Assembly: GCA_041648665.1 (NCBI GenBank)
Contig: JBAZOP010000002.1
Coordinates: forward strand, 50,262-114,261
Source of the DNA: a bacterium
GTDB taxonomy: Bacteria; UBA10199; 2-02-FULL-44-16; JAAZCA01
Length of the DNA stretch: 64,000 nt
Reading direction: 5' to 3'
Numbering within the stretch: the stretch's first letter is position 1; every line of letters starts with the position of its first letter. The notes under the pieces are model-generated. The model had not been told where the DNA came from. It saw only the letters and a program-made list of their open reading frames with translations, and made no database searches. Positions 1 through 64,000 of the stretch are shown in pieces. The position numbers and the translations under genes were made by a program.

Positions 1-105
1 GCTCGCCCTTCGCTGGTTTCCCACACGGAGCGCTATGGCGGCTCCATACCTCACCAGCCCCGACCATCGCCACGCACTTCTTCTCGTCAGCCATCGTCGC
101 CTCCG

Positions 106-435
106 TCACGCCTTCCGGCGGTTGCCGCGGGCCGTCACCTCGACGCGCCTCCACCGCTTCCCGCAGTCCACGCACGTCCCGACCTCGGCCCCCCGCTGGT
201 AGACCACCGTGCCGCAGCGGTGCGGCTGCGGGGGGGCATCACGCGCCATCTCGTCCCGGCAGTCGTTGCAGATCCGCTTGCGCCCGTAGTGCAGGTACGG
301 CTGGACCTGCGAGCAGTTCAGGCACACAGGCATGCCGCACCGGAAGCACCGCGAGCGCACCAGGGCGCTGCTGTTCGCCGGAGCGAGGCAGTCGATGTCC
401 ACGACATTGCAGTGTTCCATTCGCATCGTCATGCG
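106..435 (-). CDS. Cys-rich zinc-ribbon protein (about 109 aa, several CxxC pairs)
   Basis: The ORF track 106..813 is a GC-rich run-through. The plausible start is the internal MTMRMEHC, which overlaps the stop of the upstream SWIM gene. CxxC pairs: CFRCG, CLNC, CNDC, CVDCG. Confidence 0.4.
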   Translation of the reverse strand, partial: RMTMRMEHCNVVDIDCLAPANSSALVRSRCFRCGMPVCLNCSQVQPYLHYGRKRICNDCRDEMARDAPPQPHRCGTVVYQRGAEVGTCVDCGKRWRRVEVTARGNRRKA

Positions 436-863
436 GTCCTCCTCGCTGCTGCTGCGGACACCGCCGCGCGCCGCCCCGCCTCTGCCACCAGGACTTCCGG
501 GCGGTACACGATCATCTCCCGATCCCGGCTCACACCACGCTCGATCATCCCCGCGTAGTGCGCCATGGCCGCGATGACGTGCTTGCAGGCGTATGGCTGC
601 GCGCCAGGGTGCGCACGGTTCCACGCGTGCCCCCGATGGAAGTAGTCGGCGCAGGAGCAGTACAGGACGCCATCGCTGCCCAGCCGCAGGACGTAGTAGC
701 CGCCCCCGTGAACGCCCGCCCCCCCCAGAGGGCGCCCGCAGACCTCCTGGCGCTGGCCCCGGCGCGTGCGCCGGTACAGGGCCACCACGTTCGGGTGGCC
801 ATCGGAGTCGCACAGGCGCCGCAGGTGTCTACCTGGCGTGCACGCGTGCAAGTACATGGCCAC
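429..863 (-). CDS. SWIM zinc-finger domain protein
   Basis: CSCADYFHRGH...CKHVIAAM matches the SWIM CxCx(n)CxH signature. A good promoter motif lies upstream at about 897-940. Confidence 0.55.
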   Translation of the reverse strand: MAMYLHACTPGRHLRRLCDSDGHPNVVALYRRTRRGQRQEVCGRPLGGAGVHGGGYYVLRLGSDGVLYCSCADYFHRGHAWNRAHPGAQPYACKHVIAAMAHYAGMIERGVSRDREMIVYRPEVLVAEAGRRAAVSAAAARRTA

Positions 864-896
864 CTCCTTCGCCCAGCATCCGCGCCGGGCCTCCGC

Positions 897-940
897 TCAC
901 ACCCCTATATTAACCACTGAAACAGGTTTGTCAACAGGAA
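897..940 (-). promoter_or_regulatory. sigma70-like promoter (TTGACA, 16 nt, TAATAT) inside conserved CTGTTGACAAAC motif
   Basis: Minus-strand read CCTGTTGACAAACCTGTTTCAGTGGTTAATATAGG. It belongs to the 7-member motif family. Confidence 0.4.
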
Positions 941-943
941 AAG

Positions 944-1555
944 TTATGCAGCATCCCAGCGCTGCCAGCAGGCGAGGCAGAGGAGGTTGGTCGCGCCCGA
1001 AGCCCAGGCACGAACGCGCGCCTCCAAGATATCCGGAGGTGCCGTGCGCCGCAGATAGGCGCACGTGGATCCTGACAACCGGCGCTCCACCTGCGCCCCG
1101 CACCCAGGGCACTTCCACCCGACAACGATCGATCCGTCCCGTTGGACTTCCGCCTCATACTCGACCGGCCCACGGGTCCCCGTCCAACCGAATGGCCACT
1201 GCTCCGGGAGCGGCCGCTTCGCGTGAACACGCATCTTGCCCAAGCGAGCGCGGCCAGCCTTCTTGGGAATGGCAACGAACGAAGATTTGCGAGCTGCAGC
1301 AGCTTCCTCGCGAGCAACCGCTTCGATCTCTCGAATGCGGGCCAGCGCAGACGCCCGCTCGTGCTCTGGCGTGCCGCTATGCGCCGCCAGGGACTGGAGC
1401 CGCTGCAGCAGCTGAGATCGATTCACCTCGATCCTCCTCGCCGATCTGGCGGGACGACCTGGATCACAAGCGGCTCCGTCTTCTCGCGGAACAAGGCCCC
1501 AGCCGCGTACAGCCGCGTCTGCGCCTGCGCCTCCGGCAACCCACTGGGGTACCAC
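944..1555 (-). CDS. hypothetical protein with C-terminal zinc ribbon (CPGCG...CLAC); the true start is probably internal (about 1440)
   Basis: Long ORF; its N-terminus overlaps the 3' end of the phosphoesterase gene. The coiled region followed by CxxC...CxxC looks like genuine coding sequence. Confidence 0.4.
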   Translation of the reverse strand: MVPQWVAGGAGADAAVRGWGLVPREDGAACDPGRPARSARRIEVNRSQLLQRLQSLAAHSGTPEHERASALARIREIEAVAREEAAAARKSSFVAIPKKAGRARLGKMRVHAKRPLPEQWPFGWTGTRGPVEYEAEVQRDGSIVVGWKCPGCGAQVERRLSGSTCAYLRRTAPPDILEARVRAWASGATNLLCLACWQRWDAA

Positions 1556-2163
1556 GTGTAGCGCTCCTTGTGCTCGTGGCCCATCAGCACGATGTCGGCC
1601 CGCCCCAGGACCACCTCGAAGAACTCCTTCGCGTCCTTCAACCGGCAGAACCAGTCGGTGTAGTACGGGTTGTGGTGCAGGGCCACCACGCTCACCGCCC
1701 GGTGCTTCTTCATCTCATCCAGCTTCCACCTCAGCCTGGTGCGCTGCCAGAACCCCACGCGGCCCTGCGCGAAGTCCACGATGCTGCCGGTCCGCAGACA
1801 GGTGTCGAGGCCAATGATCTGCCCCACAGGGAAGCCATCCACGCGGAACATCCAGTTCGTCTCGGCAGCCAGCGCCACCCGCAGCGTGGCGAACCGCCGC
1901 ACGCAGTCCGCGCTGTAGAAGTTGCCCAGCCGCCCGAAGTCGTGGTTCCCGGGAACCAGCATCAGGCGCCCCGTGAACGGCGCGAGGAGCACTTCCGCCT
2001 TGGCGTACTGATCCTCCTTGCCGTCGTCCGTGATGTCGCCGGTCGCCACCACCACGTCGCCCGCCGTGAACATATCCAGGATGCCAGCGAGCTTCTCGCG
2101 CACCACGGCGTTGTCCTTGTTATTGCCGCGGATGTGCAGGTCGCTGATGTGGATGATGCGCAT
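1423..2163 (-). CDS. calcineurin-like metallophosphoesterase
   Basis: MRIIHISDLHIRG...ATGDITDDG...VPGNHD...ALHHNPY...MGHEHK are the classic metallophosphatase motifs. The start was taken at the internal ATG (M160 of the ORF-track product), which overlaps the upstream gene as ATGA. Confidence 0.75.
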   Translation of the reverse strand: MRIIHISDLHIRGNNKDNAVVREKLAGILDMFTAGDVVVATGDITDDGKEDQYAKAEVLLAPFTGRLMLVPGNHDFGRLGNFYSADCVRRFATLRVALAAETNWMFRVDGFPVGQIIGLDTCLRTGSIVDFAQGRVGFWQRTRLRWKLDEMKKHRAVSVVALHHNPYYTDWFCRLKDAKEFFEVVLGRADIVLMGHEHKERYTWYPSGLPEAQAQTRLYAAGALFREKTEPLVIQVVPPDRRGGSR

Positions 2164-2164
2164 T

Positions 2165-2653
2165 TCAGTCTTCCTTCCAACGCCAGGTCCAGATGTGGGC
2201 CGGCCGCAGGCTCCCGATCGGGGGCGATCGGAAGATGAACAGCGCGCTCTCGCGCGGGTTGCTCGTCTGCTTGATACCGGGGGGCGCCACGAACTGCACG
2301 CGCGGCGACAGCAGCCGAATCTCGGCGCCGGCCGCCACCGCCGCCCGCCACCACGCCGTCGAGGGAGCCACGAGGCCCACCAGCACCGCCGTGGACCGTG
2401 GTTCCCGACCCACCTCCGCAATGGCCTTCTGCACCCACCGCTCCATCCCGCTAAAGCCCGGGTTGCACCACACCGTCTGGGAACACAGGGGCGTGCAGCA
2501 GTCCTGGTCCGCCCCGTAGCCCTCCCGATGGACCGGGACCACCCGCGCCTGGCCCACGCCGAACCACGGCCGCGCCAGGCCATCCAAATCCGCGTCGAGG
2601 TAGTACGGAACCACAGCGTTGTCCGCGCTCGCAGCCACATCCAGGTCGAACAA
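2165..2653 (-). CDS. hypothetical protein
   Basis: ORF coupled to the phosphoesterase start. Only a TTG start with a weak SD is available. Confidence 0.4.
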   Translation of the reverse strand: MFDLDVAASADNAVVPYYLDADLDGLARPWFGVGQARVVPVHREGYGADQDCCTPLCSQTVWCNPGFSGMERWVQKAIAEVGREPRSTAVLVGLVAPSTAWWRAAVAAGAEIRLLSPRVQFVAPPGIKQTSNPRESALFIFRSPPIGSLRPAHIWTWRWKED

Positions 2654-2742
2654 GAACTCGGGCTGTAGAGCCCGCAGCAGATCGATCGGCGTGCGCCACT
2701 CCTACCGGATACTATGTTCAGACTCTACTTGCGCGTTTTCCA

Positions 2743-3024
2743 TCATCGGTCAGCTCCTCGCACGACCAAGGTGATCTCTAGTCGGTAATCTACCTCCGGA
2801 TGCAGCGCATAGAAGCTCTCGTTGGAGATCTTTTTTGTGCTTGCAACTGGATGCCCCATCTCTTCGAGAACCACATCTTGCGCCACAATGAGATCAGAAT
2901 GCTGAACTAGGCGCTGGTCATAGAGCGCACGCGCAGCAGCGAGGATCTCGCCTATCAGGCGATCTCGCTCGCGACGCGTTGCATCAGACATCTTCGCGAT
3001 CTGGTATCCGCCGCGTCTCGGCAT
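2743..3024 (-). CDS. hypothetical small protein (alternative start 2991)
   Basis: MPRRGGYQIAKMSDATRRERDRLIGEILAAARALYDQ... Two candidate ATGs follow the stop of the radical SAM gene. Confidence 0.4.
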   Translation of the reverse strand: MPRRGGYQIAKMSDATRRERDRLIGEILAAARALYDQRLVQHSDLIVAQDVVLEEMGHPVASTKKISNESFYALHPEVDYRLEITLVVRGADR

Positions 3025-3034
3025 GACATGCCAC

Positions 3035-3790
3035 CTACTTTCCTCGGGGCGCGGGGCGTCCCGCCTCCAGCAGGTCGTGCTTGAACAGGTGCGCGCGCCC
3101 CTCCAGGAGCCGCGTGGCCGCAGCGAGGAACTCCGGCCAGCTGATGGCCCGGGCCCGCGCGTCGTGGTTCCACTTCCCGACCTTGACAAGGTCGGTCCGG
3201 TCCCGCACCGCGTCGATCGCCCGCAGCCCCTCCGCGGCGTCCAGCACCGGCTCGACGCTGACCCAGGTCCGCACGCCCGCGTCCCGAGCCAGATCGAGGG
3301 CACGGAGGCGCTCCGCGATGGGCGGCGCATGCGGCTCCCAGTGCTGCCGCATCGCCTCGTCCAGGAAGCAGATCGTGGTGCCCAAGCTCCAGCCGCACCG
3401 ATGGAGCTGCGGAAACAGCGGTACCACAGCCAGCGGGTTCTTGGTCAGCACCGTGACCTGGAGCAGCTCACGCTCGGCGATCTCTAGCGCGACCCCGAGG
3501 GCCTCCGCCTGCTCCGCCGTGCCGAGCGGGTCGGTCGCGAAGCTAAACAGGATCTCCCGGGGATCGCCGCGGTGCGCCGCAGCCGATGCCTCGAACCGCG
3601 CCCGCCAGTTTAGCTTCGGTCGCACCGTGGGCCAGTCCTCGGGGCGCACGCGAAGAGCGGCAGACGCATAGCAATAGCGACAAGCGTGGGCACAGCAGAT
3701 GGCGAGGTTGCACGCCAGCGGGGCGTACTCCAGGGCGCGCCCCCGGGGCGTGTAGATGAGATCGTCGCGCGCGGCCATGCGGTCATGCAT
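3035..3790 (-). CDS. radical SAM protein, SplB/DNA-photolyase-like (COG1533-like)
   Basis: CCAHACRYCY fits CX3CX2C with the CYCY signature. The ORF-track start at 3814 is the TTG of the TTGACA -35 box. The real start is probably ATG MHDRMAARD (3790) or MAARD (3778), possibly leaderless. Confidence 0.6.
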   Translation of the reverse strand: MHDRMAARDDLIYTPRGRALEYAPLACNLAICCAHACRYCYASAALRVRPEDWPTVRPKLNWRARFEASAAAHRGDPREILFSFATDPLGTAEQAEALGVALEIAERELLQVTVLTKNPLAVVPLFPQLHRCGWSLGTTICFLDEAMRQHWEPHAPPIAERLRALDLARDAGVRTWVSVEPVLDAAEGLRAIDAVRDRTDLVKVGKWNHDARARAISWPEFLAAATRLLEGRAHLFKHDLLEAGRPAPRGK

Positions 3791-3817
3791 ACGACAGCGG
3801 TGGGCGTTTGTCAACGA
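3775..3817 (-). promoter_or_regulatory. promoter, TTGACA, 17 nt, TATGCA (conserved motif family)
   Basis: CGTTGACAAACGCCCACCGCTGTCGTATGCATGACCGCATGG on the minus strand. An ATG 7-13 nt after the -10 suggests a leaderless transcript. Confidence 0.4.
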
Positions 3818-4098
3818 GGAAGTGGGCCGGCAGCCGCGAATGATACCTGCTGCAATATGTTGAACAGTTTTCTGCCACGCTTCCGCCGCACTCGCTCTGC
3901 TTCCTGTTCCTCTGGCGTTAGGCTATCCCACCATTCCTGCGCCTTGCGCTTCACCTCTGCCTGCTCCCGCTCCCGCCGTTCCTCTGTGCGCGACCCGATG
4001 CCGTGCGCCCTTCGCCACTTCGCTTCGCCCATGGGTAACCTCATCGCTTTTCCAGCATACCTCTCCGTTGGCATGCCGATCAACCGCGCAGGCGCCAC
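3811..4098 (-). CDS. hypothetical basic/acidic small protein
   Basis: Strong SD GGAGGAAAGGGG about 8 nt upstream of ATG (MAPARLIG). The stop overlaps the radical SAM region. Confidence 0.45.
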   Translation of the reverse strand: MAPARLIGMPTERYAGKAMRLPMGEAKWRRAHGIGSRTEERREREQAEVKRKAQEWWDSLTPEEQEAERVRRKRGRKLFNILQQVSFAAAGPLPR

Positions 4099-4511
4099 AT
4101 CGGGCGCCCCTTTCCTCCACGAGGCCCAGACTCAAACCCAGCCGACGCCAGTCGCCCCTGACGCGACAGGCGCCCCAGGGCGGCCGCCACCCGCAAGGCC
4201 GCATCGGGAGCAACGGCAACCCCTTCGGCCAGGGCCCGATCTACCAGCGCTGCGCAGGTCTGCGCCTCACCCTGGAGGGCCCCCGCCACCCATGGCGCCA
4301 GCGAGCGCGCAAGTGCCGGGGGCTTCTGACAGCGCAGGCCGCCAACCTTAACCAGTACCTCCCGGGGCGCGTCCTCCCCTGGCAACTGGGCCTCCACCAC
4401 CACGCCACGTGGATCCACGCGCAGCACACGCACAGACAGGTTGGGACGCACGAGGCGAGCTTGGAATGGACCCCCTTGCATCAGCGCACGCACAGTACTC
4501 CAACGCACCAT
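4080..4511 (-). CDS. hypothetical protein
   Basis: ORF lying between the MazG-like gene and the 3811..4098 gene. No recognisable motifs. Confidence 0.4.
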   Translation of the reverse strand: MVRWSTVRALMQGGPFQARLVRPNLSVRVLRVDPRGVVVEAQLPGEDAPREVLVKVGGLRCQKPPALARSLAPWVAGALQGEAQTCAALVDRALAEGVAVAPDAALRVAAALGRLSRQGRLASAGFESGPRGGKGRPMWRLRG

Positions 4512-4514
4512 AGC

Positions 4515-4925
4515 TCACATCCTTTTCCCGCCGTGCCTGTATGGTCGGCCACGGTTGAACTCGATCTTGTCCCGCAGCGCCCTGGACAGGTCGATCCCGC
4601 GCTCCCCGCAGAAGTCGAAGACTCGGATCAGCACATCCGCCATCTCCTCGGCTACCCCGGGAACCCCAGGTAGGTGATCCGATGGAGCAGCAAGCCCCTC
4701 CGGACTCCGCAGGTACTCTAACGCCTCGGACAGCTCCGAGTGCATCAGTGCGATCAGATCCCCGTCGCTCCTCGGGGCGTCCCACCAGCCGTGCTCACGC
4801 GCGATCTGGTGACATTCGGCCACCATGGCCGCGATCCCATCACACCACATCCGAGGATCGTCTCCATCTTCCTTTTTGTACACAAACGCATACGGCCCAA
4901 CCTTTTTGAATGTATCTGTCATCAC
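4515..4925 (-). CDS. MazG-like nucleoside triphosphate pyrophosphohydrolase
   Basis: ALMHSELSEALE ... EEMADVLIRVFDF ... KIEFNRGRPYRHGGKRM are the typical all-alpha MazG/HisE motifs. The start is GTG-ATG (MM). Confidence 0.65.
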   Translation of the reverse strand: MMTDTFKKVGPYAFVYKKEDGDDPRMWCDGIAAMVAECHQIAREHGWWDAPRSDGDLIALMHSELSEALEYLRSPEGLAAPSDHLPGVPGVAEEMADVLIRVFDFCGERGIDLSRALRDKIEFNRGRPYRHGGKRM

Positions 4926-5098
4926 TGGCCTCTATTGCGGATCTTCACCGTTCGATCCTCGCGCCTCCGAACCTCACACTCGGCCAACTCCAGCAGATCG
5001 CGTAGCTGGTCAGCGTCCACCTCCACCTCGCTCCAATCGTCGTCGGACTCTGCCAGTCGCTTACGGAACGCATCGACCAATGTTCTCTCCTCACTCAT
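4922..5098 (-). CDS. small acidic protein (58 aa, below the ORF-track cutoff)
   Basis: Hand-translated: MSEERTLVDAFRKRLAESDDDWSEVEVDADQLRDLLELAECEVRRREDRTVKIRNRGQ. Its stop overlaps the MazG start (TGATG) and its start sits 7 nt after the upstream stop. Confidence 0.3.
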   Translation of the reverse strand: MSEERTLVDAFRKRLAESDDDWSEVEVDADQLRDLLELAECEVRRREDRTVKIRNRGQ

Positions 5099-5104
5099 CT
5101 CATC

Positions 5105-5383
5105 TCATCCATTCTTCGATGTGGAATCTCGCAGCAGATCGCCCAGGTTCGTCCCGATCTTCGGTCCGCGATGCCCACGATGCTTCCCATTGTCATGAAC
5201 TGAAGTACACGACGTCATCATTTCGCCCAACGGAAGAAGCTGTTTTGCCACCTTCATCCGAACCACCTGCTCCCACGCTTCCTCGACATCGGCATCCGTC
5301 GCCAGCCCAGCTTCTCGTTGCGCCAAAACCGCTTCCAGTCTCGCATTCGCATCGAGAAACTCCTTCTGCTTGGACTTCAACAT
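5105..5383 (-). CDS. hypothetical protein
   Basis: 92-aa ORF, coiled/charged. Confidence 0.4.
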   Translation of the reverse strand: MLKSKQKEFLDANARLEAVLAQREAGLATDADVEEAWEQVVRMKVAKQLLPLGEMMTSCTSVHDNGKHRGHRGPKIGTNLGDLLRDSTSKNG

Positions 5384-5391
5384 GAACGCTC

Positions 5392-5940
5392 CTACGACCT
5401 CGCGTGCGTCAGGATCTTGCGGAACTCACGCTGGTCGAAGATCGCCTGCCGCACCGTCGTCGCGATCTCCGTCTGACGCTCGACCGGGACAAGGACCTGC
5501 ACCGCGCCACCGGTCCGGTCGCTGGACCGGAAGATGAGCAACGACCACCCCATCAGCTTCATCCCGATGGGCGAATTGATGCCGAAGTCGTCGATCCGGA
5601 ACAGCTCGATGTTCTCACCGCCCTTGCTGAGCCAGCCCGTCTCGATGCCCAGCCGCTGCGTCGTGATCGTGAACCGGTTCGACGCCGACTCGTACCAGCG
5701 GCAGATCAGGTAGACCAGCCCGGGGATGACGAACAGCAGCAGCAGGAAGATCAGCAGGATGATCTGCCCGACGCTGTAGAACACCGGGATTTCCCCCTTG
5801 TAGACCAGCTTCTCCTCGGAAACCTCCTGGCGCTTCGCGTTCGCCACGAGGTCCTCGCCGCAGAACCGGCACTTCTTCGCCACCGCCCGGATGGGCTCCC
5901 CACAAATCGGGCACGGGATCAGGTCGTTCGCTTCGGACAT
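5392..5940 (-). CDS. zinc-ribbon plus transmembrane plus bacterial PH-like domain protein
   Basis: CPICG...CRFCG at the N-terminus and a hydrophobic helix IILLIFLLLLFVIPGLVYLI. The C-terminal region resembles a bPH/YdbT-like domain. Start taken at M23 (MSEANDL) because the track N-terminus overlaps the tRNA. GC is visibly lower than in neighbouring genes. Confidence 0.5.
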   Translation of the reverse strand: MSEANDLIPCPICGEPIRAVAKKCRFCGEDLVANAKRQEVSEEKLVYKGEIPVFYSVGQIILLIFLLLLFVIPGLVYLICRWYESASNRFTITTQRLGIETGWLSKGGENIELFRIDDFGINSPIGMKLMGWSLLIFRSSDRTGGAVQVLVPVERQTEIATTVRQAIFDQREFRKILTHARS

Positions 5941-5976
5941 GATTGCTCTCCCTTCGGTTGCGCGCCTACTCCTCGA

Positions 5977-6050
5977 TCGGGGCGAGAGGATTCGAACCTC
6001 CGACATCCAGCTCCCAAAGCTGGCGCGCTACCAGGCTGCGCTACGCCCCG
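5977..6050 (-). tRNA. tRNA-Pro (anticodon TGG)
   Basis: Minus-strand read CGGGGCG-TA-GCGC-AGCCTGGTA-GCGC-G-CCAGC-TTTGGGA-GCTGG-ATGTC-GGAGG-TTCGAAT-CCTCT-CGCCCCG-A. All four stems pair, with U8, GG in the D-loop, TTCGAAT in the T-loop and anticodon TGG. No encoded CCA. Confidence 0.8.
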
Positions 6051-6053
6051 TCG

Positions 6054-6533
6054 TCACCTCAATCCTTGGCCTCCACCCTCCCTTTCGGCGGCGCAATCGC
6101 AGAAGGAGCGCGCGGCCCCGACGACGCGCCAGATCTCCTCGGGCGGCTCCGCGTCCATGTAGCCGCAGAGCTGGCGGGCACCCCCCCCACACCGGGTGCC
6201 GGGGCACCCCTGCGCGACGAGGGCCTTGCAGCGCGCCAGCTCCCGCGCGTACCGGCTGGCGATCGCCCGGGCATCGTCCAGCTTGGCGCGCAGCGCCGGC
6301 CCTGGGTCGGCCCCCGGGGAGGGATCCGCCCCCGCGGCGGGCCCCGCGTCCGCACACGCCGCGCACCCGCAGGGATCGCGCGCCGGATCCTCGGCGAAGT
6401 CCTCCACGAAGATGACCCCCAGGAAGAAGAACCCGACCGCCGTCGCCAACTCCCCCAGGATCGGCGCCACGCACCGATCGAAGAAGCTTCGCGCCGGGAT
6501 CTGGTACCATCCGCCGCCTGCCCTCCGCGCCAT
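6054..6533 (-). CDS. Cys-rich membrane protein
   Basis: Start at MARRAGGG with SD AAGGGAG. TM helix ILGELATAVGFFFLGVIFV. Several CxC/CxxC clusters. The upstream part of the track ORF is GC-rich low-complexity sequence. Confidence 0.45.
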   Translation of the reverse strand: MARRAGGGWYQIPARSFFDRCVAPILGELATAVGFFFLGVIFVEDFAEDPARDPCGCAACADAGPAAGADPSPGADPGPALRAKLDDARAIASRYARELARCKALVAQGCPGTRCGGGARQLCGYMDAEPPEEIWRVVGAARSFCDCAAEREGGGQGLR

Positions 6534-6666
6534 GCCGCTCCCTTTCGCGCTCAAGGGCCCCGGGGCGCCCCCACCTGCGGGGGCCACCCCGGGATCCCAC
6601 ACAACCTGTAAGCAACCACGGGGCGCCGCTCGCTCGGCGCCCCGTCTCTCCACGTGGGCCGCGGTG

Positions 6667-6918
6667 CTAATCGTACCCGTCGGTGGCCTGCCCGGCCCTA
6701 TCCCGCACGCGGAGCCGCCGCGCCATCCCGTGCGCCAGCGCGGCCCTCCGGTGGCCCCAGCCCAGCGAGCCCGGCCCCCCCGCACGCGGGGGGTGCGCGC
6801 CGCCACGTGGCGAGAGCGACGCCCGGATCTCGCCCTGCGTCCGAACCGCCCACTGCCGCACGGGCCGGCCCCATCCCAGGGCCGCACGCACCGTCCGGAG
6901 CAGCGGGGAACGTAGCAT
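6667..6918 (-). CDS. Arg-rich small protein (83 aa)
   Basis: Internal ATG preceded by the strong SD TAGGAGGGG about 9 nt upstream. Otherwise a GC-rich region. Confidence 0.3.
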   Translation of the reverse strand: MLRSPLLRTVRAALGWGRPVRQWAVRTQGEIRASLSPRGGAHPPRAGGPGSLGWGHRRAALAHGMARRLRVRDRAGQATDGYD

Positions 6919-6931
6919 CGTCCTGCCCCTC

Positions 6932-7363
6932 CTACGCCTTGACCGCCCGCGCGCGCACCGCCGCAGCACGCTGTTCCCGCAGCTCCACCGCGAACGCCGG
7001 GAACCACCGCGGCGCCCCCGGCTCGTCCCGCCAGCGGCGGCCCGCGCGTTCCTCCTGGTCGTACTGCTCGCGGAGCGCGTCCAGGCCATCGATGACGATG
7101 TCCATCACCTCGTAGAACGCGGGCCCCCCCCCGGCCCTCTCCAGGATGATCCCCCGCTCGATCGGCGCCGACCGCAGTCGGCTCCGCGCGATCTGCCGGC
7201 CCCGCGTCCGCGAGAACCGACCCAGGTCCGGCGGCGAGCAGAACGCGCAGCCCACCCGGTACAGGGTGATGGGCCGGGGGGCCGGCCGCTGCTCCCGCTC
7301 GATGGCGAACGTCATCGCCCCGTACGCCGTCCGGTAGTGCTTGTAAAAGATCCCGTCCTGCAT
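6932..7363 (-). CDS. hypothetical protein
   Basis: Start at MQDGIFYKHY with SD GGGAGGG, directly downstream of the TTGACA-17-TATACT promoter. Confidence 0.45.
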   Translation of the reverse strand: MQDGIFYKHYRTAYGAMTFAIEREQRPAPRPITLYRVGCAFCSPPDLGRFSRTRGRQIARSRLRSAPIERGIILERAGGGPAFYEVMDIVIDGLDALREQYDQEERAGRRWRDEPGAPRWFPAFAVELREQRAAAVRARAVKA

Positions 7364-7398
7364 GGTAGCCCTCCCGCCGCGCATCCTACGCGGCATGC

Positions 7399-8478
7399 TC
7401 ACCCAGGAGTATAACCGCCGCTGGCGCGTTTGTCAACAGGTAAAACGCCTGGTTCCAGCGCACACGTGTGCGCCCCCTCCCCAGCGGGCCCCCACCCCAC
7501 GTCCAGCGGCTCCGCAGGTGGCCGGTACTCGCCCGCGTCCCGCCCGGCCGCGCGCCCCCGCTTAGCCCCCCCGGGGCCCGGGGCCAGGAACAGCCGCCAG
7601 AACCCCCCCACGAGGGCCTCGATGCTGGGCGCCGGGGCCAGCCGGCCCTGCGTGGTGGCCGCCACCGCCTCCCACCGCCCCACCGCGGCCCCCACCGTCC
7701 GCGCCACCAGCGCCTCCCCGTGCGCCCCCACCAGCGCCGCCACGCGCGCCCGGGTCCGGGGTGCCCACGCCGGCTCCGCCGCCACAGCGGGGCCGTAGCG
7801 GGCCTCCAGCGCAGCCACGTACACCGCCCGGATCCGATCCACCGCCCCCGGATCCCCCTCCCCTCCCTCGCTGCTGCCTTCTTCGATCTCCGTTTCGAGA
7901 TCGATCGCGCGCGCTACGCGCGGGGGGGGGATCTGTTCCTGTTCCTGTTCCTGTTCCTGTTCCTGGATCGGGGATGGCGTCCCGATGCCATCCGGTATGC
8001 CATCCGGTATGCCATCGAGAAGGCATCGCGCATGGCATCCGGAAGGCATCCGGAACGCCTTCCTGAAGGCTTTCAGGAAGGCAGGGGAGAGCCCCTCGCA
8101 CAAGGCTTCCAACAGGTGGAAAAAACTGCCCTTTAGCGGGCTACTGGGCAGCTCATCGAACGCCCGCGCCCACGATTTCAGCGCGTTCAGACTATTGGGC
8201 GTGTTGTACCGCAGGAAGTGCGGCAGCAGCACGACCTGGGCGTGCTCGTCGTACAGGGCGAACCCCTGCGCTTCGGCCTCCCGGAACGCGGCGATGTAGC
8301 GATCGAAGGGCCAGCGCTTCTCCGCCGCCAGCGCCTCCAGGCTGGCCTTGTACAGGCCGAACGGCGACGAGAGCGGCGTGGTTAGCAGGTGCAGGAAGAC
8401 CAGCTGGCAATCATCCGAGGCAAAGGGGAACTTGTCGTCGTTCCAGAGCAGGCAGTGCACCGTGCGGTACCGGCTCAT
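7399..8478 (-). CDS. putative replication initiation / replisome-organiser-like protein with internal repeat linker
   Basis: The N-terminal domain HCLLWNDDKFPFASDDCQLVFLHLL resembles phage replication-organiser N-domains. A DGIPDGIPDGIG and EQEQEQEQEQ linker follows. The C-terminal tail is translated across the promoter and palindrome, so the true 3' end is uncertain. Start at MSRYRTV overlaps the RHH stop as ATGA. Confidence 0.4.
   Translation of the reverse strand: MSRYRTVHCLLWNDDKFPFASDDCQLVFLHLLTTPLSSPFGLYKASLEALAAEKRWPFDRYIAAFREAEAQGFALYDEHAQVVLLPHFLRYNTPNSLNALKSWARAFDELPSSPLKGSFFHLLEALCEGLSPAFLKAFRKAFRMPSGCHARCLLDGIPDGIPDGIGTPSPIQEQEQEQEQEQIPPPRVARAIDLETEIEEGSSEGGEGDPGAVDRIRAVYVAALEARYGPAVAAEPAWAPRTRARVAALVGAHGEALVARTVGAAVGRWEAVAATTQGRLAPAPSIEALVGGFWRLFLAPGPGGAKRGRAAGRDAGEYRPPAEPLDVGWGPAGEGAHTCALEPGVLPVDKRASGGYTPG
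7403..7440 (-). promoter_or_regulatory. promoter, TTGACA, 17 nt, TATACT (conserved motif family)
   Basis: CTGTTGACAAACGCGCCAGCGGCGGTTATACTCC on the minus strand. The palindrome GCGCACACGTGTGCGC lies about 15 nt upstream of the -35 box. Confidence 0.5.
7933..7962. repeat. (CTGTTC)x5 hexanucleotide tandem repeat (encodes EQEQEQEQEQ on the minus strand)
   Basis: Read directly from the sequence. Lies inside the putative replication gene. Confidence 0.8.
7985..8017. repeat. 12-nt tandem repeat ATGCCATCCGGT, about 2.7 copies (encodes DGIPDGIPDGI)
   Basis: Read directly from the sequence, adjacent to the hexamer repeat. Confidence 0.75.
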
Positions 8479-8687
8479 GCTCCACCCCCCGGCGTGCACA
8501 CGTGTTCGCTCGGTTGCCCGGGATCCAGGTCCCGCAGGGTGCCCGCCTGCGCCTCGCGCTCGAACGCCTCATTGACCAGGGCCGACATCAGGTCCTGCAT
8601 GTTGACGCCGCGCACGGCGGCGAGCAGCTTCAGGCGCATCCGGGCTTCCGCGCCCAGGTGCACCGCCTTCCGATCATCGCTCGGCAT
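8475..8687 (-). CDS. ribbon-helix-helix (Arc/CopG-like) DNA-binding protein
   Basis: MPSDDRKAVHLGAEARMRLKLLAAVRGVNMQDLMSALVNEAFERE shows a beta-strand followed by two helices. SD GGAGGG sits 6 nt upstream. It is the first gene of the RHH-replication operon and diverges from the IS. Confidence 0.55.
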   Translation of the reverse strand: MPSDDRKAVHLGAEARMRLKLLAAVRGVNMQDLMSALVNEAFEREAQAGTLRDLDPGQPSEHVCTPGGGA

Positions 8688-8884
8688 TCTGTCCCTCCGG
8701 ATTGTGGAGGCAGACGGTACCATACCCAGATCACGGCAGGCAAGTACTTTCCGTGGGAAAGTGACGCGGCCTACTCTTCCTGCTCGCTGTTGTGGGATCG
8801 GTTGCCGGACATCAATGCCTCCGCGAGGGGACCGTCGTCTTTAGGCGACGGGAGAATCGCGGCCCCTCTCCGCTTGCTTTTCTG

Positions 8885-10115
8885 TTGACTTTCATCTGTT
8901 CATATGGGACTCTTGCATTGTGAGACGGACAATCATCATCGCGCTTGAGCCAGCCAACGAGCAGCTTGCTGCACTCACGGAGACCTGCGACCTGTTCACC
9001 GAGGTCTTCAACGCCGTCTGCACAGGCGGGTGGCAACACGCCGAAAAGAACGGGGTCCGCCTCCACCACGCCTTCTACCGGCCCCTCAAGGCCCAGCACC
9101 CGACCCTCGTGAGCGACCTGCATGTCCAGGCCCGCGTCAAAGCTACGGAGGCTATCCGAAGCGCGTTGGCCCTCAAACGCAAAGGCAAGAAAGTCTCCTG
9201 CCCGCACTCCACCTCTTGCCCCCCGCGCTACAACCTGCACACCTTCAAGATCGACTGGGCTTCCCGCACCGTGCGCCTGTCCACTACGGCGGGGCGCCAG
9301 ACCATCCGGTTCGCCGTCCCCGTTCACGCGGAGCGGTACGCCGAGCATCCAGTGGACACTGCCGATCTCGTCTGCTGCGAAGGTCGTTGGGCCATGCACG
9401 TCTCCGTCACCGTGCCTGCGCCCGCCGTCGATCCCGTCAATGACGTGGTGGGCGTGGACCTCGGGCTGGCCCAGCCAGCCGTCACGTCCAACAACCAGTT
9501 CCTGGGCAAAAAGGCATGGCGCTCTATCGAGAACCGGCTCTTCAAGCTGAAGCGCAGGCTGCAAGAACGAGGAACCAAGAGCGCCAAGCGCCATCTCAAA
9601 AAGATCCACAAGTCGCAAGCCAGGTTCCGCAGAGATTGCGACCACGTGCTCTCCAAGAAAGTTGTCCAGGCTTGCCCCGCTGGCGGCACGATCGTCTTGG
9701 AAAACCTGACCGACATCCGCAAGCGGGCACGGGCCAAGAGCAACACCGAAGCCAAGCGCCGCCTTCACGGGTGGTCCTTCGCGCAGATCAAGATCTTCAT
9801 CGCGTACAAAGCCGAGGAACGGGGTTGTACGGTGGCCGGGGTCGATCCCCGGCATACCTCGCAACGATGCTCTCGCTGTGGACACACGGCGAAGAACAAC
9901 CGCCGCTCCCGCGCCGTGTTCAAGTGTCGGAAGTGTGGATTTTCCCTCCACGCCGACTTGAACGCAGCTCGCAACATCGCGGCCAAGTACCAGACCCACG
10001 TCGGCATGCCCGATATGGGTGGGCACCCTGTCAACGTGCCTATCGCGGGAGTGGGTGAACTCGTTCATTCAGCTACCTGCAAGCCGCCCGCTTTAGCTGG
10101 CGGTCGTTGACGTAG
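8885..10115 (+). mobile_element. IS200/IS605-family TnpB-only insertion (IS1341-like); ends not defined
   Basis: Carries the intact TnpB gene, has lower GC than its flanks, and the CTGTTGAC promoter-like motif sits at its 5' side. Its 3' end overlaps the convergent gene 10073..10810. Confidence 0.5.
8920..10110 (+). CDS. tnpB: TnpB (OrfB) RuvC-like RNA-guided endonuclease, IS200/IS605 family
   Basis: RuvC-I VVGVDLGL, RuvC-II TIVLENLTD, zinc finger CSRCGH...CRKCG, RuvC-III HADLNAARNIA. All catalytic D/E/D residues are present. Confidence 0.8.
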   Translation: MRRTIIIALEPANEQLAALTETCDLFTEVFNAVCTGGWQHAEKNGVRLHHAFYRPLKAQHPTLVSDLHVQARVKATEAIRSALALKRKGKKVSCPHSTSCPPRYNLHTFKIDWASRTVRLSTTAGRQTIRFAVPVHAERYAEHPVDTADLVCCEGRWAMHVSVTVPAPAVDPVNDVVGVDLGLAQPAVTSNNQFLGKKAWRSIENRLFKLKRRLQERGTKSAKRHLKKIHKSQARFRRDCDHVLSKKVVQACPAGGTIVLENLTDIRKRARAKSNTEAKRRLHGWSFAQIKIFIAYKAEERGCTVAGVDPRHTSQRCSRCGHTAKNNRRSRAVFKCRKCGFSLHADLNAARNIAAKYQTHVGMPDMGGHPVNVPIAGVGELVHSATCKPPALAGGR

Positions 10116-10810
10116 CAGCGGCGCTGGAGCAGGTGGATGGGCTCCCCAAGTGCCGCCGGCTCCCCCGCCCGGGCCTGCACGGCCTCCTCGCTGAGCCCAG
10201 CGTAGAGGTCCAGAGACAGCAGCCGCTGGTCGATGCCAGCGCGGACCTCCCGCTGGTCGGCGATGACGGCCTCCACCGGGATCGTCTCGGCATGCATCAG
10301 CCGCCCGAGCCGCTCCGAGGTGTCCCGGATTTGCTTGTACAGGGCGGGGATCTCCTCCGCCTTGGCGCGCTCCAGGGCCTGCCGGTAGGCGGGGATCGGC
10401 TCGTCGCCGCGCAGGGCCAGCGCCGCGGCCTCCCCGCCGCCACCCTCCTCGGGGAGCGCCCGCCCGGGGGCCACGCCAAGCCGCAGCATGAGCGCCTCCA
10501 GGTCGCCAGTCAGCGCCCGCAACTGCTCCTTCTGCCGGGCGCCCGCGGCCCGGAGGACCGCTGGACCGTCGGGGCACAGCGTGCACGATGCCGCCAAGGC
10601 ATCGTAACTAATGCGCGTCACATACTCACCGGCGCCATCCTCGATGACACCACGCAGCAGGACGTAGTTGCTGCCTAAGCGGACGACGCAACCGAGCCAG
10701 CGCTGCCCATCGTCCGGATCCATTACCCAGTACCACTCGCCCACCAGTGGCAGGTCTTCCGGCCGCTCGCGTGTTTTTGTAGGCGCGCACACCTTGTCCA
10801 AGTTGCTCAT
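10073..10810 (-). CDS. hypothetical protein
   Basis: Start MSNLDK with SD GGAGG, directly downstream of a perfect TTGACA-17-TATAAT promoter. Confidence 0.5.
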   Translation of the reverse strand: MSNLDKVCAPTKTRERPEDLPLVGEWYWVMDPDDGQRWLGCVVRLGSNYVLLRGVIEDGAGEYVTRISYDALAASCTLCPDGPAVLRAAGARQKEQLRALTGDLEALMLRLGVAPGRALPEEGGGGEAAALALRGDEPIPAYRQALERAKAEEIPALYKQIRDTSERLGRLMHAETIPVEAVIADQREVRAGIDQRLLSLDLYAGLSEEAVQARAGEPAALGEPIHLLQRRCYVNDRQLKRAACR

Positions 10811-10859
10811 CGCGCCTCCGCAGCAGGTTCGCCGCCAGCATCCTCACTGGCCATTTCCT

Positions 10860-10896
10860 TTCAATTATAACCAGTCGGTATGCGTTTGTCAACATA
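10860..10896 (-). promoter_or_regulatory. consensus sigma70 promoter, TTGACA, 17 nt, TATAAT (conserved motif family)
   Basis: ATGTTGACAAACGCATACCGACTGGTTATAATTGA on the minus strand. Confidence 0.6.
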
Positions 10897-12594
10897 TTAG
10901 GATCGCGTCGTGACGCGCAGAATTTCACCGCTGCGGAGGCCGACCACGGTGTCCCCGGCCGCGACCAGCCGCAACCCGGCGACCGCGGGATCGGCAATGC
11001 GACGGCCGACCTGCGCCCCGCGCTCGGGGAAGAGGGACAGCTCGCCGCCCTCGTCGATCAGGGCCACCACGCCCCGGGCAAGTCGGGCGACGTTCAGCGC
11101 GCCATGACCCACGTTACGATCGGCCCAGCGCAGCTGGGCGCCCGCACTGCCCACCGCGTACACGTAGCGGTCGACGCTGCCCCCGCGCTCGGCCAGGACC
11201 AGCAGGGCGCGCCCCCCGGCCCAGGCGTCCACCACGCGGGCGCCGTCCAGATCCGCCAGCCGCACCTGGTCGCTGCGGCCCGGGGCCGGGAACACGTTCG
11301 CGTACCACGCGCCCAGCACGCTCTGGAGGGCCACGCCGGGGTACAGCTGCGTCGCCAGGGGCGCCACGTTGGCCACCACGCGCGGGGCGGCAACGAGCTG
11401 CCCCCCCAGGCGCGCCAGCTGCACCTCGACCACGTGCTCGCCATCGTGGGCGTACAGGCGACCCTCGGCGGTGGTCAGCGCCGCAGCCTGCACGACGAGG
11501 GGCACCTCCGCCCCGCCATCCAGGGCGCGCATCCGGAGGCGCTGGCGGTCGATCCAGGCGTAGAGCGGCGTGCCGTCGGGGGCCCATGCCAGGGATCCCG
11601 CGCCATCCACGGGGACCTGCCGAGGAGGCCGGGTGCCGTCCCATAGCGTCACCGCGCACCCCGCTGGTCCCCGGACCAAAGCTGCCTCCGCGCCGCCGGG
11701 GATCGCCACGTACTCCAGCACATCCCCATCCACGACATGGAGCACGCGCAGGTCCACGTGCCCGGCGCTCGAAGCAGGCCGCAGCCCACGCATGGGCGCG
11801 CTGGCTTGGGCGCTGGCGGGCGGGGGATCGCGGCGGCCGGCCTCGAACACAGCGCGGTACCAGTCGCGATAGGCGCTCGGGATCACGTCTAGGGGCGGCA
11901 CCAGCGGGGGCACCGACACGGCGGCGTTGAACACCGAGAGGTTGGCGCGCATGCGATCGGGCAGACCACGCACCGTGGGGTGGCGCCCCTTGTAGGGGTG
12001 GATGCCAACGAACAGCTGGAAGGTCACGATGCCCCAGGAAAACCAGTCGGATCCTGTGGTCCAGCAGCCCTGGGCGTGCCAATCCCGCACGCTCTCCATC
12101 AGGGCGGTGGCCGGGAAGCGAGGCGTCTGGTAGGAGTCCACATCGATGAAGCACACCTCCTCGAAGGTGGCGGTGGCCAGGAAGTTCATCTCGTTGGCGT
12201 CCACCACCAGCACGCGGGCGGCGTGCACTGCCTCCATGCTGGCGCGCATGCGCTGCACGAGGCGCAGCACCGTGGAGCCATCCAGGCCGTGCCGCGCCTG
12301 GAATGCCCGGGTGAAGAGCTGGCAGAGCGGGAAGGCATCCGGAACACGGCGCATGCTGTAGCCGACCGGGCGCCCCCGGCCGTCCAGCAGCACGCGCTGC
12401 GGCCGGATCACGCTGTCGTCAGCGATCGCGCTCAACTCGTCGATCTTAGCCTCGGGGACCATGCGCTCGGGCTTCAGGTAGACCTTGAACGCCTCGTCCC
12501 CGTGAGCGTAGACCTGCCCCTCGCCGCCCGCGCCCAGGAAGTTGGCCTGGGTCAGCACGACCTCGCCGCCCCCCCGCATTCGGTACTTCGTCAT
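10897..12594 (-). CDS. Ser/Thr protein kinase-like protein with C-terminal repeat/beta-rich domain
   Basis: Gly-loop LGAGGEGQVY, AFKVY lysine, a D-x4-N catalytic loop (VVDANEMN), DVD in the DFG position, and DWFSWGIVTFQLFVGIHPY as the subdomain IX equivalent. Last gene of the vWA-PP2C-kinase triad. Confidence 0.6.
   Translation of the reverse strand: MTKYRMRGGGEVVLTQANFLGAGGEGQVYAHGDEAFKVYLKPERMVPEAKIDELSAIADDSVIRPQRVLLDGRGRPVGYSMRRVPDAFPLCQLFTRAFQARHGLDGSTVLRLVQRMRASMEAVHAARVLVVDANEMNFLATATFEEVCFIDVDSYQTPRFPATALMESVRDWHAQGCWTTGSDWFSWGIVTFQLFVGIHPYKGRHPTVRGLPDRMRANLSVFNAAVSVPPLVPPLDVIPSAYRDWYRAVFEAGRRDPPPASAQASAPMRGLRPASSAGHVDLRVLHVVDGDVLEYVAIPGGAEAALVRGPAGCAVTLWDGTRPPRQVPVDGAGSLAWAPDGTPLYAWIDRQRLRMRALDGGAEVPLVVQAAALTTAEGRLYAHDGEHVVEVQLARLGGQLVAAPRVVANVAPLATQLYPGVALQSVLGAWYANVFPAPGRSDQVRLADLDGARVVDAWAGGRALLVLAERGGSVDRYVYAVGSAGAQLRWADRNVGHGALNVARLARGVVALIDEGGELSLFPERGAQVGRRIADPAVAGLRLVAAGDTVVGLRSGEILRVTTRS
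10903..10925 (-). terminator. possible hairpin terminator (CGCGTC-AC-GACGCG inverted repeat) after the kinase gene
   Basis: The inverted repeat sits immediately 3' of the kinase stop. No strong U-tract. Confidence 0.25.
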
Positions 12595-13403
12595 GCGCTG
12601 CCCTCCGCGCGCTCCAGGACCACCGCGCCCATGCTGAGGTCGTCATCGTGGCGCCATCCCCGCTGAGCGGCCTTCCGCAGGAACGCCTGGAGGCGCCGCT
12701 GCACAAACACGCCCTGGAGCCCCTTGAACGCCATCAACTCGCCCACGATCACCTCAGAGGGGATGGGCTGGTGGTCCGCATCCAGGAAGGAGCGCACACC
12801 ATCGCTGAACACAGCCACGACGGCGGCGTCCTCGATGGTCCGCTGGAAGGGCTGCACGCCCCGGCATCGCAGCTCCTCGCCATCCGGGCCACGCGCCACC
12901 CACTCCTCACGCTGCAGCACGGCCGCCATGCGCTGGTCGTCCACGAGGTAGTTGGCGTAGCGAGGGTATCCGTCGGGAGCCTCAACTTCCCAGATCCGCA
13001 GGGCGCCCCCCGGGTCCCGGGCGGCGATCACGCCGTCCCCGGTGCACGAGACGAAGGCCGAGGATCTTTGGCCCAGGGCGAAGACCAACGTGGCGTCCAT
13101 CGCCAATGGGTCCAGATTCCAGCACGTTTTCTGGAACAGACGGCGCCGGAGGTCGATCACCTCCATGGCGCCCCAACACCACCACGCGGGATCTGCCATG
13201 GAAGAAATGCGGCCTATTCCAACCTCGCAGCTCAGGGTGAGCAGCCGCGCGCCAACGTCCGTGTCGGGGCTGCCCGAGCAGCCGTCCGAGACGATGGCGT
13301 AGGGGCGGCCCTCTTGCGTCCGTCCGCACCGGGCGTAGTCCTGGCAGACCCGGTGGGCCGCCCCGATGACGTAGGCGCTGTCCGCGTTCGCCCGCATCTC
13401 CAT
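12591..13403 (-). CDS. PP2C-family Ser/Thr protein phosphatase
   Basis: Start MEMRANAD overlaps the vWA stop as TGATG. SDGCSG and SDGVRSF motifs, and a C-terminal DDLSMGAVVL typical of PPM phosphatases. The upstream track extension is GC-rich low-complexity sequence. Confidence 0.65.
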   Translation of the reverse strand: MEMRANADSAYVIGAAHRVCQDYARCGRTQEGRPYAIVSDGCSGSPDTDVGARLLTLSCEVGIGRISSMADPAWWCWGAMEVIDLRRRLFQKTCWNLDPLAMDATLVFALGQRSSAFVSCTGDGVIAARDPGGALRIWEVEAPDGYPRYANYLVDDQRMAAVLQREEWVARGPDGEELRCRGVQPFQRTIEDAAVVAVFSDGVRSFLDADHQPIPSEVIVGELMAFKGLQGVFVQRRLQAFLRKAAQRGWRHDDDLSMGAVVLERAEGSA

Positions 13404-14155
13404 CAGAGGCTGAAGGACATCGGCTGCGAGGGGCCGCCGGTTCCGAGCGCCTGGGACTGGGCGCTGATGCTCTTGCTCACGAAGGCCGCCAACTTGGCCA
13501 GCGTCCGCGCGCTCGCGTCCTTGGTCTCGACGTACTGTCCGATCCCAGCCTCCTGCTGGAAGGCGACCAGGGCGCCGCTCACCTGCGGGTCGTTGCCCAC
13601 CCCGACGCCCACCAGGATGGACACCTGGCTCTCCAGCGCCTCGGACTGGATGGCGCGCTCCAGCTGCGCCCGCACCTGCCCCGGGCCCCCCGCGGAGGCG
13701 TTGTCGCAGCCGTCGGAGATGATCACGGCCACCCCGTTCACGGCGTAGTCGCTGCCGACCAGGGTACGCGCGTAGTCGGCCTGCGCGTGCACGGCGTGCT
13801 CCGCCGCGTCGAACAGCGCCGTCATGCCGCCGCACGACAGGCAGCCGCGGTAGTCGTCGAGGTTGCAGTTGGCGAGCAGCTTGAAGCCGTGCACCTCCCG
13901 CATGTGGTCGTTGAAGGTGATCATCCGCAGCATCAGGTTGTCGGCCCGGGGAGACAGCTTGCAGGCGTTGACCACCTCGCGGATGGCCTGCTCCATATCC
14001 GCAGCGTAGGGCCCCACGGACCCGCTCACGTCCACGGCCAGCGTGACCAGGGTGTACTCGGCCGCCCCCAGGGCGTCCAGGCGCGTGGCGCTGTACCCGA
14101 ACGCGGTGGTCGGGAGCGCGCGCTCCTCCATGGACAGGTCGTTGATCTTCGGCAT
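13403..14155 (-). CDS. von Willebrand factor A (vWA, TerY-like) domain protein
   Basis: MIDAS motif LAVDVSGSVG. SD GAGGGAA. Start at MPKINDL (M137 of the track ORF). Confidence 0.65.
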   Translation of the reverse strand: MPKINDLSMEERALPTTAFGYSATRLDALGAAEYTLVTLAVDVSGSVGPYAADMEQAIREVVNACKLSPRADNLMLRMITFNDHMREVHGFKLLANCNLDDYRGCLSCGGMTALFDAAEHAVHAQADYARTLVGSDYAVNGVAVIISDGCDNASAGGPGQVRAQLERAIQSEALESQVSILVGVGVGNDPQVSGALVAFQQEAGIGQYVETKDASARTLAKLAAFVSKSISAQSQALGTGGPSQPMSFSL

Positions 14156-14187
14156 CGGTTCCCTCGCCTTCCTGCTAGCGCACCGCG

Positions 14188-14991
14188 CTAGCGCAGCACG
14201 TCCACCGTGGTCGACGTCTGCATCCCCTTCGCCGTCATTTCGGCGACGAAGTCCTCTTGGAGCTTCTCGAACCCGGGCACCGGGCTGAGAGCGTCGGTGA
14301 GCAGCACGAACTTCTGGACGTAGTCCGCGCTGCTGAACCCGGCCGCCACGTCCCGGATCGTGTTGGCGACGCAGTGGCTGCCCGCCTCGCCCGCGATCAG
14401 GATCAGGTCCGCCTCCTCCAGCGCCTGGATGAGGCGCAGGTTGATCTGGGTCGACGGATCTGCCGGGTCCGGCACCTCGGCCTTCACCCCGGAGTAGTGC
14501 TCCGTGAACAGGTTGCTGCCCTTGCTCACGAAGTCGATCACGCCCGGGCCCGCGGCCGCCCAAGCGTTGAGCGCCTCCAGCACGGCCGGCACCAGGGTGG
14601 CGCCCGGGCTACCGATCAGGCAGTGCGGGGGCCAGATGCACAGCGGGTACCGGTGTCCGGCCTCCAGCGCGCGCACGTAGTCGAGCATGCGGCGCGTGAG
14701 GCTGGGGATGCACGGCGTCCAGGCGCCGCTCTCCACGTCCTGTGGCGTGATGATCGTGAACGGCGTCGGCGGCTGGCCGTCGGGCCCGCGCCACATGGCC
14801 GGGTGCGCCACGTCCAGCAGGTGATGCTGGTCGAGCGTCGCGTGGATGTCGTGCAGCCGCGCCCCCAACCGCTGGACCATGGCGGCCACGCGCTGCATGT
14901 CCTCCGCGGCGCCAGGCACGAACAGCGCCCCAGTAGGGTCGCAGAAGTCGTGCTGCGCGTCGATCAGGAACAGGTCCACCTTCTTCGTCAT
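14188..14991 (-). CDS. pncA: nicotinamidase PncA (isochorismatase/cysteine-hydrolase family)
   Basis: DLFLIDAQHDFCDP matches the isochorismatase N-motif. DIHATLDQHH are metal-binding His. IWPPHCLIGSPGA matches the PncA signature WPPHCV. Catalytic Cys in GEAGSHCVANT. Confidence 0.7.
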   Translation of the reverse strand: MTKKVDLFLIDAQHDFCDPTGALFVPGAAEDMQRVAAMVQRLGARLHDIHATLDQHHLLDVAHPAMWRGPDGQPPTPFTIITPQDVESGAWTPCIPSLTRRMLDYVRALEAGHRYPLCIWPPHCLIGSPGATLVPAVLEALNAWAAAGPGVIDFVSKGSNLFTEHYSGVKAEVPDPADPSTQINLRLIQALEEADLILIAGEAGSHCVANTIRDVAAGFSSADYVQKFVLLTDALSPVPGFEKLQEDFVAEMTAKGMQTSTTVDVLR

Positions 14992-15003
14992 CGGATCCTC
15001 CTC

Positions 15004-15753
15004 TCAGGCCGGCTCCCGCCGGAAATGCGGCGGCACGCAACGCTTGTGCGCGCTCACCGTGTGCAACTCGTCGATCTTCCGCGCCACCTCCACCTCGATG
15101 GCCTCCCCGCGCAGGTAGGCGTCGATGGCGCCGTACACGTTGGACGTTCCCAGGATGCCCCCCAACTCTTCTTGGTCGGTCTGGCCGATCCAGAGGCCAG
15201 CCGTCGGGGGACGATCTACCAGCGCCTCCGGCAGCCCAAGCAGCCGCCCCAGCTGGCGCACCTCGCCCTTGTCGAACGCGAGGAGCGGCTCCAGGTCCAC
15301 CCCGTGATCGCCGTACTTCGTGGCGTACCCAATGTACGCCTCGGCCGCGTTGGTCGTGCCCACCACGAGGCCACCACGGTGGTTCGCCACCGCGTAGAGG
15401 GCCACCATGCGCAGGCGCGCCTGCATGTTGCCGCAGGTCAACGCGTTCAGCAGGGGATCACCTGTTGCGAAGCGCAGCTCCTTCTCCATCGCCTCGTATG
15501 CGCTGCGGATGTTCACCGGGAGCGCGTCCGCGGTGCACCCCAGGTGCTTCACCAGCGTGTTCGTCCACCGCACATCCGGGTCGGCCCCACACGGCATCCG
15601 GACCAGGACCGTGTGATCGCGGCCTACCGCGCGCACACACAACGCAGCCACCACGGAGGAGTCCACCCCCCCGCTGATGCCCACCACGGCGCGGTGTAGG
15701 CCGCTTAGCAGATGCTCCCGCAGCCAGCCGCACAGGGCATCCACGTCGCCCAT
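15004..15753 (-). CDS. nadE: NH3-dependent NAD+ synthetase NadE
   Basis: PP-loop GISGGVDSS. The C-terminal half of the track ORF is the real gene. The ATG lies 2 nt after the PncB stop. Confidence 0.75.
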   Translation of the reverse strand: MGDVDALCGWLREHLLSGLHRAVVGISGGVDSSVVAALCVRAVGRDHTVLVRMPCGADPDVRWTNTLVKHLGCTADALPVNIRSAYEAMEKELRFATGDPLLNALTCGNMQARLRMVALYAVANHRGGLVVGTTNAAEAYIGYATKYGDHGVDLEPLLAFDKGEVRQLGRLLGLPEALVDRPPTAGLWIGQTDQEELGGILGTSNVYGAIDAYLRGEAIEVEVARKIDELHTVSAHKRCVPPHFRREPA

Positions 15754-15755
15754 CG

Positions 15756-16928
15756 TCACGCACCCACGAGTCCCAGCGCCTGCTTGCATCGCTCCACCTC
15801 CTCTGGATCTCCCGAGTGCTTCGTGGGCACATCGGACAGCTTGACCGCGGGGCGCCACGGATTGGTCGGCCACGCCCGCGCCCGCGTCATCTTGATAACC
15901 ATGTTGAGGGGCCGCACCCCCGGGACGTCGCAGGTCAGCGACGTGCCAAGGAGGAACCGCGCCCCGATGCGTCCCTCCATCGCTGACCGAATCGCCTGGA
16001 CGTCGTCCAGGCCCAGGCCGTCGGAGAAGACCATGACCTTCGACCGTGGGTCGATGCCGAGCCGCTCGTAGTGGGCGATCACCTGCTGCGCGCACAGGAG
16101 CGGATCCCCAGAGTCCTGCCGCACGCCGTCGTAGATCCGCGCCCGGAGCCCGTTGAAGGCCCGCAAGAACACCGGCGTCGTGTAGGTGTCCAGGAGCCCG
16201 ATCCCGAGCGCTCCCCGGTAGGTCTCCACCCAGCGGTCGAGCGCGATCGCCGTCGCCTCCTCGTAGCCGAGGATTGCGCCATGGTACATGGTCCACTCGT
16301 GCGCCACGGTGCCCACGCAGGGGAGCCCCATCTCCAGTGCCATGCCCACGTTGCTGGTGGGGATGTTCAGGGCCGCGAGGACCCGCTGGTGTATCTCCCG
16401 CGAGAAGCGGCGCCGCGTGCCGCCCTCGACCACCGGCAGTTGATCCCGGCGGATGAGCAAGCCCTTGGCCGCCGCCCGGTTCACTACGTCCGCGTCGCGG
16501 GCGGGCAGGCTGCCCCCGTGCGACAGCAGGTGGTAGCGCTCGGAGATCAGCGCCATCAGCGGAACCTCCCAGAGCACGGTGCGCAGCCATGGACCGCGCA
16601 CGATCAGACGCAGACGGCGCTCCTCGTCCAAGCTGCACTCCACGATCTCGGACGGGTCGAAGCGGTAGCGCGCCAAGAAGGAGCGGTACCACGGCTGCAC
16701 CGGCAGGACGCGCCCCAGGCCGTCAACCTCGGACTCGGTGAGCGCTGGAGCCGCGACCAGCTCCTCATCGATCCAGCTGCGCAGCTGGGCAAAGGCGGCA
16801 GGCCACGCCACAGGCGTCCGCACGATCAGCTCGTACTCCGCCTCCGCCTGGGGGTAGTGCTGCCCGATGGCTTGCTGCATCGAAAACTTGTAGAGGTCGG
16901 TATCGAGCAAGTGCATCACACGCTCCAT
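15756..16928 (-). CDS. pncB: nicotinate phosphoribosyltransferase (PncB/NAPRTase family)
   Basis: N-terminal LLDTDLYKFSMQQA is the NAPRTase signature. 390 aa. Confidence 0.75.
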   Translation of the reverse strand: MERVMHLLDTDLYKFSMQQAIGQHYPQAEAEYELIVRTPVAWPAAFAQLRSWIDEELVAAPALTESEVDGLGRVLPVQPWYRSFLARYRFDPSEIVECSLDEERRLRLIVRGPWLRTVLWEVPLMALISERYHLLSHGGSLPARDADVVNRAAAKGLLIRRDQLPVVEGGTRRRFSREIHQRVLAALNIPTSNVGMALEMGLPCVGTVAHEWTMYHGAILGYEEATAIALDRWVETYRGALGIGLLDTYTTPVFLRAFNGLRARIYDGVRQDSGDPLLCAQQVIAHYERLGIDPRSKVMVFSDGLGLDDVQAIRSAMEGRIGARFLLGTSLTCDVPGVRPLNMVIKMTRARAWPTNPWRPAVKLSDVPTKHSGDPEEVERCKQALGLVGA

Positions 16929-16957
16929 TCCCGTTCGTTCATGCCTCTACGCCTGAT

Positions 16958-17536
16958 TCACCTGATGGACGCCGTGGCCCCGGCCTCGGCCAGGAGCCTC
17001 ACCGCCCGATCCGCCTCCTCCTTCGACACGCCCATCATCACCGTCGAAGGGGCGCAGTCGGTGAGGTCTTTGGAGTCCTTCAGCCCCAGGCCGGTCAACT
17101 CCCGGATCTCCTTGATGACGTTGATCTTCCTTTCGCCCACCATCTGCAAGATCACGTCGTACTTCTGCTCGGCAGATCCCGGGTGCAACCCCGCGTCCAC
17201 CTCTTTCAGGAACGCAGGCACATCGACAACGCTGCCACGCAGGTCGGCGATGGCCGCGAGGAGGCGCAGGTGATCGATCGGATCCGGCATTCGCAACCTG
17301 TCGAGGATGTCGGCGACACGCTCCCTCTGCTCGTCATCCTCCATCGCCTCCTTGGCGAGGATGCTTCTCTGTTCCTCCAAATCGTAGATTTTCTCGCGGA
17401 ACGCATCGTTCTCCGCCCGGAGTTGCGGGAGATGCTCCCGGAGGGTCGCGATCTCCGCTTCCATCTCGTCCGCCGTCTGCTGCTTCTTCTTCTTCTCGGC
17501 CATGGCATCCTCCTGTTTCGTTGTTTTGCTACCCAC
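16958..17536 (-). CDS. coiled-coil protein with ribosomal protein bL12 (L7/L12) C-terminal-domain homologue
   Basis: The C-terminus KINVIKEIRELTGLGLKDSKDLTDCAPSTVMMGVSKEEADRAVRLLAEAGATASI aligns with the L7/L12 CTD ([47 protein letters not shown]). The N-terminus is charged coiled coil. Confidence 0.6.
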   Translation of the reverse strand: MGSKTTKQEDAMAEKKKKQQTADEMEAEIATLREHLPQLRAENDAFREKIYDLEEQRSILAKEAMEDDEQRERVADILDRLRMPDPIDHLRLLAAIADLRGSVVDVPAFLKEVDAGLHPGSAEQKYDVILQMVGERKINVIKEIRELTGLGLKDSKDLTDCAPSTVMMGVSKEEADRAVRLLAEAGATASIR

Positions 17537-17999
17537 GCGCCCCGTCGTCCGCCAGCTCCCCGTCGCGGTCCTCGGACGCGCGCAGGCAGTCCTCGCAGAT
17601 ATCGCCTACTGCGCCGAACGGGATCGGCTCCCCGCAGTCGTAGCACTCCCGGTCGAGCTGCCCGGCCTCCCGCGCCGCATCGAAGGCGCCCTCGGTGGGC
17701 GGGAAGACCAGGTCCGGGTCGTCGATCCGCATCATCATCACCTTCACCGGCACGTAGCGCTGGAGCGCGCGCCAGACCGCGCGCTGCAGGTCCGTCGCTC
17801 GCGTCTCCGGCGCGCACCCCCCGGTGAGGTAGCCGTCCCCGTGGCCGTGGACGCTGAAGCGGACCGGCTGGCCCGGTGGCGCCCACATGTCGCACTCCAG
17901 GGACAGGTTCCACTCCTCCTCCAGCGCCTCCTGCGCCATCCGCTGCTCCCGCTGGGATGCCACCTCCACGTCCACCCACACACGGTATTCTCGGCTCAT
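17529..17999 (-). CDS. hypothetical protein with C-terminal zinc ribbon (CYDCG...CEDC)
   Basis: Start MSREYRV overlaps the upstream stop as ATGA. Confidence 0.45.
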   Translation of the reverse strand: MSREYRVWVDVEVASQREQRMAQEALEEEWNLSLECDMWAPPGQPVRFSVHGHGDGYLTGGCAPETRATDLQRAVWRALQRYVPVKVMMMRIDDPDLVFPPTEGAFDAAREAGQLDRECYDCGEPIPFGAVGDICEDCLRASEDRDGELADDGARG

Positions 18000-18271
18000 G
18001 CGTCCTCCTTGCCGAACAACTTGGCGAGCAGCATGGACGCCGCCGCGTGCCAGCCCGCACGCTCCAGCGCGGCGCACACCTCGCCCTGCACGGCCGTCAC
18101 GCCGCTGTCCCAGCCGCTCTCCCAGGCCGCCCGAACCAGCGCCCCCCGGGCATCCTCCGGCCAGCGCCCGCGAGTCTCTGGCACCAGGCGCGCCAGGCAG
18201 AGATCCCGCTCGGATCCGTGCTGCCGCTCAGCGATCTCGCTATCCTCGGTCCACCTGACGGTCTTGCTCAT
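17996..18271 (-). CDS. hypothetical protein
   Basis: 91-aa ORF inside the operon. Confidence 0.4.
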   Translation of the reverse strand: MSKTVRWTEDSEIAERQHGSERDLCLARLVPETRGRWPEDARGALVRAAWESGWDSGVTAVQGEVCAALERAGWHAAASMLLAKLFGKEDA

Positions 18272-18280
18272 GGTCGACTC

Positions 18281-18544
18281 CTAGAACGCCACGCACGCGC
18301 CCTGGTCGCATGGAGACCTGGGCAGCGACACCGCGCGCGCCAGATCCGCCACCGCGATCTCCAGGGCGTGGCGCACGTCCGCGTAGCACGCCTGCATCTC
18401 CACAGCCAGCTTGTCCCACGCCCACAGGCGCGCGTACACTGCATCGACGTGCTCCTCCGCCACCGCGAAGGCGTTCTCCAGTCCGCGCTCCTCCGCCACG
18501 GCCCGGGCCGTGGCCACCACCCGCTCCCTCACCTGCCGGTTCAC
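18281..18544 (-). CDS. hypothetical protein
   Basis: GTG start (VNRQVRE) overlaps the upstream stop as GTGA. The track N-terminal extension is low-complexity. Confidence 0.35.
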   Translation of the reverse strand: MNRQVRERVVATARAVAEERGLENAFAVAEEHVDAVYARLWAWDKLAVEMQACYADVRHALEIAVADLARAVSLPRSPCDQGACVAF

Positions 18545-18765
18545 CGGACCACCGCCCGCAGGAGGTACTGGGCGGCCGCGATCACCGCGATCATTCTCTC
18601 CCGCACCTCCGGGGGCGCCCCCAGTACCTCCTCGGCCGTCACGTGGGCCGCGTACTCCTCCATGTCGGAAGACACGCGGCGGAGGCGCACACGCAGATCC
18701 TGCGCGCGCTCCAGAGCTGCCGCCTGCGAATGCTGCTGCACATTGGCGCCATCGGTGTTCTTCAT
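18541..18765 (-). CDS. hypothetical protein (first gene of the long accessory operon)
   Basis: SD GGGAGGAAG directly downstream of the TTGACA-17-TAAGCT promoter. Confidence 0.45.
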   Translation of the reverse strand: MKNTDGANVQQHSQAAALERAQDLRVRLRRVSSDMEEYAAHVTAEEVLGAPPEVRERMIAVIAAAQYLLRAVVR

Positions 18766-18807
18766 CGCTTCCTCCCGGGCAGGGCATCTTCGACCCTGCC
18801 ACCGTGA

Positions 18808-18843
18808 GGATAGCTTAACCCGTTGTTATGCGTTTGTCAACAG
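18808..18843 (-). promoter_or_regulatory. promoter, TTGACA, 17 nt, TAAGCT (conserved motif family)
   Basis: CTGTTGACAAACGCATAACAACGGGTTAAGCTATCC on the minus strand. Confidence 0.5.
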
Positions 18844-18876
18844 AGAAAAAAGAAAAAAGCGCACACGTGTTCGCGC
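18844..18876 (-). terminator. intrinsic terminator: palindrome GCGCGAACACGTGTGCGC followed by a U-tract (TTTTTTCTTTTTT)
   Basis: On the minus strand the 18-bp palindrome is immediately followed by a 13-nt T-rich run and then the next promoter. Confidence 0.5.
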
Positions 18877-18881
18877 GCGGA

Positions 18882-19190
18882 TCAGGCGAACTTCTTGGCC
18901 ACGGCCTCGGCCATGCGGTTGACCTCGTCGGCGTACTTGCGGAGGGCGGGCACGAGGATGCTGTTGAACAGGTCCGGGGCCGCGCGGGTGGGCAAGCCAA
19001 TGCGCGAGTAGCCGTCCAGCTTCCGCTTTGCATTCGCGAACGCCGGCTGCAGGATCCGCTCCGCCTTGCTCTCCAGGGTATCGTACAGCTGCTTCGGATG
19101 CTCGATCATGCGACGCGCCTCGTCCTGCGGGTCCGGCGCATCCGGATCGACGGACGTCGCTTCCATCAACTGCTCGATCAGATGTCGCAT
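18882..19190 (-). CDS. MRHLIEQL-family small protein (paralogue 1)
   Basis: N-terminus MRHLIEQLMEA is shared with four other proteins in this window. Confidence 0.5.
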   Translation of the reverse strand: MRHLIEQLMEATSVDPDAPDPQDEARRMIEHPKQLYDTLESKAERILQPAFANAKRKLDGYSRIGLPTRAAPDLFNSILVPALRKYADEVNRMAEAVAKKFA

Positions 19191-19199
19191 GTGGTCCTC

Positions 19200-19532
19200 C
19201 TACGAGCGTCCAAGCGCCATCTTCGCTGCGTCGGTCCCGGGGGCGCGCAGCCTCTTCCCCACCTGTCTCCAGAGCACCTTCCAGGCCAGGTCCAGGACGG
19301 CGTCGGACCGCGGGCTGTCTATGCCTCCAGGAACAAGAGAAAAGATCTCTCCCTCCATGTCGCCCTCGAACTCCTCCATCGCGTTCTCGATGGCCGCCAC
19401 CAGCTTGTCCGCGAAGGGGCCCACCAGCCCCACCAGGTCCTTGGCCAACACGGTGCTGCTCGCCATCCCCTCGACCACGGAGGCGCTACCGTCGCGCATC
19501 ACGAAGTCGATCTGCTCGATCAGCCGTCTCAC
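19200..19532 (-). CDS. MRHLIEQL-family small protein (paralogue 2; GTG start, M-RRLIEQIDFV)
   Basis: The GTG start overlaps the upstream stop as GTGA. The track N-terminal extension is low-complexity. Confidence 0.45.
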   Translation of the reverse strand: MRRLIEQIDFVMRDGSASVVEGMASSTVLAKDLVGLVGPFADKLVAAIENAMEEFEGDMEGEIFSLVPGGIDSPRSDAVLDLAWKVLWRQVGKRLRAPGTDAAKMALGRS

Positions 19533-19894
19533 GACGCCACCATGCGCACGATCACGGGGTTGGCCGGGGCCACGACGCCCGCGGTGCCCGGGCTGGTCAC
19601 GCAGGCGAACGACAGGTGCGCGAAGCCCCACCCCTCGGGGACCACCACGCTGCGGCGCTGGTTGGCCGGCACGCGCACGACCAGCTCGGGCGCCGTCGTG
19701 CCCACGGTGGGCGCCGCGCTGTCGTACACCTTCAGGCACGCCTGATCAGCCGGGTTGCCCGTGTTGTCCACGTCGATCATGTAGAGGGTGCCCGCGCCGC
19801 CGGTCACGTCCGTGTCCGGCGTGACGCCCGCGCCCGTCTCCACGATCAGCTTGCTCCCCACCGGGGAGACCTGAGTCGAAACCGAAAGTGCCAT
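19529..19894 (-). CDS. hypothetical protein, possibly structural
   Basis: SD GAGAAGGA downstream of the TTGACA-17-TAATGT promoter. Ala/Val/Gly/Thr-rich beta-type composition. Confidence 0.45.
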   Translation of the reverse strand: MALSVSTQVSPVGSKLIVETGAGVTPDTDVTGGAGTLYMIDVDNTGNPADQACLKVYDSAAPTVGTTAPELVVRVPANQRRSVVVPEGWGFAHLSFACVTSPGTAGVVAPANPVIVRMVAS

Positions 19895-19911
19895 TTTTCA
19901 ATCCTTCTCGC

Positions 19912-19947
19912 ACCCACATTATCATATGGGTTTGCGTTTGTCAACCA
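19912..19947 (-). promoter_or_regulatory. promoter, TTGACA, 17 nt, TAATGT (conserved motif family)
   Basis: GGTTGACAAACGCAAACCCATATGATAATGTGGG on the minus strand. Confidence 0.5.
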
Positions 19948-20576
19948 TCCTGGCGCCACATGACGGCCTCGACGTCCAGGGTGGCGGGGACCCAGACCTC
20001 CCAGCGGGCGCTCGCCCAGGTGGTGCCGCGGGCCTCCTCGACCCAGGGCGCCCCCAGGGCCATCCGCGCCACCTCCGCGCCCCCCAGCCGCCACGCGCCG
20101 CGGTGGCCCCAGCCCACCAGCCGCCACAGGAAGTCCTCGGGGGTCAGCAGCCGCGTGAACGCGCTCCGCACCCGCTCCGCCCGCTCCTCGCCAACGGCCC
20201 GCAGCGCGGCCCCCAGGGCGAACCGCGCGCCGTCGTCGCAGGGGCTCGGGGCCGCCTGCGCCATGAACATCTCCGTCACCGCGCCGTCCACGCTCACGCC
20301 CGCGCCCCCGGCCCGGCTGGGGTGCACGTCGAACCGCGCCTCGCAGCGCACGCTGCCGTCCGCCTGGGGCGCCTGGCTGATGCGCTGGAGCACGCACGCC
20401 TCGGCGTCCCCCAGGGTCACCCGCAGCGGCGGCGGCCCGTCCGCCCAGCGCTCCCCATTGGGCAGCACGCCCTCGCGCAGCAGCCGGAGCGCCGCGCGGT
20501 AGGCCGGCGTCTCCACGAGGTCGGGCGTGCCGACCACCCGGAGCGCTGCCTCGCCCAACCGCCGAAGTCGTCCCAC
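19941..20576 (-). CDS. hypothetical protein
   Basis: 211-aa ORF. ATGA overlap with the upstream gene. Confidence 0.45.
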   Translation of the reverse strand: MGRLRRLGEAALRVVGTPDLVETPAYRAALRLLREGVLPNGERWADGPPPLRVTLGDAEACVLQRISQAPQADGSVRCEARFDVHPSRAGGAGVSVDGAVTEMFMAQAAPSPCDDGARFALGAALRAVGEERAERVRSAFTRLLTPEDFLWRLVGWGHRGAWRLGGAEVARMALGAPWVEEARGTTWASARWEVWVPATLDVEAVMWRQDG

Positions 20577-20578
20577 GG

Positions 20579-21220
20579 CTACGCCTCCCCTTCCAGCATG
20601 GCCAGCAGGCGTCCCATAGATCCCGCGTTGCTCTCCGCCACGTTCTTGCCCGCCGTGCTGATGCTCAGCGCGCCGCTCTTGGATCGCTTCAGCAACCCAC
20701 GCCGCACCAGCGCGTCCACCTCCGCAGGCTGCACGCGCTCGTGATCGAACACCTCCTTGCGCGCCGACGAGATGAGGCTCCGGATCGTGCGCAGGATCAT
20801 CTGCTCCCGGGGCGTCACCTCAGCGCCGGCCGGCAGCAGCGGCGCCAGGGCGTCCGGGTGCACGTAGACCGTGGCCATGGTCCGCGGGTGGCCCTGCGTG
20901 CCGACGACGATGGCGCCCCCAGGCGGGATGCGCACCGGCTTGTTGGCGAAGTCGATCTCCTGCGGGTCGTCCGGCCGCGCGCCCCCCCATCCGCCCCCGA
21001 GGTCGCGCGCGCGCCCGCTGGCGAGGTCCACCACCAGCACGAACCCCTTCTGGCCCTCCCCCGCGTAGGGGTTGGGCACCACGCTCTCCTGCGGCACCAC
21101 CGCGATGTCCGCCGCGCGGTACTCCACGCGCTTCAGCGCCGCCCGCAGGCTCGCTGGCAGATCACGCAGGGGCAGGTGTACCTGCCGCGCTTCCGTCATC
21201 CGCTGTAGCAAGTCCCGCAT
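20579..21220 (-). CDS. hypothetical protein
   Basis: Start taken at MRDLLQRM with SD GGAGGCGAG. The track start is a GTG inside the palindrome. Confidence 0.45.
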   Translation of the reverse strand: MRDLLQRMTEARQVHLPLRDLPASLRAALKRVEYRAADIAVVPQESVVPNPYAGEGQKGFVLVVDLASGRARDLGGGWGGARPDDPQEIDFANKPVRIPPGGAIVVGTQGHPRTMATVYVHPDALAPLLPAGAEVTPREQMILRTIRSLISSARKEVFDHERVQPAEVDALVRRGLLKRSKSGALSISTAGKNVAESNAGSMGRLLAMLEGEA

Positions 21221-21257
21221 GTCCGATCTCGCCTCCGTGCTGGCGAACACGTGTTCG

Positions 21258-21746
21258 CTACGCCCTCACCTCGCCCGCGATATCCTTCAGCTCGCCCGCC
21301 GCCTGCTCCAGGTCCCGCGCGAACGACGCTGCCATGTCCCGCGTGAACCGCGATCTGCCCACGTTGTCGGCGTAGGCCCGCGCCTTCTCGATGGCCCGCT
21401 CCAGCGTGGCCCGGATGCCCGCCGCCGTGATCGCCTCGTCCAGTCCCTCGGCCGCCAGCCGCCCCCGCACCGGGGGCGTGATGTCCACCACGGCCAGCTC
21501 GGTGTCGAAGATGGCCTTGGCCAGCCGGTCCAGGGCGTCCAGGGCGACCCGGAGCGCCCGCTTCACCTGCGGGCTGGCGGAGGCCACCTCCTCCTCCGGC
21601 TCCCCCTTGGCGATGGCCCGCATGGCCAGATCCCCCGCGAAGTTGCGCACCCGGCTCCCGAAGTCGTACACCTGCGCCTTGCGCACGTCGCGCGGGCCCA
21701 GCCGCTTGAATGCCGCCTCTTCCAACTGGCGTAGCAGTGATCGCAT
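21258..21746 (-). CDS. MRHLIEQL-family protein (paralogue 3; MRSLLRQLEEA)
   Basis: Internal ATG. Shares the family N-terminus. Confidence 0.45.
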   Translation of the reverse strand: MRSLLRQLEEAAFKRLGPRDVRKAQVYDFGSRVRNFAGDLAMRAIAKGEPEEEVASASPQVKRALRVALDALDRLAKAIFDTELAVVDITPPVRGRLAAEGLDEAITAAGIRATLERAIEKARAYADNVGRSRFTRDMAASFARDLEQAAGELKDIAGEVRA

Positions 21747-21759
21747 GGTACAACCTACC

Positions 21760-22044
21760 TCATTCGAAGGGCGCCCCATGGTCGAATTCCTTGGACCACA
21801 CCTTCTCCGCGAAGACTGGGAGCGCCTTGCAGGCAAACATCAGGTGCTCCTGGAGCGCGTCCAGCTCCTTCTCCGGCAGATCGGCCTCCACGATCCGGTC
21901 GATCAGGTCCCGCACCTGCCCCTCGATCTCGGCCCGCAGGTCGCGGACCGCCTTGGCCAGCGTGCGGAAGTTGTCGCGCCCCTCCGCCAGCGCCCCGGGG
22001 CGCCCGGTCACGGCCTCGTTGAGTTGATCGACCAGGTGTCGCAT
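21760..22044 (-). CDS. MRHLIEQL-family protein (paralogue 4; MRHLVDQLNEA)
   Basis: Internal ATG. ATGA overlap with 22047..22643. Confidence 0.45.
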   Translation of the reverse strand: MRHLVDQLNEAVTGRPGALAEGRDNFRTLAKAVRDLRAEIEGQVRDLIDRIVEADLPEKELDALQEHLMFACKALPVFAEKVWSKEFDHGAPFE

Positions 22045-22046
22045 CG

Positions 22047-22643
22047 CTACTCCTCCCATCCGTGAGCTTTGTTCCATTTGGTGGCTGCGTCCATGGCAAC
22101 GTCCCAGATCCAGTGCGTATCGTCATCCAGCCACTCGTCATGCCCCAGATCGTGCGCGACGTTCTCCGCGATCTGCGTCGCGTTGGCTTCCTCGTCATCT
22201 TCCAGGTCGCGCAGCTCGCGGGTCGCAGCCGCCTGCGCCTTGCGGATCAACGCGAACTGCTTCTGCTTCCACGCCTCCTGGTCCTTCTTAAAGCGCAAGC
22301 CGTCCGCGGCGCCCCACCCGCGCGGCAGAGTCAGGAAACGCTCCAGCGTTCCCTCCTCCAGCCGCCGCAGTAACTGATCCATGCTCTCTTCTTTCCCCTT
22401 CCGGCCGCGCTGCACGGCCCGCTCGAAGGCGCCCGCCTTCGCCCCCATGTCATCCTGGCCCTTGAAGTGCTTCTCGCGAGCGGCCCCCCGGGGCGTCTGC
22501 GTGCGCGCCCCCGGCTGGCTGTACCCGCTCTTCTGGCTCTGCGCCGTGCAGATGGCGAAGGCCGCGCCCAGGTCCTTCCCCTGACCGCTGACGTCCGCCA
22601 CGCACCGCTGCATGAACCGTGATTGCTTGCGGGGACCGGGCAT
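22047..22643 (-). CDS. hypothetical charged protein
   Basis: 198-aa ORF. Confidence 0.45.
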   Translation of the reverse strand: MPGPRKQSRFMQRCVADVSGQGKDLGAAFAICTAQSQKSGYSQPGARTQTPRGAAREKHFKGQDDMGAKAGAFERAVQRGRKGKEESMDQLLRRLEEGTLERFLTLPRGWGAADGLRFKKDQEAWKQKQFALIRKAQAAATRELRDLEDDEEANATQIAENVAHDLGHDEWLDDDTHWIWDVAMDAATKWNKAHGWEE

Positions 22644-22664
22644 GGGCGACCTCCTCCGAGGAGG

Positions 22665-23171
22665 TTACAGCAACCCGAAGATTTTCACAAGGAACAGCCC
22701 GACCACCACCGCGACAGCGATCACTGACCCTACCACCCACGCCACCCACGGCACCCCACGCGGCGCCAACTCACCCGAAGCCCGCTCGCGCTCCGCTCGC
22801 AGGTCCACCACCTTGCTGATCTCTCGACCCACGTCGATGTCACCGCTGTCCGACTCCGCTTTCTTCTTGGCCCGCCAGTGCGCAGGACACGACTCGACGT
22901 GGGCCTCGATAGCCTTGCCGATCTCCTCATGCACCGTCTTGATGTCCGGCTGCACATCGGCGCGGATCGTGTGCCACAAGCTCTTGATGCTAGACCCGTG
23001 CTCGCCCTGCTCGCGGATGAACGTCTTCACGTCCTTTCGCAGCTCGCGCACCTCCCCCAGCAACGTCGCGTTCTGCTGGGTCAGCATGGCGAACATCCGC
23101 GAGCACCCGGGGCGAATATCATCTGGAATTGAAAGATCTGGGGCCGGAGCGTAGCTGGATCCGTTTCCCAC
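22665..23171 (-). CDS. hypothetical protein with C-terminal transmembrane anchor
   Basis: C-terminus VAWVVGSVIAVAVVVGLFLVKIFGLL. Confidence 0.45.
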   Translation of the reverse strand: MGNGSSYAPAPDLSIPDDIRPGCSRMFAMLTQQNATLLGEVRELRKDVKTFIREQGEHGSSIKSLWHTIRADVQPDIKTVHEEIGKAIEAHVESCPAHWRAKKKAESDSGDIDVGREISKVVDLRAERERASGELAPRGVPWVAWVVGSVIAVAVVVGLFLVKIFGLL

Positions 23172-23234
23172 TTGTGACTCCTATGCAGATGCCGTCAGTA
23201 GGCTCATGCAAGGCACGGAACAAATGGCTACAGC

Positions 23235-23687
23235 CTACGTCAGGCGCCAGCCGATGGAGTGGAACAGGTCGGCCGAGGTCGGACCACCAGCGTCGGCCTG
23301 CGTCCAGATCACCGTGATCAGGTCGCCCGCCACGAAGTCGTCCGCCGCCGGGTCCACGGCGCCCTGCTCCACGCCAGTGCCAGAAGCCGCGTTGATCACG
23401 TACGGCGCCGTCAGGCAGCTCACGCCGCCGATCTGCACGTCGATCGTGACCGTCTCGCCAGCCGCACACCCGGTTCCGAGCGCCGCAGCCGCAGACAGGA
23501 TGGTCCCGGCCGCGGGGGCGATGAAGCTGTTGACGGTAGTCGGGCCACCGACGAGAGCGCCCGCCACGATGTCCGACTTGGCGCCAGGTCCACGGCCAGC
23601 GGCGATGTCCGCAACCGCTGCAGCAGCATCGACGATCGCATCACGCACATCGTGGGAAACAAGTTGTCCAATCATTTCTTCCTCCAT
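23235..23687 (-). CDS. hypothetical protein sharing a C-terminal domain with 23765..24922
   Basis: AAGTILSAAAALGTGCAAGETVTIDVQIGGVS...FVAGDLITVIWTQ compares with AAGTIVACSAETGTAAAAGESMTFDVQIAGVS...FAAGELITVVRTY. Confidence 0.45.
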   Translation of the reverse strand: MEEEMIGQLVSHDVRDAIVDAAAAVADIAAGRGPGAKSDIVAGALVGGPTTVNSFIAPAAGTILSAAAALGTGCAAGETVTIDVQIGGVSCLTAPYVINAASGTGVEQGAVDPAADDFVAGDLITVIWTQADAGGPTSADLFHSIGWRLT

Positions 23688-23764
23688 CCGTGGTCGCTAC
23701 GTGCGCCACGATCGATCCAGTTGTTGCACTAGGGGCGACCGCAGCCGCCCCAGATCACGATCCG

Positions 23765-24922
23765 CTAGTCGAACTGAACTTCGATGTCGCACACCGTGTC
23801 GCGCATCGGAGTCGGGCCACCGCCAGCGACGTAGGTCCGCACAACCGTGATCAGCTCGCCAGCCGCGAAGGCGTTCGCGGCCGCGTCCACGACGCCCGCC
23901 ACCGGAGTGTCGATGACCGTGGTGTCATCGACCGTGATGACGCCCGTCAGGGCCGACACGCCCGCGATCTGCACGTCGAAGGTCATCGACTCGCCAGCCG
24001 CAGCTGCTGTGCCGGTCTCCGCCGAGCAGGCCACGATGGTCCCAGCCGCCAGGGCCCGGAACACCCGCATGGTCTCCGTGGCCGCCGCCAGCTGCCGCGA
24101 GTCGGCCTGGCTGCGCCCGGCGTCGATAGCCGCGAGCCGCGCCGTCGCGGTCTGCATCTCGGTCCGGTTGGCCACGATCACCCACACCCATGTCCCGGCA
24201 CCGGTCTGCGCAGCCTCCAGCAGCGCCCCGCCGTAGTTCGTGTTGAGCACGAGCGTCGCGGCGCCGTTGATCGTGTTCGCGCCGTTCGGCGTGATCGTGA
24301 TCGGGTTCGTCCCACCAGCACCCTGCGAATCGACGACCAGCACCTGCTTGCCGAGGATGGCCGCGGACAGCGCGGGCAGGTTCACGACGGACGGAGCACC
24401 GATGGTCGTGGTGGCCACCTCGACGATGGCCAGATCACCACCGCCCACGGCCACGGGGGTCGCGACCGCGTACTGCCGGTACACGCCCTTGTCGGTCTGC
24501 GTGTAGTTGACGCCGTTCCAGGAGATGACCGCGCCCGCCAGGAACGCCTGCCCGGTGTTCGTGCGTGTCGGATCGTTGTCGGTCACGTCCGCCGTGACGA
24601 AGTACGTCCAGCCGTTCACGACAGCCGCTGGGGTCGGGAAGTCGGCCGCGGCCGCGATGTCCCCCTGGTAGGGGAACGCGCCCACCGGGTTCAGCAGCCG
24701 ATCCGTCAGGTTCAGCTCGACGCCCGCCTGGCTCTTCATCCGGATCGAGTCGTCGGCCGCCATCGCGTACAGCAGGCTGGACGGCTTGTCCGTGGTGGAC
24801 GTCGGGGCCGCAGCCTGGTGGACCAGCTCCACGAACGGCGTCTCCACGTCGCCCGCGAACTGCGCCTCGGTGTCGCTGATCACGGACTGGTTCAAGCGGA
24901 TGGTCTTGTCTTCGTCGGTCAT
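23765..24922 (-). CDS. hypothetical structural-type protein (385 aa)
   Basis: Beta-rich Ala/Thr/Val composition. Shares its C-terminal domain with 23235..23687. Confidence 0.45.
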   Translation of the reverse strand: MTDEDKTIRLNQSVISDTEAQFAGDVETPFVELVHQAAAPTSTTDKPSSLLYAMAADDSIRMKSQAGVELNLTDRLLNPVGAFPYQGDIAAAADFPTPAAVVNGWTYFVTADVTDNDPTRTNTGQAFLAGAVISWNGVNYTQTDKGVYRQYAVATPVAVGGGDLAIVEVATTTIGAPSVVNLPALSAAILGKQVLVVDSQGAGGTNPITITPNGANTINGAATLVLNTNYGGALLEAAQTGAGTWVWVIVANRTEMQTATARLAAIDAGRSQADSRQLAAATETMRVFRALAAGTIVACSAETGTAAAAGESMTFDVQIAGVSALTGVITVDDTTVIDTPVAGVVDAAANAFAAGELITVVRTYVAGGGPTPMRDTVCDIEVQFD

Positions 24923-24990
24923 CGTTCTACTCCTTGTTGCTCACGGCCATCAGGATCCCACGTGGATCCCACACTGACACCCCCACGCTA

Positions 24991-25932
24991 TCACCCACTT
25001 ATGCCTGCGTCAAGAACCTGGGGTGCGCGCACGAACAGCACGCCCTCGTTGGACGCCGTCTCAGCGATCTCGTTCCACCGCTTCCGGTTCTTCTCCCACG
25101 ACATCTCGCCCATGAACCGCAGCGCCTCACCGAAGTTTGGGTTGATCCCAATGGCCTGGAGGCAACTCTGCCGCGCCTCCTGCCCGCGTCGGAGCATCCA
25201 CAGGCACCGGGCTTTCATCAGACACGCGTCCGCGATCTCCGGCGCCCACTTGGCCCTAGACAGGTAGTCGTCGTACCAGCGCACGGCCGTCTCGTACTTC
25301 CGCCTGTACCAGTACTCCCTGGCCAGGTAGTACGCCTCGCGCACGAGAGTCGGATCGCGCGCCATCTCCTTCTCCAAGATCCGCAACGCCCTATCCGGGT
25401 CGTTCTTGTGCGCCTCGCTGTAGCCGTAGGTGACCACGACATCGCTCTCGTATTCAGCCAGCGCGCTCAGGTGGTTGTGAATCGCCCCCTGCCAGTACAC
25501 CTCGGGGCAACGCCGGAAGGCTCGGACGGATCGATGTTCCTGCCCCGACGATTTCGCCACGGTTCGGAAACTGATGGTTCTACGCACGTCGCTAGCGAAG
25601 AAGACCGGACGAGCACTGACGTCTGCAATTACACCTCTTAACTTATCTATACCACCCGGTTCTAGCACCTCGTCTGCGTCGATCACGAGCACCCAGTCCC
25701 CTGTGCACTGGGCCAGCGCGTAGTTCCGCGCCGCCGCGAAATCGTCACGCCATGGGAAGGAGAACACCCGTGCGCCTGCGTCCAGCGCAATCTCCCGCGT
25801 TCGGTCTGGCGGATCCCCCGGTAGGCTCGTGTCCACGACCACCAGCTCGTCCGCCCCAGCCACCGAGGCCAGGCACGCAGAGAGACAGGACTCCTCGCCC
25901 CGGACGATCATGCTCACGCTCAGCCGCATCAT
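24991..25932 (-). CDS. family 2 glycosyltransferase (GT-A) with C-terminal TPR-like region
   Basis: VSMIVRGEE, DDFAAARNYA and the DADE (DxD) motif. C-terminal helical repeats. Confidence 0.65.
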   Translation of the reverse strand: MMRLSVSMIVRGEESCLSACLASVAGADELVVVDTSLPGDPPDRTREIALDAGARVFSFPWRDDFAAARNYALAQCTGDWVLVIDADEVLEPGGIDKLRGVIADVSARPVFFASDVRRTISFRTVAKSSGQEHRSVRAFRRCPEVYWQGAIHNHLSALAEYESDVVVTYGYSEAHKNDPDRALRILEKEMARDPTLVREAYYLAREYWYRRKYETAVRWYDDYLSRAKWAPEIADACLMKARCLWMLRRGQEARQSCLQAIGINPNFGEALRFMGEMSWEKNRKRWNEIAETASNEGVLFVRAPQVLDAGISG

Positions 25933-25938
25933 CCCCTC

Positions 25939-28803
25939 CTACTTCGACAACACCAGCGCACAGGCGTCATCCGCCTTGCTCTCCGCCGCCTTCAACTTCT
26001 CACCCATCGTGTTGGCCCCGTAGTCCACCGCCGCCGACGCCGTCCACACGTCCAGCGCCGACGCCAGCGTGGCAATCGGGGGCGTCACCGGGAGAGCCGC
26101 GTCCCAGATATCCAAGCCTCCCAGGTTGAGCGCCACGCCCGCCGGGTAGAACACCGAAGCGTCGTCCCAGTAGAAGTACCGGTCCGTTCCCGTCGCGTCC
26201 GTCTGCCCGCTCAACGTGACCGTGATCTTGCCCGTGGCCGTCGCAGGCGTGAACGTCACCGAAAGCAACTGCCAAGCCGTCGTCTGCGCCGCCGCCGCGT
26301 ACACCTCCGTCCCCCCGTCGTACTCCACCGTCAGCCGGGGCATCTCATGCGTCCCCGCCCAGTACGCAGCGTTGTTCAGCTTGCACCAGATGGCGATCAC
26401 CATCGTCTTGGTCTGGATATTTCCGGTGGGCACATCGAACGCCCACTCGAACGTCTCCCCAGCAGTTGTCGGCTCGAACCGCATCGCGCTGCCCCCCGCC
26501 GTGTGCACCGTGGTGTCGGCCAGCGCGGCGTTCGTCCGCTGCGTCTTGCCCAGCGTGTAGATCCGCCGGTCGTCCGTGGCCGTGTCGTCGTAGTCCGCGA
26601 ACCCGACGCTGAACCCCTCGACCATGTCGGGCACGTTCCCCTCCGAGAGCGTGAGCGCCCCGGTGGGCGAGTCGAACGTGTAGGAGGGCATGCACCCGCT
26701 GTCGAACCCGATGTCCACCGTGTTGGCCGCCTCCGCGCCGAACTCGCTGTCCACGTCTACCGCGTTCCGCTGCGTGTTGGGGTAGAACACGACGGCGCAG
26801 AGGCAGTTGTCGTAGTGGTTCCGGGCGACCTCGATGGGGTTGATCAGCTGCCCCACGCCGACCGCCCCGCCCGTGCTCGGACTGTCCACGTTCTCGTCCT
26901 GGGCGCTCCCCCAGACGTAGTTATCGGTGAACTGCGACTCCGTGCCGCAGATGCAGAACGCCCCGTAGGCCGCGGTCGCATGGGCCCGCATGTTGTGGGA
27001 GTAGTTGCCGGTAAAGGTCTTCCGCAGCGCACCGTCCGTCCCGGGGTGGTAGCCGTAGATCGCCGCTTCTACGCTGTCGCGCAGCGTGAAGCGCCCCGAG
27101 ACGTGCCCCAGCTTGTTGAAGGCGGTGGTGCTATGTGTCGCGTGCCGGTTCCAGCCGTAGTAGCGCTCCACCAGCAGGCCGTCCGGCGGTACGCGCGGGG
27201 TGACCAAAAAGTAGCCGTTCGCCGCGCCCGTGACCCACGACACCACGTCCCGGATGAGGTACTGGCTTCGACAGGCGGCGTCCAGCGCGGCCAGATGTGG
27301 CTGATACGAGAGGCTCCCAGCTGCCCGGAATACAGCGGTATCCACGTCCACCCCCTGCAACTGGTAGTTCGCGGCAGTCCACAGGTTGTTATCGACCGTC
27401 GCCACTGCGTTCTTGATCTTCACCCCGCAGCGGTCCAGGCGGATGACCCAGCCGCCCGCGATCCGGTCGTAGTTCGCCACGTTGCCCGTGAGCGTGATGT
27501 CCGCCCCGGCAACGCCCTGGACCGTGTACGACGCGTAGGAGCCCTGTCCCTGCACGTCCTGCTTGGTCATCACCACGGTGTCGCCGTTGACCCAGTCCAC
27601 CGCGTCGGCAACGAGCAAATGCGCCTGTCCGACCACCGCATCGTTGGTCAGCTGCGTCGCCATGTAGCGCGGGATCTGGCCGTAGGCGAACAGGCTGTTC
27701 CGCCCCGCCCAGTCGTAGGCGTTACTCGTGCGCTGCGTAATGCTGGGGGCCGCCGTCCCGGCCGCCGCCGCGACGAAGTCCAGGATAGCGCGCTCGGCGT
27801 AGGGGATGTTCCCCCAGACCAGCGTGTGCGTGCCGTCGCCGTCCGAGGTCGTGTCGATGGCTGCGCCGCCCGAGGTCGCCGACACCGTGAACGTGTCCGC
27901 CGTGGGCGTGCTCTCCACGTAGTAGTAGACCCCCCGCGTGTCATCAAGCGGCGCCGGTAGCGTGCCCGTCGTCCGGAACGCGATCAGTTGCCCGACCGCC
28001 AGCCCGTGGCCAACCTTCGTCACCACGCCGGGGCTCGCGTGCGAGATGGTACACGTAGACGTCTCCTCGGACCCGATCCGTATCCCGGTGAGCCCACCCA
28101 GCACCAGCTTGCCCTTGACCGTCAGCGTGTACGCCGCCGCCGGGGGATTCTCCCACTCCAGCAGCGCTACCGTGGCGATCTCCGGGGCCGCCACGTTCGA
28201 GCACACGACGCATGCTATACCGTTCACCGCGTCGCCCGTCCCCAGGACGGCCCCGAACGACGTGGTGGCGTCCACCGTTACCTTGTCCTTGCAAACCAGT
28301 ACATCGTCGGCGTTCCAGGACAGCGCGTTGTCGCACCACGTCGCGTAGAACGGCGCCGTGCCGTTGCTCGTAGCGAGGTTCCACGTGCCCACGCCCGCAC
28401 CGTGGCTGATCTCGAACCGCCACTTGCCCGCCGCGACGTCCACCGCGTAGGGTGCGCCGAACACGCACGGCGTGACGTACTCGCCCCTATACTGGTAGGT
28501 GCCGCTCGTGCACGTGCCTGCGATGTCGGTTGTGGACATCGTGACCGAGGCGCGGTCCGTCCACACCGCCCCCACCAGCTCCTGGAGCTTCACCACGACC
28601 TCGCGGTCGGTCATCGAATTGGTCAGCAGGCCGAGCACCACGCCCTGGCAGTTGCCCGCGTTGGCGAACGTCACGGCGATGGTCCGCGTGGTCGTCAGCG
28701 CGAGGTTAGTTGTGCCGAACCACGACAGGTTGTGGGCTTCCACCCGGTAGAAACCGTTGACTGTAGATAGGCTGGTCGGTCCGTTGCTGATGATCACGCT
28801 CAT
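25939..28803 (-). CDS. large tail fibre / tailspike-like structural protein (954 aa)
   Basis: Long beta-rich ORF in the fibre region next to the glycosyltransferase. Confidence 0.5.
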   Translation of the reverse strand: MSVIISNGPTSLSTVNGFYRVEAHNLSWFGTTNLALTTTRTIAVTFANAGNCQGVVLGLLTNSMTDREVVVKLQELVGAVWTDRASVTMSTTDIAGTCTSGTYQYRGEYVTPCVFGAPYAVDVAAGKWRFEISHGAGVGTWNLATSNGTAPFYATWCDNALSWNADDVLVCKDKVTVDATTSFGAVLGTGDAVNGIACVVCSNVAAPEIATVALLEWENPPAAAYTLTVKGKLVLGGLTGIRIGSEETSTCTISHASPGVVTKVGHGLAVGQLIAFRTTGTLPAPLDDTRGVYYYVESTPTADTFTVSATSGGAAIDTTSDGDGTHTLVWGNIPYAERAILDFVAAAAGTAAPSITQRTSNAYDWAGRNSLFAYGQIPRYMATQLTNDAVVGQAHLLVADAVDWVNGDTVVMTKQDVQGQGSYASYTVQGVAGADITLTGNVANYDRIAGGWVIRLDRCGVKIKNAVATVDNNLWTAANYQLQGVDVDTAVFRAAGSLSYQPHLAALDAACRSQYLIRDVVSWVTGAANGYFLVTPRVPPDGLLVERYYGWNRHATHSTTAFNKLGHVSGRFTLRDSVEAAIYGYHPGTDGALRKTFTGNYSHNMRAHATAAYGAFCICGTESQFTDNYVWGSAQDENVDSPSTGGAVGVGQLINPIEVARNHYDNCLCAVVFYPNTQRNAVDVDSEFGAEAANTVDIGFDSGCMPSYTFDSPTGALTLSEGNVPDMVEGFSVGFADYDDTATDDRRIYTLGKTQRTNAALADTTVHTAGGSAMRFEPTTAGETFEWAFDVPTGNIQTKTMVIAIWCKLNNAAYWAGTHEMPRLTVEYDGGTEVYAAAAQTTAWQLLSVTFTPATATGKITVTLSGQTDATGTDRYFYWDDASVFYPAGVALNLGGLDIWDAALPVTPPIATLASALDVWTASAAVDYGANTMGEKLKAAESKADDACALVLSK

Positions 28804-29000
28804 GGCTCTTCCTCAACGGGCGCTTCCTGCTCCCGCTCCAGCGCCGCCAGTTCCAGCAGCTTCACCCGCGCCGCGAACTCGTCCTCAGTCCGGCACCAGA
28901 TCGTGTACCGCCGCCCGCCGATCTCCACCGTGCGCTCGATGTGCGTCATGCCACGCTCCAGCTCGTGATGCGGTTGTTCGCGTCCCGCGTGAAGGTCCAC
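28800..29000 (-). CDS. hypothetical small protein
   Basis: ATGA overlap with the downstream gene. Weak support. Confidence 0.25.
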
Positions 29001-29539
29001 ACCCGCGTCCCATCGTCGGCCTCGATCAGGTAGTGGGCCGCGTTGCGCGTCAGCGTCACCGTCCGCCCCGCCGTCACCGCCACCTCCTCGATGTACCCGT
29101 CCCCGTCCCGCGTCACCGCCCCTGCGTTCACCGCCACCAGCTCGCGGGCGAAGACTGCGCCACCCACGGCCAAATCCTGGGCCACCTTGTCGTAGGTCAG
29201 GCCCGCGTCTCCCGCCGCGGCTCCACCATCGTTGAAGACGATCTGGGTGTCGATGCCCGCCACTGGGCCAGTCGGACCAGTCGCGCCGGTCGGGCCTGTT
29301 GGACCGGTAGGACCAATCGGACCTGCTGGTCCTGGAGGGCCCGTTGGACCTGTTGGACCGGTGGGACCAACAGCAGCTGGGTCGTTGTTGTGGGCCTCGG
29401 CGATGGCCCGTGCCAGCTCATCCACCCCAGCCGCGTCACGCGCCAGGTTGTAAGCCGGCCCGTACGCCTCGCGGCGGTAGCGCGCGATCAGGCCGGCTAG
29501 TCCGGTCCCTCGGACCGCATCACCCTCATCAATCGCCAC
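28946..29539 (-). CDS. collagen-like repeat tail fibre protein
   Basis: [35 protein letters not shown] is a Gly-X-Y triple-helix repeat. Confidence 0.55.
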
Positions 29540-29773
29540 GGGCCTGCTCCTCGTCCACGCGCGCGCGCAGCAGCTTCAGGGCCGCCCCCAGGGCCTCCGG
29601 CGGCGCCACCCCCAGGTCACGCGCCAGCGCCAGCACGGCGTCCCAGGCGTCCCGGGGGAACAGGACCATGACCAGGCCATCGTCTTGCGCCGGATCTGAT
29701 GTGCGGGCCGCCCGGCCTGATCCCAGCGAACACGTGTGCGCTTTCCCGTGGACGATCTGTGCGCGCATCGCCA

Positions 29774-30607
29774 CTAGGACACTTCTCCAGGATTCACGCC
29801 TCTTGGTTTACGACCAGCGCCCGGGGCGGGAACCTTGGAGCCAGCAGCGCGCCCAGCACTCTCATAGTTGGATGGCTGAACGTACGAGGTGTCCGGCGTG
29901 CGCAGCGCATACATGGATGGCGACCCGATGCTCAGCCCGCGATACAACACCCCCCTATCCTTGGTCTGCACGATCTGCCGGAAGGTCAGCGCCACCGTGG
30001 CGTTCCGCGGCACGCCGTTGGGGAACAGCAGGTTGTAGGTCACGTCGCAGCCCGTCATCACGGCGTAGATCACGTCGCCACCGGTTTCGTTCAACCCCAC
30101 CCCAGGCACGCACAGGCATGCCACCGGCGGCGGGTACGACACCGTGCTGCCATCCGCCACGTCGTAGCCGTAGCTGGGGTAGCAGTAGGCCCGCAGGTAG
30201 CGGATCTCCGCATCCACGTCCACGTTGTGGGGCCGCATGTCCTTCAGGTACTCGTTGCCGGGCGCCGTGAGCCCGAACGGGTCCAGGATCTTCTCGAAGA
30301 CCGTGCGGTCCTCCACCGGCTTCATGAACCGGTGCAGGCGCACTTCGAAGCTGATCGTGCGCCCCCCGTTGCTGTTCCACTGCGCCAGCGCGTGCGACGC
30401 CCCCGGGATCTCCTTGAAGTTCCACCCCACCTCGATGCTGTCCTGGATGCTCTCCGGCCAGAACTGGAACGCGCGCTCCGGTAGCAGCACCGCGCTGCCC
30501 GCCGGGTCCGTCGGGTCGATGCCCACGATGGACATGGAGGCGCTCTCCATGCCCTCCGGGCCGTTCATGATGGCCTCGACCAGCTGCCCAATGAACCCGC
30601 CAGCCAT
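29774..30607 (-). CDS. hypothetical tail/baseplate-associated protein
   Basis: 277-aa ORF in the structural operon. Confidence 0.45.
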   Translation of the reverse strand: MAGGFIGQLVEAIMNGPEGMESASMSIVGIDPTDPAGSAVLLPERAFQFWPESIQDSIEVGWNFKEIPGASHALAQWNSNGGRTISFEVRLHRFMKPVEDRTVFEKILDPFGLTAPGNEYLKDMRPHNVDVDAEIRYLRAYCYPSYGYDVADGSTVSYPPPVACLCVPGVGLNETGGDVIYAVMTGCDVTYNLLFPNGVPRNATVALTFRQIVQTKDRGVLYRGLSIGSPSMYALRTPDTSYVQPSNYESAGRAAGSKVPAPGAGRKPRGVNPGEVS

Positions 30608-30610
30608 CTC

Positions 30611-30958
30611 CTACTCCCGTCTCTTCCTAGAATGATCCTCCACTACATCTTCATCGCACGCCAACACGTGCATTGATGCATCCATATCGGTTGCGGTGCT
30701 CCCATCTGCGTGCAACCCAAGATCGTGCAAACGCTTGTGTAGTGTCTGGATAGCCCGATAGCGCGCCAGCAGTCGAGGTGGAACATCAACACATGTCACG
30801 CATTGCACAAATAAGTAGACACTGCGGCATGTCGGGCATATTGGAAACTCCACAACGCGACCGCGCACACGCAAGTCGGATAATGGAAACGAGTGATCGT
30901 GCCCACACCCAAACACGACACTTGCCGTATCTCTTGTAACTCTATATAGGCCCATAGT
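30611..30958 (-). CDS. Cys-rich small protein, possibly a tail-fibre assembly/chaperone protein
   Basis: Sits immediately downstream of the fibre gene with lower GC. Internal start MGLYRVTRD; the track N-terminus overlaps the fibre gene. Confidence 0.3.
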   Translation of the reverse strand, partial: TMGLYRVTRDTASVVFGCGHDHSFPLSDLRVRGRVVEFPICPTCRSVYLFVQCVTCVDVPPRLLARYRAIQTLHKRLHDLGLHADGSTATDMDASMHVLACDEDVVEDHSRKRRE

Positions 30959-30960
30959 TC

Positions 30961-33198
30961 CTAATCCTCCACTGTCAAGTGCCCGTGGCACCACAGAACA
31001 TCTCCTTGTGTCCATGTCCGAATTTTCGAGACTGCCTGCACATGGCATCCCCATTCATCTGGCAATGTAGCCAAAACACTTCCGGTTGACCAATCCGGAT
31101 TACCCGGAGGATTTTCTGACTCCGAGTCAATGAACACGTTGATTGTGCTCGGAGTGGTAGCATAGTGAGAATGCCACGTCACACCCTGGCAAGCAGTCTG
31201 GACTCCAGGTGCTCCCATGGTAAAAGGAGCTAAAAGAGCCCACCCGAATTTCACCTCCTCGTATGTGTCCCCATCCACCTCCATGCAAGAGAACGACTCC
31301 GGGCCAGCACCACTGGTTTGCCCAATCTTCCACTCAGTCGTCCAATCATCATCTGCCCACGGCACTGCCGTTTCGTCCAAGTGCTTCTTGCACACGATCA
31401 TCCCAAACGGATAAATTTTAACCTTGATGGCATCGAACCCAGCAAGATCCCTGGTCCACAGTCCGCTGACCCCTACACTCGGGTCCCAGGAGCAATTGGA
31501 AGCAAAGTACGTTCCGTATTGTGACATATACCGACGAAAGCGAGGAATGCCAGCGCCGAGTGGCGTTGCCTGTTCGTATAGCCCCATCTCGCTCGCATCC
31601 GCCGCCATCGGCTGGATCTGGTGATGAACATCATCGCCTGTGTCAAGGTTCCATCGCAACGGGGTACCACCAAGAACAGAATAGTTGTTCCCCACGCCAA
31701 AGGTCGAATCCCACCCCGTCACGATATCCCACGTGGTCGGTGACGCCGCGATCTTGCTAGCGCAGATGATCGCCCCGCTGGACGTTCCTCCCCGCAGGAA
31801 GAAGGCCAGCGTCGTGAACGCAGCTGCTCCAGTCCCAGCCCGCACCGTCAAGCCCCCCGCCTCGATGTAGCCGCCGACCAGGATGGCGAGCCCCTGCGTG
31901 TTGTGCCAATAGATGGAGCATGTGCCCTTGGTCACGTTGGCGTCCAGCGTGACATTGTGCGACCGCCACAGCAGCACCCAGTCCGCTGGGGCCGCCGTCG
32001 GGTGGATCGTGCGAATGCGATCATTGATGAACCCGAGGAGCGCCGCCAGCTGGGTCTCCAACACCCCCCCAGCCAGCGCCGACGGCGTCCCCGCCGCTGC
32101 GCGCGCCGCTACCTGCACCGCATGCCCCACCACCTCGATATCGCCCACCGGGAACGCCCCCGCTGGCGCGTTGTCCAGCGTGAGCAGCGTCTGCTTCTTG
32201 TAGCAGAGCAAGCGCAGCGTCCCCGTGAACGCCACGTCCACAGTCGCCGCGAAGCTGATCTCGACCCACGGATCCTCGTAGAACCCCTCCGCGTCCGCGT
32301 CGGCCGACGGCGTCAGCAGCGTGATGCCGTCCGTCTGGTACACGTCCCCCACGCGTAGCAGCCCCGCATCAGATCCCAGCAGCGGAGCGTTCTGCGTCGC
32401 CGTGCTGTGCAGCAGGCGGAAGTGCTTCGCCGCCGTGCCCACCGCCCCGGTCCCCACGAAGTACAGCCCGCTGAGCTGGAACTGAGTCACGCCTACCAGC
32501 CCCGCATAGGTCTCCACCGTGGGCTCTGCGAACGACCGCACATCTTCACCGCTGGCTGCCCCAGTTCCCAGGCACCACTTGGACACGCTGTCGAGCAGAC
32601 CCCAGAACTCGTCGCCTTCCACCAGATCACCTGGCGTCTGCCGCGCCGTCGGCGATGGCAGCGACCGCCGCTCATACATGCCCGCCAGCGGCCACAACGC
32701 GAAGTCCGGGAAGATCGTCGATCCCATGGGCATCGGGATCGCGCACAGGATAACCGCGTAGGGATCGTAGTTCAGCTGAGCAATATCGTGAGGGTCCGTG
32801 TTCTCCACGCGGTAGTGGGCCGTGGTCGTGTTGTAGGCAGAGTAGTCCGCCACGATGTAGACGTACCACGTCTCATCGGCGGGCAGCCCCATCGGAGGGA
32901 ACAGCGCCGCGCAGTCGATCTCCACGTCCATGGTCTCGCGCACCGACACAGCGAAGCCCCGATCCCGATTGGCGTAGACCGCGAACTGGTCCTCGTCCAC
33001 GTGGTGGGGGGGCGTGTATGGGTCGATCTGCAACCGCAGCACGGTGTCCGCCACCAGCCGAGGAAAGACCCAGTATCCGCGGTAAGCCCCGCGCGGGTGC
33101 GCCAGCGCGCGCTCGTTGGCGCCATCCGTGACGTACTTCTCGCGCCACGCCAACTTGATCTTGCCCTCGTCGATCAGCACGGGGATAATTCCAGCCAT
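30961..33198 (-). CDS. tail fibre protein (745 aa); distal part lower-GC
   Basis: Long beta-rich ORF. The 3' portion (about 30.96-31.7 kb) is visibly more AT-rich. Confidence 0.5.
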   Translation of the reverse strand: MAGIIPVLIDEGKIKLAWREKYVTDGANERALAHPRGAYRGYWVFPRLVADTVLRLQIDPYTPPHHVDEDQFAVYANRDRGFAVSVRETMDVEIDCAALFPPMGLPADETWYVYIVADYSAYNTTTAHYRVENTDPHDIAQLNYDPYAVILCAIPMPMGSTIFPDFALWPLAGMYERRSLPSPTARQTPGDLVEGDEFWGLLDSVSKWCLGTGAASGEDVRSFAEPTVETYAGLVGVTQFQLSGLYFVGTGAVGTAAKHFRLLHSTATQNAPLLGSDAGLLRVGDVYQTDGITLLTPSADADAEGFYEDPWVEISFAATVDVAFTGTLRLLCYKKQTLLTLDNAPAGAFPVGDIEVVGHAVQVAARAAAGTPSALAGGVLETQLAALLGFINDRIRTIHPTAAPADWVLLWRSHNVTLDANVTKGTCSIYWHNTQGLAILVGGYIEAGGLTVRAGTGAAAFTTLAFFLRGGTSSGAIICASKIAASPTTWDIVTGWDSTFGVGNNYSVLGGTPLRWNLDTGDDVHHQIQPMAADASEMGLYEQATPLGAGIPRFRRYMSQYGTYFASNCSWDPSVGVSGLWTRDLAGFDAIKVKIYPFGMIVCKKHLDETAVPWADDDWTTEWKIGQTSGAGPESFSCMEVDGDTYEEVKFGWALLAPFTMGAPGVQTACQGVTWHSHYATTPSTINVFIDSESENPPGNPDWSTGSVLATLPDEWGCHVQAVSKIRTWTQGDVLWCHGHLTVED

Positions 33199-33208
33199 GG
33201 TTCTGCTC

Positions 33209-35656
33209 CTAGCCTAGCGTACTGCGCGTCACGCGGAACGTCCAGCGCACGTCGCCGTAGGTGATAGCCCCAAACCCCTCGGCGCGCACGCGCACCCCGT
33301 CCACCTCGTCGTCCACGGAATCCGTGATGTCGCGATCAACCCACCCCGCGACTGGATACCACGTCACGGGATCGTTCACCCCGCTCTGCACCGGCAGCGC
33401 GCCCGTGTCCACCGTCGGGAAGACGGCCCCGCCCCCGATCTGGAGGATGCGCAGCCGATGGCCGTTCCCGGGCGCAGCCAGCTCGCCGCGCTGCTCCATG
33501 GTCAGCAGCACGCGCCCAGAGATCCCAAGATCCAGGAACTCCCCGCCCGTGAGCACCTTCTCGGAGAGCCGCCCCGCCAGCATGTCCAGCATGGTCAGGT
33601 CCCACTCTGTGGTGACCACCCACTCGGCCACGCGCGCATGGATGGGCAGCAGCTTGTCCTCGATCTTGGCCTGCAGCCGGGCAATGGCCACCTGCATCTC
33701 CGCATCGGTCCCGTAGTGGTCATACGCCTGGGCCTTGGGCTCGATGAGCACGCGCACGCGGTACGACCGGCAGTAGCAGCAATCCCCCTTGTCCACCTCG
33801 GGCCAGTACCGCACCGCCACGTGCGCCCCAGGCCCCGGCACCGTCGCGCCCACGCCCGTGCCCACGATGACCGTCCAGCGCCCCACGTCCTGGTCCGGGA
33901 ATCCCGGCACAGGCGCCGTCACGGTCCACGCCGCATCCTCGTAGTCGATCCAGTACACCTGATCGTCCAAGGCGGGCGGCGTCACCCCGTGCTCGTAGAC
34001 CGTCAGGCCGAAGTTGCCCCGGCGGAAGCTGAACGCATCCGCCTGGCAGCGCATCATCTCCACGGTCACGCGGTAGCCCGCTGCCAGGTTCATCGACGCT
34101 GCCTCGGTCGCGGAGAGCGCATCCGCCGCGATGATGATCGCGGGCGTGCGCGGCAGCGGGTCCACCTCCGACACCTGGCCGTAGTATCCCTGCGTCACGT
34201 CCAGCGCGAAGGCCAGCCCCACCGACATGCCGTCGGTCATCGCCGCGTCCTCGTACAGGTAGGCCCGGTCCGCCAGCGTCAGCCACGCCGGAGAGGGGAA
34301 GAGGATGGGGTCGTGGTCGAACGTGTCGTAGTACTGCTCGTCGCCACGGATGTCGTCAAACCGCAGCGACCGTGGCTCCAGGTCGGTGTACCACGTGCCC
34401 CCGTACTCGAACACGTGCGCCGCGGGCAGCATGGCGGCCAGGTCCGCGTCGCAGATGTGCCAGAGCCCCTGCACGACCACGTCGAACAGGCTGATCTCTC
34501 CACGGATGCGATAGGCGTCCTGCGCCCCCTTGCATCCGAAGTACTGCCACAAGTGCGCGATGGCCGCCCGCTGCCTATCCTCCGGGTCGTTGCGGTCGTT
34601 GTCGAAGCCGTAGTCCTTGGCTAGGTGATCCAGCACCCGCGGAGGCATGAACTGGAGGTAATACCCCCGCGCCAGCCAGTGCGCGGTCATCGGCACGTCG
34701 TAGATCGAGTAGACGCCAAGCAGGCCCAGATCGGGCACCAGGGTCCCCCCCAGGTAGTCCACGGTCCCCAGCGGATTGACCAGATCAAGAGCAACTGGGT
34801 TCATTGGATCCACCGCGCGGTAAAGCGTCCCAGTATCAGGCGTCGGATCGGGAACGTCGTAGAGCCGCAGCGGGCCTGCATCCGTGAGGATATCGAGCAC
34901 GATGGCAGCACCCAGAGCGGTGCCCGTGGTGTTCGACCGCAGCCGCACCAGCGGCCCTGGCAGCGTCACCGGGGGCACTGCCGTCCCGTCCCCACGCCCC
35001 ACCGGGACGCCAGATCCGAAGACACCAGCGTCCGTGGCCGCGTTGCCAGTCACAACCCACCCCGCCGGCCGCTGGAATGGCAGCGCCAGCTCGCCCCCCT
35101 GCACCCACACCTCGTTCGCCAGCGAGCGCCCCGCCGCGTAGATGGCCGCCTGATCGAAGCTCCGCGTCCGCACCAGAGCGACCTTGTACTCGGTCGGATC
35201 CTCCGCCCCCGTCACATCGTCAACCGCTGGGATCGTAGTGCGCCACCAGCGCGCCGTGCTGCTGATCGGAGCGTAGGGGTACCATGGGTAGCGGTCAGCA
35301 GGCCCGACCGGCGCAGCCAGCGGGTCGCCCGTGTTGGGCATCTGGGAAAAGTCCGCCTCCCCGATCAGCCTCGTCACGCTGCCCCACACGTCCGACGCCC
35401 AGGCCCGCGCCTCCCCCACGTAGAACCACTCGGACTCCGTGCTGTCCGCCCGGGCCTCGTAGGGGTCCCGCTGGATCGGCAGCTGCCCGATGGCCCCCAG
35501 GAACGCCTCCAGCTCGTCGCCGTAGATGCCCAGGAGCTGCTCCAGGTAGCCATGCGCGTCCAGCTCCCGCTGCTGGATGGGCACGTTGTCCCAGAGCACC
35601 CGGCGGCCCCAGAACCCCTTCCCGAAGAACCCGAACCCTGGCTCGCTCCAGCTCAA
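33209..35656 (-). CDS. large baseplate/tail structural protein (815 aa)
   Basis: TTG start with SD GAGGTGA, 20 nt after the 18-bp palindrome. Confidence 0.5.
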   Translation of the reverse strand: MSWSEPGFGFFGKGFWGRRVLWDNVPIQQRELDAHGYLEQLLGIYGDELEAFLGAIGQLPIQRDPYEARADSTESEWFYVGEARAWASDVWGSVTRLIGEADFSQMPNTGDPLAAPVGPADRYPWYPYAPISSTARWWRTTIPAVDDVTGAEDPTEYKVALVRTRSFDQAAIYAAGRSLANEVWVQGGELALPFQRPAGWVVTGNAATDAGVFGSGVPVGRGDGTAVPPVTLPGPLVRLRSNTTGTALGAAIVLDILTDAGPLRLYDVPDPTPDTGTLYRAVDPMNPVALDLVNPLGTVDYLGGTLVPDLGLLGVYSIYDVPMTAHWLARGYYLQFMPPRVLDHLAKDYGFDNDRNDPEDRQRAAIAHLWQYFGCKGAQDAYRIRGEISLFDVVVQGLWHICDADLAAMLPAAHVFEYGGTWYTDLEPRSLRFDDIRGDEQYYDTFDHDPILFPSPAWLTLADRAYLYEDAAMTDGMSVGLAFALDVTQGYYGQVSEVDPLPRTPAIIIAADALSATEAASMNLAAGYRVTVEMMRCQADAFSFRRGNFGLTVYEHGVTPPALDDQVYWIDYEDAAWTVTAPVPGFPDQDVGRWTVIVGTGVGATVPGPGAHVAVRYWPEVDKGDCCYCRSYRVRVLIEPKAQAYDHYGTDAEMQVAIARLQAKIEDKLLPIHARVAEWVVTTEWDLTMLDMLAGRLSEKVLTGGEFLDLGISGRVLLTMEQRGELAAPGNGHRLRILQIGGGAVFPTVDTGALPVQSGVNDPVTWYPVAGWVDRDITDSVDDEVDGVRVRAEGFGAITYGDVRWTFRVTRSTLG

Positions 35657-35689
35657 TAGTCACCTCACACAGCGAACACGTGTTCGCTG

Positions 35690-36217
35690 CTACACTCCGC
35701 CACGGGTGTTCCCTGACCCAGGCGTCACACTGGCATCCGATGATCTCTTCTTCCACAGACAGAAAAACTCGATCTCGCAATCCGTATCCGCGTCCACTGT
35801 CACGTGGAACCCAATGGTCGCACTCGCCTCCTTCTTCGGAGAAGCCAAAACAGGACAAAGGACAGACGCAGGAACCGTCACGTCTATCACGTCATACCCA
35901 GCCTTGTCCGCCAACGATGCTGCTACGCCGGTCAGGTCCGTCTTGGCAAGAATAGACCCCGCCAGCACGCCGCTACAATCCGTGCCAACTGCCGTATCTG
36001 TCAGATCCGCCGTACCGCCAAGACCACCGATATCCCATCCACACCCAGAAACGGTAACAACCTGCGAAGTATTCGTAAACACTCCCCACAACCCAACGAT
36101 TTCCACAGACCCGACTATATCAAAGCACTCATAAATGAGCGCCCCGCCGATAGCATCCCCTACCGCAACCGTTTTCGTTGACTTGTAGACAGGATCCGCT
36201 TCTGGATAGTACGTCAT
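35690..36217 (-). CDS. hypothetical protein (lower GC)
   Basis: 175-aa ORF. Confidence 0.4.
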   Translation of the reverse strand: MTYYPEADPVYKSTKTVAVGDAIGGALIYECFDIVGSVEIVGLWGVFTNTSQVVTVSGCGWDIGGLGGTADLTDTAVGTDCSGVLAGSILAKTDLTGVAASLADKAGYDVIDVTVPASVLCPVLASPKKEASATIGFHVTVDADTDCEIEFFCLWKKRSSDASVTPGSGNTRGGV

Positions 36218-36229
36218 GGCTCTACCTCG

Positions 36230-36562
36230 CTAGATGATGAATACATCTGACCCGTCGGTCTGCAATGTCACCGACGCTCCGTCCACGTTGATGACCAAAT
36301 CCAAGGCGGACCCCTCTATCAATTCCCCAGCCTCGGTCGCTACTGTAATGTTGTTCAACGACGCATTCATCCCGCTGTCCTTAACGGTGATCGTGTTCCC
36401 GCCCTTAGCAATCCACGCGGACTTCAGGTTGATCGTCACCGGAGCCGTTGCCGTATGGCTAACCAACAGCGTGGCCATGCGGTCATCCGCCAACACGTCA
36501 TAGGAAACCGCTGCAACATCGTAGTGCTCGTTGCGGATATATCGCTGTCCACCTCGCTCCAT
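36230..36562 (-). CDS. hypothetical protein (lower GC)
   Basis: 110-aa ORF. Confidence 0.4.
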   Translation of the reverse strand: MERGGQRYIRNEHYDVAAVSYDVLADDRMATLLVSHTATAPVTINLKSAWIAKGGNTITVKDSGMNASLNNITVATEAGELIEGSALDLVINVDGASVTLQTDGSDVFII

Positions 36563-39500
36563 TAGAACGCCTCCACTTCTGGGTCAATCACGTTATATCC
36601 GTCCACAATCAGATTCGTCACCGTAGCACCAATGTCGATGCCCAACCGGCAATGCGCCATCTTGATGTCCATCCCACCACCACCGGAATCGGTTATAGAT
36701 GGGTTAGCACCAGGGGTAGTTTTCCGAATCGTGCAATCGTATAGCACGGCGGGTGCGGTGTCGTCGTACAAATCAATCACTGGAAAATCACCCAGCATGA
36801 TAAGTGTACACCCAGATAGCTTATTGGAACTACCAAGGTGCCAGACATCTGTACCAGTACGAGTTGAACGGTAACATCTGATAAAGGTACACTTTTCAGC
36901 GCCACCAACCCCTCCAACCCGCGAACCCCAGCAATCCTCCCCGCCAACACAATCAGTGTACACCCCGTTGCATGAACCTGGGACAGCCGCACCGCCAGAA
37001 CCGAAGGAACGTTCACCCGCAGTACACCGAGTAACGCTGCCTTTGACCGTACAACACGCAACAGAATCAGCGGTAACGATGCACGATCCAAACGACCTAA
37101 CCCCGGCGTGACAATCAGTGGCGACCCCCTGGAACGCAGCCGTAACACCAGCAGGGGGGTTATTAGTCACACCAAAGCACCCGTCACCCCCTGTAACCCT
37201 ATTCAGAATAGCGTCACATAGCGCGTTGTTATCAACCGACGTACCGAAACATCCGTCCCCTCCAATGGTGTCCTCTATCGTCCCGCTGCAAGTTCCAGGG
37301 CTACTTGCACCATATCCAAAGGAATAATCCCCAGACTCGCAATGCTTGGCAGTTCCAGTAAACGACGCTGATGCGGGTTGCACAGTAGCAGCACCAAAGG
37401 AATAAATCCCAGCAACACAATGATCCAAATCGCCGCTACAAAGCATATCATACATCGTAGAATCATCAGCACCGCACCCAAAGCAACGCTCCGTTCCGAT
37501 GCAGTCAGACGCCTCTCCGCTGAAAGTGCTATGCCCATGTTCCGCATATCCGTAACTGTAGCCACGGGCCTCACAATCTACCATTGTCGCGGAGCACTCC
37601 GCGTTTCCACCAGTTCCAGGAGGAGCGCCGGTCAACACAGAAACACCAAACGCATAGTTGCCTGGAACAACACATCGAGTCAGCGTCCCAGCACACAACA
37701 CATTTCCACCATTGCTCGCAACACCAAAACTACATGTGCCAGCAACACAGTCCATTGCTGTACCATCAAACGTTGCCCCCACATCTGGACCTGAAGACGC
37801 GCCAAAGCTCAATGAACCCGCTGTACAATTCTTGTAAAGCCCAGTAGCAGAACCACCATAAATGAACCCGTTCAAGTCCGTGTGGCAATCGTACCATGCA
37901 GATGAACACGACACCCCCATAAGCATCACCGCATAAGGCGGCGATACACCGGTCCCACGGAAGAACAACTCCTTGAACACACTACTAGGACTATCCTTCC
38001 GCATCAACAAACAAGCCTGTCCAGGAGTAGTAGCTATTTTCAAAATGCCGATCCGCTCCATGCGACCGCTATCAGCATCCCACCCCAGATCTATCCCATC
38101 AGGCACCAAGATCCTGGTCGAAGGTGTGCGAGCATCCCCGGACGCCTCCAGCACAGGAGAACTCCCCGCGCCGACAACCGACACATACTCCTGATCCAGA
38201 TCCTTGCTGGCACCCATAACATAGGTTCCGCTCTGCAACTCAATGGTGAGCATGTTCGACGCGCTAAGTGCGACGCCTAACGAAACCCAGTTTGGAGCAC
38301 AATCATACGTGTGCTCGAACAGCCTCCACCCTGCTGTCGGATCGGAGGACAAATCCAACGACGCAGGAATCCTGACGCAATCGTGCGCTGAACGGTATTC
38401 GCTTTCCCCATTCCACCAGCCGCGACCGTAGGCTCCAAGATTATCCAACGTGAAACCGACGAAAGACAGCCCACCGAGATCGGGACACGCCATCGCCATG
38501 GTTACGAGTGACGACTCATCGAAGACGATCGCGTTGCAAGTCGTGTGGTACTGTGCATTGACACTAGGATCCGGACCCATCCCAAAGTAACTGTCGATCA
38601 GAGCCTTCGACCGATGGATCACCGCGCCCCTGACGTTTCCGTACCCGCCATCAACCCTACCGTAAGCGTACGGATTCCCAAAGATGTCCCTGTCAAAGTT
38701 TGCGAAGTACTCGCAGTCCTCCATCCAGTTGATCCTGCACACCCCACACATGAACACTGACGACCTCGCGGCATAGATATCGATACGGTTATCCTGAAAC
38801 CACCCACCAGGAACGTCACTGGTGTCAACGTGCGCACAGATCCACGAATGGTTCCCACCGTCATCTTGCGCTGGGCTGTCCTTCAAATAGAGTTTCATGA
38901 CCCTGGTGGCGTCCAACTCATCGGCAGTTCCGCTGGCGTCGTTGAAAACATAGAAGCTCTCACGGACAGCGCCATTGATCTCCACGACATGAAAATCCGG
39001 CATCGGGAAACCGCAGCCTGCGTTCGCGTTCTGAACCTGTATACTGCCATCAACCAGCCTGAACCCTTGCGGGTAATTGTCATCATGAATCTTCAACCCC
39101 GGTTCCCATCCCACAGATGGCTTGCGCACAAATCTGACCGTTGGCGCATCCTTGTCCGTAGCCAGCCCGTAGGTATTCCACAGCTGAGGATCAATCGTCC
39201 ACATGATGGCATTTGGCGTGGACAGCCGACAGTTGTCCCCCGTTATCGTGATGTGCATCCTCTGCGGAAGATACGTTGCCATCCCCTCGGCGTACACTCC
39301 GGGAGCAAGGTGGAACGTGAGGGGCTGCAAGAACACTGCAACATCCAACGGCCCAGGAATCGGTTGCGCATCACACGCCGCTTTGAACGTCTGGTACGGC
39401 TTCCCGATGGACCCGTCCCCCGTCACATCATTCCCGTCCACAGCGTCCACGTAGATCTCGCCGTTGCCGGTGATGGCCACGCTGCCTGTGATCGGCACCC

Positions 39501-39687
39501 ACGCACCGTTCATCCGCCCCACGAACTCGTTCGTCGTGGTGCTGTAGTACCATGTCCCATCGACGGGCACGCCGAGGCCGTCCTGCGTCGAGTCCCAGCG
39601 GTTGGCCAACACGAACGCCGTCGCCGCAGCGTCATCCACGAGGTTGCCGAGGAAGTTCTTGTTGCCGTAGGGATCTTGAAACGCCAT
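36562..39687 (-). CDS. Cys-rich-repeat tailspike / receptor-binding protein (1041 aa)
   Basis: More than 10 repeats of a C-x-G-x-(Y/R)SFG-type unit (GTCSFGVA, GIYSFGAAT, GDYSFGYGA, GDGCFGTS, GVRSFGSC, GERSFGSG). GC markedly lower at 36.6-38.9 kb. Confidence 0.5.
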   Translation of the reverse strand: MAFQDPYGNKNFLGNLVDDAAATAFVLANRWDSTQDGLGVPVDGTWYYSTTTNEFVGRMNGAWVPITGSVAITGNGEIYVDAVDGNDVTGDGSIGKPYQTFKAACDAQPIPGPLDVAVFLQPLTFHLAPGVYAEGMATYLPQRMHITITGDNCRLSTPNAIMWTIDPQLWNTYGLATDKDAPTVRFVRKPSVGWEPGLKIHDDNYPQGFRLVDGSIQVQNANAGCGFPMPDFHVVEINGAVRESFYVFNDASGTADELDATRVMKLYLKDSPAQDDGGNHSWICAHVDTSDVPGGWFQDNRIDIYAARSSVFMCGVCRINWMEDCEYFANFDRDIFGNPYAYGRVDGGYGNVRGAVIHRSKALIDSYFGMGPDPSVNAQYHTTCNAIVFDESSLVTMAMACPDLGGLSFVGFTLDNLGAYGRGWWNGESEYRSAHDCVRIPASLDLSSDPTAGWRLFEHTYDCAPNWVSLGVALSASNMLTIELQSGTYVMGASKDLDQEYVSVVGAGSSPVLEASGDARTPSTRILVPDGIDLGWDADSGRMERIGILKIATTPGQACLLMRKDSPSSVFKELFFRGTGVSPPYAVMLMGVSCSSAWYDCHTDLNGFIYGGSATGLYKNCTAGSLSFGASSGPDVGATFDGTAMDCVAGTCSFGVASNGGNVLCAGTLTRCVVPGNYAFGVSVLTGAPPGTGGNAECSATMVDCEARGYSYGYAEHGHSTFSGEASDCIGTERCFGCGADDSTMYDMLCSGDLDHCVAGIYSFGAATVQPASASFTGTAKHCESGDYSFGYGASSPGTCSGTIEDTIGGDGCFGTSVDNNALCDAILNRVTGGDGCFGVTNNPPAGVTAAFQGVATDCHAGVRSFGSCIVTADSVACCTVKGSVTRCTAGERSFGSGGAAVPGSCNGVYTDCVGGEDCWGSRVGGVGGAEKCTFIRCYRSTRTGTDVWHLGSSNKLSGCTLIMLGDFPVIDLYDDTAPAVLYDCTIRKTTPGANPSITDSGGGGMDIKMAHCRLGIDIGATVTNLIVDGYNVIDPEVEAF

Positions 39688-39704
39688 AGCGTCGTCCTCC
39701 TAAA

Positions 39705-40325
39705 TCAGATCACGCTCCAGGTCATCGCGCCGTCGATGTTCATGTAGATGACCCCGGTCAATGTATCACGGTAGGGCGTGCCCGCCAGGGCCGTCACCAC
39801 CCCGTTCGGGTTCCCCGCGCCCGTCATCCAGCCTGATCCACCCGTCGCCGGGAAGGCGAACAGGGTTGTAGGCGTCAGCAAGTCCAGCCGCGCACCGTTG
39901 AACCACTGGATGGTGTAGTCGTCGTTGACCACGCCGAAGACCATGCGCGAGGAAGAGATTTCCGTCTGGCTCACGTCCAGCTCCCACTGGACGGCCTGGG
40001 GACCCACGGCACCGGGCTGCAGGTCGGCGCAGATGAGACCACCCCGCACCAGCGTGAGGTCGTTGGGCCCAACTGAGATCTCGACCTGCAGCGTGCGCGA
40101 GATGAAGATGGCAGAGTCCACCTGGGTGAACGTCCAAGCTCCCGGCGCGTTCGTGACCTCGACGGTCGGAAGCTGCCGATGGATCAGTGTGAGGTGCTCC
40201 AGCAGCGCAAACGCCGTCGCATCCGCCCCCTGGGCGAAGGTGCCGAACAGCTGCTGCCACTTCTGCCAGTCCGCGTTCCACGGCGGGATCGGCCACTGGA
40301 AGCGTCCTGTGTACTCGTTGGCCAT
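39705..40325 (-). CDS. tail/baseplate protein (gpI-position)
   Basis: Follows the baseplate J-like gene. Confidence 0.4.
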   Translation of the reverse strand: MANEYTGRFQWPIPPWNADWQKWQQLFGTFAQGADATAFALLEHLTLIHRQLPTVEVTNAPGAWTFTQVDSAIFISRTLQVEISVGPNDLTLVRGGLICADLQPGAVGPQAVQWELDVSQTEISSSRMVFGVVNDDYTIQWFNGARLDLLTPTTLFAFPATGGSGWMTGAGNPNGVVTALAGTPYRDTLTGVIYMNIDGAMTWSVI

Positions 40326-40335
40326 CCTCGTCCTC

Positions 40336-42555
40336 CTACGCCGCCAGGTTGCTGATCGCCAGCGACCCCAGCGTGATGATCCGGTTGGCGGCCGGCACGA
40401 GGTTGCCCTCCGGATCGATATCCGAGGGCCCCGTGATGGCGATGTTCGTGTAGACCATGCCGACCGCGGCCTCCTCCACCACTCGGTGCAGGTCCGACAG
40501 GTACAGCGGCTCGTTGAAGTCGCGGCCCTTCAGCAGCTCCACGATGGCCGCCCGCGCCTTGGCCGCCTCCTCCTCGTACACGTAGGCTGGCCCAACGAGC
40601 AGCTCGACCTCGATCTGGGCCGGCACCAGCGCAGCGGCACCGTTTACCACCTGCACCTGCTGCGTGACCTCCTTGATGCCGTCCAGGTACGCCTGGAGTC
40701 CCATGATGAGCCCAACCGATGGCGCCACGTAGTTGCCATCGGCGTCCAGCGACAGGATGGGCACCTGCACGTAGTTGCTCAGGCAGTCGTCGCTGAACAT
40801 CTGGGCGATGCGGACGCGCATCGCATCGGTCTTGACCACGATGTTGGCCTGCAGATCCTCCGCTTTGCCGTCGATATCCGCTGCCTCAGCGCCCAGCGTG
40901 ATCACCAGCGTCTGCAAGCTCGTGGCTGCCGCATCCACGGCCACCTTGATCGCCGGGATCGAGGTGTCCGGCGCCACTGGCGCGTCGTTCGTGAGGGCGT
41001 CCAGCGTGGGGTTGAGCAGGGTGCTGACCGTCAAGTCCAGCATGCCCCCCGCCGCCTGGACCGCGGCCAGGGCCGTCGCCCCCTGCCCCGTAATGCCAGT
41101 CGCCTGGCCGATGGCCGACGTCAGCTCATCAAGTACGTGCGTGCGCGCCGCGCTCGGCGCGAAATTCGCATCATCACTGACGTACGCGTACAAAACCTCC
41201 AACGCCGTCTTCTGGTTCGCTGACGTATCGTTGACGACGGCGATGGCTGTCTCGGCCGTCGTTCCCTGCGCCCGGGCAGCCTGCACGTTGACCTTGGCGC
41301 TCGTAACCCATCCCACGAGGCTGTCCGCCCCCAAAGCCCGCAGATTCTCCAGGGCAGCCATCTGCGCCTGGATCGTGGCCACGTACGTGCTCATGGTGGT
41401 GGCCCCGGTGGCCAGATCCGCCTCCAGGGCAGCCACAGCCGCGACGTACGCTACCAAGTACGCCTCCACATCCTCGACCAGGTTGTTGAAGGTCAGGTCC
41501 GCGTAGGTGCCGCGGGGGTTGAACGCGTACGCCTTGGCCACCGACCCGTACAATGGGTCCACGAAGCTATTGGACAGGGCGTCGTAGTCCAGGGCCGTGA
41601 TGGCCGCGCCGCGCGCAGCGAACGACAGCGGGGCCAGGCGCCGGGCGTGGTCGGTCTCCTCGGGGTCCGTGCCGCCCGTAGGGGCCACCTCGTGGTCCAC
41701 CTCGAACGTGACCTCGGCCCCGCCAATGGAGAGCACGTCGATGCTGCTGCTGATGCTGTGCGCCTTGGGCTCGTTGCCCTTGATCCCGTCGATCACGACG
41801 AAGCGGAGCTTGACCTCCGCACCCGTAGGCGGGATGGCGCCCGCGATGCCATCGCCGAACCGCACGAGGGGCGGCTGCGCCGTGTAGTCCACCTCGAACT
41901 GCTCGTCGTTGGCGTAGGTGAGGAAGGTGCGCTCCTCCCACTCCAAGCCGTCCACCCAGGCTTCCACGCTCAGATCAGCCAGGTAGCGATCCTCGGGCAC
42001 GCTCGACAGCGGGTAGGTCTGGTTGGCCGCCCCGTTCGCCGTGAACGTCAGCAGGAACGTGTCGCCCTGGCGCACGCTCACTGTCCGCTGGGTTCCTGGA
42101 GCCAACGCCAGGGGCTCAACGAGCGCCGCGTAGGACTCGTAGACGAGCCCCGCCGGCCCCTGGTACCGCCACCGCGCGGGCATCGTGAAGGGCCCCGTGG
42201 TGCCATCGGGGAAGGTCAGCGAGAGTTCCACGCTGGCCGCCGCGGCCGGACGCATCTTGTAGCCCAGCTGCCGCACGATCCTGTTCGCGGCGCTCGGCGT
42301 GCGGGCTGTCTCCAGGAAGCAGTCCGACGCCGTCCGGTCCAGGTACCACTGGAGCTGCGCCGTGGCGTAGGCCATCATCTCGATGAGCATGATGCCCTGC
42401 GTCGTAGTGGCGTAGTCGTTGTACACCGTGGTATAGACCGCCTTCAGCCGCCGCAGCAAGTCGTCGAAGATCGACGCGTAGTCGCGGGCCGCGTACTTCA
42501 CCGTGTTGAGCGGCGCCCGGTCAGCTACCAGCGGCTCGTATGGATCGGTTGCCAT
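40336..42555 (-). CDS. baseplate J-like protein (gp6/gpJ/Mu gp47 family)
   Basis: N-terminal ARDYASIFDDLLRRLKAVY...GIMLIEMMAYATAQLQWYL is the typical Baseplate_J signature. Confidence 0.6.
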   Translation of the reverse strand: MATDPYEPLVADRAPLNTVKYAARDYASIFDDLLRRLKAVYTTVYNDYATTTQGIMLIEMMAYATAQLQWYLDRTASDCFLETARTPSAANRIVRQLGYKMRPAAAASVELSLTFPDGTTGPFTMPARWRYQGPAGLVYESYAALVEPLALAPGTQRTVSVRQGDTFLLTFTANGAANQTYPLSSVPEDRYLADLSVEAWVDGLEWEERTFLTYANDEQFEVDYTAQPPLVRFGDGIAGAIPPTGAEVKLRFVVIDGIKGNEPKAHSISSSIDVLSIGGAEVTFEVDHEVAPTGGTDPEETDHARRLAPLSFAARGAAITALDYDALSNSFVDPLYGSVAKAYAFNPRGTYADLTFNNLVEDVEAYLVAYVAAVAALEADLATGATTMSTYVATIQAQMAALENLRALGADSLVGWVTSAKVNVQAARAQGTTAETAIAVVNDTSANQKTALEVLYAYVSDDANFAPSAARTHVLDELTSAIGQATGITGQGATALAAVQAAGGMLDLTVSTLLNPTLDALTNDAPVAPDTSIPAIKVAVDAAATSLQTLVITLGAEAADIDGKAEDLQANIVVKTDAMRVRIAQMFSDDCLSNYVQVPILSLDADGNYVAPSVGLIMGLQAYLDGIKEVTQQVQVVNGAAALVPAQIEVELLVGPAYVYEEEAAKARAAIVELLKGRDFNEPLYLSDLHRVVEEAAVGMVYTNIAITGPSDIDPEGNLVPAANRIITLGSLAISNLAA

Positions 42556-42629
42556 GGCGATCTTACCATTTCACAAACAGGACGAGATGCCGCTTGACAT
42601 TCGCCCCAACGTGACCCATATTGTCTCCT

Positions 42630-42764
42630 ATGAGACGCGAAAACTTCAAGGTCAACCTGGATCCCGACTTGGCCGCCTGGCTCCGCGCCGAGGCCGCCCG
42701 CCGCCGCTGCTCCTTCTCGCAGGTCGTGCGGGAACTCATCGCCGCCGCCATGGCCCAAAAATGA
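42630..42764 (+). CDS. ribbon-helix-helix small protein (44 aa), translationally coupled to TnpB
   Basis: Hand-translated MRRENFKVNLDPDLAAWLRAEAARRRCSFSQVVRELIAAAMAQK. Its stop overlaps the tnpB ATG as ATGA. Confidence 0.45.
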   Translation: MRRENFKVNLDPDLAAWLRAEAARRRCSFSQVVRELIAAAMAQK

Positions 42765-43957
42765 TCCTGGCCCAGCGCATCCGGCTCGCCCCCAACAACG
42801 TCCAGGCGAGCTTCCTGGAGCGCTGCGCCGGTGCGGCCCGCTTCACCTACAACTGGGGCCTGGCCCGCTGGCAGGAAATCCACGCCGTCGGCGGCACGCC
42901 CTCCTGGCGCACCCTCAACGCCGAGATCAACGCCCGGAAGGACCGCGACCTGGGGTGGCTCCGCGATCTTCCATGGGCCGTCCCCAACACCGCCCTCGCC
43001 GACCTCGGGCGCGCCTTCGGCCACTTCTTCCGGCGGGTGAAGGCCGGCCAGCGCCCCGGCTACCCGCGCTTCAAGGCCAAGAAACGCTGCACCCCCGCCT
43101 TCGCCATCGAGGGCCGCGCGATCCACTTCGACGGCCGCCGCGTGCACCTCCCCAAGCTCGGCTGGGTGCGTACCCGCCAGCCCCCCCGCTTCCCCGGCCG
43201 CGTGCTGAGCGCACGCTTCTCGAAACACGCCGGCCACTGGGACCTCGCTATCCAAGTCGAGATCGACGAAACCCGCTGGACCTACCCCCACCGCTGCGAA
43301 ACCCAAGCAGCGGTCGGCGTGGACCTCGGCGTGGTCGACCTCGCCGTGCTCTCCACCGGCGAACACGTCCCGGCCCCCCGCAGCCTGCGGCACCACGCCG
43401 CCCAACTCCGGAGGTTGAACAAGGAACTGTCCCGCCGCACCCGCGGCGGCCAGAACTGGCAGAAAACGAAGGCGAAGCTCGGGCTCCTGCACGAGCACAT
43501 TGCCCACGTGCGGCACGCCGCCACCCACGCGCTGACCGCCTCCCTCGTCCACCACTTCCGCTGGATCGGCATCGAGGACCTGCACGTCGCCGCGATGATG
43601 CGAGGAAGGCTCGCCACCTCCCTCCAGGATGCCGCGATGGCCGAGGTTCGCCGTCAACTCGCTTACAAGGCGCCCCTCGCCGGGAGCACCGTGGTCGTCG
43701 CCGACCGCTTCTACCCGAGCAGCAAGACGTGCGCCACCTGCGGCGTCATCTACGCCGACCTCGCCCTGAACGAGCGCCGGTGGACCTGCGAAAGCTGCGG
43801 GGCCGAGCACGACCGCGACGAGAACGCCGCCGAGAACCTGTACCAATTGGCCGCCGCCCAGGCGGTGACAGCCTGCCGCCACGAGAGCGCTGGCGCCCTT
43901 CGGGACGCGCAACTCTCGCTTGGGCAGGAATCGGGCCACGCTGTTAGCTTCGGTTAG
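42761..43957 (+). CDS. tnpB: TnpB (OrfB) RuvC-like endonuclease, IS200/IS605 family
   Basis: AVGVDLGVVD, IGIEDLHV, CATCG...CESCG, HDRDENAAENL. The catalytic triad is intact. Start at MILAQRIRL; the track extension is upstream junk. Confidence 0.8.
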   Translation: MILAQRIRLAPNNVQASFLERCAGAARFTYNWGLARWQEIHAVGGTPSWRTLNAEINARKDRDLGWLRDLPWAVPNTALADLGRAFGHFFRRVKAGQRPGYPRFKAKKRCTPAFAIEGRAIHFDGRRVHLPKLGWVRTRQPPRFPGRVLSARFSKHAGHWDLAIQVEIDETRWTYPHRCETQAAVGVDLGVVDLAVLSTGEHVPAPRSLRHHAAQLRRLNKELSRRTRGGQNWQKTKAKLGLLHEHIAHVRHAATHALTASLVHHFRWIGIEDLHVAAMMRGRLATSLQDAAMAEVRRQLAYKAPLAGSTVVVADRFYPSSKTCATCGVIYADLALNERRWTCESCGAEHDRDENAAENLYQLAAAQAVTACRHESAGALRDAQLSLGQESGHAVSFG

Positions 43958-43982
43958 CATCGTTTTAGTCCCGAATGGGATG

Positions 43983-44411
43983 TCATCCACCTGCCAGCGG
44001 CAGCGTCACCTGCGTCTGCTGGGTCTGCGGCTGTCCCACCCTGCGGTACAGCACGTCCACGATGATCGCTGTCTCTACCCCGTCCGCCTTCTCGCTCAGG
44101 CGCGAGTCCACGGCCAGCACCTCCGCCTGCGGCACGAAGGTCTCGATCGCCTGCGTCACCTCGCTGGCGACGCGCGCTTGCAACAGCGGAGTCATGTTGT
44201 TGAAGATCAGCCGGTGGATGTTCACCCCCATGTCCGCATGCATCAGCCGCTCGTTCGTCCCCGTCAGCATCAGCGCCACGATCGAGCAGAACAGCGCCGC
44301 ATCCGGGTCCGCCAGCGCCGGGAACCCCTCCTTCCCCAACTGGAAGGGGAACGCGAAGGTCTTGACGACCTGCGCATCGGAGACGGGCGGTGGCGCGTTG
44401 ACCGTCGGCAT
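43983..44411 (-). CDS. baseplate assembly protein W (gp25-like, GPW_gp25)
   Basis: FPFQLGKEGFPA...NIHRLIFNNMTPLLQARVAS. Confidence 0.65.
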   Translation of the reverse strand: MPTVNAPPPVSDAQVVKTFAFPFQLGKEGFPALADPDAALFCSIVALMLTGTNERLMHADMGVNIHRLIFNNMTPLLQARVASEVTQAIETFVPQAEVLAVDSRLSEKADGVETAIIVDVLYRRVGQPQTQQTQVTLPLAGG

Positions 44412-44477
44412 CTTCCTACCCTATCACGCCAGCGCGCGAAAGGCACGCTGCTGGACCAGCGAACACGTGTGCGCCGA

Positions 44478-44819
44478 TCAGTCGAGGGGGCATCCTGGCA
44501 TCTCCGGTAGGCCCGGCAGCCCCGGGATCGCCGGGATCGGCAACCCGGGGATGGGAATCGCCAGCTTCAGCGTCGGCAACCCCAGCGACAGCCCCACACT
44601 TGGGAGCCCTGGCAGCCCTGGCAGCCCCGGGGGGGACGGGAGCGCGAACGGCAGCCCCGGCACCGGGATCGCCAGCGTCAGGGAGGGCAGCCCCAGCGAC
44701 ACGCCAAAGGACGGGAGGCTGGGCAGCCCTGGCAGCCCCGGGATCGCCGGGATCGGTAGCCCGGGCACGGGGATCGCCAGCGCCAGCGTGGGCGGCGTCG
44801 GGATCCGGCAGTTCGACAT
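44478..44819 (-). CDS. Pro/Leu/Gly-rich (GLP)n repeat protein
   Basis: Strong SD GAAGGAG 8 nt upstream of ATG. About 35-aa units (LAIPVPGLPIPAIPGLPGLPSLPSFGVSLGLPSLT) repeated roughly 2.5 times. Confidence 0.45.
   Translation of the reverse strand: MSNCRIPTPPTLALAIPVPGLPIPAIPGLPGLPSLPSFGVSLGLPSLTLAIPVPGLPFALPSPPGLPGLPGLPSVGLSLGLPTLKLAIPIPGLPIPAIPGLPGLPEMPGCPLD
44490..44800. repeat. about 105-nt tandem repeat, roughly 2.5 copies, underlying the GLP-repeat protein
   Basis: Repeated PGLPGLP / LAIP(V/I)PGLP blocks visible in the translation and in the DNA. Confidence 0.5.
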
Positions 44820-44834
44820 GGATGCGCTCCTTCG

Positions 44835-45815
44835 TCATGCGACGTACACCTTGGTCGACAGCTCCTTGCCCATCGTAGGCGGTGGCTGCGCCCCGGGGGC
44901 CACCGGGCTCCCCGGCGTTGGCGTCCCGATGAGGTGGCCCGCTGCGCCATGGGTGATGGCCCAGATCATGAGCTTAGTCCCCAGCACAGCGGGCTCGCTC
45001 GCCCCCTTGCCCAACATGACCGTGCCCGCGTTAGCCGCGAACTGCTGCGAGCAGTCGGCGACCACGTTGTCCCCCGTGATCGTGATGTTCTTGCCGTCGA
45101 TGCCGATGGCCCCGCCGCTCTTCGTGGCCAGCGTGATCTTGTCGTCGCCCAGCATCAGCAGCGACGTGACCTCCTGCTGGTCGTTGGCGGTCATGATGCT
45201 GGTCTCCGCCTTCGTAGCGCTCATGAAGATCGTGCTACCGTTCTGGTTTTCGATCTGCACCGCGCCGTCCTTGTCCATCGCCAGGAAGACCGGGCTGGGC
45301 GCCCCCGCCCCGTCGCCCTTGCACAGCATGATGTGGAGATCCTCGGGGTCGTCCGACATGCGCAGGAAGTGACCCGCGCGCGTGCGGATGCCCTTCCGCA
45401 ACGCACCCTCCGCATCAAAGGTGTCGCTGGCTTTCTCCGCGATGAGGTAGCCCCCCATGTAGACGGGAAATTCCGGGTCGCCGTGCTGGAACTGCATCCA
45501 TACCGCCGCGCCGACATCCGGCGGGTGGAACAGTCCGCTCACCTGCTTGGTTTCCGGGTCCACCGCCAGCCCCGGCATGCATGGCCAGGCCCACCACCCC
45601 TTCCCCACCTGATCGGGGCGCCGCACGCCAACGGCGGGGCACAGCGCTTGAATGCGGCCCCGGTTGTCCGGGTCGGCGTTGTTCACCACCGTGCCGGGGT
45701 AGATGCCGTAGTAGCGCTTGGCGAACCCCTCGATTCCAATGCGCGCCAGCGTATCACACAGCCACCCGATCGGGTCCAACCGGCGCCTGTTCGCATCTGG
45801 GCGGTTCCCTAACAT
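44835..45815 (-). CDS. baseplate hub/spike protein (gpV / Mu gp45-like, Phage_base_V OB-fold)
   Basis: GTVVNNADPDNRGRIQALCPAVG is the typical gpV/VgrG N-terminal motif. Confidence 0.6.
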   Translation of the reverse strand: MLGNRPDANRRRLDPIGWLCDTLARIGIEGFAKRYYGIYPGTVVNNADPDNRGRIQALCPAVGVRRPDQVGKGWWAWPCMPGLAVDPETKQVSGLFHPPDVGAAVWMQFQHGDPEFPVYMGGYLIAEKASDTFDAEGALRKGIRTRAGHFLRMSDDPEDLHIMLCKGDGAGAPSPVFLAMDKDGAVQIENQNGSTIFMSATKAETSIMTANDQQEVTSLLMLGDDKITLATKSGGAIGIDGKNITITGDNVVADCSQQFAANAGTVMLGKGASEPAVLGTKLMIWAITHGAAGHLIGTPTPGSPVAPGAQPPPTMGKELSTKVYVA

Positions 45816-45818
45816 GAT

Positions 45819-47195
45819 CTACTCCGGCACCTGTCCCGCGGGCGTCGTCTTCTTTTCGCCCTCTGGATCTACGCCGCCAGCCCCCTGGCGCATGACGGTC
45901 AGGCTCATCTCGTAGCTGCCCGGCCCCCACGTGTGGGTCGCCTTCTGCACAAGGTAGGGGCCGTTGTAGATCTCGCCGGCCCCCGCGAGGTTGACGTACA
46001 TGCCCGGGATCACCCAGGGCAAGCCCAGCGACGTGATGACGCCCTGCTGCGCTGGGTTCCCAGCCGTTTGCCGCCAATCCGCAACGTTCTGAGCGCGGCT
46101 CGCTCCTGCTGCTCCAGGAGGCATGGGCTCACTCGCGTAAACAGCTGGCGTGCCATCCTGCTTGACGCCGTCTCCGATCAGTTCTCCACCTCCCTCATCT
46201 GCGAGGGACAAATCCTGCTGGATCGCCGGCAACGACCCAGCCGTCGCCACCTGCTGCTCCTCTGGCAGCGCAACCTTCTCCACAACCTTTCCCGTGTCCT
46301 GATCGATGTAGGCGATCAGCACACCCTTGCCTGCTTGATCATCCCCACCAACCAGCCACGTCGCGCTCGCCCCTCCCCCTTCCGGGGCCCAACTCAGGCA
46401 CGGGAAGGTGGACGTAGACAAGTCCACGACCCCGCGCAAGCGAAATGTCGGCCGCGGCAACGTAGACGGATCCGCCTTAGATCCGGTCGCAGCCTGCTTG
46501 ATGAACCCGAGCGACACCTCCAGCTCAGTAGCAACGTAGACCGTGTTGATCCGCGAGCTAGGATCTGTTACGTCCGGCCCGATCCAGTAGGTCAGGTTCA
46601 TGAGAGCGCAGATCCGCTTGATCGCTTCCCAAGCCGTCAGCCTCGCATACGCCAGCGGGTGCCACATCGTTTTGAACGATGCGAAGGAGTCCGGGTCATA
46701 TGACGCAGCAATCTGACACGCATCCAGCGCCCCAGGAGAAAGCGCGGGCAGCAGACCCATCGCCGCGATGCACTTCTCCAGCATGCTCTTCGGCGACTGG
46801 TCCAGCACGACCAGCTCCTTCGAGATTGTGTAGTGCGCCCCCTCCGCTGTCACCTGCACGGTGATCTGGCCCGACAGGCCGTTCGCGTCCAACGTGAGGC
46901 CATCGCCCCCAGCCTTCAGGAATCCCCCGAACCACGGCGTCCACCAGTCGGGCCGCGATGCGTACCCGATGCGCGCCTGCGCGTGCATGCCAATGGCAAA
47001 CGGCGTGTCGCTCCCCAGCATCGCGATCGCCTCGTCGTACGGCGCATCGAACGTGAGCTGCAAGGTGGCCGTCCGGCCAAACTCGTACAGCATCGCGACG
47101 CCCGTCAGGAACGGCGCGCTCGGGGGCGCAAAGATCCACTCCCTGCCCGATTTTGGGCTCTTGAACCGAACCTGCGCCACGGGATCGGTGAACAT
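45819..47195 (-). CDS. tail protein D-like (late control D / baseplate hub)
   Basis: Right position (after TMP and X) and size. Weak motif similarity only. Confidence 0.45.
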   Translation of the reverse strand: MFTDPVAQVRFKSPKSGREWIFAPPSAPFLTGVAMLYEFGRTATLQLTFDAPYDEAIAMLGSDTPFAIGMHAQARIGYASRPDWWTPWFGGFLKAGGDGLTLDANGLSGQITVQVTAEGAHYTISKELVVLDQSPKSMLEKCIAAMGLLPALSPGALDACQIAASYDPDSFASFKTMWHPLAYARLTAWEAIKRICALMNLTYWIGPDVTDPSSRINTVYVATELEVSLGFIKQAATGSKADPSTLPRPTFRLRGVVDLSTSTFPCLSWAPEGGGASATWLVGGDDQAGKGVLIAYIDQDTGKVVEKVALPEEQQVATAGSLPAIQQDLSLADEGGGELIGDGVKQDGTPAVYASEPMPPGAAGASRAQNVADWRQTAGNPAQQGVITSLGLPWVIPGMYVNLAGAGEIYNGPYLVQKATHTWGPGSYEMSLTVMRQGAGGVDPEGEKKTTPAGQVPE

Positions 47196-47198
47196 GCG

Positions 47199-47564
47199 TC
47201 AGCTTCCCTGCGGGAGGAGCTTGCGCTCCACCCACTCCCGCCGAGGGATCTTCAGGAGGCGCCCCACGTACAACTGCACGTCCGGCAGGTCCATGCCGTT
47301 GCGTGCCGCGATGACCCACCCGCGATCGCTGCGGCTGTAGTAGCGCAGCGACAGGATGTCCAGCCGCATGCTGGGGCTGTCCACGACGTAGTCGTCCTCG
47401 TTCTCGGTCACCCCCTCCCAGGAAGGCATGACGAACGGCTCGCGGAACCGCACGGGGGATCCCACCTCCAGGTCCCACACCACCGCCTCCGCCATGAAGC
47501 GCATCGGCGATCCAGCGTCCGCCGTGAGCACGCGCGCGGGGATGGTCGGGGTCGGCGCAGGCAT
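47199..47564 (-). CDS. tail protein X-like with LysM-like domain
   Basis: MRLDILSLRYYSRSDRGWVIAARNGMDLPDVQLYVGRLLKIP fits the LysM pattern. Confidence 0.45.
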   Translation of the reverse strand: MPAPTPTIPARVLTADAGSPMRFMAEAVVWDLEVGSPVRFREPFVMPSWEGVTENEDDYVVDSPSMRLDILSLRYYSRSDRGWVIAARNGMDLPDVQLYVGRLLKIPRREWVERKLLPQGS

Positions 47565-47567
47565 TGA

Positions 47568-50500
47568 TCAGCCTCCCAGTACAACCTCTCCACCCGACCC
47601 AACCTTGCCGCGGGTGATGAGGTCGCTCTTCGCGATGGTTTCCGTGTTCGCGCGGATCTTGTCCAGGATCGCGCGCTGCTTCGCGCTCTCGTTGATGATG
47701 GCCATGGTCACCCCGGCCATCCCGGGGATGTTCAGCATGGCGCGCATCTGGGCCTTCACGTCCTCGGTTTTTCCCTCCACCGTCACCGTGCTCTGGAGCG
47801 ACCCGCCGAAGTCGCGCATCATCATGTTCGCCACGTCTGCCAGCAAGCTCTTCTTCCGCGCCAACTCCTCCATCTTGGCCTTGTAGGCGTCGAACGTCGC
47901 GTACACCGAGGCGTCCAGGGTGTCGTTCACCGCCTGGGTCACCAGATCCACGCTCGTCGTGATCCCGCTAGCGAAAGACTCCATCAGCGCCATGCCAGCG
48001 TTGAACGCCGGATCAGCCGGTCCTCCAGCTCCAACGTTTGCCAATGGTCCGTCCAGAATCGGAGAATGTGACGTCAGGCGATCCGCCACCGTCTGCGCAG
48101 CGATATCCGCTCCCTTTACCATCGCATCAATGCTCGGCTGTTCAGTCATGCCACCGGCGAACCCCAGGCTGACTTCTGCACCGGCATTCATCGCGCCCAC
48201 CGCTGCCTGCCCGAACGCCTCGCTCACCTTCTGCGCGGCAGCCTGCGCTGCAAGCTGCGCCTGCGATTCCACGTTGGTCAACCGCTGCTGGGCCTCCTCC
48301 ATCTGGATCTTCGCCTCGGCCCGGACCTCTTCCTGGCGGATGATCAAGTCCATGGCCTTCTTCACACCGACCGTCAGCGCATCGTCCTTGATGCCAGCAG
48401 CACCGGCTGACTTCGTGATCTGCGCCTGTACCCCCTTCAAGACGGCAGACGCCTTCGCTGCCTCCGTCTCGGCTTGCGTCAGCGCCGATAGCCCTTCTGG
48501 TGTAGTAATGTCCTTCCCCTGCAACCCCGACAGGGCCTTCTTGGCTTCCGCTTCCTGGTGAGCAGCCACTGACAACTTGTCCGCCTGCGCCTGCCACCCA
48601 GCCATCCACTTCTGTTCACGCTCGACCTGTTTCTTACCCTTCTTCTCGCCCGCGATGTCCGCGCCAGTGCCGATGCCAAACGCCTCCAGCGCGCCCGTTG
48701 CAGCCACCCCCTGCCCTTCCACCATCGCTGTCCAATTCTTCTTGTGCTTTTCAAACCCTTCCTTCACCTGCGCAAGACGGTCTTGCATATCCTTGGCCCG
48801 CTCTGATGCAAGTTTCGCTTCTAATTCTTTTCCCTTCTTCTCTGCGTACTCTGGATATGCCAACTGCAATACAATATCCTGCAACCCAACAGACACTTCC
48901 TGGATGAACTTCTGCACCTTCAGCGCGAACCCGTGGATGTAGTTGCGCATCGACTCCAGCATGTTGGAGAAGTACCGCGAGATCGAGACATCGCCTTCCT
49001 GGGATGCCTGATCCATTCCGCTTCCAAACATACCAGCAATGGTCTGTGTCAACCCTACTGTGCTCACTCCGGCGATCCGGATTGCTCCCTCTCCAGCGGT
49101 CATGATGCTATCACGAGCACGTCCAATCCATTTGGCCGTGGTCGTTGCCCACGATGTATCCAATTCAGCCGAATCGAACGTCGCCAGTTCATTCAAAGCC
49201 GCTTTGCGGTACTCTACGCTCTGAAGCGCGATCTGCTGCGACACCGCCGTAGACGCGCGGATACCGTTGGCGATGCCACTCACCAGCGATGATCCAGCGT
49301 CCTCCCCGGCACCCTCCAGGTTTATGTCTTTTACCAAAGACTTCGACTTTTTTACCGCATGCTCCATCCCATCATCGAAGTTATTCTTGAAGTTGTACCA
49401 CCAGTCTTCGATGGCCCATCCTGCGTCCTGCAACCCCTCCTTCACGTTGAGTTTGAACTCGCTGAACTCGGGGTCCTTCTGCAACCCATCCCACCACCCC
49501 TTGATGCTGTCGCCCATCCCGGAGAAGCTGTCCTTCACGTCCTCCCACGTCCATGAGTCCCACCACTCCGAAACGCTGTCCACGACCTCCTTGCCCAGCC
49601 CCCACAGCATCTTGCCCAGGCCCTTGGCCGCCTCCCAGATGGCGCCCCCCAGGTTCTCGATGAACTTGGTCCCAGCCTTCCCAAGCTCCCCTTCTGCTTC
49701 CTTGCCAGTGATCCACCCCCAGATGGCCTTGGGGATGAACGTGAGTGCATTCCACACGAAGCTACCGATGCTCTTTCCCACCTGCGCCCAATCGATCTTG
49801 GCCAGAAAATCGCGGATCTTTCCCGCAAGTCCTCCCACCCAATCGAGTGCTTTGGAAAAGACCTTACCCAGGTCCATCCCCCTCTTGGAAAGCATCTTTA
49901 TGCCGACCACGACGCCGCCAATCACTAACCCGATGAGTCCTAGCTTTCCAATGAATCCACCCAGTCCCCGTGTGAGCAATCCACCCGGCCCAGTCAGGAT
50001 GGACAACTGGCCGAACAACGACATGACTGGCCCCGCCGACGTTGCCACCGACCCCAACGCCGATCCTGCCAGCTCAACGATGGCCGAGAACTTGGCCATC
50101 TCCTTGTTGGACCCCTCCAAGTCCATGATCAACCCTCTGAACCCCAGCTGGTTCGCCGCCGACAGCCGCTTGATCAGCGGCCCCCATGTCTCGTCCGACG
50201 CCAGCTGCTTGGTCTGCGCTGCCACCTCGTTGTAGGCCCGCCCCATGTCTCCCACGAACCGCACCACGTCCTTGCGGGCGATAGCCCGGAACTTGGTCTC
50301 GAAGCTGGACTTCATGAGGTCCATCGACTCCTGGAGCGTGCGGCCCGTGCTGAACGCCTGGTTGGCGTAGTCCTTCAGCGAGAACTTGCCATCCGACGTG
50401 ATCTTGCTGACCCGCTCCAGCGCCTTGGCGCCAGAATCCCCGCGCTGCGCGAGGTACCCCAGCCCGTTCGCCGCCTCGCCCAGCGCCCCGCTGAGTTCAG

Positions 50501-51530
50501 ACAGCATGGCCTGCTGCTGCGCACCACCCGTGCCGAAGCGATCGAACACCCCCTGGAGCAACTGCGTGCCCTTCACCGCGTCGCGCGACCCCACCTCGAT
50601 GATGTTCACCGCCTCGTCCATCCCCACGCCCAGCTTGGTCATCCATTGGAACAGCGGAGAGTCATCAAGGGACCCGATGCCGTACTTCATCGCCCGCTCA
50701 ATCGCAACCGCCTGATCCGCGAACATCTGGGCCGTCTGCTGGCCCAACTGGACCGCCTCCTCCTCGCTGCTGCCCATGGACCGGAACGCGCCCGAGAGGC
50801 GCACGGTGGACTCGGTGAGCGCCATCATCTCGTCGCCGCTACGCCGCATCTCCGGGGGCACCTTCTCGAACGTCTTGGCCAGGCCCTCCAGGTTGCCCTT
50901 GAGCTTCTTGAGCGGTTCCACGCCCACGCCCGCCTTGCGTCCCAAGTCGGTCAAGCGATTGATGTACTTGACCTCGTCCGCCGCGCTGGCCTGCCACCAC
51001 GCCCCCAGGCCGCCCATGGCGTCGGTCAGCTGGTCCATCTCGATCCCGGTCGTCTCCGTGATCTTCACCCAGTCCTTGGCCGAGTACCCCAGCGCGTCCA
51101 GCGCCTCCTTGGCAGGCCCCGTCGCCTGGTTCATCCCCTTGAACACCTTCGCCACCGTCTCCGCGCCGACGTTCAGCGAGATCGCCATCGACGAGATCTG
51201 GCCCGTCATCCGCCGGGCTTCCTTGCCCGTCAGGTTCAGGGATGCCACAAACGGCTTGGCCGCCTTGGCGTTGGCCACGGCCATCGCCTCCAGGCTGTTG
51301 GTCAGGTTGCCCGTGTCGCCCGTCAGGGAGCGCACATCCGACGCGATGGAGGCGATGTTGAACTGCTTGATGCTCTCGAAGAACCCCGGGACGTCCGACT
51401 TCTTGGCGATCTTGGACTGGGTCTCCATCGTGTCGTTGAGCTTGTCCATGCTGGACTGCGCCGACGACATGGCGGCCTTCATCCCCACGTCCCGCGCCCC
51501 CATGCCCCATGAGATGCCCAGCAGGTTCAC
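47568..51530 (-). CDS. tail tape-measure protein (1320 aa)
   Basis: Very long helical, Ala/Gly/Lys-rich ORF directly downstream of the chaperone frameshift pair. GTG start with SD GGTAGGAGG. Confidence 0.8.
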   Translation of the reverse strand: MNLLGISWGMGARDVGMKAAMSSAQSSMDKLNDTMETQSKIAKKSDVPGFFESIKQFNIASIASDVRSLTGDTGNLTNSLEAMAVANAKAAKPFVASLNLTGKEARRMTGQISSMAISLNVGAETVAKVFKGMNQATGPAKEALDALGYSAKDWVKITETTGIEMDQLTDAMGGLGAWWQASAADEVKYINRLTDLGRKAGVGVEPLKKLKGNLEGLAKTFEKVPPEMRRSGDEMMALTESTVRLSGAFRSMGSSEEEAVQLGQQTAQMFADQAVAIERAMKYGIGSLDDSPLFQWMTKLGVGMDEAVNIIEVGSRDAVKGTQLLQGVFDRFGTGGAQQQAMLSELSGALGEAANGLGYLAQRGDSGAKALERVSKITSDGKFSLKDYANQAFSTGRTLQESMDLMKSSFETKFRAIARKDVVRFVGDMGRAYNEVAAQTKQLASDETWGPLIKRLSAANQLGFRGLIMDLEGSNKEMAKFSAIVELAGSALGSVATSAGPVMSLFGQLSILTGPGGLLTRGLGGFIGKLGLIGLVIGGVVVGIKMLSKRGMDLGKVFSKALDWVGGLAGKIRDFLAKIDWAQVGKSIGSFVWNALTFIPKAIWGWITGKEAEGELGKAGTKFIENLGGAIWEAAKGLGKMLWGLGKEVVDSVSEWWDSWTWEDVKDSFSGMGDSIKGWWDGLQKDPEFSEFKLNVKEGLQDAGWAIEDWWYNFKNNFDDGMEHAVKKSKSLVKDINLEGAGEDAGSSLVSGIANGIRASTAVSQQIALQSVEYRKAALNELATFDSAELDTSWATTTAKWIGRARDSIMTAGEGAIRIAGVSTVGLTQTIAGMFGSGMDQASQEGDVSISRYFSNMLESMRNYIHGFALKVQKFIQEVSVGLQDIVLQLAYPEYAEKKGKELEAKLASERAKDMQDRLAQVKEGFEKHKKNWTAMVEGQGVAATGALEAFGIGTGADIAGEKKGKKQVEREQKWMAGWQAQADKLSVAAHQEAEAKKALSGLQGKDITTPEGLSALTQAETEAAKASAVLKGVQAQITKSAGAAGIKDDALTVGVKKAMDLIIRQEEVRAEAKIQMEEAQQRLTNVESQAQLAAQAAAQKVSEAFGQAAVGAMNAGAEVSLGFAGGMTEQPSIDAMVKGADIAAQTVADRLTSHSPILDGPLANVGAGGPADPAFNAGMALMESFASGITTSVDLVTQAVNDTLDASVYATFDAYKAKMEELARKKSLLADVANMMMRDFGGSLQSTVTVEGKTEDVKAQMRAMLNIPGMAGVTMAIINESAKQRAILDKIRANTETIAKSDLITRGKVGSGGEVVLGG

Positions 51531-51563
51531 CGATGCCTCCTACCAGCGAACACGTGTGCGCTC

Positions 51564-52609
51564 CTACCTTCGCCTGCGCGCATGCCGCCGCGCGGATGCC
51601 GCCTGCTGCTCCGCCTGGGAGCGCCGCGACTCTTCGAGGCGCCCCTTCTGCTCCACGAACCGCTTGCGGCGGCTGTATGGCATGCCCATGATGCTGTCGT
51701 AGGTGCCACCTTGCAGCTCCATGAGGAAGAACACCTCGCTCTCCTGCGCCGCTAGGGCGCCGAGGGGAAGAAAAAACTGGGCTGCCCCAGGTTCAAGTCG
51801 TCCCGCCACTCATGCTGACACGACGGACACGCAAAGTCTACTACCGTGTCCACGTGGCCTTCGTACTGCTCGAAGAGGGCCCGGATCTCGTTGCGGTCCC
51901 GCGTGGGGAGCCCCTTCAGGCACGCCATGGCCTCCTTGTGCTTCCGATCGCGCTCGACGGGCACGCCGTCGATGGCCTCCACGCGCGTCAGCAGCCCCAG
52001 CGTCAGCGTGTCCTCCTTGCGCTTGCCCTTCGCGCTCAGCCACTCCTCGTCCGCCGCGGTCATGACGTGCCAGCGCACCACGCGCCCGGAGGACAGCGTG
52101 TGCTCCCACACCCGCTGCGTCCGATCCTGCATCGGCCGGATCTCGACCTGCGCGAGGTCCAGCGTGTAGCGCACCTCGTCGCGGCATTCCGGGCTGGGGC
52201 ACTGCACCTTGACCTCGTACTGGTCGCCCAGTGACACGCGCCGGATGGCCAGGAGGGCCACCATGCGATCGCTGGCCGTCAGCGCCGCCACCGCTGCGTT
52301 GAGCGCCGCCCGATCATCGATGTTGCCAAGCCGGTGCGTGCAGTTCAGGATGATCTGGTTGAGCCGCTGAAGCACCGGGCCCTTCGCCGTCAGCAGGTCC
52401 TCCTCGTACCCCGTCATCTCGCCCACCACCAGCTCGCTGTGCACGCTCCCCTCCCGGTCCAGGTAGCCGCACGGCAGCTCCACCGTCAGCACGGTGGGGC
52501 GGATATCGGACCGATCCCAGTCCTGCTGCACCGCTGCCAGCTTCTCCTTGGTCGGCACGATCGGCGCCTCCGGCGCCCCCTGCTCGCCCTTCTGATCCTG
52601 ATCCGTCAT
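51564..52609 (-). CDS. tail assembly chaperone frameshift fusion product (GT-like, via -1 PRF)
   Basis: A -1 slip at T_TTT_TTC joins the 285-aa frame to FFLPLGALAAQESEVFF...RRHARRRR*, which ends 34 nt before the TMP start. Confidence 0.45.
51752..52609 (-). CDS. tail assembly chaperone (G-like, 285 aa, with CxxC...CxxC zinc ribbon)
   Basis: Ends ...QPSFFFPSAP* at the slippery site. Overlaps the -1 frame ORF 51564..51809. Confidence 0.5.
   Translation of the reverse strand: MTDQDQKGEQGAPEAPIVPTKEKLAAVQQDWDRSDIRPTVLTVELPCGYLDREGSVHSELVVGEMTGYEEDLLTAKGPVLQRLNQIILNCTHRLGNIDDRAALNAAVAALTASDRMVALLAIRRVSLGDQYEVKVQCPSPECRDEVRYTLDLAQVEIRPMQDRTQRVWEHTLSSGRVVRWHVMTAADEEWLSAKGKRKEDTLTLGLLTRVEAIDGVPVERDRKHKEAMACLKGLPTRDRNEIRALFEQYEGHVDTVVDFACPSCQHEWRDDLNLGQPSFFFPSAP
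51770..51776 (-). promoter_or_regulatory. -1 programmed ribosomal frameshift slippery heptamer T_TTT_TTC
   Basis: Minus strand CCC AGT TTT TTC TTC. The zero frame stops 8 codons later and the -1 frame continues for 70 codons. Confidence 0.55.
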
Positions 52610-52803
52610 TGCTCTTGCACCTTTCTATGTGCCCGCTGCGCATCCAGCGACAGCAGCTCTGCTTCGGCGCGGCGCTCCTGCCGCACCCAGCCGACGATCA
52701 ACTCGCGCACCACGTCCGAGAGCGACCGCCCCAGGCGATCCGCGCGATCCCGGAACTCCACCAGCACGTCCTCTTGGATTTCCATATTGAGCCTCGACAT
52801 GCT
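52606..52803 (-). CDS. ribbon-helix-helix (CopG/Arc-like) protein heading the tail operon
   Basis: MSRLNMEIQEDVLVEFRDRADRLGRSLSDVVRELIVGWV. SD GGAGGTAGC. ATGA overlap with the chaperone gene. Confidence 0.55.
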   Translation of the reverse strand, partial: SMSRLNMEIQEDVLVEFRDRADRLGRSLSDVVRELIVGWVRQERRAEAELLSLDAQRAHRKVQEQ

Positions 52804-52814
52804 ACCTCCTGCGC

Positions 52815-52848
52815 ACAGTCTACGCATGATCTGCGCACGCGGTCAACC
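52815..52848 (-). promoter_or_regulatory. promoter, TTGACC, 18 nt, TAGACT, with flanking TGCGCA...TGTGCGCA inverted repeat (possible RHH operator)
   Basis: GGTTGACCGCGTGCGCAGATCATGCGTAGACTGTGCGCAGGAGG on the minus strand. Confidence 0.4.
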
Positions 52849-52876
52849 ATCCGGCCCCAAAAAAGTGCAGGCATAG

Positions 52877-52906
52877 GGTTGACAAACGCAATGGAGGCAT
52901 TATTAT
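52877..52906 (+). promoter_or_regulatory. plus-strand promoter, TTGACA, 16 nt, TATTAT (conserved motif family, only plus-oriented copy)
   Basis: GGTTGACAAACGCAATGGAGGCATTATTATAG. Diverges from the RHH/tail promoter. Confidence 0.5.
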
Positions 52907-52954
52907 AGTCCCAAGATGCCGGGCGCTAAGCCCAGGCCAACCGAGGAGGATCCA

Positions 52955-53092
52955 ATGAAGATCGAACGCATCCGACGCCGGGTCATGCAGATCACCTACG
53001 ACGGCCGCTCCCCGGAGATGGAGGCCCGGGCCAGCGCGCTCGCGCTCGCGCTGGGCGCGCGCGGCTACACCGTGACGCTGGTGAAAGCGTAG
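52955..53092 (+). CDS. small protein (45 aa)
   Basis: Hand-translated MKIERIRRRVMQITYDGRSPEMEARASALALALGARGYTVTLVKA with SD GAGGAGG. Below the ORF-track size cutoff. Confidence 0.4.
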   Translation: MKIERIRRRVMQITYDGRSPEMEARASALALALGARGYTVTLVKA

Positions 53093-53169
53093 GGAACTGG
53101 ACGCGCACACGTGTGCGCATGATCGTGCCCACAACGGTGCCACGCACCGTTCAACCAGGAGGAGAAGCC

Positions 53170-53958
53170 ATGAACGAGACCGAGACCCCCAAGACGATCG
53201 ACGGGCTGATCGTGGAGCTGCAGGAGGCCGAGGAGCGCCGCGACGACGCCCTGGCCGACTACGGCCGCGTGCTCCAGGAGAAGCTGGCGCTGGAGGCGAC
53301 CTGCGAGACCCTGCAGGTGCTCGTGGCCTCCGCCGAGGGGGCCGCCACGGGGTACAAGGCCGCGGTCGCCGACCTCGCGGCCCGGCTCCAGCTGGCCGAG
53401 GCCGAGCGCGACGCGCGCGCCCTGGACGAGGAGTGGCGGGCCAAGCGCATCGAGATCCAGAAGCTCCGCGACAAGTGCGAGCAGATGCGCAAGAACCTGA
53501 TCGCCGTGGACGCCCGGGCGGACGAGCGGTACGAGGCGCGCGTCGTCGAGATCTGCGCCGAGCGCGACCGGGCCATCGCCGCCGCCCAGGCCGACGCAGC
53601 TGCCCAGATCGCCACCGCGGAGGCCGGCGTCGCGGAGCGCATCGCCACGATCCGGGCCGAGGCCGCCCAGACCATCACCGAGCGCTGCGCCCAGTCCGAT
53701 GCCGCCGCGCGGCTGGCCACGGTCGCGCACGGGGAGGCCGACGCCCGGGCCGCCGCCGCCACGCAGCGGGCCGAGATCGCGGAGCGCAACCTGGCCATGG
53801 TCCGCCAGGCCAACGTCCACCGGGTCGATGCCCTTCGGGACGCGGTGGCCCTGACGTTCGCCTGGGAGCGGCGCGACACGCGAAAGGTCAAGTCGGCGGA
53901 CGACCTGATGCAGCAGCTCCAGAAGACGCTGTACCAGGCGATCGCCGTGGCGCGGTAG
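53170..53958 (+). CDS. coiled-coil protein (263 aa)
   Basis: Start MNETETPK with SD AGGAGGAG. The palindrome GCGCACACGTGTGCGC lies about 50 nt upstream. Ala/Glu/Arg-rich heptad-like sequence. Confidence 0.5.
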   Translation: MNETETPKTIDGLIVELQEAEERRDDALADYGRVLQEKLALEATCETLQVLVASAEGAATGYKAAVADLAARLQLAEAERDARALDEEWRAKRIEIQKLRDKCEQMRKNLIAVDARADERYEARVVEICAERDRAIAAAQADAAAQIATAEAGVAERIATIRAEAAQTITERCAQSDAAARLATVAHGEADARAAAATQRAEIAERNLAMVRQANVHRVDALRDAVALTFAWERRDTRKVKSADDLMQQLQKTLYQAIAVAR

Positions 53959-54029
53959 GTGCGGAGGATCCCCCCTCCCCCTGGGCAGAACCTGCGAGGT
54001 CCGGCATGGCCGGGCGAAGGAGAAGAAAG

Positions 54030-54251
54030 ATGGACCGCAGCGACTTGGGAACCGACACGACCCTGGTGATCAACCTCGACGCCGAGATCTGGGCGGCCTG
54101 CCCCGACGAGCCCCTCAGCGCGGCCCCCCCGCTGCGCCTGGCGCCCGACCTGCGCTGGCGCGACCTCTACGACGAGGACGAGCCGGGATGCCTGTTCGAC
54201 CGCTACCCGCGCACCGGCCGGGCCCGCAGCCGCCGGCGGCACGCCGCGTAA
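54030..54251 (+). CDS. hypothetical small protein (73 aa)
   Basis: Strong SD GGCGAAGGAGAAGAAAG before ATG (MDRSDLG). Confidence 0.45.
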   Translation: MDRSDLGTDTTLVINLDAEIWAACPDEPLSAAPPLRLAPDLRWRDLYDEDEPGCLFDRYPRTGRARSRRRHAA

Positions 54252-54254
54252 CCA

Positions 54255-54659
54255 CTACTGCGCAGGAGACAGCACGGGATCGGCGGCTGGATCGACGGTG
54301 GGATCGGGGGCGGGCCCGGGCGCCTCCTCGGCCTGGGCCATGCCCCGCAGGGCGGTCCGCACGGACGCGGCGCTGGCGCCGCTCACCTTGCCGCCCACCC
54401 GCTGGAGGCAGTTCACGATCACGGGGTAGAGCGCCTGCCGCAGCTCCGCCAGGACGGCCCCCGCGTCCCCCTCCTTGCCCACCACGGCCTGGAGGCGGGG
54501 CTTGACCTGGCTCCCTCCCAGCAGCGCCTCCAGGAGGCGCTCCACCTCCGCCTGGCTGGTGCGGAACGCGGGCGCGCCCTCCTCCAAGGACTCCTGGCGG
54601 GGCTCCCGAGTGGACTCCCGCATGAGCTGCCGCAACTGCCGTGCCTTCTCCGTCAACAT
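54255..54659 (-). CDS. hypothetical protein
   Basis: 134-aa ORF. Confidence 0.4.
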   Translation of the reverse strand: MLTEKARQLRQLMRESTREPRQESLEEGAPAFRTSQAEVERLLEALLGGSQVKPRLQAVVGKEGDAGAVLAELRQALYPVIVNCLQRVGGKVSGASAASVRTALRGMAQAEEAPGPAPDPTVDPAADPVLSPAQ

Positions 54660-54681
54660 CGTCGCACCGTCCTTTCGTTCA

Positions 54682-55425
54682 CTAGCTGCGGGCCGCGCCC
54701 TTCAGCTCGCGCGCGCCCTTGGAGAGCACCCCTGCCGACACCGTGGCCCCGGCCGCCGCCAGCGCCTTGGCCACCAGCGCCTCCAGCGGGCCCTGGATCA
54801 TGCCCGCGAACATCTGCGCCTGCCCCTCGTCGTCGAAGGTCCGGGTGAGCAGCACCTCCAGCTTGGGCGCCCCCAGCATGGCCTCCGCCATCCGCCCCAC
54901 GACGCCCGCGCTGACCGCCTCGTCCACGCCATCCAGCTCGCGCAGGATGTCCTCGAAGCGAACCCCCATTGGGGCGCGCGCCGGAGCGGATGGCGCAGCA
55001 GCACCGGGCCTCTGGGCAACTGTCTTCTTCTCTGCCTTCCTCTTTTTCTCCCGAGCCTTGTTCACTTTGAGCAAGGTATTTTTTTGCCCCCGTTCAAAGT
55101 GACCGACCACACTGGCCTTCACACACTTCCCGAAGACCATCTTCATTCCAGGCGGACACCCGCGCCCCAGCGCCTCGTCCATCTCCTCCTGCGTCGCCCC
55201 CGGAGCCGCCCCCTTGGCCCGGGCGATCTTGGCGCACAGCGCCTCCGGGTCGTCCACGCCGCCCTTACAGCGCATAAACTCGACGCAGCTCTGGAAGCGC
55301 TCCCCCTTCTCCCCCTTGAACCGGCCCGTCTCCGAGTCGATGTACTTGGCCTTGCACGGCTCGTCGGCCTCGGCCATCAGCACTTCCACCTCGACCTGCT
55401 CCAGGATCTCTCGCATGCTTCCCAT
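54682..55425 (-). CDS. Lys/Ala-rich protein (paralogue of 58320..59156)
   Basis: Shares PG(M/T)KMVFGK(C/I)VK and an acidic N-terminus (VEVLMAEADE vs ALALLMEADGD). Confidence 0.45.
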   Translation of the reverse strand: MGSMREILEQVEVEVLMAEADEPCKAKYIDSETGRFKGEKGERFQSCVEFMRCKGGVDDPEALCAKIARAKGAAPGATQEEMDEALGRGCPPGMKMVFGKCVKASVVGHFERGQKNTLLKVNKAREKKRKAEKKTVAQRPGAAAPSAPARAPMGVRFEDILRELDGVDEAVSAGVVGRMAEAMLGAPKLEVLLTRTFDDEGQAQMFAGMIQGPLEALVAKALAAAGATVSAGVLSKGARELKGAARS

Positions 55426-55590
55426 GATCCATTCCTCCAGATCCCTACGGGGATCCCGTAGGCGAAACCGCGGGCAGCGGCGCGCCGGTGCTCACCGACA
55501 CGGGCAGCGGGACAATCCCGCTGGTCTGACGTAAGCGCGGGTCCCGCCGACGGCGCCGACGTTTTCCCTGCTGCATGTCCACGATACCCT

Positions 55591-55941
55591 TCACCGACCT
55601 CGCTCCCGTGGCCGCAGGGCCACCTCCGCTCCGCGATCCGTGCGCTGCGCATCCGCGCGATCAACATCTTCCACCATCGCGAAGATCTTGGCAAGCTGCT
55701 GGGCTACCATCATGGCGTGGCGCCCCTCGATCTGCATCGTGATCGCCATGGGTCCCGCCGGCGTGGGGCGCGCTGCAAACCTATAACTGGACACCAGCCG
55801 CCCCCGCACCGCGCGCTCCCCACGCATGCGCAGGAAGCTCAGCAACCGGCTCTCCGTGCGCGTGAGGGCGCGCTCCTTTGCTGCCGCGACCGGGGGAACC
55901 TCGTCCAGGAGCGCCCGCAGGCGCTCGCTCTCGCGGGCCAT
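55591..55941 (-). CDS. hypothetical protein
   Basis: Start MARESERL, 2 nt after the amidase stop. Confidence 0.35.
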   Translation of the reverse strand: MARESERLRALLDEVPPVAAAKERALTRTESRLLSFLRMRGERAVRGRLVSSYRFAARPTPAGPMAITMQIEGRHAMMVAQQLAKIFAMVEDVDRADAQRTDRGAEVALRPRERGR

Positions 55942-55943
55942 GC

Positions 55944-56624
55944 TCACGGGATCGCATCCATGAGATGGTCCAGCAGGTAGCGGCCATCTGCATGCCCAGC
56001 GAAGTCGCGGTGCGCCACGATGCCAGGGCCCGGCTTCGCGGACCACCCCAGTGGGGGCTTGCGCCACCCCCGGATCCGCGGCTGGGGCGCCCCCAGGTCG
56101 CGCGTGGGGAACACCACGGGGATCCCCAGGTGGTCGCACAGCCAGGGCACCAGGACCACCGTCACCGCCAGCTGGATCGGCAGCGGAGTCACGTAGAGGC
56201 GCTTGGCCCCCTTGGGCACCCAGCACCACCACGGCGCCGACACGATGATGCCGTGCGGCTCCCGCGCCAGCTCCGGCCGGTACGGGTTCACCACCTCCAG
56301 GCCCACCGACACCTTGTTGACCTGCCCCGCGTGCCAGCACACCTCCGTCGCCAAGTCCGCGTGGTTGTGGATCACGCCGTCCTTCCCCAGCACGAGGTGG
56401 ATGCCCAGCTTGCGGCGCCGGATCGTGTCCGCGCAGCCCGTCGCCGAGTTGCCCGCCGTCTCGTGCAGCACGAAGGTGGTCAGCAGCTTCAGGCGCTCGG
56501 CGTTGGCCAGGTGCGGCTCGCCGTCGTCCTTCCAGTTGCGCGCCGTGCCCCCCGCCTCCAGCACGATCCGTGGCAGCGGCAAGCGCTCGCCACGCACGAT
56601 GAGGTTGTTCGATGGCTCGCTCAA
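55944..56624 (-). CDS. N-acetylmuramoyl-L-alanine amidase (Amidase_2/PGRP-type endolysin)
   Basis: FVLHETAGNS...GIHLVLGKDGVIHNHADLATEVCWHAG...NKVSVGLEVVNPY...IVAHRDFA. TTG start with SD GGAGGTG. Confidence 0.7.
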   Translation of the reverse strand: MSEPSNNLIVRGERLPLPRIVLEAGGTARNWKDDGEPHLANAERLKLLTTFVLHETAGNSATGCADTIRRRKLGIHLVLGKDGVIHNHADLATEVCWHAGQVNKVSVGLEVVNPYRPELAREPHGIIVSAPWWCWVPKGAKRLYVTPLPIQLAVTVVLVPWLCDHLGIPVVFPTRDLGAPQPRIRGWRKPPLGWSAKPGPGIVAHRDFAGHADGRYLLDHLMDAIP

Positions 56625-57052
56625 ATGACACCTCCTGCCTTCCGGATGCGCCGGAACGCCCGGACCATGGACCGCAGCGGCACGCTGCCCTCCGCCGTCC
56701 ACTGGACCGCCGTCAGGACCATGCCCACGCCCACGAGGTCGGCATCCTCGGGCGCCTCCACGGCCCCGAGCTTCCCCTCCTTCTCGAACCAGAATCCGTA
56801 GGCGTCCCGCGTCCAACGCACGGTCGCCGTTGCGGGCCCCGCCGGATCGTGGGGCACCAGGACGACCACGCGCAGGTCGCCCACCTCCTTGCCCTTGGGC
56901 CCCCGCAGGCGCGAGGCGAAGCGCGCCGTCGCCCGGGCCACCCCGTCGGACGGCCGCTGTGGCAGGCGCGCCCGGGCCGCCAGGCGGCGGTCGAAGATCG
57001 CCTCCATGATGCGGTCAAGAATGCCCGCCGCTACTGCCGTCCGCGCATCCAC
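56621..57052 (-). CDS. hypothetical protein
   Basis: 143-aa ORF overlapping the amidase start. Confidence 0.4.
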   Translation of the reverse strand: MDARTAVAAGILDRIMEAIFDRRLAARARLPQRPSDGVARATARFASRLRGPKGKEVGDLRVVVLVPHDPAGPATATVRWTRDAYGFWFEKEGKLGAVEAPEDADLVGVGMVLTAVQWTAEGSVPLRSMVRAFRRIRKAGGVI

Positions 57053-57053
57053 G

Positions 57054-57359
57054 TCAGATCTTCCCGGCCTTGCGCTTCGCGCTCAGCTCCCGCCGCAGCC
57101 CCTCCGGACTGGTGTCCTTCTTCCGGGCCTTCTTCATGGCCTTCGGCATGCCAAGTGGCTCCCCGCCGTCGTCCGGGAAGAAGATCTCGCTGCCGTTCAC
57201 CGTGCGCCAGTGCCCCTTCTTGCCCTGGAACTCCCACGTGTCGTCGCCGACCTTCTTGGAGACCGTCCTGCGCTTGGCCTTCCGCAGCGCATTCCAGAGC
57301 TTCTCCGCGCCCCCCGCCTCCTCCAGCGCCTCGAACACCTGCTCCATCGTCACCGACAT
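57054..57359 (-). CDS. hypothetical basic protein
   Basis: 101-aa ORF. Confidence 0.4.
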   Translation of the reverse strand: MSVTMEQVFEALEEAGGAEKLWNALRKAKRRTVSKKVGDDTWEFQGKKGHWRTVNGSEIFFPDDGGEPLGMPKAMKKARKKDTSPEGLRRELSAKRKAGKI

Positions 57360-57363
57360 GGCA

Positions 57364-58278
57364 TCACCCTGCTTTCCAGGAGGCGAAGAGCTTCTGGGCC
57401 TGCTTCAGCATGGCCTCCAGCGCGTCCACCTCCTCGTCGTGCTGCTTGTTCAGCTCCTCGCGCTCGCGCTTGTCCTTGGCATCCATCGGCGTCCCAGCCC
57501 CGTAGATGCGCGCCCGCAGATGCTGGATCTCCTGCCAGTGCCGCTGCAGCTCGGACAGCGCAAGCGAGAACCGCGCCCCCTCCCGGCTCTCCTCCATCAG
57601 CGCCCGCTTGGGATCGGCCGCCGCCGCCTCTGGGATCGTCACGCGCACGGTCTTCCCCGCGCTGTGCTTCACCGGGTAGGTCGGCACCCGGCCCGAGTTG
57701 CTGAACCACGCCCGCACGCCGTCCAGCAACGCCTGGGCCTTGTCCTCCAGCGCGTGCATGGCAGCCTCGTGCTGCTTCCAGTTCTTTTTGGCCTCCTGCA
57801 GCGCGACCTCCTTCCACGCATCGCCCAACCCATTCACGATGCTAGCCAGTGCGGCCTGGGACCCGTGCGACGCTTCTGGCGCTGGCACGCCAGCCAGCGA
57901 TGCCAGATCCTTGGCGATCCACTTGCCGTCCCGCGCGCTGTCAAGCACCCTTCGAACAGCCCGGTCGATCTTGAACTTGTCGATGGGCTTGTCAGACGGA
58001 AGCTCGTCGATCACGGCATCCGCGAAGTGGCGGCCGCCCTTCCCATCCAGGAACTCCCGGATGGCCTTGGATGGGATGCCCTGATACTTCTGCACGAACA
58101 CCCGGAACGCTCCGTTCCACGCCTCATCCGGAGGTACAGATCCAGACGGAGCGTCTGATAGTCTGCTCGACATTGTCCCGAAGAACCCCCACGACGTGTT
58201 CTCCGTGGGCAACACCTGCCCCTGCCGCTTCCCTACCGCTTCGCAGATCTGCTGCCCCAGCTGCCGCAACGTTCCCAT
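57364..58278 (-). CDS. hypothetical protein
   Basis: Start taken at MGTLRQLGQQ with SD AAAAAGGAGAAG. The track start is a GTG inside the palindrome. Confidence 0.45.
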   Translation of the reverse strand: MGTLRQLGQQICEAVGKRQGQVLPTENTSWGFFGTMSSRLSDAPSGSVPPDEAWNGAFRVFVQKYQGIPSKAIREFLDGKGGRHFADAVIDELPSDKPIDKFKIDRAVRRVLDSARDGKWIAKDLASLAGVPAPEASHGSQAALASIVNGLGDAWKEVALQEAKKNWKQHEAAMHALEDKAQALLDGVRAWFSNSGRVPTYPVKHSAGKTVRVTIPEAAAADPKRALMEESREGARFSLALSELQRHWQEIQHLRARIYGAGTPMDAKDKREREELNKQHDEEVDALEAMLKQAQKLFASWKAG

Positions 58279-58319
58279 CAGCTTCTCCTTTTTCTCAGCG
58301 AACACGTGTTCGCCATCTA

Positions 58320-59156
58320 CTACGCGCGCTCCTCCAGCACACGGAACACGTCCTCCATCGACTCCTTGCGGACCCGCGCCTTCCCCTTGCTCCTCCCCTT
58401 GGGCGCCGCCCCGCGCTTGGGCGCCACGGCCGGCGCACCCTTCTTCTTGCCCGGGGCCGCCCCCTTCTTAGCGGGGGCCTTCCGGGCGCCCTTCGCGGGC
58501 GCCGCAGCGGCCTGGGGAGCCCGCTTCTTGGCCGGCGCCTTCGCCGCGCCGCCCGGGCCGTACGACGCCGCCCGGGCTCCCTTGCCCGCTCGCTCCTGCG
58601 CGCGCGCGGCCTGCCCGGACGCGAACGCGTGCGTCTCGCCTGCCCGGGACGCCGCTTGGTAGGTCCCCTTGGCCGCCGCGTAGGACGCCTTGCCAGCGGC
58701 CCGCCCCTTCACGTCGCGCACCTTCTTGGCCGCCTGCCGGGCCTGCTTGCCCGCCTGTGTGAAGCGGAAGCTGTGCGCCTGCACCCCCCGCTTGGCCGTG
58801 ACGGCCGCCTTGCCCACGGCCTTGGCCGCGCCCGCGACCCCCTTGCCCACCTTCACGATCTTGCCGAAGACCATCTTGGTCCCGGGCGGCAGCTTCTTCT
58901 TGACGGCCGCCGCCTTGCCCTTGAGCCAGCTGCCCAGCCCCTCCAGCGCCAGCTCCTGCTGCGCCGTCAGCGGGCCATCCGCAGCCGCCTCCAGCAGGTC
59001 CGCCAGGAAGTCCAGCCGATCCGCGTCCGCCTCCTCGAAGAGATCTGCCAGCATGTCGCCGTCCGCCTCCATGAGGAGCGCCAGCGCCTCCTCCCCCTCG
59101 ACCTCGAACAGCGGCCCCCCCTCGATTCCCTCAAACACGTCCTGCATCGTCCTCAT
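58320..59156 (-). CDS. histone H1-like Lys/Ala/Pro-rich protein
   Basis: AKAPAKKRAPQAAAAPAKGARKAPAKKGAAPGKKKGAPAVAPKRGAAPKGRSKGKARVRK. Acidic N-terminal domain. Paralogue of 54682..55425. Confidence 0.45.
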   Translation of the reverse strand: MRTMQDVFEGIEGGPLFEVEGEEALALLMEADGDMLADLFEEADADRLDFLADLLEAAADGPLTAQQELALEGLGSWLKGKAAAVKKKLPPGTKMVFGKIVKVGKGVAGAAKAVGKAAVTAKRGVQAHSFRFTQAGKQARQAAKKVRDVKGRAAGKASYAAAKGTYQAASRAGETHAFASGQAARAQERAGKGARAASYGPGGAAKAPAKKRAPQAAAAPAKGARKAPAKKGAAPGKKKGAPAVAPKRGAAPKGRSKGKARVRKESMEDVFRVLEERA

Positions 59157-59166
59157 GGCGACCCTC

Positions 59167-59634
59167 CTACTCTGCTTCCTCTTGTAGCGCACGCGCCGCT
59201 AGCTGGTCCAGATCCTTCGGCAACGAAGCCGCGCGCGCTGGCATGGGCGCAGCAGTCACGGGCACTACCTCCACCACCGGAGGAACCGCTCCCCCCTGGC
59301 CAGCCCCGGCCACCATGGGCATCCGCATGTAGCCCGTGCTCACAGACGCACGCTGGAGCAACATCGCGTTCACCGTCTCGCGCAATGCAGTTTCCGCAGC
59401 ATCCATCCGCTCCATGCGCTCGCACATCGACTCTATGCGCGCCTTCAGCAGCTGGTACGCCACATCCGCCTTGGCCTCCGCCTTGTCATCCGTGTCGTCC
59501 AAGAATTCCCAGAACCCTGGCACCCCCATGGCCGCCACAAGAAGGACTGCAACCGTAGGGAGCCCAGCACGCTTCAACATGGAAGCCTTCTCCGCGATCT
59601 CGGAAATTCCACTCTGCTTGTCGGTCTTCGCCAC
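59167..59634 (-). CDS. membrane protein (possible holin/spanin-type lysis accessory protein)
   Basis: TM helix LPTVAVLLVAAMGVPGFW. Confidence 0.4.
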   Translation of the reverse strand: MAKTDKQSGISEIAEKASMLKRAGLPTVAVLLVAAMGVPGFWEFLDDTDDKAEAKADVAYQLLKARIESMCERMERMDAAETALRETVNAMLLQRASVSTGYMRMPMVAGAGQGGAVPPVVEVVPVTAAPMPARAASLPKDLDQLAARALQEEAE

Positions 59635-59646
59635 GGTACACCTCTC

Positions 59647-60126
59647 CTAAACTTCGTCTGGCTCGGTATCGTATCCACCGCACTTCGGACACTTCACCTC
59701 GAACGTGCTCTTGCCCAGCTTCTTCCGAAAGCGCGCGCCACACTCGTTGCACAGCATCCGCGTGCCAACAGCCTCGGCAACGATGTCCTCGCTGACAACC
59801 TTGGTCGCGCCAATGACCACCGTCGTCTCGTCGCTCAGGAAGCCGCCCGTGATGCGGAACAGCACGCCGTCCCCCTGCCGCTCCCACCGCACCTGCACCG
59901 GCCGGTACGCCGGGTCTCCACCCTCCTTCCGGTGGTGGAACTCCGCCACCTCGCGCTCCCGCAGCGGCCCCCGGCCGTTCCACCACTCGCCCCCCAGGCC
60001 GATCTCCAGTGCCCCGTCCAGGGGGTGCCAGATGAAGTCCAGCAGCCCCTTCGTGGCCGCGATGCGCAGCGTCGAGGCGAAGCCCTCGTTCACCGCTCGG
60101 TCCAACTGCTCGATCAAGTGCCTCAT
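59647..60126 (-). CDS. MRHLIEQL-family protein with C-terminal zinc ribbon (paralogue 5)
   Basis: MRHLIEQLDRA N-terminus. CNECG...CPKCGG. Confidence 0.5.
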   Translation of the reverse strand: MRHLIEQLDRAVNEGFASTLRIAATKGLLDFIWHPLDGALEIGLGGEWWNGRGPLREREVAEFHHRKEGGDPAYRPVQVRWERQGDGVLFRITGGFLSDETTVVIGATKVVSEDIVAEAVGTRMLCNECGARFRKKLGKSTFEVKCPKCGGYDTEPDEV

Positions 60127-60129
60127 GAT

Positions 60130-60714
60130 TTAGAACCTCCCAGCTAATCCCTCTCTCGCAGAGAAGATCCGCAGTTCGGTGAACGCTTCAACTTGAACAT
60201 CGAGTTCCATGATGCTGACCTCGCCAGAGGTGGCATCCATATCAGACCCTGGCTTGTACCTGGTCGGAATTGCGTTCCACAATAACCAAACTCTACCTGG
60301 AAGAAACTGCGATGATTCCCATGCCTCAATAGCAATCGGAAGCATAACTTCCAAATCGTCCTTGTTCTTTGTGTTGATGTTCGTGAACTGGATCAGCAGC
60401 AGGTTGCGCGGCACCATGTCGATACCGCGGAGCGCGCGCGTGATCCACTGGTAGAACGTGTCGTCGTAGCAGCGCGCGCCGCGCATCAGCGTGATCGCGC
60501 CCACGCTCCCCCCGCTGTACACGTACTTTTTGTACATGGAGTTGACCTGCTTGACCTCGTCCACCTCCAGCGTCAGCTCGGGCATCGTGATGCTCTGGTA
60601 GCCCATGATGGGCGACCCCAGCACGAAGAAGGGGAACGTGGACGAGGGCACCAGGTCCAGCAGCCAGAAGCGGTGACTTTGGAGGAGGTCCTCCAGCGGG
60701 TGACGATTCGGCAT
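60130..60714 (-). CDS. tail tube protein (gp19/FII-like), lower GC
   Basis: QSITMPELTLEVDEV...DATSGEVSIMELDVQVEAF. Paralogue of the next gene. Confidence 0.6.
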   Translation of the reverse strand: MPNRHPLEDLLQSHRFWLLDLVPSSTFPFFVLGSPIMGYQSITMPELTLEVDEVKQVNSMYKKYVYSGGSVGAITLMRGARCYDDTFYQWITRALRGIDMVPRNLLLIQFTNINTKNKDDLEVMLPIAIEAWESSQFLPGRVWLLWNAIPTRYKPGSDMDATSGEVSIMELDVQVEAFTELRIFSAREGLAGRF

Positions 60715-60741
60715 CTTGGGCGCCTCCTCGCCCGCCGGGGA

Positions 60742-61275
60742 CTAGGAGTTGAGCAGCTCGACCTTCTCCAGGGCGAAGTCCACCTCGGCCAGCGACACCT
60801 CGCCAGACATCGAGTCGAAGTCCGCGGACGGCTTCACGCGCATGGGGATGCAGTTGTGGCACACGACGCGCCGGAAATCCGTGCTCTGCGCAGATTGCGC
60901 TGCATCGGCCATTTCCGCGCGCTGGTAGTGCCAGATGGTCACGTCAGACCGGAACTTCTCGCCAGTGACAGCCCGCATCACCCAGTCGTAGAACGCCATA
61001 TCCCGCTTCGCCACGCCCCGCATCAGCGTGCAGTCGGACACGGTGGGAGGCCCCGCGTACTTCTGCGTCCAGGTCCAGGTGCCCTCCCTGTACTCCGACG
61101 CCTCCAGCGAGATCTCGGGGATGGTCACCGACTGGAAGCCCGCCTGGCCGCCACCCTCGAACGGTTCGAGGCTTGCCCCACGCTCGGGCGTCTGGAGCAG
61201 ATCTGTCCCATCCTCGTTCACCGCCGAAGCGTGGAACCGGAAGCCCTGCATGAGATCGTCTACCGTCGCGCGCAT
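60742..61275 (-). CDS. tail tube protein paralogue
   Basis: QSVTIPEISLEASEY...DSMSGEVSLAEVDFALEKV. Confidence 0.6.
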   Translation of the reverse strand: MRATVDDLMQGFRFHASAVNEDGTDLLQTPERGASLEPFEGGGQAGFQSVTIPEISLEASEYREGTWTWTQKYAGPPTVSDCTLMRGVAKRDMAFYDWVMRAVTGEKFRSDVTIWHYQRAEMADAAQSAQSTDFRRVVCHNCIPMRVKPSADFDSMSGEVSLAEVDFALEKVELLNS

Positions 61276-61295
61276 GTCACTCTCCTTCGCTCGCG

Positions 61296-61778
61296 CTACC
61301 GCCCGGGCGGGTAGCTCTCCGCGCCCAGGATGGGCGCCATGTCAAACGTGTTCTGGCTCCAACCCGGCCCCGTGAACACGACCACCCGGCCGTTGCCCGG
61401 CGCCATCACTGCCGCCGAGGTCACCTGGATCGCCCATCCCGGCGGCACCAGGATTCCGCCCCCCTCGCGCGACACGTACTCGCCCGACGCCGCCGCCACC
61501 TGGTTCAACTGGTAGATCACGCCGTCCGGGTCCACCAAGTTGATCGTGATGTTGCCGCCGCCGTTCAGGTTCCACACCACCCGCTCCAGGCGCCACCCGT
61601 TCCCGAAGCCCACCGGCAGCTGGAACAGGCCCGCCACCGTGCACGCCATCCAGCGCCGGTAGCCGCCCCGGAACAGCGTCTCCTCGCTGTCGGTCCCGTC
61701 GGGGGCCACCCCCGTGAGCTGGTTGCCCGCCGCGATCTCGTGGACCATCACCTGCGGGATGCGCCGGATCTCAGCCAT
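61296..61778 (-). CDS. hypothetical tail protein
   Basis: 160-aa ORF between the tube and sheath genes. Confidence 0.4.
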   Translation of the reverse strand: MAEIRRIPQVMVHEIAAGNQLTGVAPDGTDSEETLFRGGYRRWMACTVAGLFQLPVGFGNGWRLERVVWNLNGGGNITINLVDPDGVIYQLNQVAAASGEYVSREGGGILVPPGWAIQVTSAAVMAPGNGRVVVFTGPGWSQNTFDMAPILGAESYPPGR

Positions 61779-61819
61779 GCTCCACCTCGAACCTATTTAC
61801 ACATCTTCCAGTCATGTGC

Positions 61820-63964
61820 CTAACCAATCGAACGTTGGCTGAACCGGAAACAAATATATTCCGCCGGCTTGTTGCAGGCGATGCCCACGTCGCAGTAGAC
61901 GATGCCCTGGTCGACTGTGTTCTGCGGGTTGTTGGACCGGTTGCAGATCACGAAGAAGGCCTCCTCGGGGGTGCTGCCGGCGAAGTAGCCGCCCTGGTAG
62001 AGGCCGGACAGGAAGTTGGTCAGCTGGGTGGTGATCGCGTTCCAGAGCGGCGGCCCGTTGTTCTTGAAGACGTGGATGTGGGTGGCGTTGAACACGCTCT
62101 TCTCGACGAACATGAACAGCCGCCGCATCTGGATGTAGGGCCACTCGCCACCGGCCACGTCCAGGGAGCGCACGCCCCAGACCACGCGGCCAGTGATGGG
62201 CCACTCTACGAGGCAGTTGATCTTGTTCTCGGTGCAGTAGCCCACCTGGGCCTGCGTGAGCGTGTACTCCAGGCCCTGCGACCAGGACAGGGATCCGTCC
62301 TCCATGCCGCCGGGCGCCTTGCCCACGTTCTTGTTGCTGTCCGTGCGCGCGTACACGCCCGCGACGTGGCCGCCCGGGGGCACGTCCACCACGGTGGAGG
62401 TGATCGGGTCGCGCACCTTGATGTGCGGGTAGTAGATGGCGCCGAAGGAGCTGTAGCGGTTGAGCGTGAAGCGCTTCCAGGTCACGGCCTCCTGGTACTC
62501 CAGGCCGAACGGCACCGCGCAGATGACGAACTTGTCCTTCATCAGCTCAGCGTAGGTGAGCAGCGCGTCGATGACGTAGGGGTCGGTCTGGAAGTCGGCC
62601 GCCACCAGCTGCATCAGCTCGTCCACCTTGCCGAAGGCGTACAGGCCGCGCATGTCGGCCGCCAGCAGCGGGCTCACGATGTCGTCGCTGTCGGTAGCGG
62701 ATCCATCCAAGCCGCCGGTCAGCAGACCCTCGATGGACGAATCCGGCTCGGCGTAGTAGTCCGCCAGCTCGCCGCCCGTGAGGGAATCGGCACCGAACAC
62801 GTCCAGCGGCGCCGTGATGCCCAACGCGGTGAGCGTACCCGCGGGCACCGGGTTGGAGAAGGTCAGCTCGGCTGTCGCCCCGGTCAGCAGCGTGCGGGTG
62901 GTCTGCGTGCCGTCGCCGTTGTCATCCACCACCACGACCCCGGGCAACCCGGCCTCGACCAGCGCCTCGTATTCATCCGCGCGCACCGCTTCGATGTCGT
63001 CCACGTCGCCGGTGCCATTCACGGGCGGGTTAAGCCAATCCAGCAGCGCGTCCGCCGTCCCGCCAGCGACGTGGGCCACGGTGGAGTTGAGCCCCCACAC
63101 GTCGGACGTGACGCGCATGTTGACGCCGTCCAGGGACGCGAACGCCCCGGGCACCTGCGCGTTGACCGCGTTGATCGCATCCGCAACCGCCCACACGCCA
63201 CCCAGCGGCGGCGTGAACGTCACCGTGCGCTGCGTCCCGCCGATGTCCAGGATCGTCGTCAGGCCATCCAGCAAGAGGCCCGCACCCCACACCGTCGACT
63301 CGGTGAGGTACCCCTGCGTGGCGTTGAACGTGATCGTGGCGGGGGCGCCCAGGCCGTTTGCGTCGAGATCGAAGCTGCAGCCAGGAGTGAGGACCCACGG
63401 CCCCGCCGTCGAGGTCTTCGATGCGGCCGTGGCCGTGGTGAACGTGCCGGCCGGCCCGGCCGCGGGGTCGCCCGCGATCTTCCAGGTCAGCACGATCTCG
63501 CCGGTGTCGTAGTCGATCGTGTTGGTGCCCGACGTGTTCAGCTCGAACTTGGTCGGGGATCCCACCACCGGAGGCGTCAGCGTGGCCGGGTCGGCGATGC
63601 TCAGCACGCCGTTGCCATCGTCGATCACCGTCACGGGCTGCGCATAGGTGCAATCGATCAGCACCGCGGAGTCCACCACGAATGTGTCAGCCGCTGGCGT
63701 GAGGTCGATCGCGATGGCGCCGGTGGTGTAGGTGATGGTGCCGACGCCGAACCCGCCATAGGTCAGGTTTCCAGCGCCGTCGTCTACCAGCACGCTGCCA
63801 GGGCCGCCGCCCGTGAGGTTGGCGGTGATCAGCACGCTGCCCGCCACCAGCGCCGCCGGGGTCCACGTCAGGTTGGGCACCGCCGTGATCGGGTTGGTGC
63901 CCGTGCCGATGCGGGTGAGGTGCTCGATGAAGCGGAACTCGGCCACGAACGTGGTCGGGAACAC
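61820..63964 (-). CDS. tail sheath protein (N-terminus may lie beyond the window)
   Basis: The C-terminal domain ...VICAVPFGLEYQEAV...GVYARTDSNKNVGKAPGG...VVWGVRSL... is typical of contractile sheath proteins. Confidence 0.7.
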   Translation of the reverse strand: MFPTTFVAEFRFIEHLTRIGTGTNPITAVPNLTWTPAALVAGSVLITANLTGGGPGSVLVDDGAGNLTYGGFGVGTITYTTGAIAIDLTPAADTFVVDSAVLIDCTYAQPVTVIDDGNGVLSIADPATLTPPVVGSPTKFELNTSGTNTIDYDTGEIVLTWKIAGDPAAGPAGTFTTATAASKTSTAGPWVLTPGCSFDLDANGLGAPATITFNATQGYLTESTVWGAGLLLDGLTTILDIGGTQRTVTFTPPLGGVWAVADAINAVNAQVPGAFASLDGVNMRVTSDVWGLNSTVAHVAGGTADALLDWLNPPVNGTGDVDDIEAVRADEYEALVEAGLPGVVVVDDNGDGTQTTRTLLTGATAELTFSNPVPAGTLTALGITAPLDVFGADSLTGGELADYYAEPDSSIEGLLTGGLDGSATDSDDIVSPLLAADMRGLYAFGKVDELMQLVAADFQTDPYVIDALLTYAELMKDKFVICAVPFGLEYQEAVTWKRFTLNRYSSFGAIYYPHIKVRDPITSTVVDVPPGGHVAGVYARTDSNKNVGKAPGGMEDGSLSWSQGLEYTLTQAQVGYCTENKINCLVEWPITGRVVWGVRSLDVAGGEWPYIQMRRLFMFVEKSVFNATHIHVFKNNGPPLWNAITTQLTNFLSGLYQGGYFAGSTPEEAFFVICNRSNNPQNTVDQGIVYCDVGIACNKPAEYICFRFSQRSIG

Positions 63965-64000
63965 GTCGTGCGCGAGCTGGTACTGCCAGCCCTTCCAGAC

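What the first reader, a model, noticed from the sequence alone, without database searches (positions are those of the whole stretch)
18882..22044. Family of five small paralogous proteins sharing the N-terminus MR(H/R/S)L(I/V/L)(E/D/R)QL
Proteins starting MRHLIEQLMEA (18882..19190), M-RRLIEQIDFV (19200..19532), MRSLLRQLEEA (21258..21746), MRHLVDQLNEA (21760..22044) and MRHLIEQLDRA (59647..60126, with an added zinc ribbon). Two pairs are adjacent tandem duplicates. A conserved N-terminal octapeptide on otherwise diverged 95-160 aa proteins suggests a shared targeting, docking or processing signal, or a rapidly diversifying family (anti-defence or host-takeover style) kept by recombination at the shared 5' end.
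Basis: seen in the sequence. Interest (0 to 1): 0.6.

Follow-up and report, generated by a model that had tools for sequence, protein, structure and literature searches.

The report
Shared N-terminal capsid-targeting-like tag
Eight or so unrelated small proteins of an uncultured T4-like phage all begin with the same 10-residue helix (MRxLIEQLxEA), which most likely works like phage T4's capsid targeting sequence to load them into the head, and so marks which proteins this phage probably packages.

Summary
All five ORFs exist at the stated coordinates and start with M-R-x-L-(I/L/V)-x-Q-(L/I). That core occurs nowhere else in a real coding frame of the window. Three more genes carry it: 20579-21220, 54682-55416 and, weakly, 22047-22382.

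The "paralogous family / tandem duplicates" reading fails. Beyond about residue 12 the proteins show no similarity. The tag codons differ synonymously, so selection acts on the peptide, not on a recombining DNA end.

The window is part of a 161-kb contig of a T4-related myovirus. Its own major capsid protein is Gp23-type. Relatives carry a T4 portal and a gp21-type (S77) prohead protease. In those relatives the same tag heads at least 20 unrelated protein families.

The tag matches the pattern of T4's CTS and propeptides (hydrophobic at 4 and 8, E at 6 and 10, I/L-x-E protease sites). A profile built from the tags ranks T4 gp67, IPII/IPIII and Alt near the top of T4 N-termini. This clade's capsid protein itself starts with the motif (…AREILEQ…).

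Best explanation (about 0.6, not shown experimentally): a CTS-like head-targeting and processing signal. This is a new member of a known kind, of moderate interest.

The parts
18882..19190 (-). P1, 102 aa, tag MRHLIEQLMEA (I/L-x-E at residues 4-6 and 8-10)
   Evidence: ORF and RBS. Identical to NCBI MFA4971249.1 / WC683_01465 on a 161,166-bp contig. Orthologues are present in L012/L013. In L045 the orthologous body starts at residue 75 of a longer ORF and is preceded there by the tag-like MGSILKKMEEA.
19200..19532 (-). P2, 110 aa, GTG start, tag (M)RRLIEQIDFV
   Evidence: The start codon sits in a GTGA overlap with the stop of the 121-aa gene 19529-19894. In relative L045 the syntenic gene starts MRHLIEKMEQIVRDDS after an ATGA overlap but has a different body.
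20579..21220 (-).
   Evidence: Five orthologues are 45-48% identical, with M1, R2, L4, L5, R7 and E10 invariant. The L045 orthologue is 63% identical.
21258..21746 (-). P3, 162 aa, tag MRSLLRQLEEA
   Evidence: Orthologues P0003-P0005 are 66-74% identical, with tags MRTLLKALEEA, MREIFDRIEEA and MRTLLEKLQS. The AF2 model is all-alpha but low confidence.
21760..22044 (-). P4, 94 aa, tag MRHLVDQLNEA; an internal second copy of the motif (VRDLIDRIVEAD) starts at 21915
   Evidence: No orthologue was found in L045.
22047..22382 (-). P7, 111 aa, weak tag MDQLLRRLEEG. It is in frame, with no stop, with an upstream Cys-containing domain (22383-22643), so the tag may be internal to a 198-aa product.
   Evidence: PSSM 12.2, at noise level. 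The orthologue is a separate gene in L045. In L045 the upstream domain is instead fused in frame to a P3 orthologue.
54682..55416 (-). P8, 244 aa, tag MREILEQVEVE (the ATG lies 3 codons inside ORF 54682-55425). It has the same REILEQ core as this genome's major capsid protein N-terminus.
59647..60126 (-). P5, 159 aa, tag MRHLIEQLDRA, with a C-terminal CxxC...CxxC zinc-ribbon-like end. It sits immediately downstream of the second tail-tube gene.
   Evidence: Orthologues in L002 and L004 lack the C-terminal part. The exact protein also occurs on a Logan contig. The AF2 model shows helix 3-13 plus a beta body, at low confidence.
57054..59192 (-). Genes with looser tag variants: 58320-59192 (Lys/Ala-rich basic protein, MRTMQDVFEGIEGG) and 57054-57359 (MSVTMEQVFEALEEA). 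The intervening gene 57364-58305 carries no tag.
   Evidence: The L002 orthologues start ...MREIFEGTQG and ...MAQVFEAVELV. These were not scored as members by the PSSM.
18860..19944 (-). Transcription context of P2 and P1: a sigma70-like promoter (TTGACAAACGC at 19934-19944, with an ATAATG -10-like element) upstream of the 121-aa gene, and an intrinsic terminator at 18860-18879 after P1

Best explanation
The shared N-terminus is an address tag, not the remnant of a gene family. It is a short amphipathic helix with consensus M-R-x-(L/I)-(I/L/V)-E-(R/Q/K)-(L/I/M)-(E/D)-E-A.

Proposed mechanism (inferred, not shown):
- The helix docks otherwise unrelated small proteins onto the scaffolding core of a T4-type prohead, in the way the capsid targeting sequence (CTS, MKTYQEFIAE) does for T4 internal proteins IPII and IPIII. 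IPI, Alt, gp24 and gp67 carry comparable N-terminal propeptides.
- Where an I/L-x-E site is present, the gp21-type (S77) prohead protease clips the tag off after Glu6 or Glu10.
- The tagged proteins are therefore predicted to be prohead-core components and/or internal head proteins that travel with the DNA into the host.

Shown here:
- the tag and its significance;
- its peptide-level conservation on non-homologous bodies;
- T4-type head genes in the lineage;
- the same motif at the N-terminus of the capsid protein;
- pattern similarity to T4 CTS and propeptides.

Inferred: docking to the core, cleavage, packaging and ejection.
For: 1. Tag on unrelated bodies. There is no similarity after about residue 12. 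In relatives whose sheath is 43-71% identical (60% or more in the loci that carry tags), the tag heads at least 20 BLAST-unrelated families.

2. Peptide-level selection. Codons vary synonymously and relatives span 50-68% GC.

3. T4-type head machinery.
- This genome's own MCP (P0066 = WC683_02060, on a contig of the same 161,166-bp length as P1 and P3) is Pfam Gp23.
- A relative whose contig also carries the sheath and tagged genes has Gp23 at E=3e-68.
- L035 has T4 portal at E=2e-66 and Peptidase_S77 at E=9e-13.

4. T4 precedent.
- The CTS is about 10 aa, is shared by diverse internal proteins, and is cleaved once by gp21 (PMC8442874, PMC3012670).
- gp21 cuts after E in L/I-x-E. In IPIII, targeting depends on residues 4 and 7 and processing on residues 8 and 10. 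Asp10 blocks cleavage but not targeting (PMC9026906, PMC12991175).
- In 36 non-redundant tags, positions 2, 4, 5, 7 and 8 are the most conserved. E6 occurs in 24/36 and E10 in 16/36.
- 7 of the 8 window tags contain I/L-x-E.

5. T4 N-termini read from NC_000866 share M-x-x-hydrophobic-x-E-x-hydrophobic-x-E: IPII/III MKTYQEFIAE, Alt MELITELFDE, gp24 MAKINELLRE, gp67 MEGLIEAIKS. A PSSM built only from this clade's tags ranks gp67 first, IPIII/IPII 6th-7th and Alt/Alt.-1 9th and 11th of 604 Met starts in 80 kb of T4.

6. The capsid protein carries the motif.
- This genome's MCP starts MTEAREILEQG, which scores 10 bits against the tag core (null P 3.4e-4 per position).
- 96 of 112 MCP homologues start ...ARx-hydrophobic-hydrophobic....
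- 92 of the 112 have a conserved [L/F/M]-x-E|[D/E/Q]-T site at about residue 66, which is where T4 gp23 is cut.

7. IP-like gene behaviour. The genes are small, clustered and lineage-restricted, with almost no homologues. Bodies are swapped behind the tag at syntenic positions. A tagged gene always follows the tail-tube genes.
Against: - There is no direct evidence that any tagged protein is in the virion.
- Absolute PSSM scores of the T4 CTS are low (0.7-5.2 bits), so the resemblance is of pattern, not demonstrable homology.
- E10 is present in only 44% of tags and E6 in 67%. P6 has no canonical I/L-x-E.
- The tagged proteins are not uniformly basic like T4 IPs: pI ranges from 4.8 to 9.6.
- Depletion of I/L-x-E in the bodies is slight and not significant: 8 observed versus 10.9 expected.
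- P2 and P1 sit behind a sigma70-like promoter, and no T4 late-promoter consensus TATAAATA exists in the window.
- In 3-4 cases the tag lies in frame behind an upstream domain, so it is not always N-terminal.
- For this genome only the MCP, not the S77 protease, could be verified.
Confidence: 0.6

Rival explanations
1. The proteins are true paralogues from tandem duplications that diverged beyond recognition, except for a functionally constrained N-terminus.
For: The genes are adjacent and co-oriented. P4 contains an internal second copy of the motif. T4 itself has duplicated CTS-bearing genes, alt and alt.-1.
Against: No body similarity was found by BLASTP or Smith-Waterman shuffling. Lengths range from 94 to 244 aa. 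P3 and P5 fall in different predicted secondary-structure classes, although both models are low confidence. Orthologues 45-74% identical are easily recognised, so bodies are not evolving too fast to detect recent duplicates. The tag also sits on at least 20 unrelated families and on the capsid protein.
Confidence: 0.1
2. The tag is a docking helix for a different partner or compartment: tail or baseplate assembly, a phage chaperone, the membrane-bound assembly site, or homo- or hetero-oligomerisation among the tagged proteins.
For: The genes lie among tail, baseplate and lysis genes rather than beside the head genes. P5 directly follows the tail-tube genes. The helix is amphipathic, with hydrophobic moment 0.44-0.77 (0.59-0.77 in seven of the eight).
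Against: The motif is shared with the capsid protein's propeptide, not with any tail protein in the window. The profile picks T4 prohead-core proteins out of T4 N-termini. Tail, baseplate and sheath proteins of the window lack the motif.
Confidence: 0.17
3. The tag is an N-terminal degradation or timing signal (a degron or protease recognition site) that does not involve packaging.
For: I/L-x-E motifs could be read by the S77 protease or a host protease. One operon has an early-type promoter.
Against: This does not explain why the capsid protein carries the same motif at the very start of its propeptide. The T4 precedent links such peptides to core binding (PMC9026906).
Confidence: 0.06
4. The conservation reflects an RNA- or DNA-level element at the 5' end of the genes: a translational operator, an initiation enhancer or a recombination site.
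For: The tags use AT-rich rare codons (AGA, TTA, TTG, CGA) in genomes with GC3 around 0.9. This is typical of selection for unstructured 5' ends.
Against: Nucleotides differ at most synonymous sites while the peptide pattern is kept. There is no conserved upstream sequence. The tag is kept across a 50-68% GC range. An exact DNA pattern for one codon version found nothing in IMG/VR.
Confidence: 0.03

Closest known systems
Phage T4 capsid targeting sequence (CTS) of internal proteins IPI/IPII/IPIII, and the N-terminal propeptides of Alt, gp24 and gp67
   Same: Both are peptides of about 10 residues at the extreme N-terminus of otherwise unrelated, small, fast-evolving proteins. Both follow the pattern M-(basic)-x-hydrophobic-x-E-x-hydrophobic-x-E-(A). 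Both contain I/L-x-E protease motifs. Both occur in phages with a gp20 portal, gp21 (S77) protease and gp23 capsid protein. The conserved positions here (4, 5, 7, 8) coincide with the positions shown to matter in IPIII (PMC9026906, PMC8442874).
   Different: The sequence is different (MRxLIE[RQ]LxE versus MKTYQEFIAE), with only pattern-level similarity. Arg2 is nearly invariant. Glu10 is often absent. There are many more carriers per genome (7-8 or more in 64 kb) and at least 20 cargo families in the clade. The cargo is not uniformly basic. The tag also occurs at the start of the major capsid protein and sometimes in frame behind another domain. The function is untested.
Long N-terminal propeptides of phiKZ / 201phi2-1 / SPN3US head and ejection proteins
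   Same: Both involve an S77-family protease that cuts after Glu. In both, propeptides are thought to target proteins into the prohead. Paralogues gp53 and gp54 of SPN3US share an identical 15-residue N-terminus (PMC5694885).
   Different: Those propeptides are mostly more than 100 residues long with A/S/G-x-E sites. Here the shared element is about 10 residues with L/I-x-E, as in T4.
Phage P1 DarB N-terminal packaging signal
   Same: An N-terminal peptide is sufficient to send a protein into the capsid for delivery into the host (PMC9024508).
   Different: The P1 signal is 30 residues on a single 250-kDa protein, within a stepwise Dar incorporation pathway. It is not a motif shared by many proteins and no T4-type protease is involved.
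Encapsulin cargo-loading peptides, and N-terminal packaging signals of extracellular contractile injection systems
   Same: A short terminal peptide shared by unrelated cargo proteins directs loading into a phage-derived shell or tube.
   Different: The container and terminus differ: encapsulin peptides are usually C-terminal, and eCIS cargo loads into the tube. This comparison rests on my own knowledge and was not tested here.

Membership tests
T4-type capsid targeting sequence / gp21-processed N-terminal propeptide | A short (about 10 aa) N-terminal peptide shared by proteins that are otherwise unrelated | tested here: met
   The tag spans residues 1-11. Bodies show no similarity. At least 20 unrelated families carry it in relatives.
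T4-type capsid targeting sequence / gp21-processed N-terminal propeptide | The phage builds a T4-type prohead: gp20 portal, gp21 S77 protease, core/scaffold and gp23 capsid protein | tested here: met
   The Gp23-type MCP of this genome is P0066/WC683_02060. Relatives have Portal_T4 at 2e-66, Peptidase_S77 at 9e-13 and Gp23 at 3e-68. The protease of this exact genome could not be fetched.
T4-type capsid targeting sequence / gp21-processed N-terminal propeptide | The peptide ends in or contains the protease site L/I-x-E | tested here: inconclusive
   7 of 8 window tags have at least one I/L-x-E in residues 4-10. Over 36 tags, E6 occurs in 67% and E10 in 44%. P6 lacks a canonical site. T4 data show that targeting can persist without cleavage (PMC9026906).
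T4-type capsid targeting sequence / gp21-processed N-terminal propeptide | Sequence similarity to the T4 CTS MKTYQEFIAE | tested here: inconclusive
   Similarity is at pattern level only. The clade PSSM gives IPII/III 0.7 bits and gp67 5.2 bits, yet these rank 6th-7th and 1st of 604 T4 Met starts.
T4-type capsid targeting sequence / gp21-processed N-terminal propeptide | The peptide is necessary and sufficient for packaging into the prohead and is removed on maturation | not testable with these tools
   This needs tag-reporter fusions and N-terminal or semi-tryptic peptide mapping in a cultured member.
T4-type capsid targeting sequence / gp21-processed N-terminal propeptide | The carriers are present inside mature heads and are ejected with the DNA | not testable with these tools
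   No proteomic data exist for this uncultured lineage.
   BLASTP alignments are limited to residues 1-13. Body Smith-Waterman z is at most 2.4 apart from one spurious pair. There is no common Pfam or PHROG family.
phiKZ-type long head-protein propeptides | Propeptides mostly longer than 100 residues, cut at A/S/G-x-E | tested here: not met
   The shared element here is about 10 residues with L/I-x-E.

The most novel reading that the evidence does not exclude
In this uncultured T4-related clade the tag may be a general, exchangeable "loading cassette". Under this reading, any protein placed behind it, or joined in frame through it to another domain, is delivered into the prohead. Islands of tagged genes then turn over by cargo replacement at the tag boundary. 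This would give the phage a large, rapidly renewable arsenal of injected (probably anti-defence) proteins, far larger than T4's three IPs. The capsid protein's own N-terminus would be the prototype the cargo mimics.
Probability: 0.25. Interest if true: 0.65.

Novelty: new member of a known kind. Interest (0 to 1): 0.5.

Why it matters
If the tag is a capsid-targeting signal, a simple sequence rule reads out the packaged and injected proteome of a whole uncultured T4-related lineage. That proteome is at least 7-8 proteins in this 64-kb window and at least 20 families in relatives. Such proteins act first in infection and in T4 include anti-restriction and host-takeover factors, so they are prime candidates for new anti-defence functions.

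It would also show that the CTS principle, so far tested experimentally only in T4 with CTS-like sequences noted in close relatives (PMC9026906), is old and general within the gp23/gp21 head lineage. The finding that the capsid protein carries the same motif points to what the tag binds. A second, sequence-distinct tag could also be useful for phage-based protein delivery.

Tried and rejected
- Pfam and PHROGs on the tagged proteins gave nothing significant. P5 has only sub-threshold zinc-ribbon hits.
- PDB sequence searches for P6, the 198-aa ORF and P8 found nothing.
- A DNA search of GenBank phages with the 18-23 kb region gave no match.
- The gp9/10-like protein used as an anchor fetched an unrelated phage, L028.
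- A metagenome scan with the P6 family returned only 3 loci.
- An exact-DNA scan of IMG/VR for one codon version of MRxLLERLEE gave 0 hits, because real tags use AGA/TTA/TTG codons. A sufficiently degenerate pattern would be too unspecific, so it was not run.
- AlphaFold of P5 (single sequence) and P3 (4 sequences) gave pLDDT of about 50, so no fold searches were run.
- Fetching this genome's own head module by exact look-up of its MCP failed, as did the look-up of the tail-tube protein.
- The T4 late promoter TATAAATA is absent from the window.
- A test for depletion of I/L-x-E sites in tagged bodies gave a weak, non-significant trend.
- The apparent P5-P8 body similarity (z=3.9) is a meaningless low-complexity alignment.


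Full report
**What the window is**

The window has 66% GC and nearly all its genes lie on the minus strand. It encodes a contractile-tail module:
- tail sheath at 61820-63964;
- two T4 gp19-type tube proteins at 60742-61275 and 60130-60714;
- a gp25-like protein, a gp5 OB domain, a T4 baseplate protein, a baseplate wedge subunit and a gp9/10-like protein.

It also encodes an amidase, a nicotinate phosphoribosyltransferase, a PP2C phosphatase and a DnaD-like helicase loader. No GenBank phage matches at DNA level. P1 and P3 are identical to NCBI proteins annotated "MAG: hypothetical protein WC683_01465 / _01490 [bacterium]" on a contig of 161,166 bp. So the window is a piece of an uncultured phage genome deposited as a bacterial MAG contig.

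**The observation**

All five ORFs exist as described.
- P1, P3, P4 and P5 start at an ATG behind a GGAGG-type RBS.
- P2 starts at a GTG that overlaps the stop of the preceding gene (GTGA).

The strict core R-x-L-[ILV]-x-Q-[LIM] occurs seven times in the six-frame translation. Five occurrences are exactly these start codons, and the other two are in non-coding frames. Three more genes carry the motif:
- P6 at 20579-21220 (MRDLLQRMTEA);
- P8 at 54682-55416 (MREILEQVEVE);
- P7 at 22047-22382, weakly (MDQLLRRLEEG).

So P7, P4, P3 and P6 are four consecutive tagged genes. P2 and P1 follow after two untagged genes. Looser variants start the genes at 58320-59192 and 57054-57359.

**It is a tag, not a family**

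All-against-all BLASTP aligns only residues 1-13. Smith-Waterman scores of the bodies (residue 13 onward) against 200 shuffles give z of at most 2.4. The one exception, P5-P8, is spurious.
- Lengths range from 94 to 244 aa and pI from 4.8 to 9.6.
- Pfam and PHROGs find no common family.
- Low-confidence AlphaFold models put P3 as all-alpha and P5 as an N-terminal helix plus a beta body.

True orthologues are easy to recognise: the P6 family is 45-48% identical and the P3 family 66-74%. The lack of similarity between the window's tagged proteins is therefore real.

The tag's codons differ synonymously (CGA/AGG/AGA/CGG for Arg; CTG/TTG/TTA for Leu) and upstream DNA is not conserved. This excludes a conserved DNA or RNA element and a recombining 5' end.

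**The tag is a property of a whole phage clade**

The sheath protein retrieved 27 IMG/VR loci that are 43-71% identical to it. Sampled loci have between 50% and 68% GC.
- In these loci the same N-terminus, most often MRxL(L/I)ERLxE, heads many ORFs. These fall into more than 20 clusters when bodies are compared by BLASTP.
- In 633 kb of related loci, the core R-x-[LI]-[ILV]-E-[RQK]-[LIM] has 26 distinct N-terminal contexts against 6 internal ones.
- In 36 non-redundant tags the residue counts are: R2 35, L/I4 36, I/L/V5 35, E6 24, R/Q/K7 34, L/I/M8 34, E/D9 23, E10 16 and A11 13.
- The peptide is an amphipathic helix, with hydrophobic moment 0.44-0.77 (0.59-0.77 in seven of the eight).

A closer relative is L045, NCBI JBINNZ010004794.1, 163,743 bp. 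It has a syntenic island where most genes start with the tag. Several positions are occupied by different bodies behind the same tag. The proteins have almost no homologues among 5.8 billion sequences: P1 finds only itself, and P3 finds three besides itself.

**The lineage has T4-type head machinery**

I walked upstream of the sheath on a 176-kb relative contig that also carries tagged genes. This reached a Pfam Gp23 major capsid protein (E=3e-68). In L035 the order is:
- a T4 gp20-type portal (E=2e-66);
- two unknown genes;
- an ORF with a Peptidase_S77 (gp21 prohead protease) domain (E=9e-13) followed by a scaffold-sized C-terminal part;
- the capsid protein.

The capsid protein is 27-31% identical to those of T4-like phages. 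A database search with it returned this genome's own capsid protein, P0066 = WC683_02060 (Gp23 family). Its cluster's longest contig has the same 161,166-bp length as that of P1 and P3.

**Comparison with T4**

In T4 the internal proteins are targeted to the prohead core by a roughly 10-residue N-terminal CTS, MKTYQEFIAE. gp21 then removes it (PMC8442874; PMC3012670; PMC5694885).
- T-even internal proteins are described as a highly diverse set that share only the CTS (PMC3012670).
- gp21 cuts after Glu in L/I-x-E.
- In IPIII, residues 4 and 7 matter for targeting and residues 8 and 10 for processing.
- Asp10 blocks cleavage but not targeting (PMC9026906; PMC12991175).

I read the T4 N-termini from NC_000866:

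| Protein | N-terminus |
|---|---|
| IPII / IPIII | MKTYQEFIAE\|A |
| Alt | MELITELFDE |
| gp24 | MAKINELLRE |
| gp67 | MEGLIEAIKS |
| gp22 | MLKEQLIAEA |

The window's MRHLIEQLMEA has the same layout: a basic residue at 2 (as in the IP CTS), hydrophobic residues at 4-5 and 8, Glu at 6 and 10, and Ala at 11. Seven of the eight window tags contain I/L-x-E.

As a cross-check, I built a PSSM from this clade's tags alone and ran it over 604 Met starts in 80 kb of T4. It ranked gp67 first, IPIII and IPII 6th-7th, and Alt and its duplicate 9th and 11th. Absolute scores are low (0.7-5.2 bits). This supports a shared pattern, not proven homology.

**The capsid protein carries the tag**

This genome's capsid protein begins MTEAREILEQG. 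This is the REILEQ core of P8.
- It scores 10 bits against the tag core (null P 3.4e-4 per position).
- Of 112 homologues, 96 begin with ...(A/S)R-x-hydrophobic-hydrophobic.... Their median best score is 4.7, against -9.5 for an internal control segment.
- 92 of the 112 have a conserved [L/F/M]-x-E|[D/E/Q]-T motif at a median residue of 66-67. This lies just before the Gp23 profile match starts and is the position where T4 gp23 is cut (the position of the T4 gp23 cut is from my own knowledge, and the 65-residue propeptide length is from PMC5694885).

So the tag equals the first helix of the capsid protein's propeptide. This ties it to head assembly rather than to tails or translation.

**Most likely mechanism**

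The tag is a CTS-like docking helix that brings unrelated small proteins into the prohead core. Many copies carry an S77 cleavage site that would release the mature protein. The carriers are then predicted prohead-core or internal (ejected) proteins. Their clustering, rapid turnover and scarcity of homologues parallel T4's IP loci.

All of this is inferred; nothing shows virion association. The evidence against is as follows:
- E10 is often missing.
- The cargo is not uniformly basic.
- The P2-P1 operon has a sigma70-like promoter, and no T4 late-promoter consensus occurs in the window. From my own knowledge, T4 IP genes are also transcribed early and late.
- In three or four ORFs the tag is in frame behind another domain.
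- The protease of this exact genome could not be fetched.

I put this explanation at about 0.6. The main rival is a docking helix for some other assembly partner (about 0.17). A diverged paralogue family (0.1), a degron (0.06) and an RNA-level element (0.03) are less likely.

**Verdict**

The "targeting or processing signal" part is supported by circumstantial but convergent evidence.

It is best filed as a new member of a known kind: the CTS or propeptide principle of T4, found in a distant uncultured gp23/gp21 lineage with a different consensus and a much larger cargo set. Interest is moderate (0.5). Its main value is a sequence rule for predicting packaged proteins, and a pointer, through the shared capsid-protein motif, to what such tags bind.

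Noticed in passing
window minus strand 3804-3814, 7426-7436, 10882-10892, 18830-18840, 19934-19944 (and 924-934 with 2 mismatches); plus strand 52879-52889: The exact 11-mer TTGACAAACGC occurs six times. Each copy is followed 11-12 nt later by a TATAAT-like hexamer, so this looks like a family of sigma70-type phage promoters with an extended -35. The copy at 19934 precedes the 121-aa gene, P2 and P1. An intrinsic terminator (18860-18879) follows P1.
   Followed up: partly
window 22383-22643 (-) with 22047-22382; L045:10001-10843, L045:17897-18613, L045:18610-19125: A conserved Cys-containing domain (RFMQRCVADVSGQGKDLGAAFAICTAQSQKSGY) runs in frame, with no stop, into tagged P7. In a relative the same domain runs into a P3 orthologue instead. 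Two other ORFs in that relative have a tag-like motif in frame behind an N-terminal domain. This could mean internal initiation or polyproteins split at the tag; which one is unresolved.
   Followed up: partly
window 58320-59192 (-): A protein of about 280 aa with an acidic N-terminal part and a very Lys/Ala-rich, histone-H1-like basic C-terminal part. It has a tag-like start (MRTMQDVFEGIEGG). It shares a PPG(T/M)KMVFGK motif with P8. It may be a DNA-condensing internal protein.
   Followed up: no
window 35700-39700: A low-GC island (52-58% against 66-69% in the flanks). It holds a 1041-aa Cys/Gly-rich repeat protein (36562-39687) and a 175-aa ORF. This is probably a horizontally acquired tail-fibre or receptor-binding module.
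   Followed up: no
window 12591-17536 (-): Auxiliary genes next to the tagged island: a nicotinate phosphoribosyltransferase (15756-16928), a protein ending in a ribosomal L7/L12 C-terminal domain (16958-17536) and a PP2C phosphatase (12591-13835).
   Followed up: no
P0006-P0125 (capsid protein homologues); L032:289-3579 and 3583-7452: Capsid proteins of this clade keep a [L/F/M]-x-E|(D/E)-T motif at about residue 66, which is a predicted maturation site. In one relative the ORF upstream of the portal and the portal ORF are 1096 and 1289 aa, against 682 and 562 aa in another relative, which suggests inteins. A LAGLIDADG domain sits in a neighbouring SNF2 gene.
   Followed up: no
first 10 codons of the tagged genes, window and L002-L024: The tags are written with AT-rich rare codons (AGA, CGA, TTA, TTG, CTA, CAT) in genomes whose GC3 is about 0.9. 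This is consistent with selection for an unstructured translation start.
   Followed up: no
window 19529-19894 (-): A 121-aa protein without the tag sits inside the tagged island. It is 77% identical in relative L045, much more conserved than its neighbours, and has no family match.
   Followed up: no

Follow-up and report, generated by a model that had tools for sequence, protein, structure and literature searches.

An element of 1,426 bp occupies positions 42556-43981 on the forward strand of the window (the whole 64,000-nucleotide stretch of DNA that was analysed), wedged between the gp25/W and gpJ/gp6-like baseplate wedge genes, both of which lie on the opposite strand. It carries a short arc-like ribbon-helix-helix (RHH) gene, the coding region of which sits within the element boundaries, followed by tnpB and an ωRNA scaffold (Table 1). 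In three related phages (L316/L317, L318 and L319) W and J are spaced by 0-2 nt, and gpJ-like homologues lie directly 3' of gpW in related phages (59-66% identity). A preliminary description of this DNA had held that W and J are normally adjacent and are split here by an oppositely oriented unit, and had suggested a comparison with phages lacking the insertion; the empty W-J junctions bear this out. The left boundary is placed at 42556 because the empty sites in L316, L318 and L319 and the alignment of left ends locate it there. The sequences flanking the element, CCAT on the left and GTCA on the right, show no target-site duplication. The element is thus inserted precisely between the gpW stop codon and the gpJ-like start codon, antisense to both genes. 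The range of 42600-43990 given in the preliminary description had located the element, but began too late to include the left end or the -35 hexamer and overran 9 nt into gpW.

Table 1. Features of the element and of its two flanking genes (positions are those of the window).
Feature	Position	Strand	Remarks
gpJ/gp6-like baseplate wedge subunit, 739 aa	40336-42555	-	PHROG 219, E=4e-28; start codon adjoins left end
5' flanking motif CCAT (putative TAM)	42552-42555	+	CAT is the reverse complement of the gpJ-like start codon; TAM role inferred
Left end (LE)	42556-42593	+	short; fold -3.9 kcal/mol, z=-1.1; no significant subterminal hairpin
Element promoter TTGACA-17-CATATT	42594-42622	+	sigma-70; 10/12 consensus positions
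arc-like ribbon-helix-helix gene, 44 aa	42630-42764	+	ATG at 42630; protein MRRENFKVNLDPDLAAWLRAEAARRRCSFSQVVRELIAAAMAQK
tnpB, RNA-guided nuclease, 398 aa	42761-43957	+	HTH_OrfB_IS605, OrfB_IS605 and Cas12f1-like_TNB (Pfam)
ωRNA scaffold	43849-43981	+	overlaps last 109 nt of tnpB; ends at right-end boundary
Putative guide GTCATCCACCTGCCAG	43982-43997	+	outside element; antisense to last codons and stop codon of gpW
gp25/W baseplate wedge gene	43983-44411	-	PF04965; PHROG 261/43; stop codon 1 nt from right end

Two other placements of the ends were considered and rejected. A left boundary at 'ATC' (42560), with a stretch conserved in L002, L307 and L013 taken as flanking gene, disagrees with the gene calls and the left-end alignment, which put this stretch inside the left end and the boundary right after CAT. 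Symmetrical ends of the DDE/IS630 type were prompted by a 44-nt inverted repeat between the ends of L174; for the window, the best match between ends is 11 nt long and without target duplication, and the left ends of type-B relatives carry an IS200/IS605-like hairpin.

The carrier is a myovirus-like phage of ~161 kb, represented by a contig of a metagenome assembly. A blastn search in distant mode with positions 40000-46000 gave no match among GenBank phages, and a gpW query found no relative among viral contigs. Within the tail operon, the element breaks the translational coupling of W and J, and the J start codon of the element-bearing copy is preceded by only a weak Shine-Dalgarno-like motif. 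A terminator search on the operon strand found none.

In the 44-aa RHH protein, the beta strand is predicted at N5-V8. The RHH domain occupies residues 6-43 and matches the Pfam families FitA-like_RHH (E=3e-5) and RHH_1 (E=8e-4), both just under their curated cut-offs; RHH_1 is matched by 10 of 11 family members with a best E-value of 1.4e-7. The best match among solved structures is the RHH of antitoxin VapB26 (E=0.0096), and searches of NCBIfam and PHROGs gave no match. The stop codon TGA (42762-42764) overlaps the tnpB ATG (42761-42763) in a 4-nt ATGA. A word-index search with a 47-aa RHH query returned one protein only, and the family was recovered from translations of the DNA that precedes tnpB in related elements. 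At least 10 related elements have an RHH gene preceding tnpB, with an NTGA overlap in every one; carriers are the window element, L011, L001, L002/3, L013, L173, L307/L335, L320 and L330, and the gene also occurs alongside distant TnpBs in L180 and L026. The dN/dS ratio is 0.09-0.34 in eight of the nine pairs for which it could be estimated, and 0.55 for the window against the subtype-B relative L002. Judged on these comparisons of sequence, the RHH gene is real and under purifying selection. About one third of the close TnpB relatives (L172, L174, L014 and L334) are without RHH, which is therefore dispensable.

The TnpB protein aligns over its full length with the ISDra2 TnpB structures 8BF8, 8EXA and 8H1J (E=1.7e-58). 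The RuvC residues D188, E272 and D353 and the four zinc-finger cysteines (CxxC...CxxC) are present and conserved, and the gene has no Shine-Dalgarno sequence of its own. The promoter of Table 1 is the sole sigma-70-like site in 42300-44300, where 0.2 would be expected, and CTTGAC(A/G) followed by a -10 hexamer at the same spacing is found in all RHH-bearing relatives. As 7 nt separate the end of the -10 hexamer from the RHH ATG, a leaderless mRNA is implied, and the RHH gene is probably leaderless; read by eye from the sequences, the spacing from the -10 hexamer to the start codon is 6-7 nt in 10 of 11 elements. A pattern TGACA...GTGAC...TGTC around the promoter, likewise read by eye, is a candidate operator. 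The preliminary description had proposed an RHH ORF ending in ATGA onto tnpB, a catalytically intact TnpB and a promoter belonging to the unit itself; each of these was recovered, and the RHH gene proved to be conserved with TnpB homologues, the overlap included.

The ωRNA lay beyond what could be seen in the preliminary description, which had advised a search for right-end structure downstream of the tnpB stop codon. The scaffold was found by the covariance model R1 (134.8 bits, E=8e-37) as a single copy in the window. In an alignment of 11 sequences, compensatory changes occur in 21 of 36 base pairs; in an alignment of 34 sequences, 90.5% of cells are paired, double changes occur in 35 of 36 pairs and the covariation score is 0.543, compared to 0.19 for shuffled and at most 0.11 for slid alignments. 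A permissive Rfam search over 42000-45000 returned two chance-level matches only and no ωRNA family. All relatives diverge directly after ...GAATGGGAT, a point also read as right after GGGAT. An exact 15-mer search for this right end in viral contigs gave 64 matches, of which 6 were real right ends. The flank that follows supplies the putative guide, for which we assumed the 16-nt length of ISDra2; this 16-mer is unique in the window. Many positions of the guide are mismatched at the gpW ends of the three related phages.

At the left side, the boundary falls right after CAT at 9 of 10 independent insertion sites, and after CCAT at 6 of the 10. At all nine CAT sites an antisense ORF of 144-939 aa starts at the flank motif. 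Instead of targeting, the position at start codons could reflect survivorship, given how densely phage genomes are packed with genes. The left ends themselves differ between relatives. Type-B relatives carry a GGCGAAC-N5-GTTCGCC hairpin 16 nt from the boundary (z=-4.0 in L330 and -2.7 in L013), whereas the left end before the -35 hexamer is 38 nt long in the window copy and 14 nt in L320, neither with a significant hairpin.

No Y1 transposase or resolvase was found among the 136 window ORFs of at least 90 aa, so that the element is taken to be non-autonomous; neither was found among the called genes around L320, L330, L334 and L335. The contigs of L003, L173 and L174 contain second copies and ωRNA-only miniature copies, the latter at 271-409 and 1588-1734 of L174 and also at 7175-7314 of L303. 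All insertions examined coincide with gene boundaries, and for most of them the context is phage-like. The nuclease gene lies between conserved genes and is present in some related phages and absent from others, with similar placements in L320, L330 and L335. Scans by alignment against metagenome and genome contigs relied on very general motifs, and the matches listed are mostly relatives of 30-44% identity; among those listed for one genome per species the clade was not seen above 44% identity, which is weak evidence that bacterial genomes lack the close clade. The preliminary description had suggested a unit different from a classical IS. This view is not supported, because the defined ends, the conserved 5' flank motif, the ωRNA at the right end, the empty sites and the extra and miniature copies in relatives identify a classical, non-autonomous element of the IS200/IS605 type.

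Combined, these observations indicate that the locus is probably occupied by a non-autonomous, TnpA-less, IS1341-type member of the IS200/IS605 family with an Arc-type autorepressor RHH, the TnpB of which would cut element-free W-J junctions and thereby promote retention or homing. The promoter would give rise to one leaderless transcript covering arc, tnpB and the ωRNA. As tnpB is without a Shine-Dalgarno sequence, TnpB is expected to rely on reinitiation and would be made solely by termination-reinitiation once RHH has been translated. The RHH dimer may bind candidate TGAC-type half-site repeats over the -35 hexamer and position +1 and so repress its own operon, which would keep the nuclease at a low level and reduce collisions with transcription of the tail operon. 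TnpB-ωRNA is predicted to recognize 5'-CCAT followed by GTCATCCACCTGCCAG, that is, the intact W-J junction present only in element-free genomes. Repair of the cut junction from an element-bearing genome would then lead to retention of the element, or to homing into related co-infecting phages. Since the window copy has no left-end hairpin and no TnpA was found, homing seems a likelier route of spread than peel-and-paste transposition. Autorepression is the best reading of the RHH gene, given the analogous Arc repressors found in IS605 elements (bioRxiv 10.64898/2026.09.24.754181); of the alternatives offered in the preliminary description, "regulated or toxin-antitoxin-like", the regulated unit is thus retained on this analogy, and the toxin-antitoxin-like unit is unsupported for a bare 44-aa RHH paired with a canonical nuclease and guide RNA in a mobile element.

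Of the rival readings, mobilization in trans is the least improbable. The element could be an ordinary transposon that is moved by peel-and-paste through a Y1 TnpA from the host or from another element, with TnpB only restoring excised copies and RHH possibly acting on the ends or on transposition instead of transcription. TnpB is ISDra2-like, the 5' flank motif is conserved and insertion leaves no target duplication. The left-end hairpin is conserved in type-B relatives, at a position that we liken to IS608-type ends, and the ωRNA-only copies of L174 and L303 resemble TnpA-mobilized derivatives; together, hairpin and miniature copies point to a TnpA acting in trans rather than to homing alone. 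We nevertheless regard this account as unlikely: no TnpA was found in the 64-kb window or in the vicinity of any relative examined, the left ends of the window copy and L320 are without a significant hairpin, and all insertions examined fall at gene boundaries in mostly phage-like contexts. The low identities among the matches listed, one genome per species, weigh in the same direction as weak evidence.

In a toxin-antitoxin-like module, TnpB would be a toxin nuclease and RHH an antitoxin that binds TnpB directly and autoregulates the operon, so that phage or host becomes addicted. An RHH gene upstream of, and translationally coupled to, a nuclease gene is the typical layout of type II systems, the top Pfam and PDB matches of the RHH are antitoxin domains (FitA-like and VapB26), and an archaeal RHH/MazE-TnpB clade has been put forward as a toxin-antitoxin pair (PMC10691335). 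What makes this very improbable here is that the domain fills the protein and leaves no C-terminal toxin-binding segment, that the nuclease site is the canonical D/E/D, unlike the rearranged site of the archaeal clade, and that close relatives live without RHH, which would be intolerable for a toxin; moreover, the unit is mobile rather than fixed, as shown by its ends, its extra copies, the empty sites and an ωRNA that covaries and carries a guide specific to the locus. A role as a co-opted weapon or regulator of the phage, with RHH timing its action in infection, is if anything more doubtful still. TnpB-ωRNA would then destroy co-infecting relatives with an intact W-J junction, or the RNA or the convergent promoter would tune baseplate expression. 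The guide does match a conserved structural-gene end, which only relatives free of the element keep intact; the element runs antisense to the tail operon under a promoter of its own, and intron homing endonucleases are known to mediate competition between phages (PMC11620839). However, nothing sets this reading apart from plain selfish homing, the mismatches between the guide and the gpW ends of three related phages imply that the known relatives would not be cut, and the intact nuclease makes a pure repressor role of the TldR type unlikely.

Extending the homing model beyond the window, we tentatively suggest that a largely phage-borne clade of TnpA-less arc-tnpB-ωRNA elements might act as RNA-guided, free-standing homing endonuclease genes for the stop-start junctions of phage operons. 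In such a clade the (C)CAT TAM would be the complement of the start codon of the downstream gene and the guide would read the end of the upstream gene; the left end, with an outward-facing antisense Shine-Dalgarno-like motif, could restore translation of the uncoupled gene, and the RHH module would be swapped independently of tnpB.

The pairing of RHH with TnpB is already known, having been noted in 2023 and its repression of promoters shown in 2026. The locus adds a clean phage example: arc and tnpB form one operon, read in the same direction, coupled in translation and probably leaderless; the ends are exact, empty sites serve as a control and the ωRNA covaries. The left end consistently adjoins a start codon across relatives. 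If (C)CAT is the TAM, this regularity would explain how elements with an RNA-guided nuclease live in gene-dense phage genomes without killing them, and, with TAM, guide and target all defined, RNA-guided homing between phages could be tested directly. The locus also provides a compact pair of ISDra2-like TnpB and ωRNA, possibly with a short TAM.

Among known systems, the TnpB-ωRNA of ISDra2 from Deinococcus radiodurans is similar in its full-length homology, identical domain order and TAM 5' of the left end (putative here), and in both cases the ωRNA begins inside the 3' part of tnpB, terminates with the right end and is guided by flanking sequence. ISDra2 is an autonomous element that encodes a Y1 TnpA and uses TTGAT as its TAM. 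The window element differs from it in having no TnpA, a (C)CAT flank motif, an RHH gene in the upstream position and an ωRNA without an Rfam match.

TnpB-associated Arc-like ORFs were first noted in 10.1101/2023.11.20.567912. Published Arc proteins now amount to a set of 10,374. Arc proteins of IS605 elements, including elements with arc and tnpB only, repress the element promoters, and some of them are 50 aa or less and missed by annotation (Moon, Zedaveinyte, Wiegand & Sternberg 2026, bioRxiv 10.64898/2026.09.24.754181). The window element resembles these in its small standalone RHH inside the element beside tnpB and in its own sigma-70 promoter. In "many of these systems" arc accompanies tnpA and is divergent from tnpB across a bidirectional promoter (bioRxiv 10.64898/2026.09.24.754181); here, in contrast, arc lies upstream of tnpB in the same direction with a 4-nt overlap, is probably leaderless, and TnpA is absent. 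Unlike the Arc-containing IS605 elements, the window element is phage-borne, and binding and repression by its RHH are predicted by analogy.

The archaeal RHH/MazE-TnpB clade was judged non-mobile, its catalytic site is rearranged and a toxin-antitoxin function was proposed for it (Altae-Tran et al. 2023, PMC10691335). It shares with the window element a small RHH or AbrB/MazE gene directly upstream of tnpB and enough sequence on the 3' side to accommodate a guide RNA, whereas the window element is mobile, phage-borne and endowed with a canonical active site. Homing into co-infecting phages has been discussed as a category (PMC13565253). The free-standing homing endonuclease genes of T4-like phages (Seg, Mob; PMC2988022) likewise place a nuclease gene between two conserved genes, with a patchy distribution among relatives; neither neighbour is disrupted and the target lies in the neighbouring conserved gene. 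Unlike in Seg and Mob, recognition in the homing that we infer here would rely on a guide RNA and a short TAM rather than on the protein, and self-immunity would result from the insertion splitting the TAM from its target rather than from sequence differences.

In the window, the gpW (gp25/W) gene and the gpJ/gp6-like baseplate wedge gene (J-like gene), both on the minus strand, are parted by an oppositely oriented unit carrying a promoter, a 44-aa ribbon-helix-helix (RHH) gene, tnpB and an ωRNA. Homologues of the 739-aa J-like protein (59-66% identity) were found on phage contigs of up to ~165 kb, and in three such phages the J-like gene directly follows gpW. The W/J junction is an overlapping TGATG in L319, TAG-C-ATG in L318 and TAA-AT-ATG in L316/L317. 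The minus strand of the window reads ...GGTGGATGAC, 1,426 nt, ATGGCAACC..., and deletion of 42556-43981 results in TGA-C-ATG, with the spacing seen in L318. W and J parted by the same sequence without TnpB was not observed in any of the related phages compared. The preliminary description had proposed an insertion of a TnpB element between these genes, against the direction of the tail genes, and comparison with phages lacking it bears this out; the RHH ORF, TnpB, promoter and flanking genes that it had listed are all present.

Features of the element and its flanks (window coordinates)
Feature	Position	Strand	Evidence
Baseplate wedge subunit (J-like), 739 aa	40336-42555	-	PHROG 219, E=4e-28
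5' flank CCAT, putative TAM	42552-42555	+	conserved flank at insertion sites
Sigma-70-like promoter TTGACA-17-CATATT	42594-42622	+	10/12 positions matched
RHH ORF, 44 aa, MRRENFKVNLDPDLAAWLRAEAARRRCSFSQVVRELIAAAMAQK	42630-42764	+	Pfam FitA-like_RHH, RHH_1
tnpB, 398-aa ORF	42761-43957	+	Pfam HTH_OrfB_IS605, OrfB_IS605, Cas12f1-like_TNB
ωRNA	43849-43981	+	covariance model, 134.8 bits
Putative guide GTCATCCACCTGCCAG	43982-43997	+	flank directly past right end
gp25/W	43983-44411	-	PF04965

In content, the source contig (161,166 bp; 158-165 kb in relatives) resembles a large myovirus-like phage, with genes for tail sheath, gp19-type tube, T4 baseplate proteins, gp25 and gpV besides NAD synthase and radical SAM genes, so a whole phage genome may have been binned as bacterial. 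Two overlapping ORFs of 140 and 113 aa (44416-44838, minus strand), which lie between gpW and the gpV-like gene, contain a repetitive Pro/Gly/Leu-rich stretch (PGLPIPAIPGLPGLP...) and had no Pfam or PHROG match. The phage with the empty junction TAA-AT-ATG carries a third type of TnpB (404 aa, 30% identical; L316 2371-3585, L317 1026-2240) just upstream of gpW, in the direction of the tail genes and overlapping the gpW start by 13 nt.

TnpB belongs to a large family (4,135 matches at E <=0.001; top non-identical match, 72% identity) and aligned over its full length with the ISDra2 TnpB structures 8BF8, 8EXA and 8H1J (E=1.7e-58). D188 (GVDLG), E272 (IEDL), D353 (HDRDxNAA) and the four zinc-finger cysteines, invariant or nearly so in an alignment of 46 homologues, are all retained, as expected of the catalytically intact enzyme first described. 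A 475-aa ORF (42563-43990, minus strand) runs antisense over the whole of tnpB in sequence of 66-69% GC and is most likely a compositional artefact; a translated reverse-strand ORF has been reported for a cyanophage tnpB in a preprint (10.64898/2026.02.14.705889). The window also contains a second, unrelated TnpB gene (8920-10110, plus strand; 396 aa, 26% identical to the first, OrfB_IS605 and TNB matches), antisense to its neighbours. An 82-aa ORF (8475-8723, minus strand) with a weak Antitox_RHH match (E=0.012, below cut-off) diverges from it across ~196 nt, and the two may be another arc-tnpB pair, arranged divergently as has been described for IS605 elements with Arc, their RHH repressor.

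The TGA of the 44-aa ORF overlaps the tnpB ATG as ATGA at 42761. Its Pfam matches (FitA-like_RHH, E=3e-5; RHH_1, E=8e-4) both lie slightly under the curated cut-offs; in the family obtained by translating DNA upstream of TnpB relatives, RHH_1 was matched by 10 of 11 proteins, and the family profile matched the RHH antitoxin VapB26 in the PDB (E=0.0096). An RHH ORF ends on the tnpB start in L011, L001, L002/L003, L013, L173, L307/L335, L320 and L330, whose TnpBs are 60-72% identical to that of the window, and is found also in L180 and L026, with TnpBs of just 39-42% identity; the overlap is NTGA (ATGA, GTGA or TTGA) in every RHH-bearing locus. No RHH was present upstream of tnpB in L172, L174, L014 and L334. 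Pairwise dN/dS was 0.09-0.34 in eight of nine estimable pairs and 0.55 between the window RHH and the subtype-B RHH of L002; in two further pairs dS was saturated, giving no ratio. By these comparisons, the RHH ORF is a genuine gene that moves together with tnpB. Two RHH subtypes were distinguished (window, L011, L320, L180 and L026; L001, L002, L013, L173, L307 and L330), and they are not distributed as TnpB similarity would predict: the nearest relatives of the window RHH accompany the TnpBs of 39-42% identity, while closer TnpBs pair with the other subtype. This suggests that a left-end/promoter/RHH module was swapped between elements. The left-end module of L334 (TnpB 70% identical) is different again, with three direct repeats GATCCCTGCCA(T/G)(A/G)TATT(T)CG at 2280-2500.

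The promoter noted earlier is the sole sigma-70-like site in 42300-44300 (0.2 expected). All RHH-bearing loci share CTTGAC(A/G), followed after ~17 nt by a -10 hexamer. Read by eye, 10 of 11 loci have 6-7 nt between this hexamer and the RHH start codon, which implies that the arc-tnpB mRNA would be leaderless. The tnpB start region of the window (GGCCCAAAAATGA) has no Shine-Dalgarno sequence of its own, so TnpB should be made by reinitiation following translation of the RHH gene. The pattern TGACA...GTGAC...TGTC(A), found around the promoter of the window and of L011, is no more than a candidate operator. No convincing terminator was found on the strand of the tail operon near the element.

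All close relatives share ...GTTAGCATCGTTYAAGTCYCGAATGGGAT just past the tnpB stop and diverge at once, which places the right end at 43981. The RNA gene was delimited by alignment of the last 260 nt; its extent follows from two loci without a TnpB ORF (L174 271-409 and L303 7175-7314), in which similarity is limited to the final ~135 nt. RNAalifold predicted 36 pairs from 11 sequences, with compensatory changes in 21. A covariance model built from this alignment found one copy in the window and, elsewhere, matches at the 3' end of TnpB genes as little as ~40% identical. In an alignment of 34 sequences, which was fitted to the model and thus favours the structure, 90.5% of cells pair, double changes occur in 35 of 36 pairs and the covariation score is 0.543 (0.19 shuffled, <=0.11 with slid partners). 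No Rfam family matched. The flank GTCATCCACCTGCCAG, which occurs once in the window, would be the guide; it lies antisense to the end of gpW, over the final codons with the stop codon. Copies reduced to a complete ωRNA, each with its own flank, were seen at L174 271-409 (+), L174 1588-1734 (-) and L303 7175-7314 (+), on phage contigs that also carry a full element; at least L174 271-409 resembles a miniature derivative in which the left and right ends are joined.

Left-end similarity begins right after CAT (six aligned type-B left ends, of relatives whose left end and RHH differ in kind from those of the window; gene calls for L320, L330 and L335). At nine of ten independent sites, an antisense ORF (144-939 aa) has its ATG start codon opposite this CAT. 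Six sites, including the window, have CCAT as the 5' flank, and the others GCAT, TCAT, ACAT or TAAT. The TAM of IS200/IS605 elements lies 5' of the left end, which makes (C)CAT a putative TAM and the empty junction CCAT|GTCATCCACCTGCCAG the predicted target. In L001 (5700-5760), the flank is AAT instead of CAT; its left end appears to give the antisense gene a TTG start, two more codons and a GGAAAGG motif, and the antisense ORF begins with the translational-GTPase-like IIAHIDAGKTT. A Shine-Dalgarno-like 4-mer lies on the antisense strand of the left end (first 20 nt) at seven of ten sites (L320, L335, L330, L002, L013, L173 and L001; background 22%, binomial P=0.002), 12-16 nt before the start codon of the flanking gene. 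The 20 nt before the J start in the window (tgtgaaatggtaagatcgcc; 42556-42575) contain no canonical 4-mer, only GGTAAG. The 4-mer gives the impression that elements provide a ribosome-binding site for the gene they have uncoupled; in the window, W-J coupling is broken by the insertion.

The preliminary description had read the unit as regulated or toxin-antitoxin-like rather than as a classical IS. IS605-family Arc proteins, some of <=50 aa and missed by annotation, bind and repress the promoter of their element, including elements with arc and tnpB only (2026 preprint, 10.64898/2026.09.24.754181). This analogy and the conserved layout of the promoter make an Arc-type autorepressor the best reading of the RHH, in keeping with regulation. 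A toxin-antitoxin pair has a precedent in an archaeal RHH/MazE-TnpB clade, proposed as such, with a rearranged active site and no mobility (PMC10691335); in contrast, the window TnpB has a canonical site in a mobile element. The RHH is moreover a bare 44-aa domain that close relatives do without, and the unit includes a guide RNA, so that such a pair is unlikely.

No Y1 transposase or resolvase was found in the 136 window ORFs of at least 90 aa or among the called neighbours of the relatives examined. Far from being something other than an IS, the arc-tnpB-ωRNA unit is itself an IS200/IS605-type element of the non-autonomous kind. Of the earlier reading, insertion and the coupled RHH are supported, regulation is the best reading, and the toxin-antitoxin and non-IS parts are not supported. 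Such an element may be mobilised in trans by a Y1 TnpA, as suggested by miniature copies in relatives and by a hairpin in type-B left ends (GGCGAAC-N5-GTTCGCC, 16 nt from the boundary; L330 z=-4.0, L013 z=-2.7). This hairpin is absent from the left ends of the window (38 nt) and L320 (14 nt), and since no TnpA was found, TnpB-guided homing fits the spread of the window copy better; homing into co-infecting phages is a category discussed in a 2026 review (PMC13565253). Within the subfamily that lacks the RHH, L174 has in its left end (7828-7871) 44 nt that repeat the right-end/ωRNA terminus (9179-9222) in inverted orientation (84%), and the left end of L172 (7841-7881) folds as a perfect 14-bp hairpin; no inverted right-end copy was seen in the window. 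These inverted ends are unusual for the IS200/IS605 family, described as without terminal inverted repeats.

What may be new is the placement at start codons, together with the possible ribosome-binding site that faces outward, both read from ten sites. TnpB-associated Arc-like RHH ORFs were reported in 2023 (10.1101/2023.11.20.567912) and phage-borne tnpB genes are known (10.64898/2026.02.14.705889); the RHH-TnpB pairing is already known, and the element joins a described kind.

What the first reader, a model, noticed from the sequence alone, without database searches (positions are those of the whole stretch)
44478..44819. GLP/LAIPxPGLP-repeat protein encoded between the baseplate spike and W genes by an about 105-nt tandem repeat
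A strongly SD-supported minus-strand ORF encodes 35-aa units of Pro/Leu/Gly repeats (collagen-like G-L-P triplets interrupted by LAIPVPGLP) ending in PGCPLD. The opposite strand also yields long Gly/Ser/Pro ORFs, so the coding frame deserves verification. A short repeat protein at this position is where PAAR-like spike-tip or spike-decoration proteins usually sit.
Basis: seen in the sequence. Interest (0 to 1): 0.5.

Follow-up and report, generated by a model that had tools for sequence, protein, structure and literature searches.

The report
Three-repeat proline-rich protein beside phage spike
A real, conserved but undescribed small phage gene sits right after the tail-spike gene and encodes three near-identical oily, proline-rich repeats capped by two invariant cysteines, most likely a single-copy part that fits onto the three-fold symmetric spike, although no structure or experiment yet shows this.

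Summary
Minus-strand ORF 44478-44819 (113 aa, AAGGAG 7 nt before the ATG) lies between the central spike gene (Phage_base_V) and the gp25/W gene. It consists of an 11-aa head (MSNCRIPTPPT), three repeats of 35/37/30 aa (105- and 111-nt DNA units) and the tail PGCPLD.

The minus frame is the coding one. About 30 homologues from uncultured phage contigs keep this frame, start, stop and position, and dN/dS is 0.26. The opposite-strand Gly/Ser/Pro frame stays open only because the protein lacks Tyr, His and Gln.

The family has no Pfam, PHROG, NCBIfam or PDB relative, is not a PAAR protein by sequence, and is not collagen-like because the Gly is not conserved.

All complete close homologues have exactly three repeats. 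Repeats within one protein are more alike (83.5%) than same-rank repeats between proteins (65.5%), although their codons are nearly randomised.

With two near-invariant terminal cysteines and frequent start/stop overlap with the spike gene, I infer a monomeric, pseudo-threefold partner of the trimeric spike complex. It works like PAAR/gp5.4 but is not a member.

Doubts remain. AlphaFold2 gives no confident fold. Most partner spikes already carry the HxH apex motif. One relative has the domain fused to the W-position protein.

It is a new family, of moderate interest.

The parts
44478..44819 (-). Coding sequence of the 113-aa proline-rich three-repeat protein (stop codon 44478-44480)
   Evidence: ORF list and translation. 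The frame, start and stop are conserved in homologues. dN/dS is 0.26.
44827..44832 (-). Shine-Dalgarno sequence AAGGAG, 7 nt upstream of the ATG at 44819
   Evidence: Read directly from the sequence.
44787..44819 (-). N-terminal head MSNCRIPTPPT with the near-invariant Cys4
   Evidence: C4, I6 and P7 are invariant in 9 close homologues. C4 is invariant in the 21-sequence alignment and conserved in at least 90% of the 26-sequence alignment.
44682..44786 (-). Repeat 1 (aa 12-46, LALAIPVPGLPIPAIPGLPGLPSLPSFGVSLGLPS)
   Evidence: Direct-repeat family D1/D2 and repeat extraction.
44571..44681 (-). Repeat 2 (aa 47-83, LTLAIPVPGLPFALPSPPGLPGLPGLPSVGLSLGLPT). It is the only window repeat that keeps the family's conserved Phe.
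44481..44570 (-). Repeat 3 plus C-terminal motif (aa 84-113, LKLAIPIPGLPIPAIPGLPGLPEMPGCPLD). Cys110-Pro111 are invariant.
   Evidence: C110 and P111 are invariant in the alignments.
44835..45815 (-). Central spike gene (OB domain plus beta-helix), the presumed partner. The window copy has H-GAAG-H where relatives have HQH.
   Evidence: Pfam Phage_base_V, E = 1.3e-10. PDB relatives are VgrG and CIS spikes. C-terminal comparison.
43983..44411 (-). gp25/W baseplate wedge gene immediately downstream
   Evidence: Pfam GPW_gp25, E = 2.9e-8. PHROG baseplate wedge subunit.

Best explanation
[quoted passage not shown] One polypeptide carries three equivalent hydrophobic repeats. Each repeat has a short beta-like LxLAIPxP stretch followed by x-[LIM]-P triplets of polyproline-II type. 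Each repeat is proposed to contact one subunit of the homotrimeric spike, or of the spike plus hub, so that a monomer acquires local three-fold symmetry. PAAR/gp5.4 does this on VgrG/gp5, and gp38 does it on gp37. The two near-invariant cysteines, 4 residues from either end, would come together where the ring of three repeats closes, as a disulfide or a shared metal ligand. The protein is made together with the spike through a shared operon, often with overlapping stop and start. It would fold only on the spike and travel with it into the host envelope on sheath contraction, where its very oily surface (GRAVY +0.81) could help membrane passage or spike release.

Shown here:
- the gene is real and under purifying selection
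- the family and its fixed position next to the spike gene
- exactly three repeats, kept alike at protein level
- two conserved cysteines
- no relation to PAAR by sequence

Inferred, not shown:
- binding to the spike
- one copy per virion
- ring closure by the cysteines
- any role at the membrane
- whether it sits at the tip, around the shaft or neck, or inside the hub
For: 1. Coding and selected. The frame, start and stop are conserved in all syntenic homologues. dN/dS is 0.26.

2. Fixed position. The gene lies directly after the Phage_base_V spike gene and before GPW_gp25/GP46-like and Baseplate_J genes. This holds in the window, in 10 IMG/VR and 2 MAG loci, in 18 metagenome loci, and in distant family members L014, L015, L016/17 and L018. 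The gap between spike stop and small-gene start is between -4 and +25 nt where the adjacent spike gene was correctly identified.

3. Three repeats. All 17 complete close homologues analysed have three. By my reading of the sequences, the distant members do too.

4. Repeats kept alike at protein level. Identity between repeats of one protein is 0.835. After shuffling same-rank repeats among proteins it is 0.655 +/- 0.013 (0 of 2000 shuffles reach the observed value). Yet 47.4% of identical residues use different codons, against 53.3% expected for independent codon choice. This argues for selection for equivalent repeats rather than recent gene conversion. Variable repeat positions 9, 13 and 16 are uniform within a protein but differ between proteins.

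5. Cysteines. Cys4 and Cys110 are invariant or nearly so across a family with only 33-36% mean column identity.

6. No autonomous fold. AlphaFold2 gives pLDDT 52.6 and 60.7, pTM 0.11 and 0.13, and no secondary structure. This is compatible with folding on a partner.

7. No PAAR elsewhere. No Pfam PAAR match appears among the families listed for 70 window ORFs or in the 10 small ORFs near the tail module.

8. Precedent. PMC12407873 describes monomeric tip proteins that reach local three-fold symmetry through three motif copies.
Against: - No structural model exists. AlphaFold2 is uninformative, and complex prediction could not be run.
- Most partner spikes carry HxH (HQH, HAH or HTH) about 33 residues from the C-end. 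This is taken in the literature as an apex domain that needs no tip protein (PMC12407873, PMC10811340).
- In L019 the domain is fused in frame to the protein at the W/gp46 position. If genuine, this points to a location near the wedge and to six copies per baseplate.
- A few database members have one or two repeats (L006, P0001, P0093, P0131, P0144, P0156). Collapse of tandem repeats during assembly is a plausible cause: L005 and L006 are otherwise identical, and L011 has Ns at the same spot.
- In the window itself, repeats 1 and 3 lack the conserved Phe-x that repeat 2 keeps, so this copy is less symmetric than its relatives.
- Old gene conversion followed by synonymous drift cannot be excluded as the cause of repeat similarity.
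Confidence: 0.45

Rival explanations
1. It is a wedge-associated inner-baseplate protein. It binds the gp25/W-like protein, in up to six copies per baseplate, and bridges the six-fold wedge ring to the three-fold spike and hub, rather than sitting as one copy on the axis.
For: In L019 (NCBI MAG GCA_034680565.1) the family domain continues without a stop (CPLD-LVLP-MSGFG...) into the protein that occupies the W/gp46 position, directly before Baseplate_J. The C-terminal part of that protein resembles the GP46-like protein of L014 (24% identity, E = 3e-4 for that single comparison). The gene always lies directly upstream of W.
Against: There is only one fusion, from a MAG, and an internal ATG could still give a separate W. 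A six-copy wedge partner gives no reason for the strict three-repeat design or for keeping the repeats equivalent. Start/stop overlap is with the spike gene. In the close clade, W is separated from the small gene by a 40-80 nt gap that carries a conserved palindrome.
Confidence: 0.2
2. It is a non-virion helper, an assembly chaperone or scaffold for trimerisation of the spike or its attachment to the hub. It is discarded before the virion is complete.
For: It shares an operon and translational coupling with the spike. It has no autonomous fold. Three repeats could template a trimer.
Against: Its hydrophobicity is extreme (GRAVY +0.81, 5 charged residues in 113). A free soluble chaperone of this kind would be unusual. 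The two invariant cysteines and the tight conservation of repeat equivalence fit a permanent structural contact better. No similarity to known phage chaperones was found.
Confidence: 0.12
3. It is a divergent PAAR-family spike-tip protein that caps the blunt end of the spike beta-helix.
For: It sits where tip genes often lie. It has about the PAAR size (about 100-125 aa), three internal repeats and a conserved Cys. No PAAR is detected elsewhere in the window.
Against: None of 21 members matches PAAR_motif or any related Pfam or NCBIfam model, even at E <= 1. There is no PDB sequence relative. The window protein has no His at all, whereas the PAAR metal site needs three His plus one Cys (PMC12407873). 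No beta-hairpins are predicted. Most partner spikes have an HxH apex.
Confidence: 0.05
4. The ORF is not a gene. The true product is the opposite-strand Gly/Ser/Pro frame or the overlapping 140-aa minus-strand frame, or the region is non-coding repeat DNA.
For: The opposite-strand frame that shares the wobble column is open in all ten homologues examined. Its GC3 equals that of the sense frame.
Against: A stop in that antisense frame requires a sense TAN or CAN codon (Tyr, His, Gln). The protein almost entirely lacks these residues, so openness is automatic (reasoning and the composition). The antisense open stretch has no conserved start or end, and it runs 49-934 nt into the antisense of the spike gene. 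Its dN/dS is 0.37 against 0.26 for the sense frame. The 140-aa frame has dN/dS 3.1 and is interrupted in L005, L006 and L010. The sense ORF has a strong SD and exactly fills the spike-to-W gap on the operon strand in every genome.
Confidence: 0.02

Closest known systems
PAAR-repeat spike-tip proteins (T4 gp5.4, T6SS VCA0105/c1882; Pfam PF05488, DUF4280)
   Same: Both are small (about 100 aa) proteins encoded next to the spike gene. Both have three internal motif copies that give one chain local three-fold symmetry to match a trimeric spike. Both have a conserved Cys. This is the functional analogy I favour.
   Different: There is no sequence similarity. The His3Cys metal site is absent, and the window protein has no His at all. 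Composition is 27% Pro and 21% Leu, with x-[LIM]-P triplets rather than beta-hairpins. No fold is predicted. It is often paired with spikes that already have an HxH motif.
Apex domain of HxH spikes (P2 gpV, phi92 gp138, Mu gp45, Milano gp27)
   Same: Both belong to the same class of baseplate module. Most partner spikes here have HQH, HAH or HTH near the C-terminus.
   Different: In those phages no separate small protein is encoded after the spike, and the apex is considered to replace a tip protein (PMC12407873, PMC10811340). Here a conserved extra gene follows, and the spike continues for about 32 residues past the HxH, including a PPP-M/L-Y-x-ELS motif.
T-even gp38 adhesin on the gp37 fibre tip
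   Same: A monomer binds the end of a trimer. The protein is built largely from left-handed extended (polyglycine/polyproline-II type) helices. This resemblance comes from my own knowledge and from the mention in PMC12407873.
   Different: gp38 is Gly-rich, larger, sits on a fibre rather than the spike, and is unrelated in sequence. The resemblance is by analogy only and was not tested here.
Collagen-like phage proteins
   Same: Short runs of G-L-P triplets occur in the window copy.
   Different: Gly is not conserved at the triplet position in relatives. There is no Pfam Collagen match. The runs are only 2-3 triplets long.

Membership tests
PAAR-repeat spike-tip proteins | Match to PAAR_motif (PF05488) or related models (DUF4280, DUF4150) | tested here: not met
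   No Pfam family at E <= 0.1 for the window protein. None of 21 family members matches any PAAR-type model at E <= 1. NCBIfam gives no match at E <= 1.
PAAR-repeat spike-tip proteins | Tetrahedral metal site formed by three His and one Cys (PMC12407873) | tested here: not met
   The window protein contains no His (composition). The only conserved potential ligands are two Cys.
PAAR-repeat spike-tip proteins | Cone of three beta-hairpins | tested here: inconclusive
   AlphaFold2 with 6- and 21-sequence alignments gives pLDDT 52.6 and 60.7, pTM 0.11 and 0.13, and no secondary structure. The models are too poor for a fold search.
PAAR-repeat spike-tip proteins | Three motif copies giving a monomer local three-fold symmetry | tested here: met
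   Three repeats in all 17 complete close homologues, kept alike within each protein. The motif itself differs from PAAR.
PAAR-repeat spike-tip proteins | Binds as one copy to the blunt C-terminal end of the trimeric spike beta-helix | not testable with these tools
   No complex prediction or experiment is available. Most partner spikes have HxH near the C-end, which argues against a blunt end.
Collagen-like triple-helix proteins | Long uninterrupted Gly-X-Y repeats with invariant Gly | tested here: not met
   Gly at the triplet position is replaced by S, T, A, E, D or K in homologues. No Collagen Pfam hit.
Lipoprotein / o-spanin-like proline-rich proteins | Signal peptide with a lipobox Cys, encoded in a lysis cassette | tested here: not met
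   The Cys is at residue 4 with no preceding hydrophobic signal segment (sequence). The gene lies inside the baseplate operon.
New family defined here (M-x(0-3)-C-x-[FI]... three Pro-rich repeats ...C-P-[LFM]-[DE]) | N-terminal Cys, three hydrophobic Pro-rich repeats, C-terminal CP[LFM][DE], and a gene directly after the central spike gene | tested here: met
   The window protein has all four features. They are shared with homologues, and with the contexts.

The most novel reading that the evidence does not exclude
A second, non-PAAR solution to placing one polypeptide on a three-fold symmetric injection spike. The protein would be a hydrophobic ring or cap rich in polyproline-II structure, closed by two terminal cysteines. 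It would coexist with an HxH iron apex and so contradict the rule of thumb that HxH spikes carry no separate tip or collar protein. It might act as a membrane-active sleeve during penetration.
Probability: 0.3. Interest if true: 0.7.

Novelty: new variant of a known kind. Interest (0 to 1): 0.5.

Why it matters
Spike-tip and spike-associated proteins decide how contractile tails, tailocins and engineered injection systems breach membranes. So far nearly all known separate tip proteins are PAAR-type.

This family is absent from Pfam, PHROGs, NCBIfam and the PDB, yet it is fixed next to the spike gene in a clade of large uncultured phages. It would add a new building block to these machines. It would also test the assumption that HxH spikes need no partner.

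The signature found here may be useful more widely. Internal repeats kept identical at protein level while their codons drift could serve as a purely computational flag for monomers that dock onto symmetric oligomers.

The finding also gives annotators a recognisable motif: N-terminal Cys, three Pro-rich repeats, C-terminal CPLD.

Tried and rejected
- **Single-sequence protein search:** no hit at E <= 1e-3. The word index is swamped by Pro-rich proteins, and profile searches were needed.
- **Exhaustive profile search:** 155 hits, mostly 1000-6000-aa low-complexity proteins. Inspection of the 240-580-aa hits showed compositional matches and no spike fusion.
- **GenBank phages:** no DNA or protein match for the small protein, for a distant member, or for the spike. 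The J protein finds only gp6-like wedges at about 25-27% identity.
- **GC3 frame test:** it cannot separate the sense frame from the antisense frame that shares the wobble column. A purine/pyrimidine wobble test had too few usable columns.
- **Structure prediction:** The two accepted jobs gave no confident fold, so no fold search was run.
- **PDB profile search:** only a chance hit (E = 0.54).
- **Literature searches:** no proline-rich or polyproline spike partner, and no non-PAAR tip protein of this kind, was found.
- **Disulfide to the spike as the role of the cysteines:** rejected as a general explanation, because the L015 spike has no Cys.
- **RNA hairpin in the gap before W:** the gap folds no better than shuffles (z = -0.46).
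- **Extra ORF in L030:** it has no Pfam match.

Full report
**What is there**

The window is 66% G+C. On the minus strand it carries a contractile-tail module. Pfam and PHROG scans of the window's ORFs find a sheath, gp19-like tube proteins, T4_baseplate and gp9/10-like proteins. The following genes, in transcription order, are placed by coordinates:
- the presumed tape measure, by size and position only (47568..51530)
- a small protein with a weak LysM match (47199..47564)
- the hub (45819..47195)
- the central spike (44835..45815, Phage_base_V OB domain, E = 1.3e-10)
- the ORF in question (44478..44819)
- GPW_gp25 (43983..44411)
- an IS605-type TnpB on the other strand (42503..43957)
- a gp6/J-like wedge protein (40336..42555)

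The ORF encodes 113 aa: MSNCRIPTPPT, then three repeats of 35, 37 and 30 aa, ending in PGCPLD. AAGGAG lies 7 nt before the ATG, and the spike stop is 15 nt upstream. The DNA repeats are spaced 105 and 111 nt apart and are 63-85% identical. That is too diverged for Tandem Repeats Finder, which saw only 9-nt sub-repeats.

**Which frame is coding**

GC3 cannot decide. The minus frame (GC3 0.895) and one plus-strand frame (0.903) use the same wobble column. Relatives settle the question. The spike protein found 10 IMG/VR contigs of up to 195 kb and 2 MAG contigs. Wherever the sequence downstream of the spike gene was present, the same-sense ORF filled the gap between spike and W. It had a conserved start (M-[ST]-x-C-[KR]-I-P) and a conserved end (C-P-L-D, stop).

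A metagenome scan added 18 more loci. Pairwise dN/dS has a median of 0.26 in this frame, 0.37 in the antisense frame that shares the wobble column, and 0.95-3.1 in the other four frames.

The antisense frame is open in all ten homologues examined, but this is automatic. A stop in that frame needs a sense TAN or CAN codon (Tyr, His or Gln), and the protein almost entirely lacks these residues. Its open stretch has no conserved ends and runs into the antisense of the spike gene. The overlapping 140-aa minus-strand ORF is interrupted in L005, L006 and L010 and has dN/dS of about 3. The minus-strand 113-aa ORF is the gene.

**The family**

The window protein has no Pfam or PHROG match. A 21-member alignment has no Pfam, NCBIfam or PDB sequence match. 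No match was found in 50,697 GenBank phage records. Profile searches of the large protein collections recovered about 30 small proteins (100-160 aa) that share one plan:
- a Cys at residue 2-5 followed by x-[FI]
- hydrophobic proline-rich repeats
- C-P-[LFM]-[DE] at or within 8 residues of the C-terminus

Cys110 and Pro111 are invariant. Cys4 is invariant in the 21-sequence alignment and at least 90% conserved in the 26-sequence one, in alignments whose mean column identity is only 33-36%.

Where context could be read, the order was the same: tape measure, then a small protein or DNA_circ_N, hub, spike, this gene, a GPW_gp25 or GP46-like gene, and Baseplate_J (L014, L015, L016/17, L018). The start often overlaps the spike stop by 4 nt.

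The other hits of the exhaustive search were 1000-6000-aa low-complexity proteins and were discarded after inspection.

**Three repeats, kept alike**

Every complete close homologue has three repeats. Reading the sequences, the distant members do too.

The exceptions have one or two repeats: L006, P0001, P0093, P0131, P0144 and P0156. They come from metagenome assemblies, several of them from short contigs. L006 is otherwise identical to L005, which has three repeats, and L011 has Ns at the same spot. Repeat collapse during assembly is therefore a likely cause, though not a proven one.

Across 17 proteins, repeats of one protein are 83.5% identical over a 24-residue core. Shuffling same-rank repeats among proteins gives 65.5 +/- 1.3%, and 0 of 2000 shuffles reach the observed value. 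Yet 47.4% of the identical residues use different codons, close to the 53.3% expected if codons were chosen independently. Variable positions (repeat positions 9, 13 and 16) are uniform within a protein but differ between proteins.

The repeats are therefore old at the DNA level but held equivalent at the protein level. This is what one expects if each repeat meets an equivalent surface of a symmetric trimer. Ancient conversion followed by synonymous drift cannot be ruled out. Either way, three equivalent repeats are maintained.

**What it probably does**

The three-fold symmetric parts of a contractile-tail baseplate are the spike and the hub (PMC10811340, PMC12407873). Four lines of evidence point to a spike-complex partner:
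- adjacency to the spike gene and coupling with it
- the three equivalent repeats
- the cysteines at both chain ends
- the absence of an autonomous predicted fold (pLDDT 52.6 and 60.7, pTM 0.11 and 0.13, no secondary structure)

I take it to be a single-copy, pseudo-threefold structural partner of the spike complex that folds on the trimer. The cysteines would meet where the ring closes.

Prolines are mostly 3 residues apart, in x-[LIM]-P triplets. This would put Leu, Pro and the variable residue on separate faces of a polyproline-II helix. That is an inference from the sequence pattern.

The protein is extremely hydrophobic (GRAVY +0.81, five charged residues). It must therefore be buried in a complex or be meant to meet a membrane.

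This is the working principle of PAAR/gp5.4 (PMC12407873), but the protein is not a member of that family. No PAAR model matches, it has no His for the metal site, and no hairpins are predicted.

**What does not fit**

- Most partner spikes carry HQH, HAH or HTH about 33 residues from the C-end. This motif binds Fe in the P2, phi92 and Mu spikes and is held to mark spikes without a separate tip protein (PMC10811340, PMC12407873). The window, L007 and L030 have H-G-A-[AG]-G-H instead. L014, L015 and L019 have no HxH. A PAAR-style cap on a blunt helix end is therefore unlikely for much of the family. A collar on the shaft or neck, a sleeve over the roughly 32-residue Pro-rich tail that follows the HxH, or a position inside the hub are all open.
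- In L019 the domain runs in frame into the protein at the W position. That is a single case from a MAG, but it is the basis of the main rival: a wedge-associated protein.
- The L015 spike has no Cys, so the conserved cysteines are not there for a disulfide to the spike, at least in that phage.
- In the window copy, repeats 1 and 3 both lack the conserved Phe-x.

**Novelty and verdict**

The gene is real, conserved and undescribed in every library and paper collection I could search. It is best filed as a new family that probably works like a known kind of part, a monomer adapted to a trimeric spike, without belonging to the PAAR family. The function rests on inference from synteny, repeat number and repeat co-variation. 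Complex structure prediction and a 3:1 pull-down would decide it. Interest is moderate (0.5).

Noticed in passing
window 44459-44474; also near 7458, 8494, 18859, 21243, 29726, 35672, 51546, 53103, 58298: A 16-bp palindrome, GCG[A/C]ACACGTGT[G/T]CGC, occurs about 10 times in the window. At up to 2 mismatches there are 14 matches against 5.9 +/- 2.2 expected, and 0 of 100 shuffles reach that number. By comparison with my rough ORF map, most copies lie between genes, several just upstream of a start codon. One copy sits in the 66-nt gap between the Pro-rich ORF and W. In relatives, GCGAAC-N4-GTTCGC occurs exactly once per locus in 21 of 47 loci, and where I compared positions it lies a few to about 20 nt after the small gene's stop. 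The central 4 nt vary, and in L001-L010 the palindrome is followed by GATAGGAT just before the W start. As RNA, the window gap folds no better than shuffles (z = -0.46), so a protein-binding DNA site seems as likely as a hairpin.
   Followed up: partly
window 42503-43957 (+) and 8920-10110 (+): Two IS605-type TnpB genes (OrfB_IS605 plus Cas12f1-like TNB domain). The first is inserted between the W and J baseplate genes, on the opposite strand. It is absent from all relatives examined, where J follows W directly.
   Followed up: partly
window 16958-17536 (-): A 192-aa ORF whose C-terminal 66 residues match the ribosomal protein L7/L12 C-terminal domain (E = 3.7e-22). It lies next to a NAPRTase gene (15756-16928), in what otherwise looks like a phage genome.
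   Followed up: no
L030 871-1488 (+), and the same position in L041: An extra 205-aa Cys-rich ORF lies between the spike gene and the small gene in two metagenome relatives. It has no Pfam match. From its sequence it could be a mobile nuclease-type insertion, but this is unverified.
   Followed up: partly
window 44835-45815 (-), residues ~285-295; L007, L030: The spike of the window and its nearest relatives has H-G-A-[AG]-G-H where the rest of the clade has HQH or HAH. This looks like a replacement or expansion inside the presumed iron-binding HxH motif.
   Followed up: partly
L005 4986-5363 versus L006 4986-5240; L011 ~5120-5240: Otherwise identical phage contigs differ by exactly one 41-aa repeat (125 versus 84 aa), and a third assembly has Ns at the same place. 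This is either real copy-number variation or repeat collapse during assembly.
   Followed up: no
P0122 (352 aa; sequence): A 352-aa protein starts MPCMC... and ends ...MPCPNIFCIA, with LPELP-type repeats between. It may be a much larger relative of the family, or only a compositional match.
   Followed up: no
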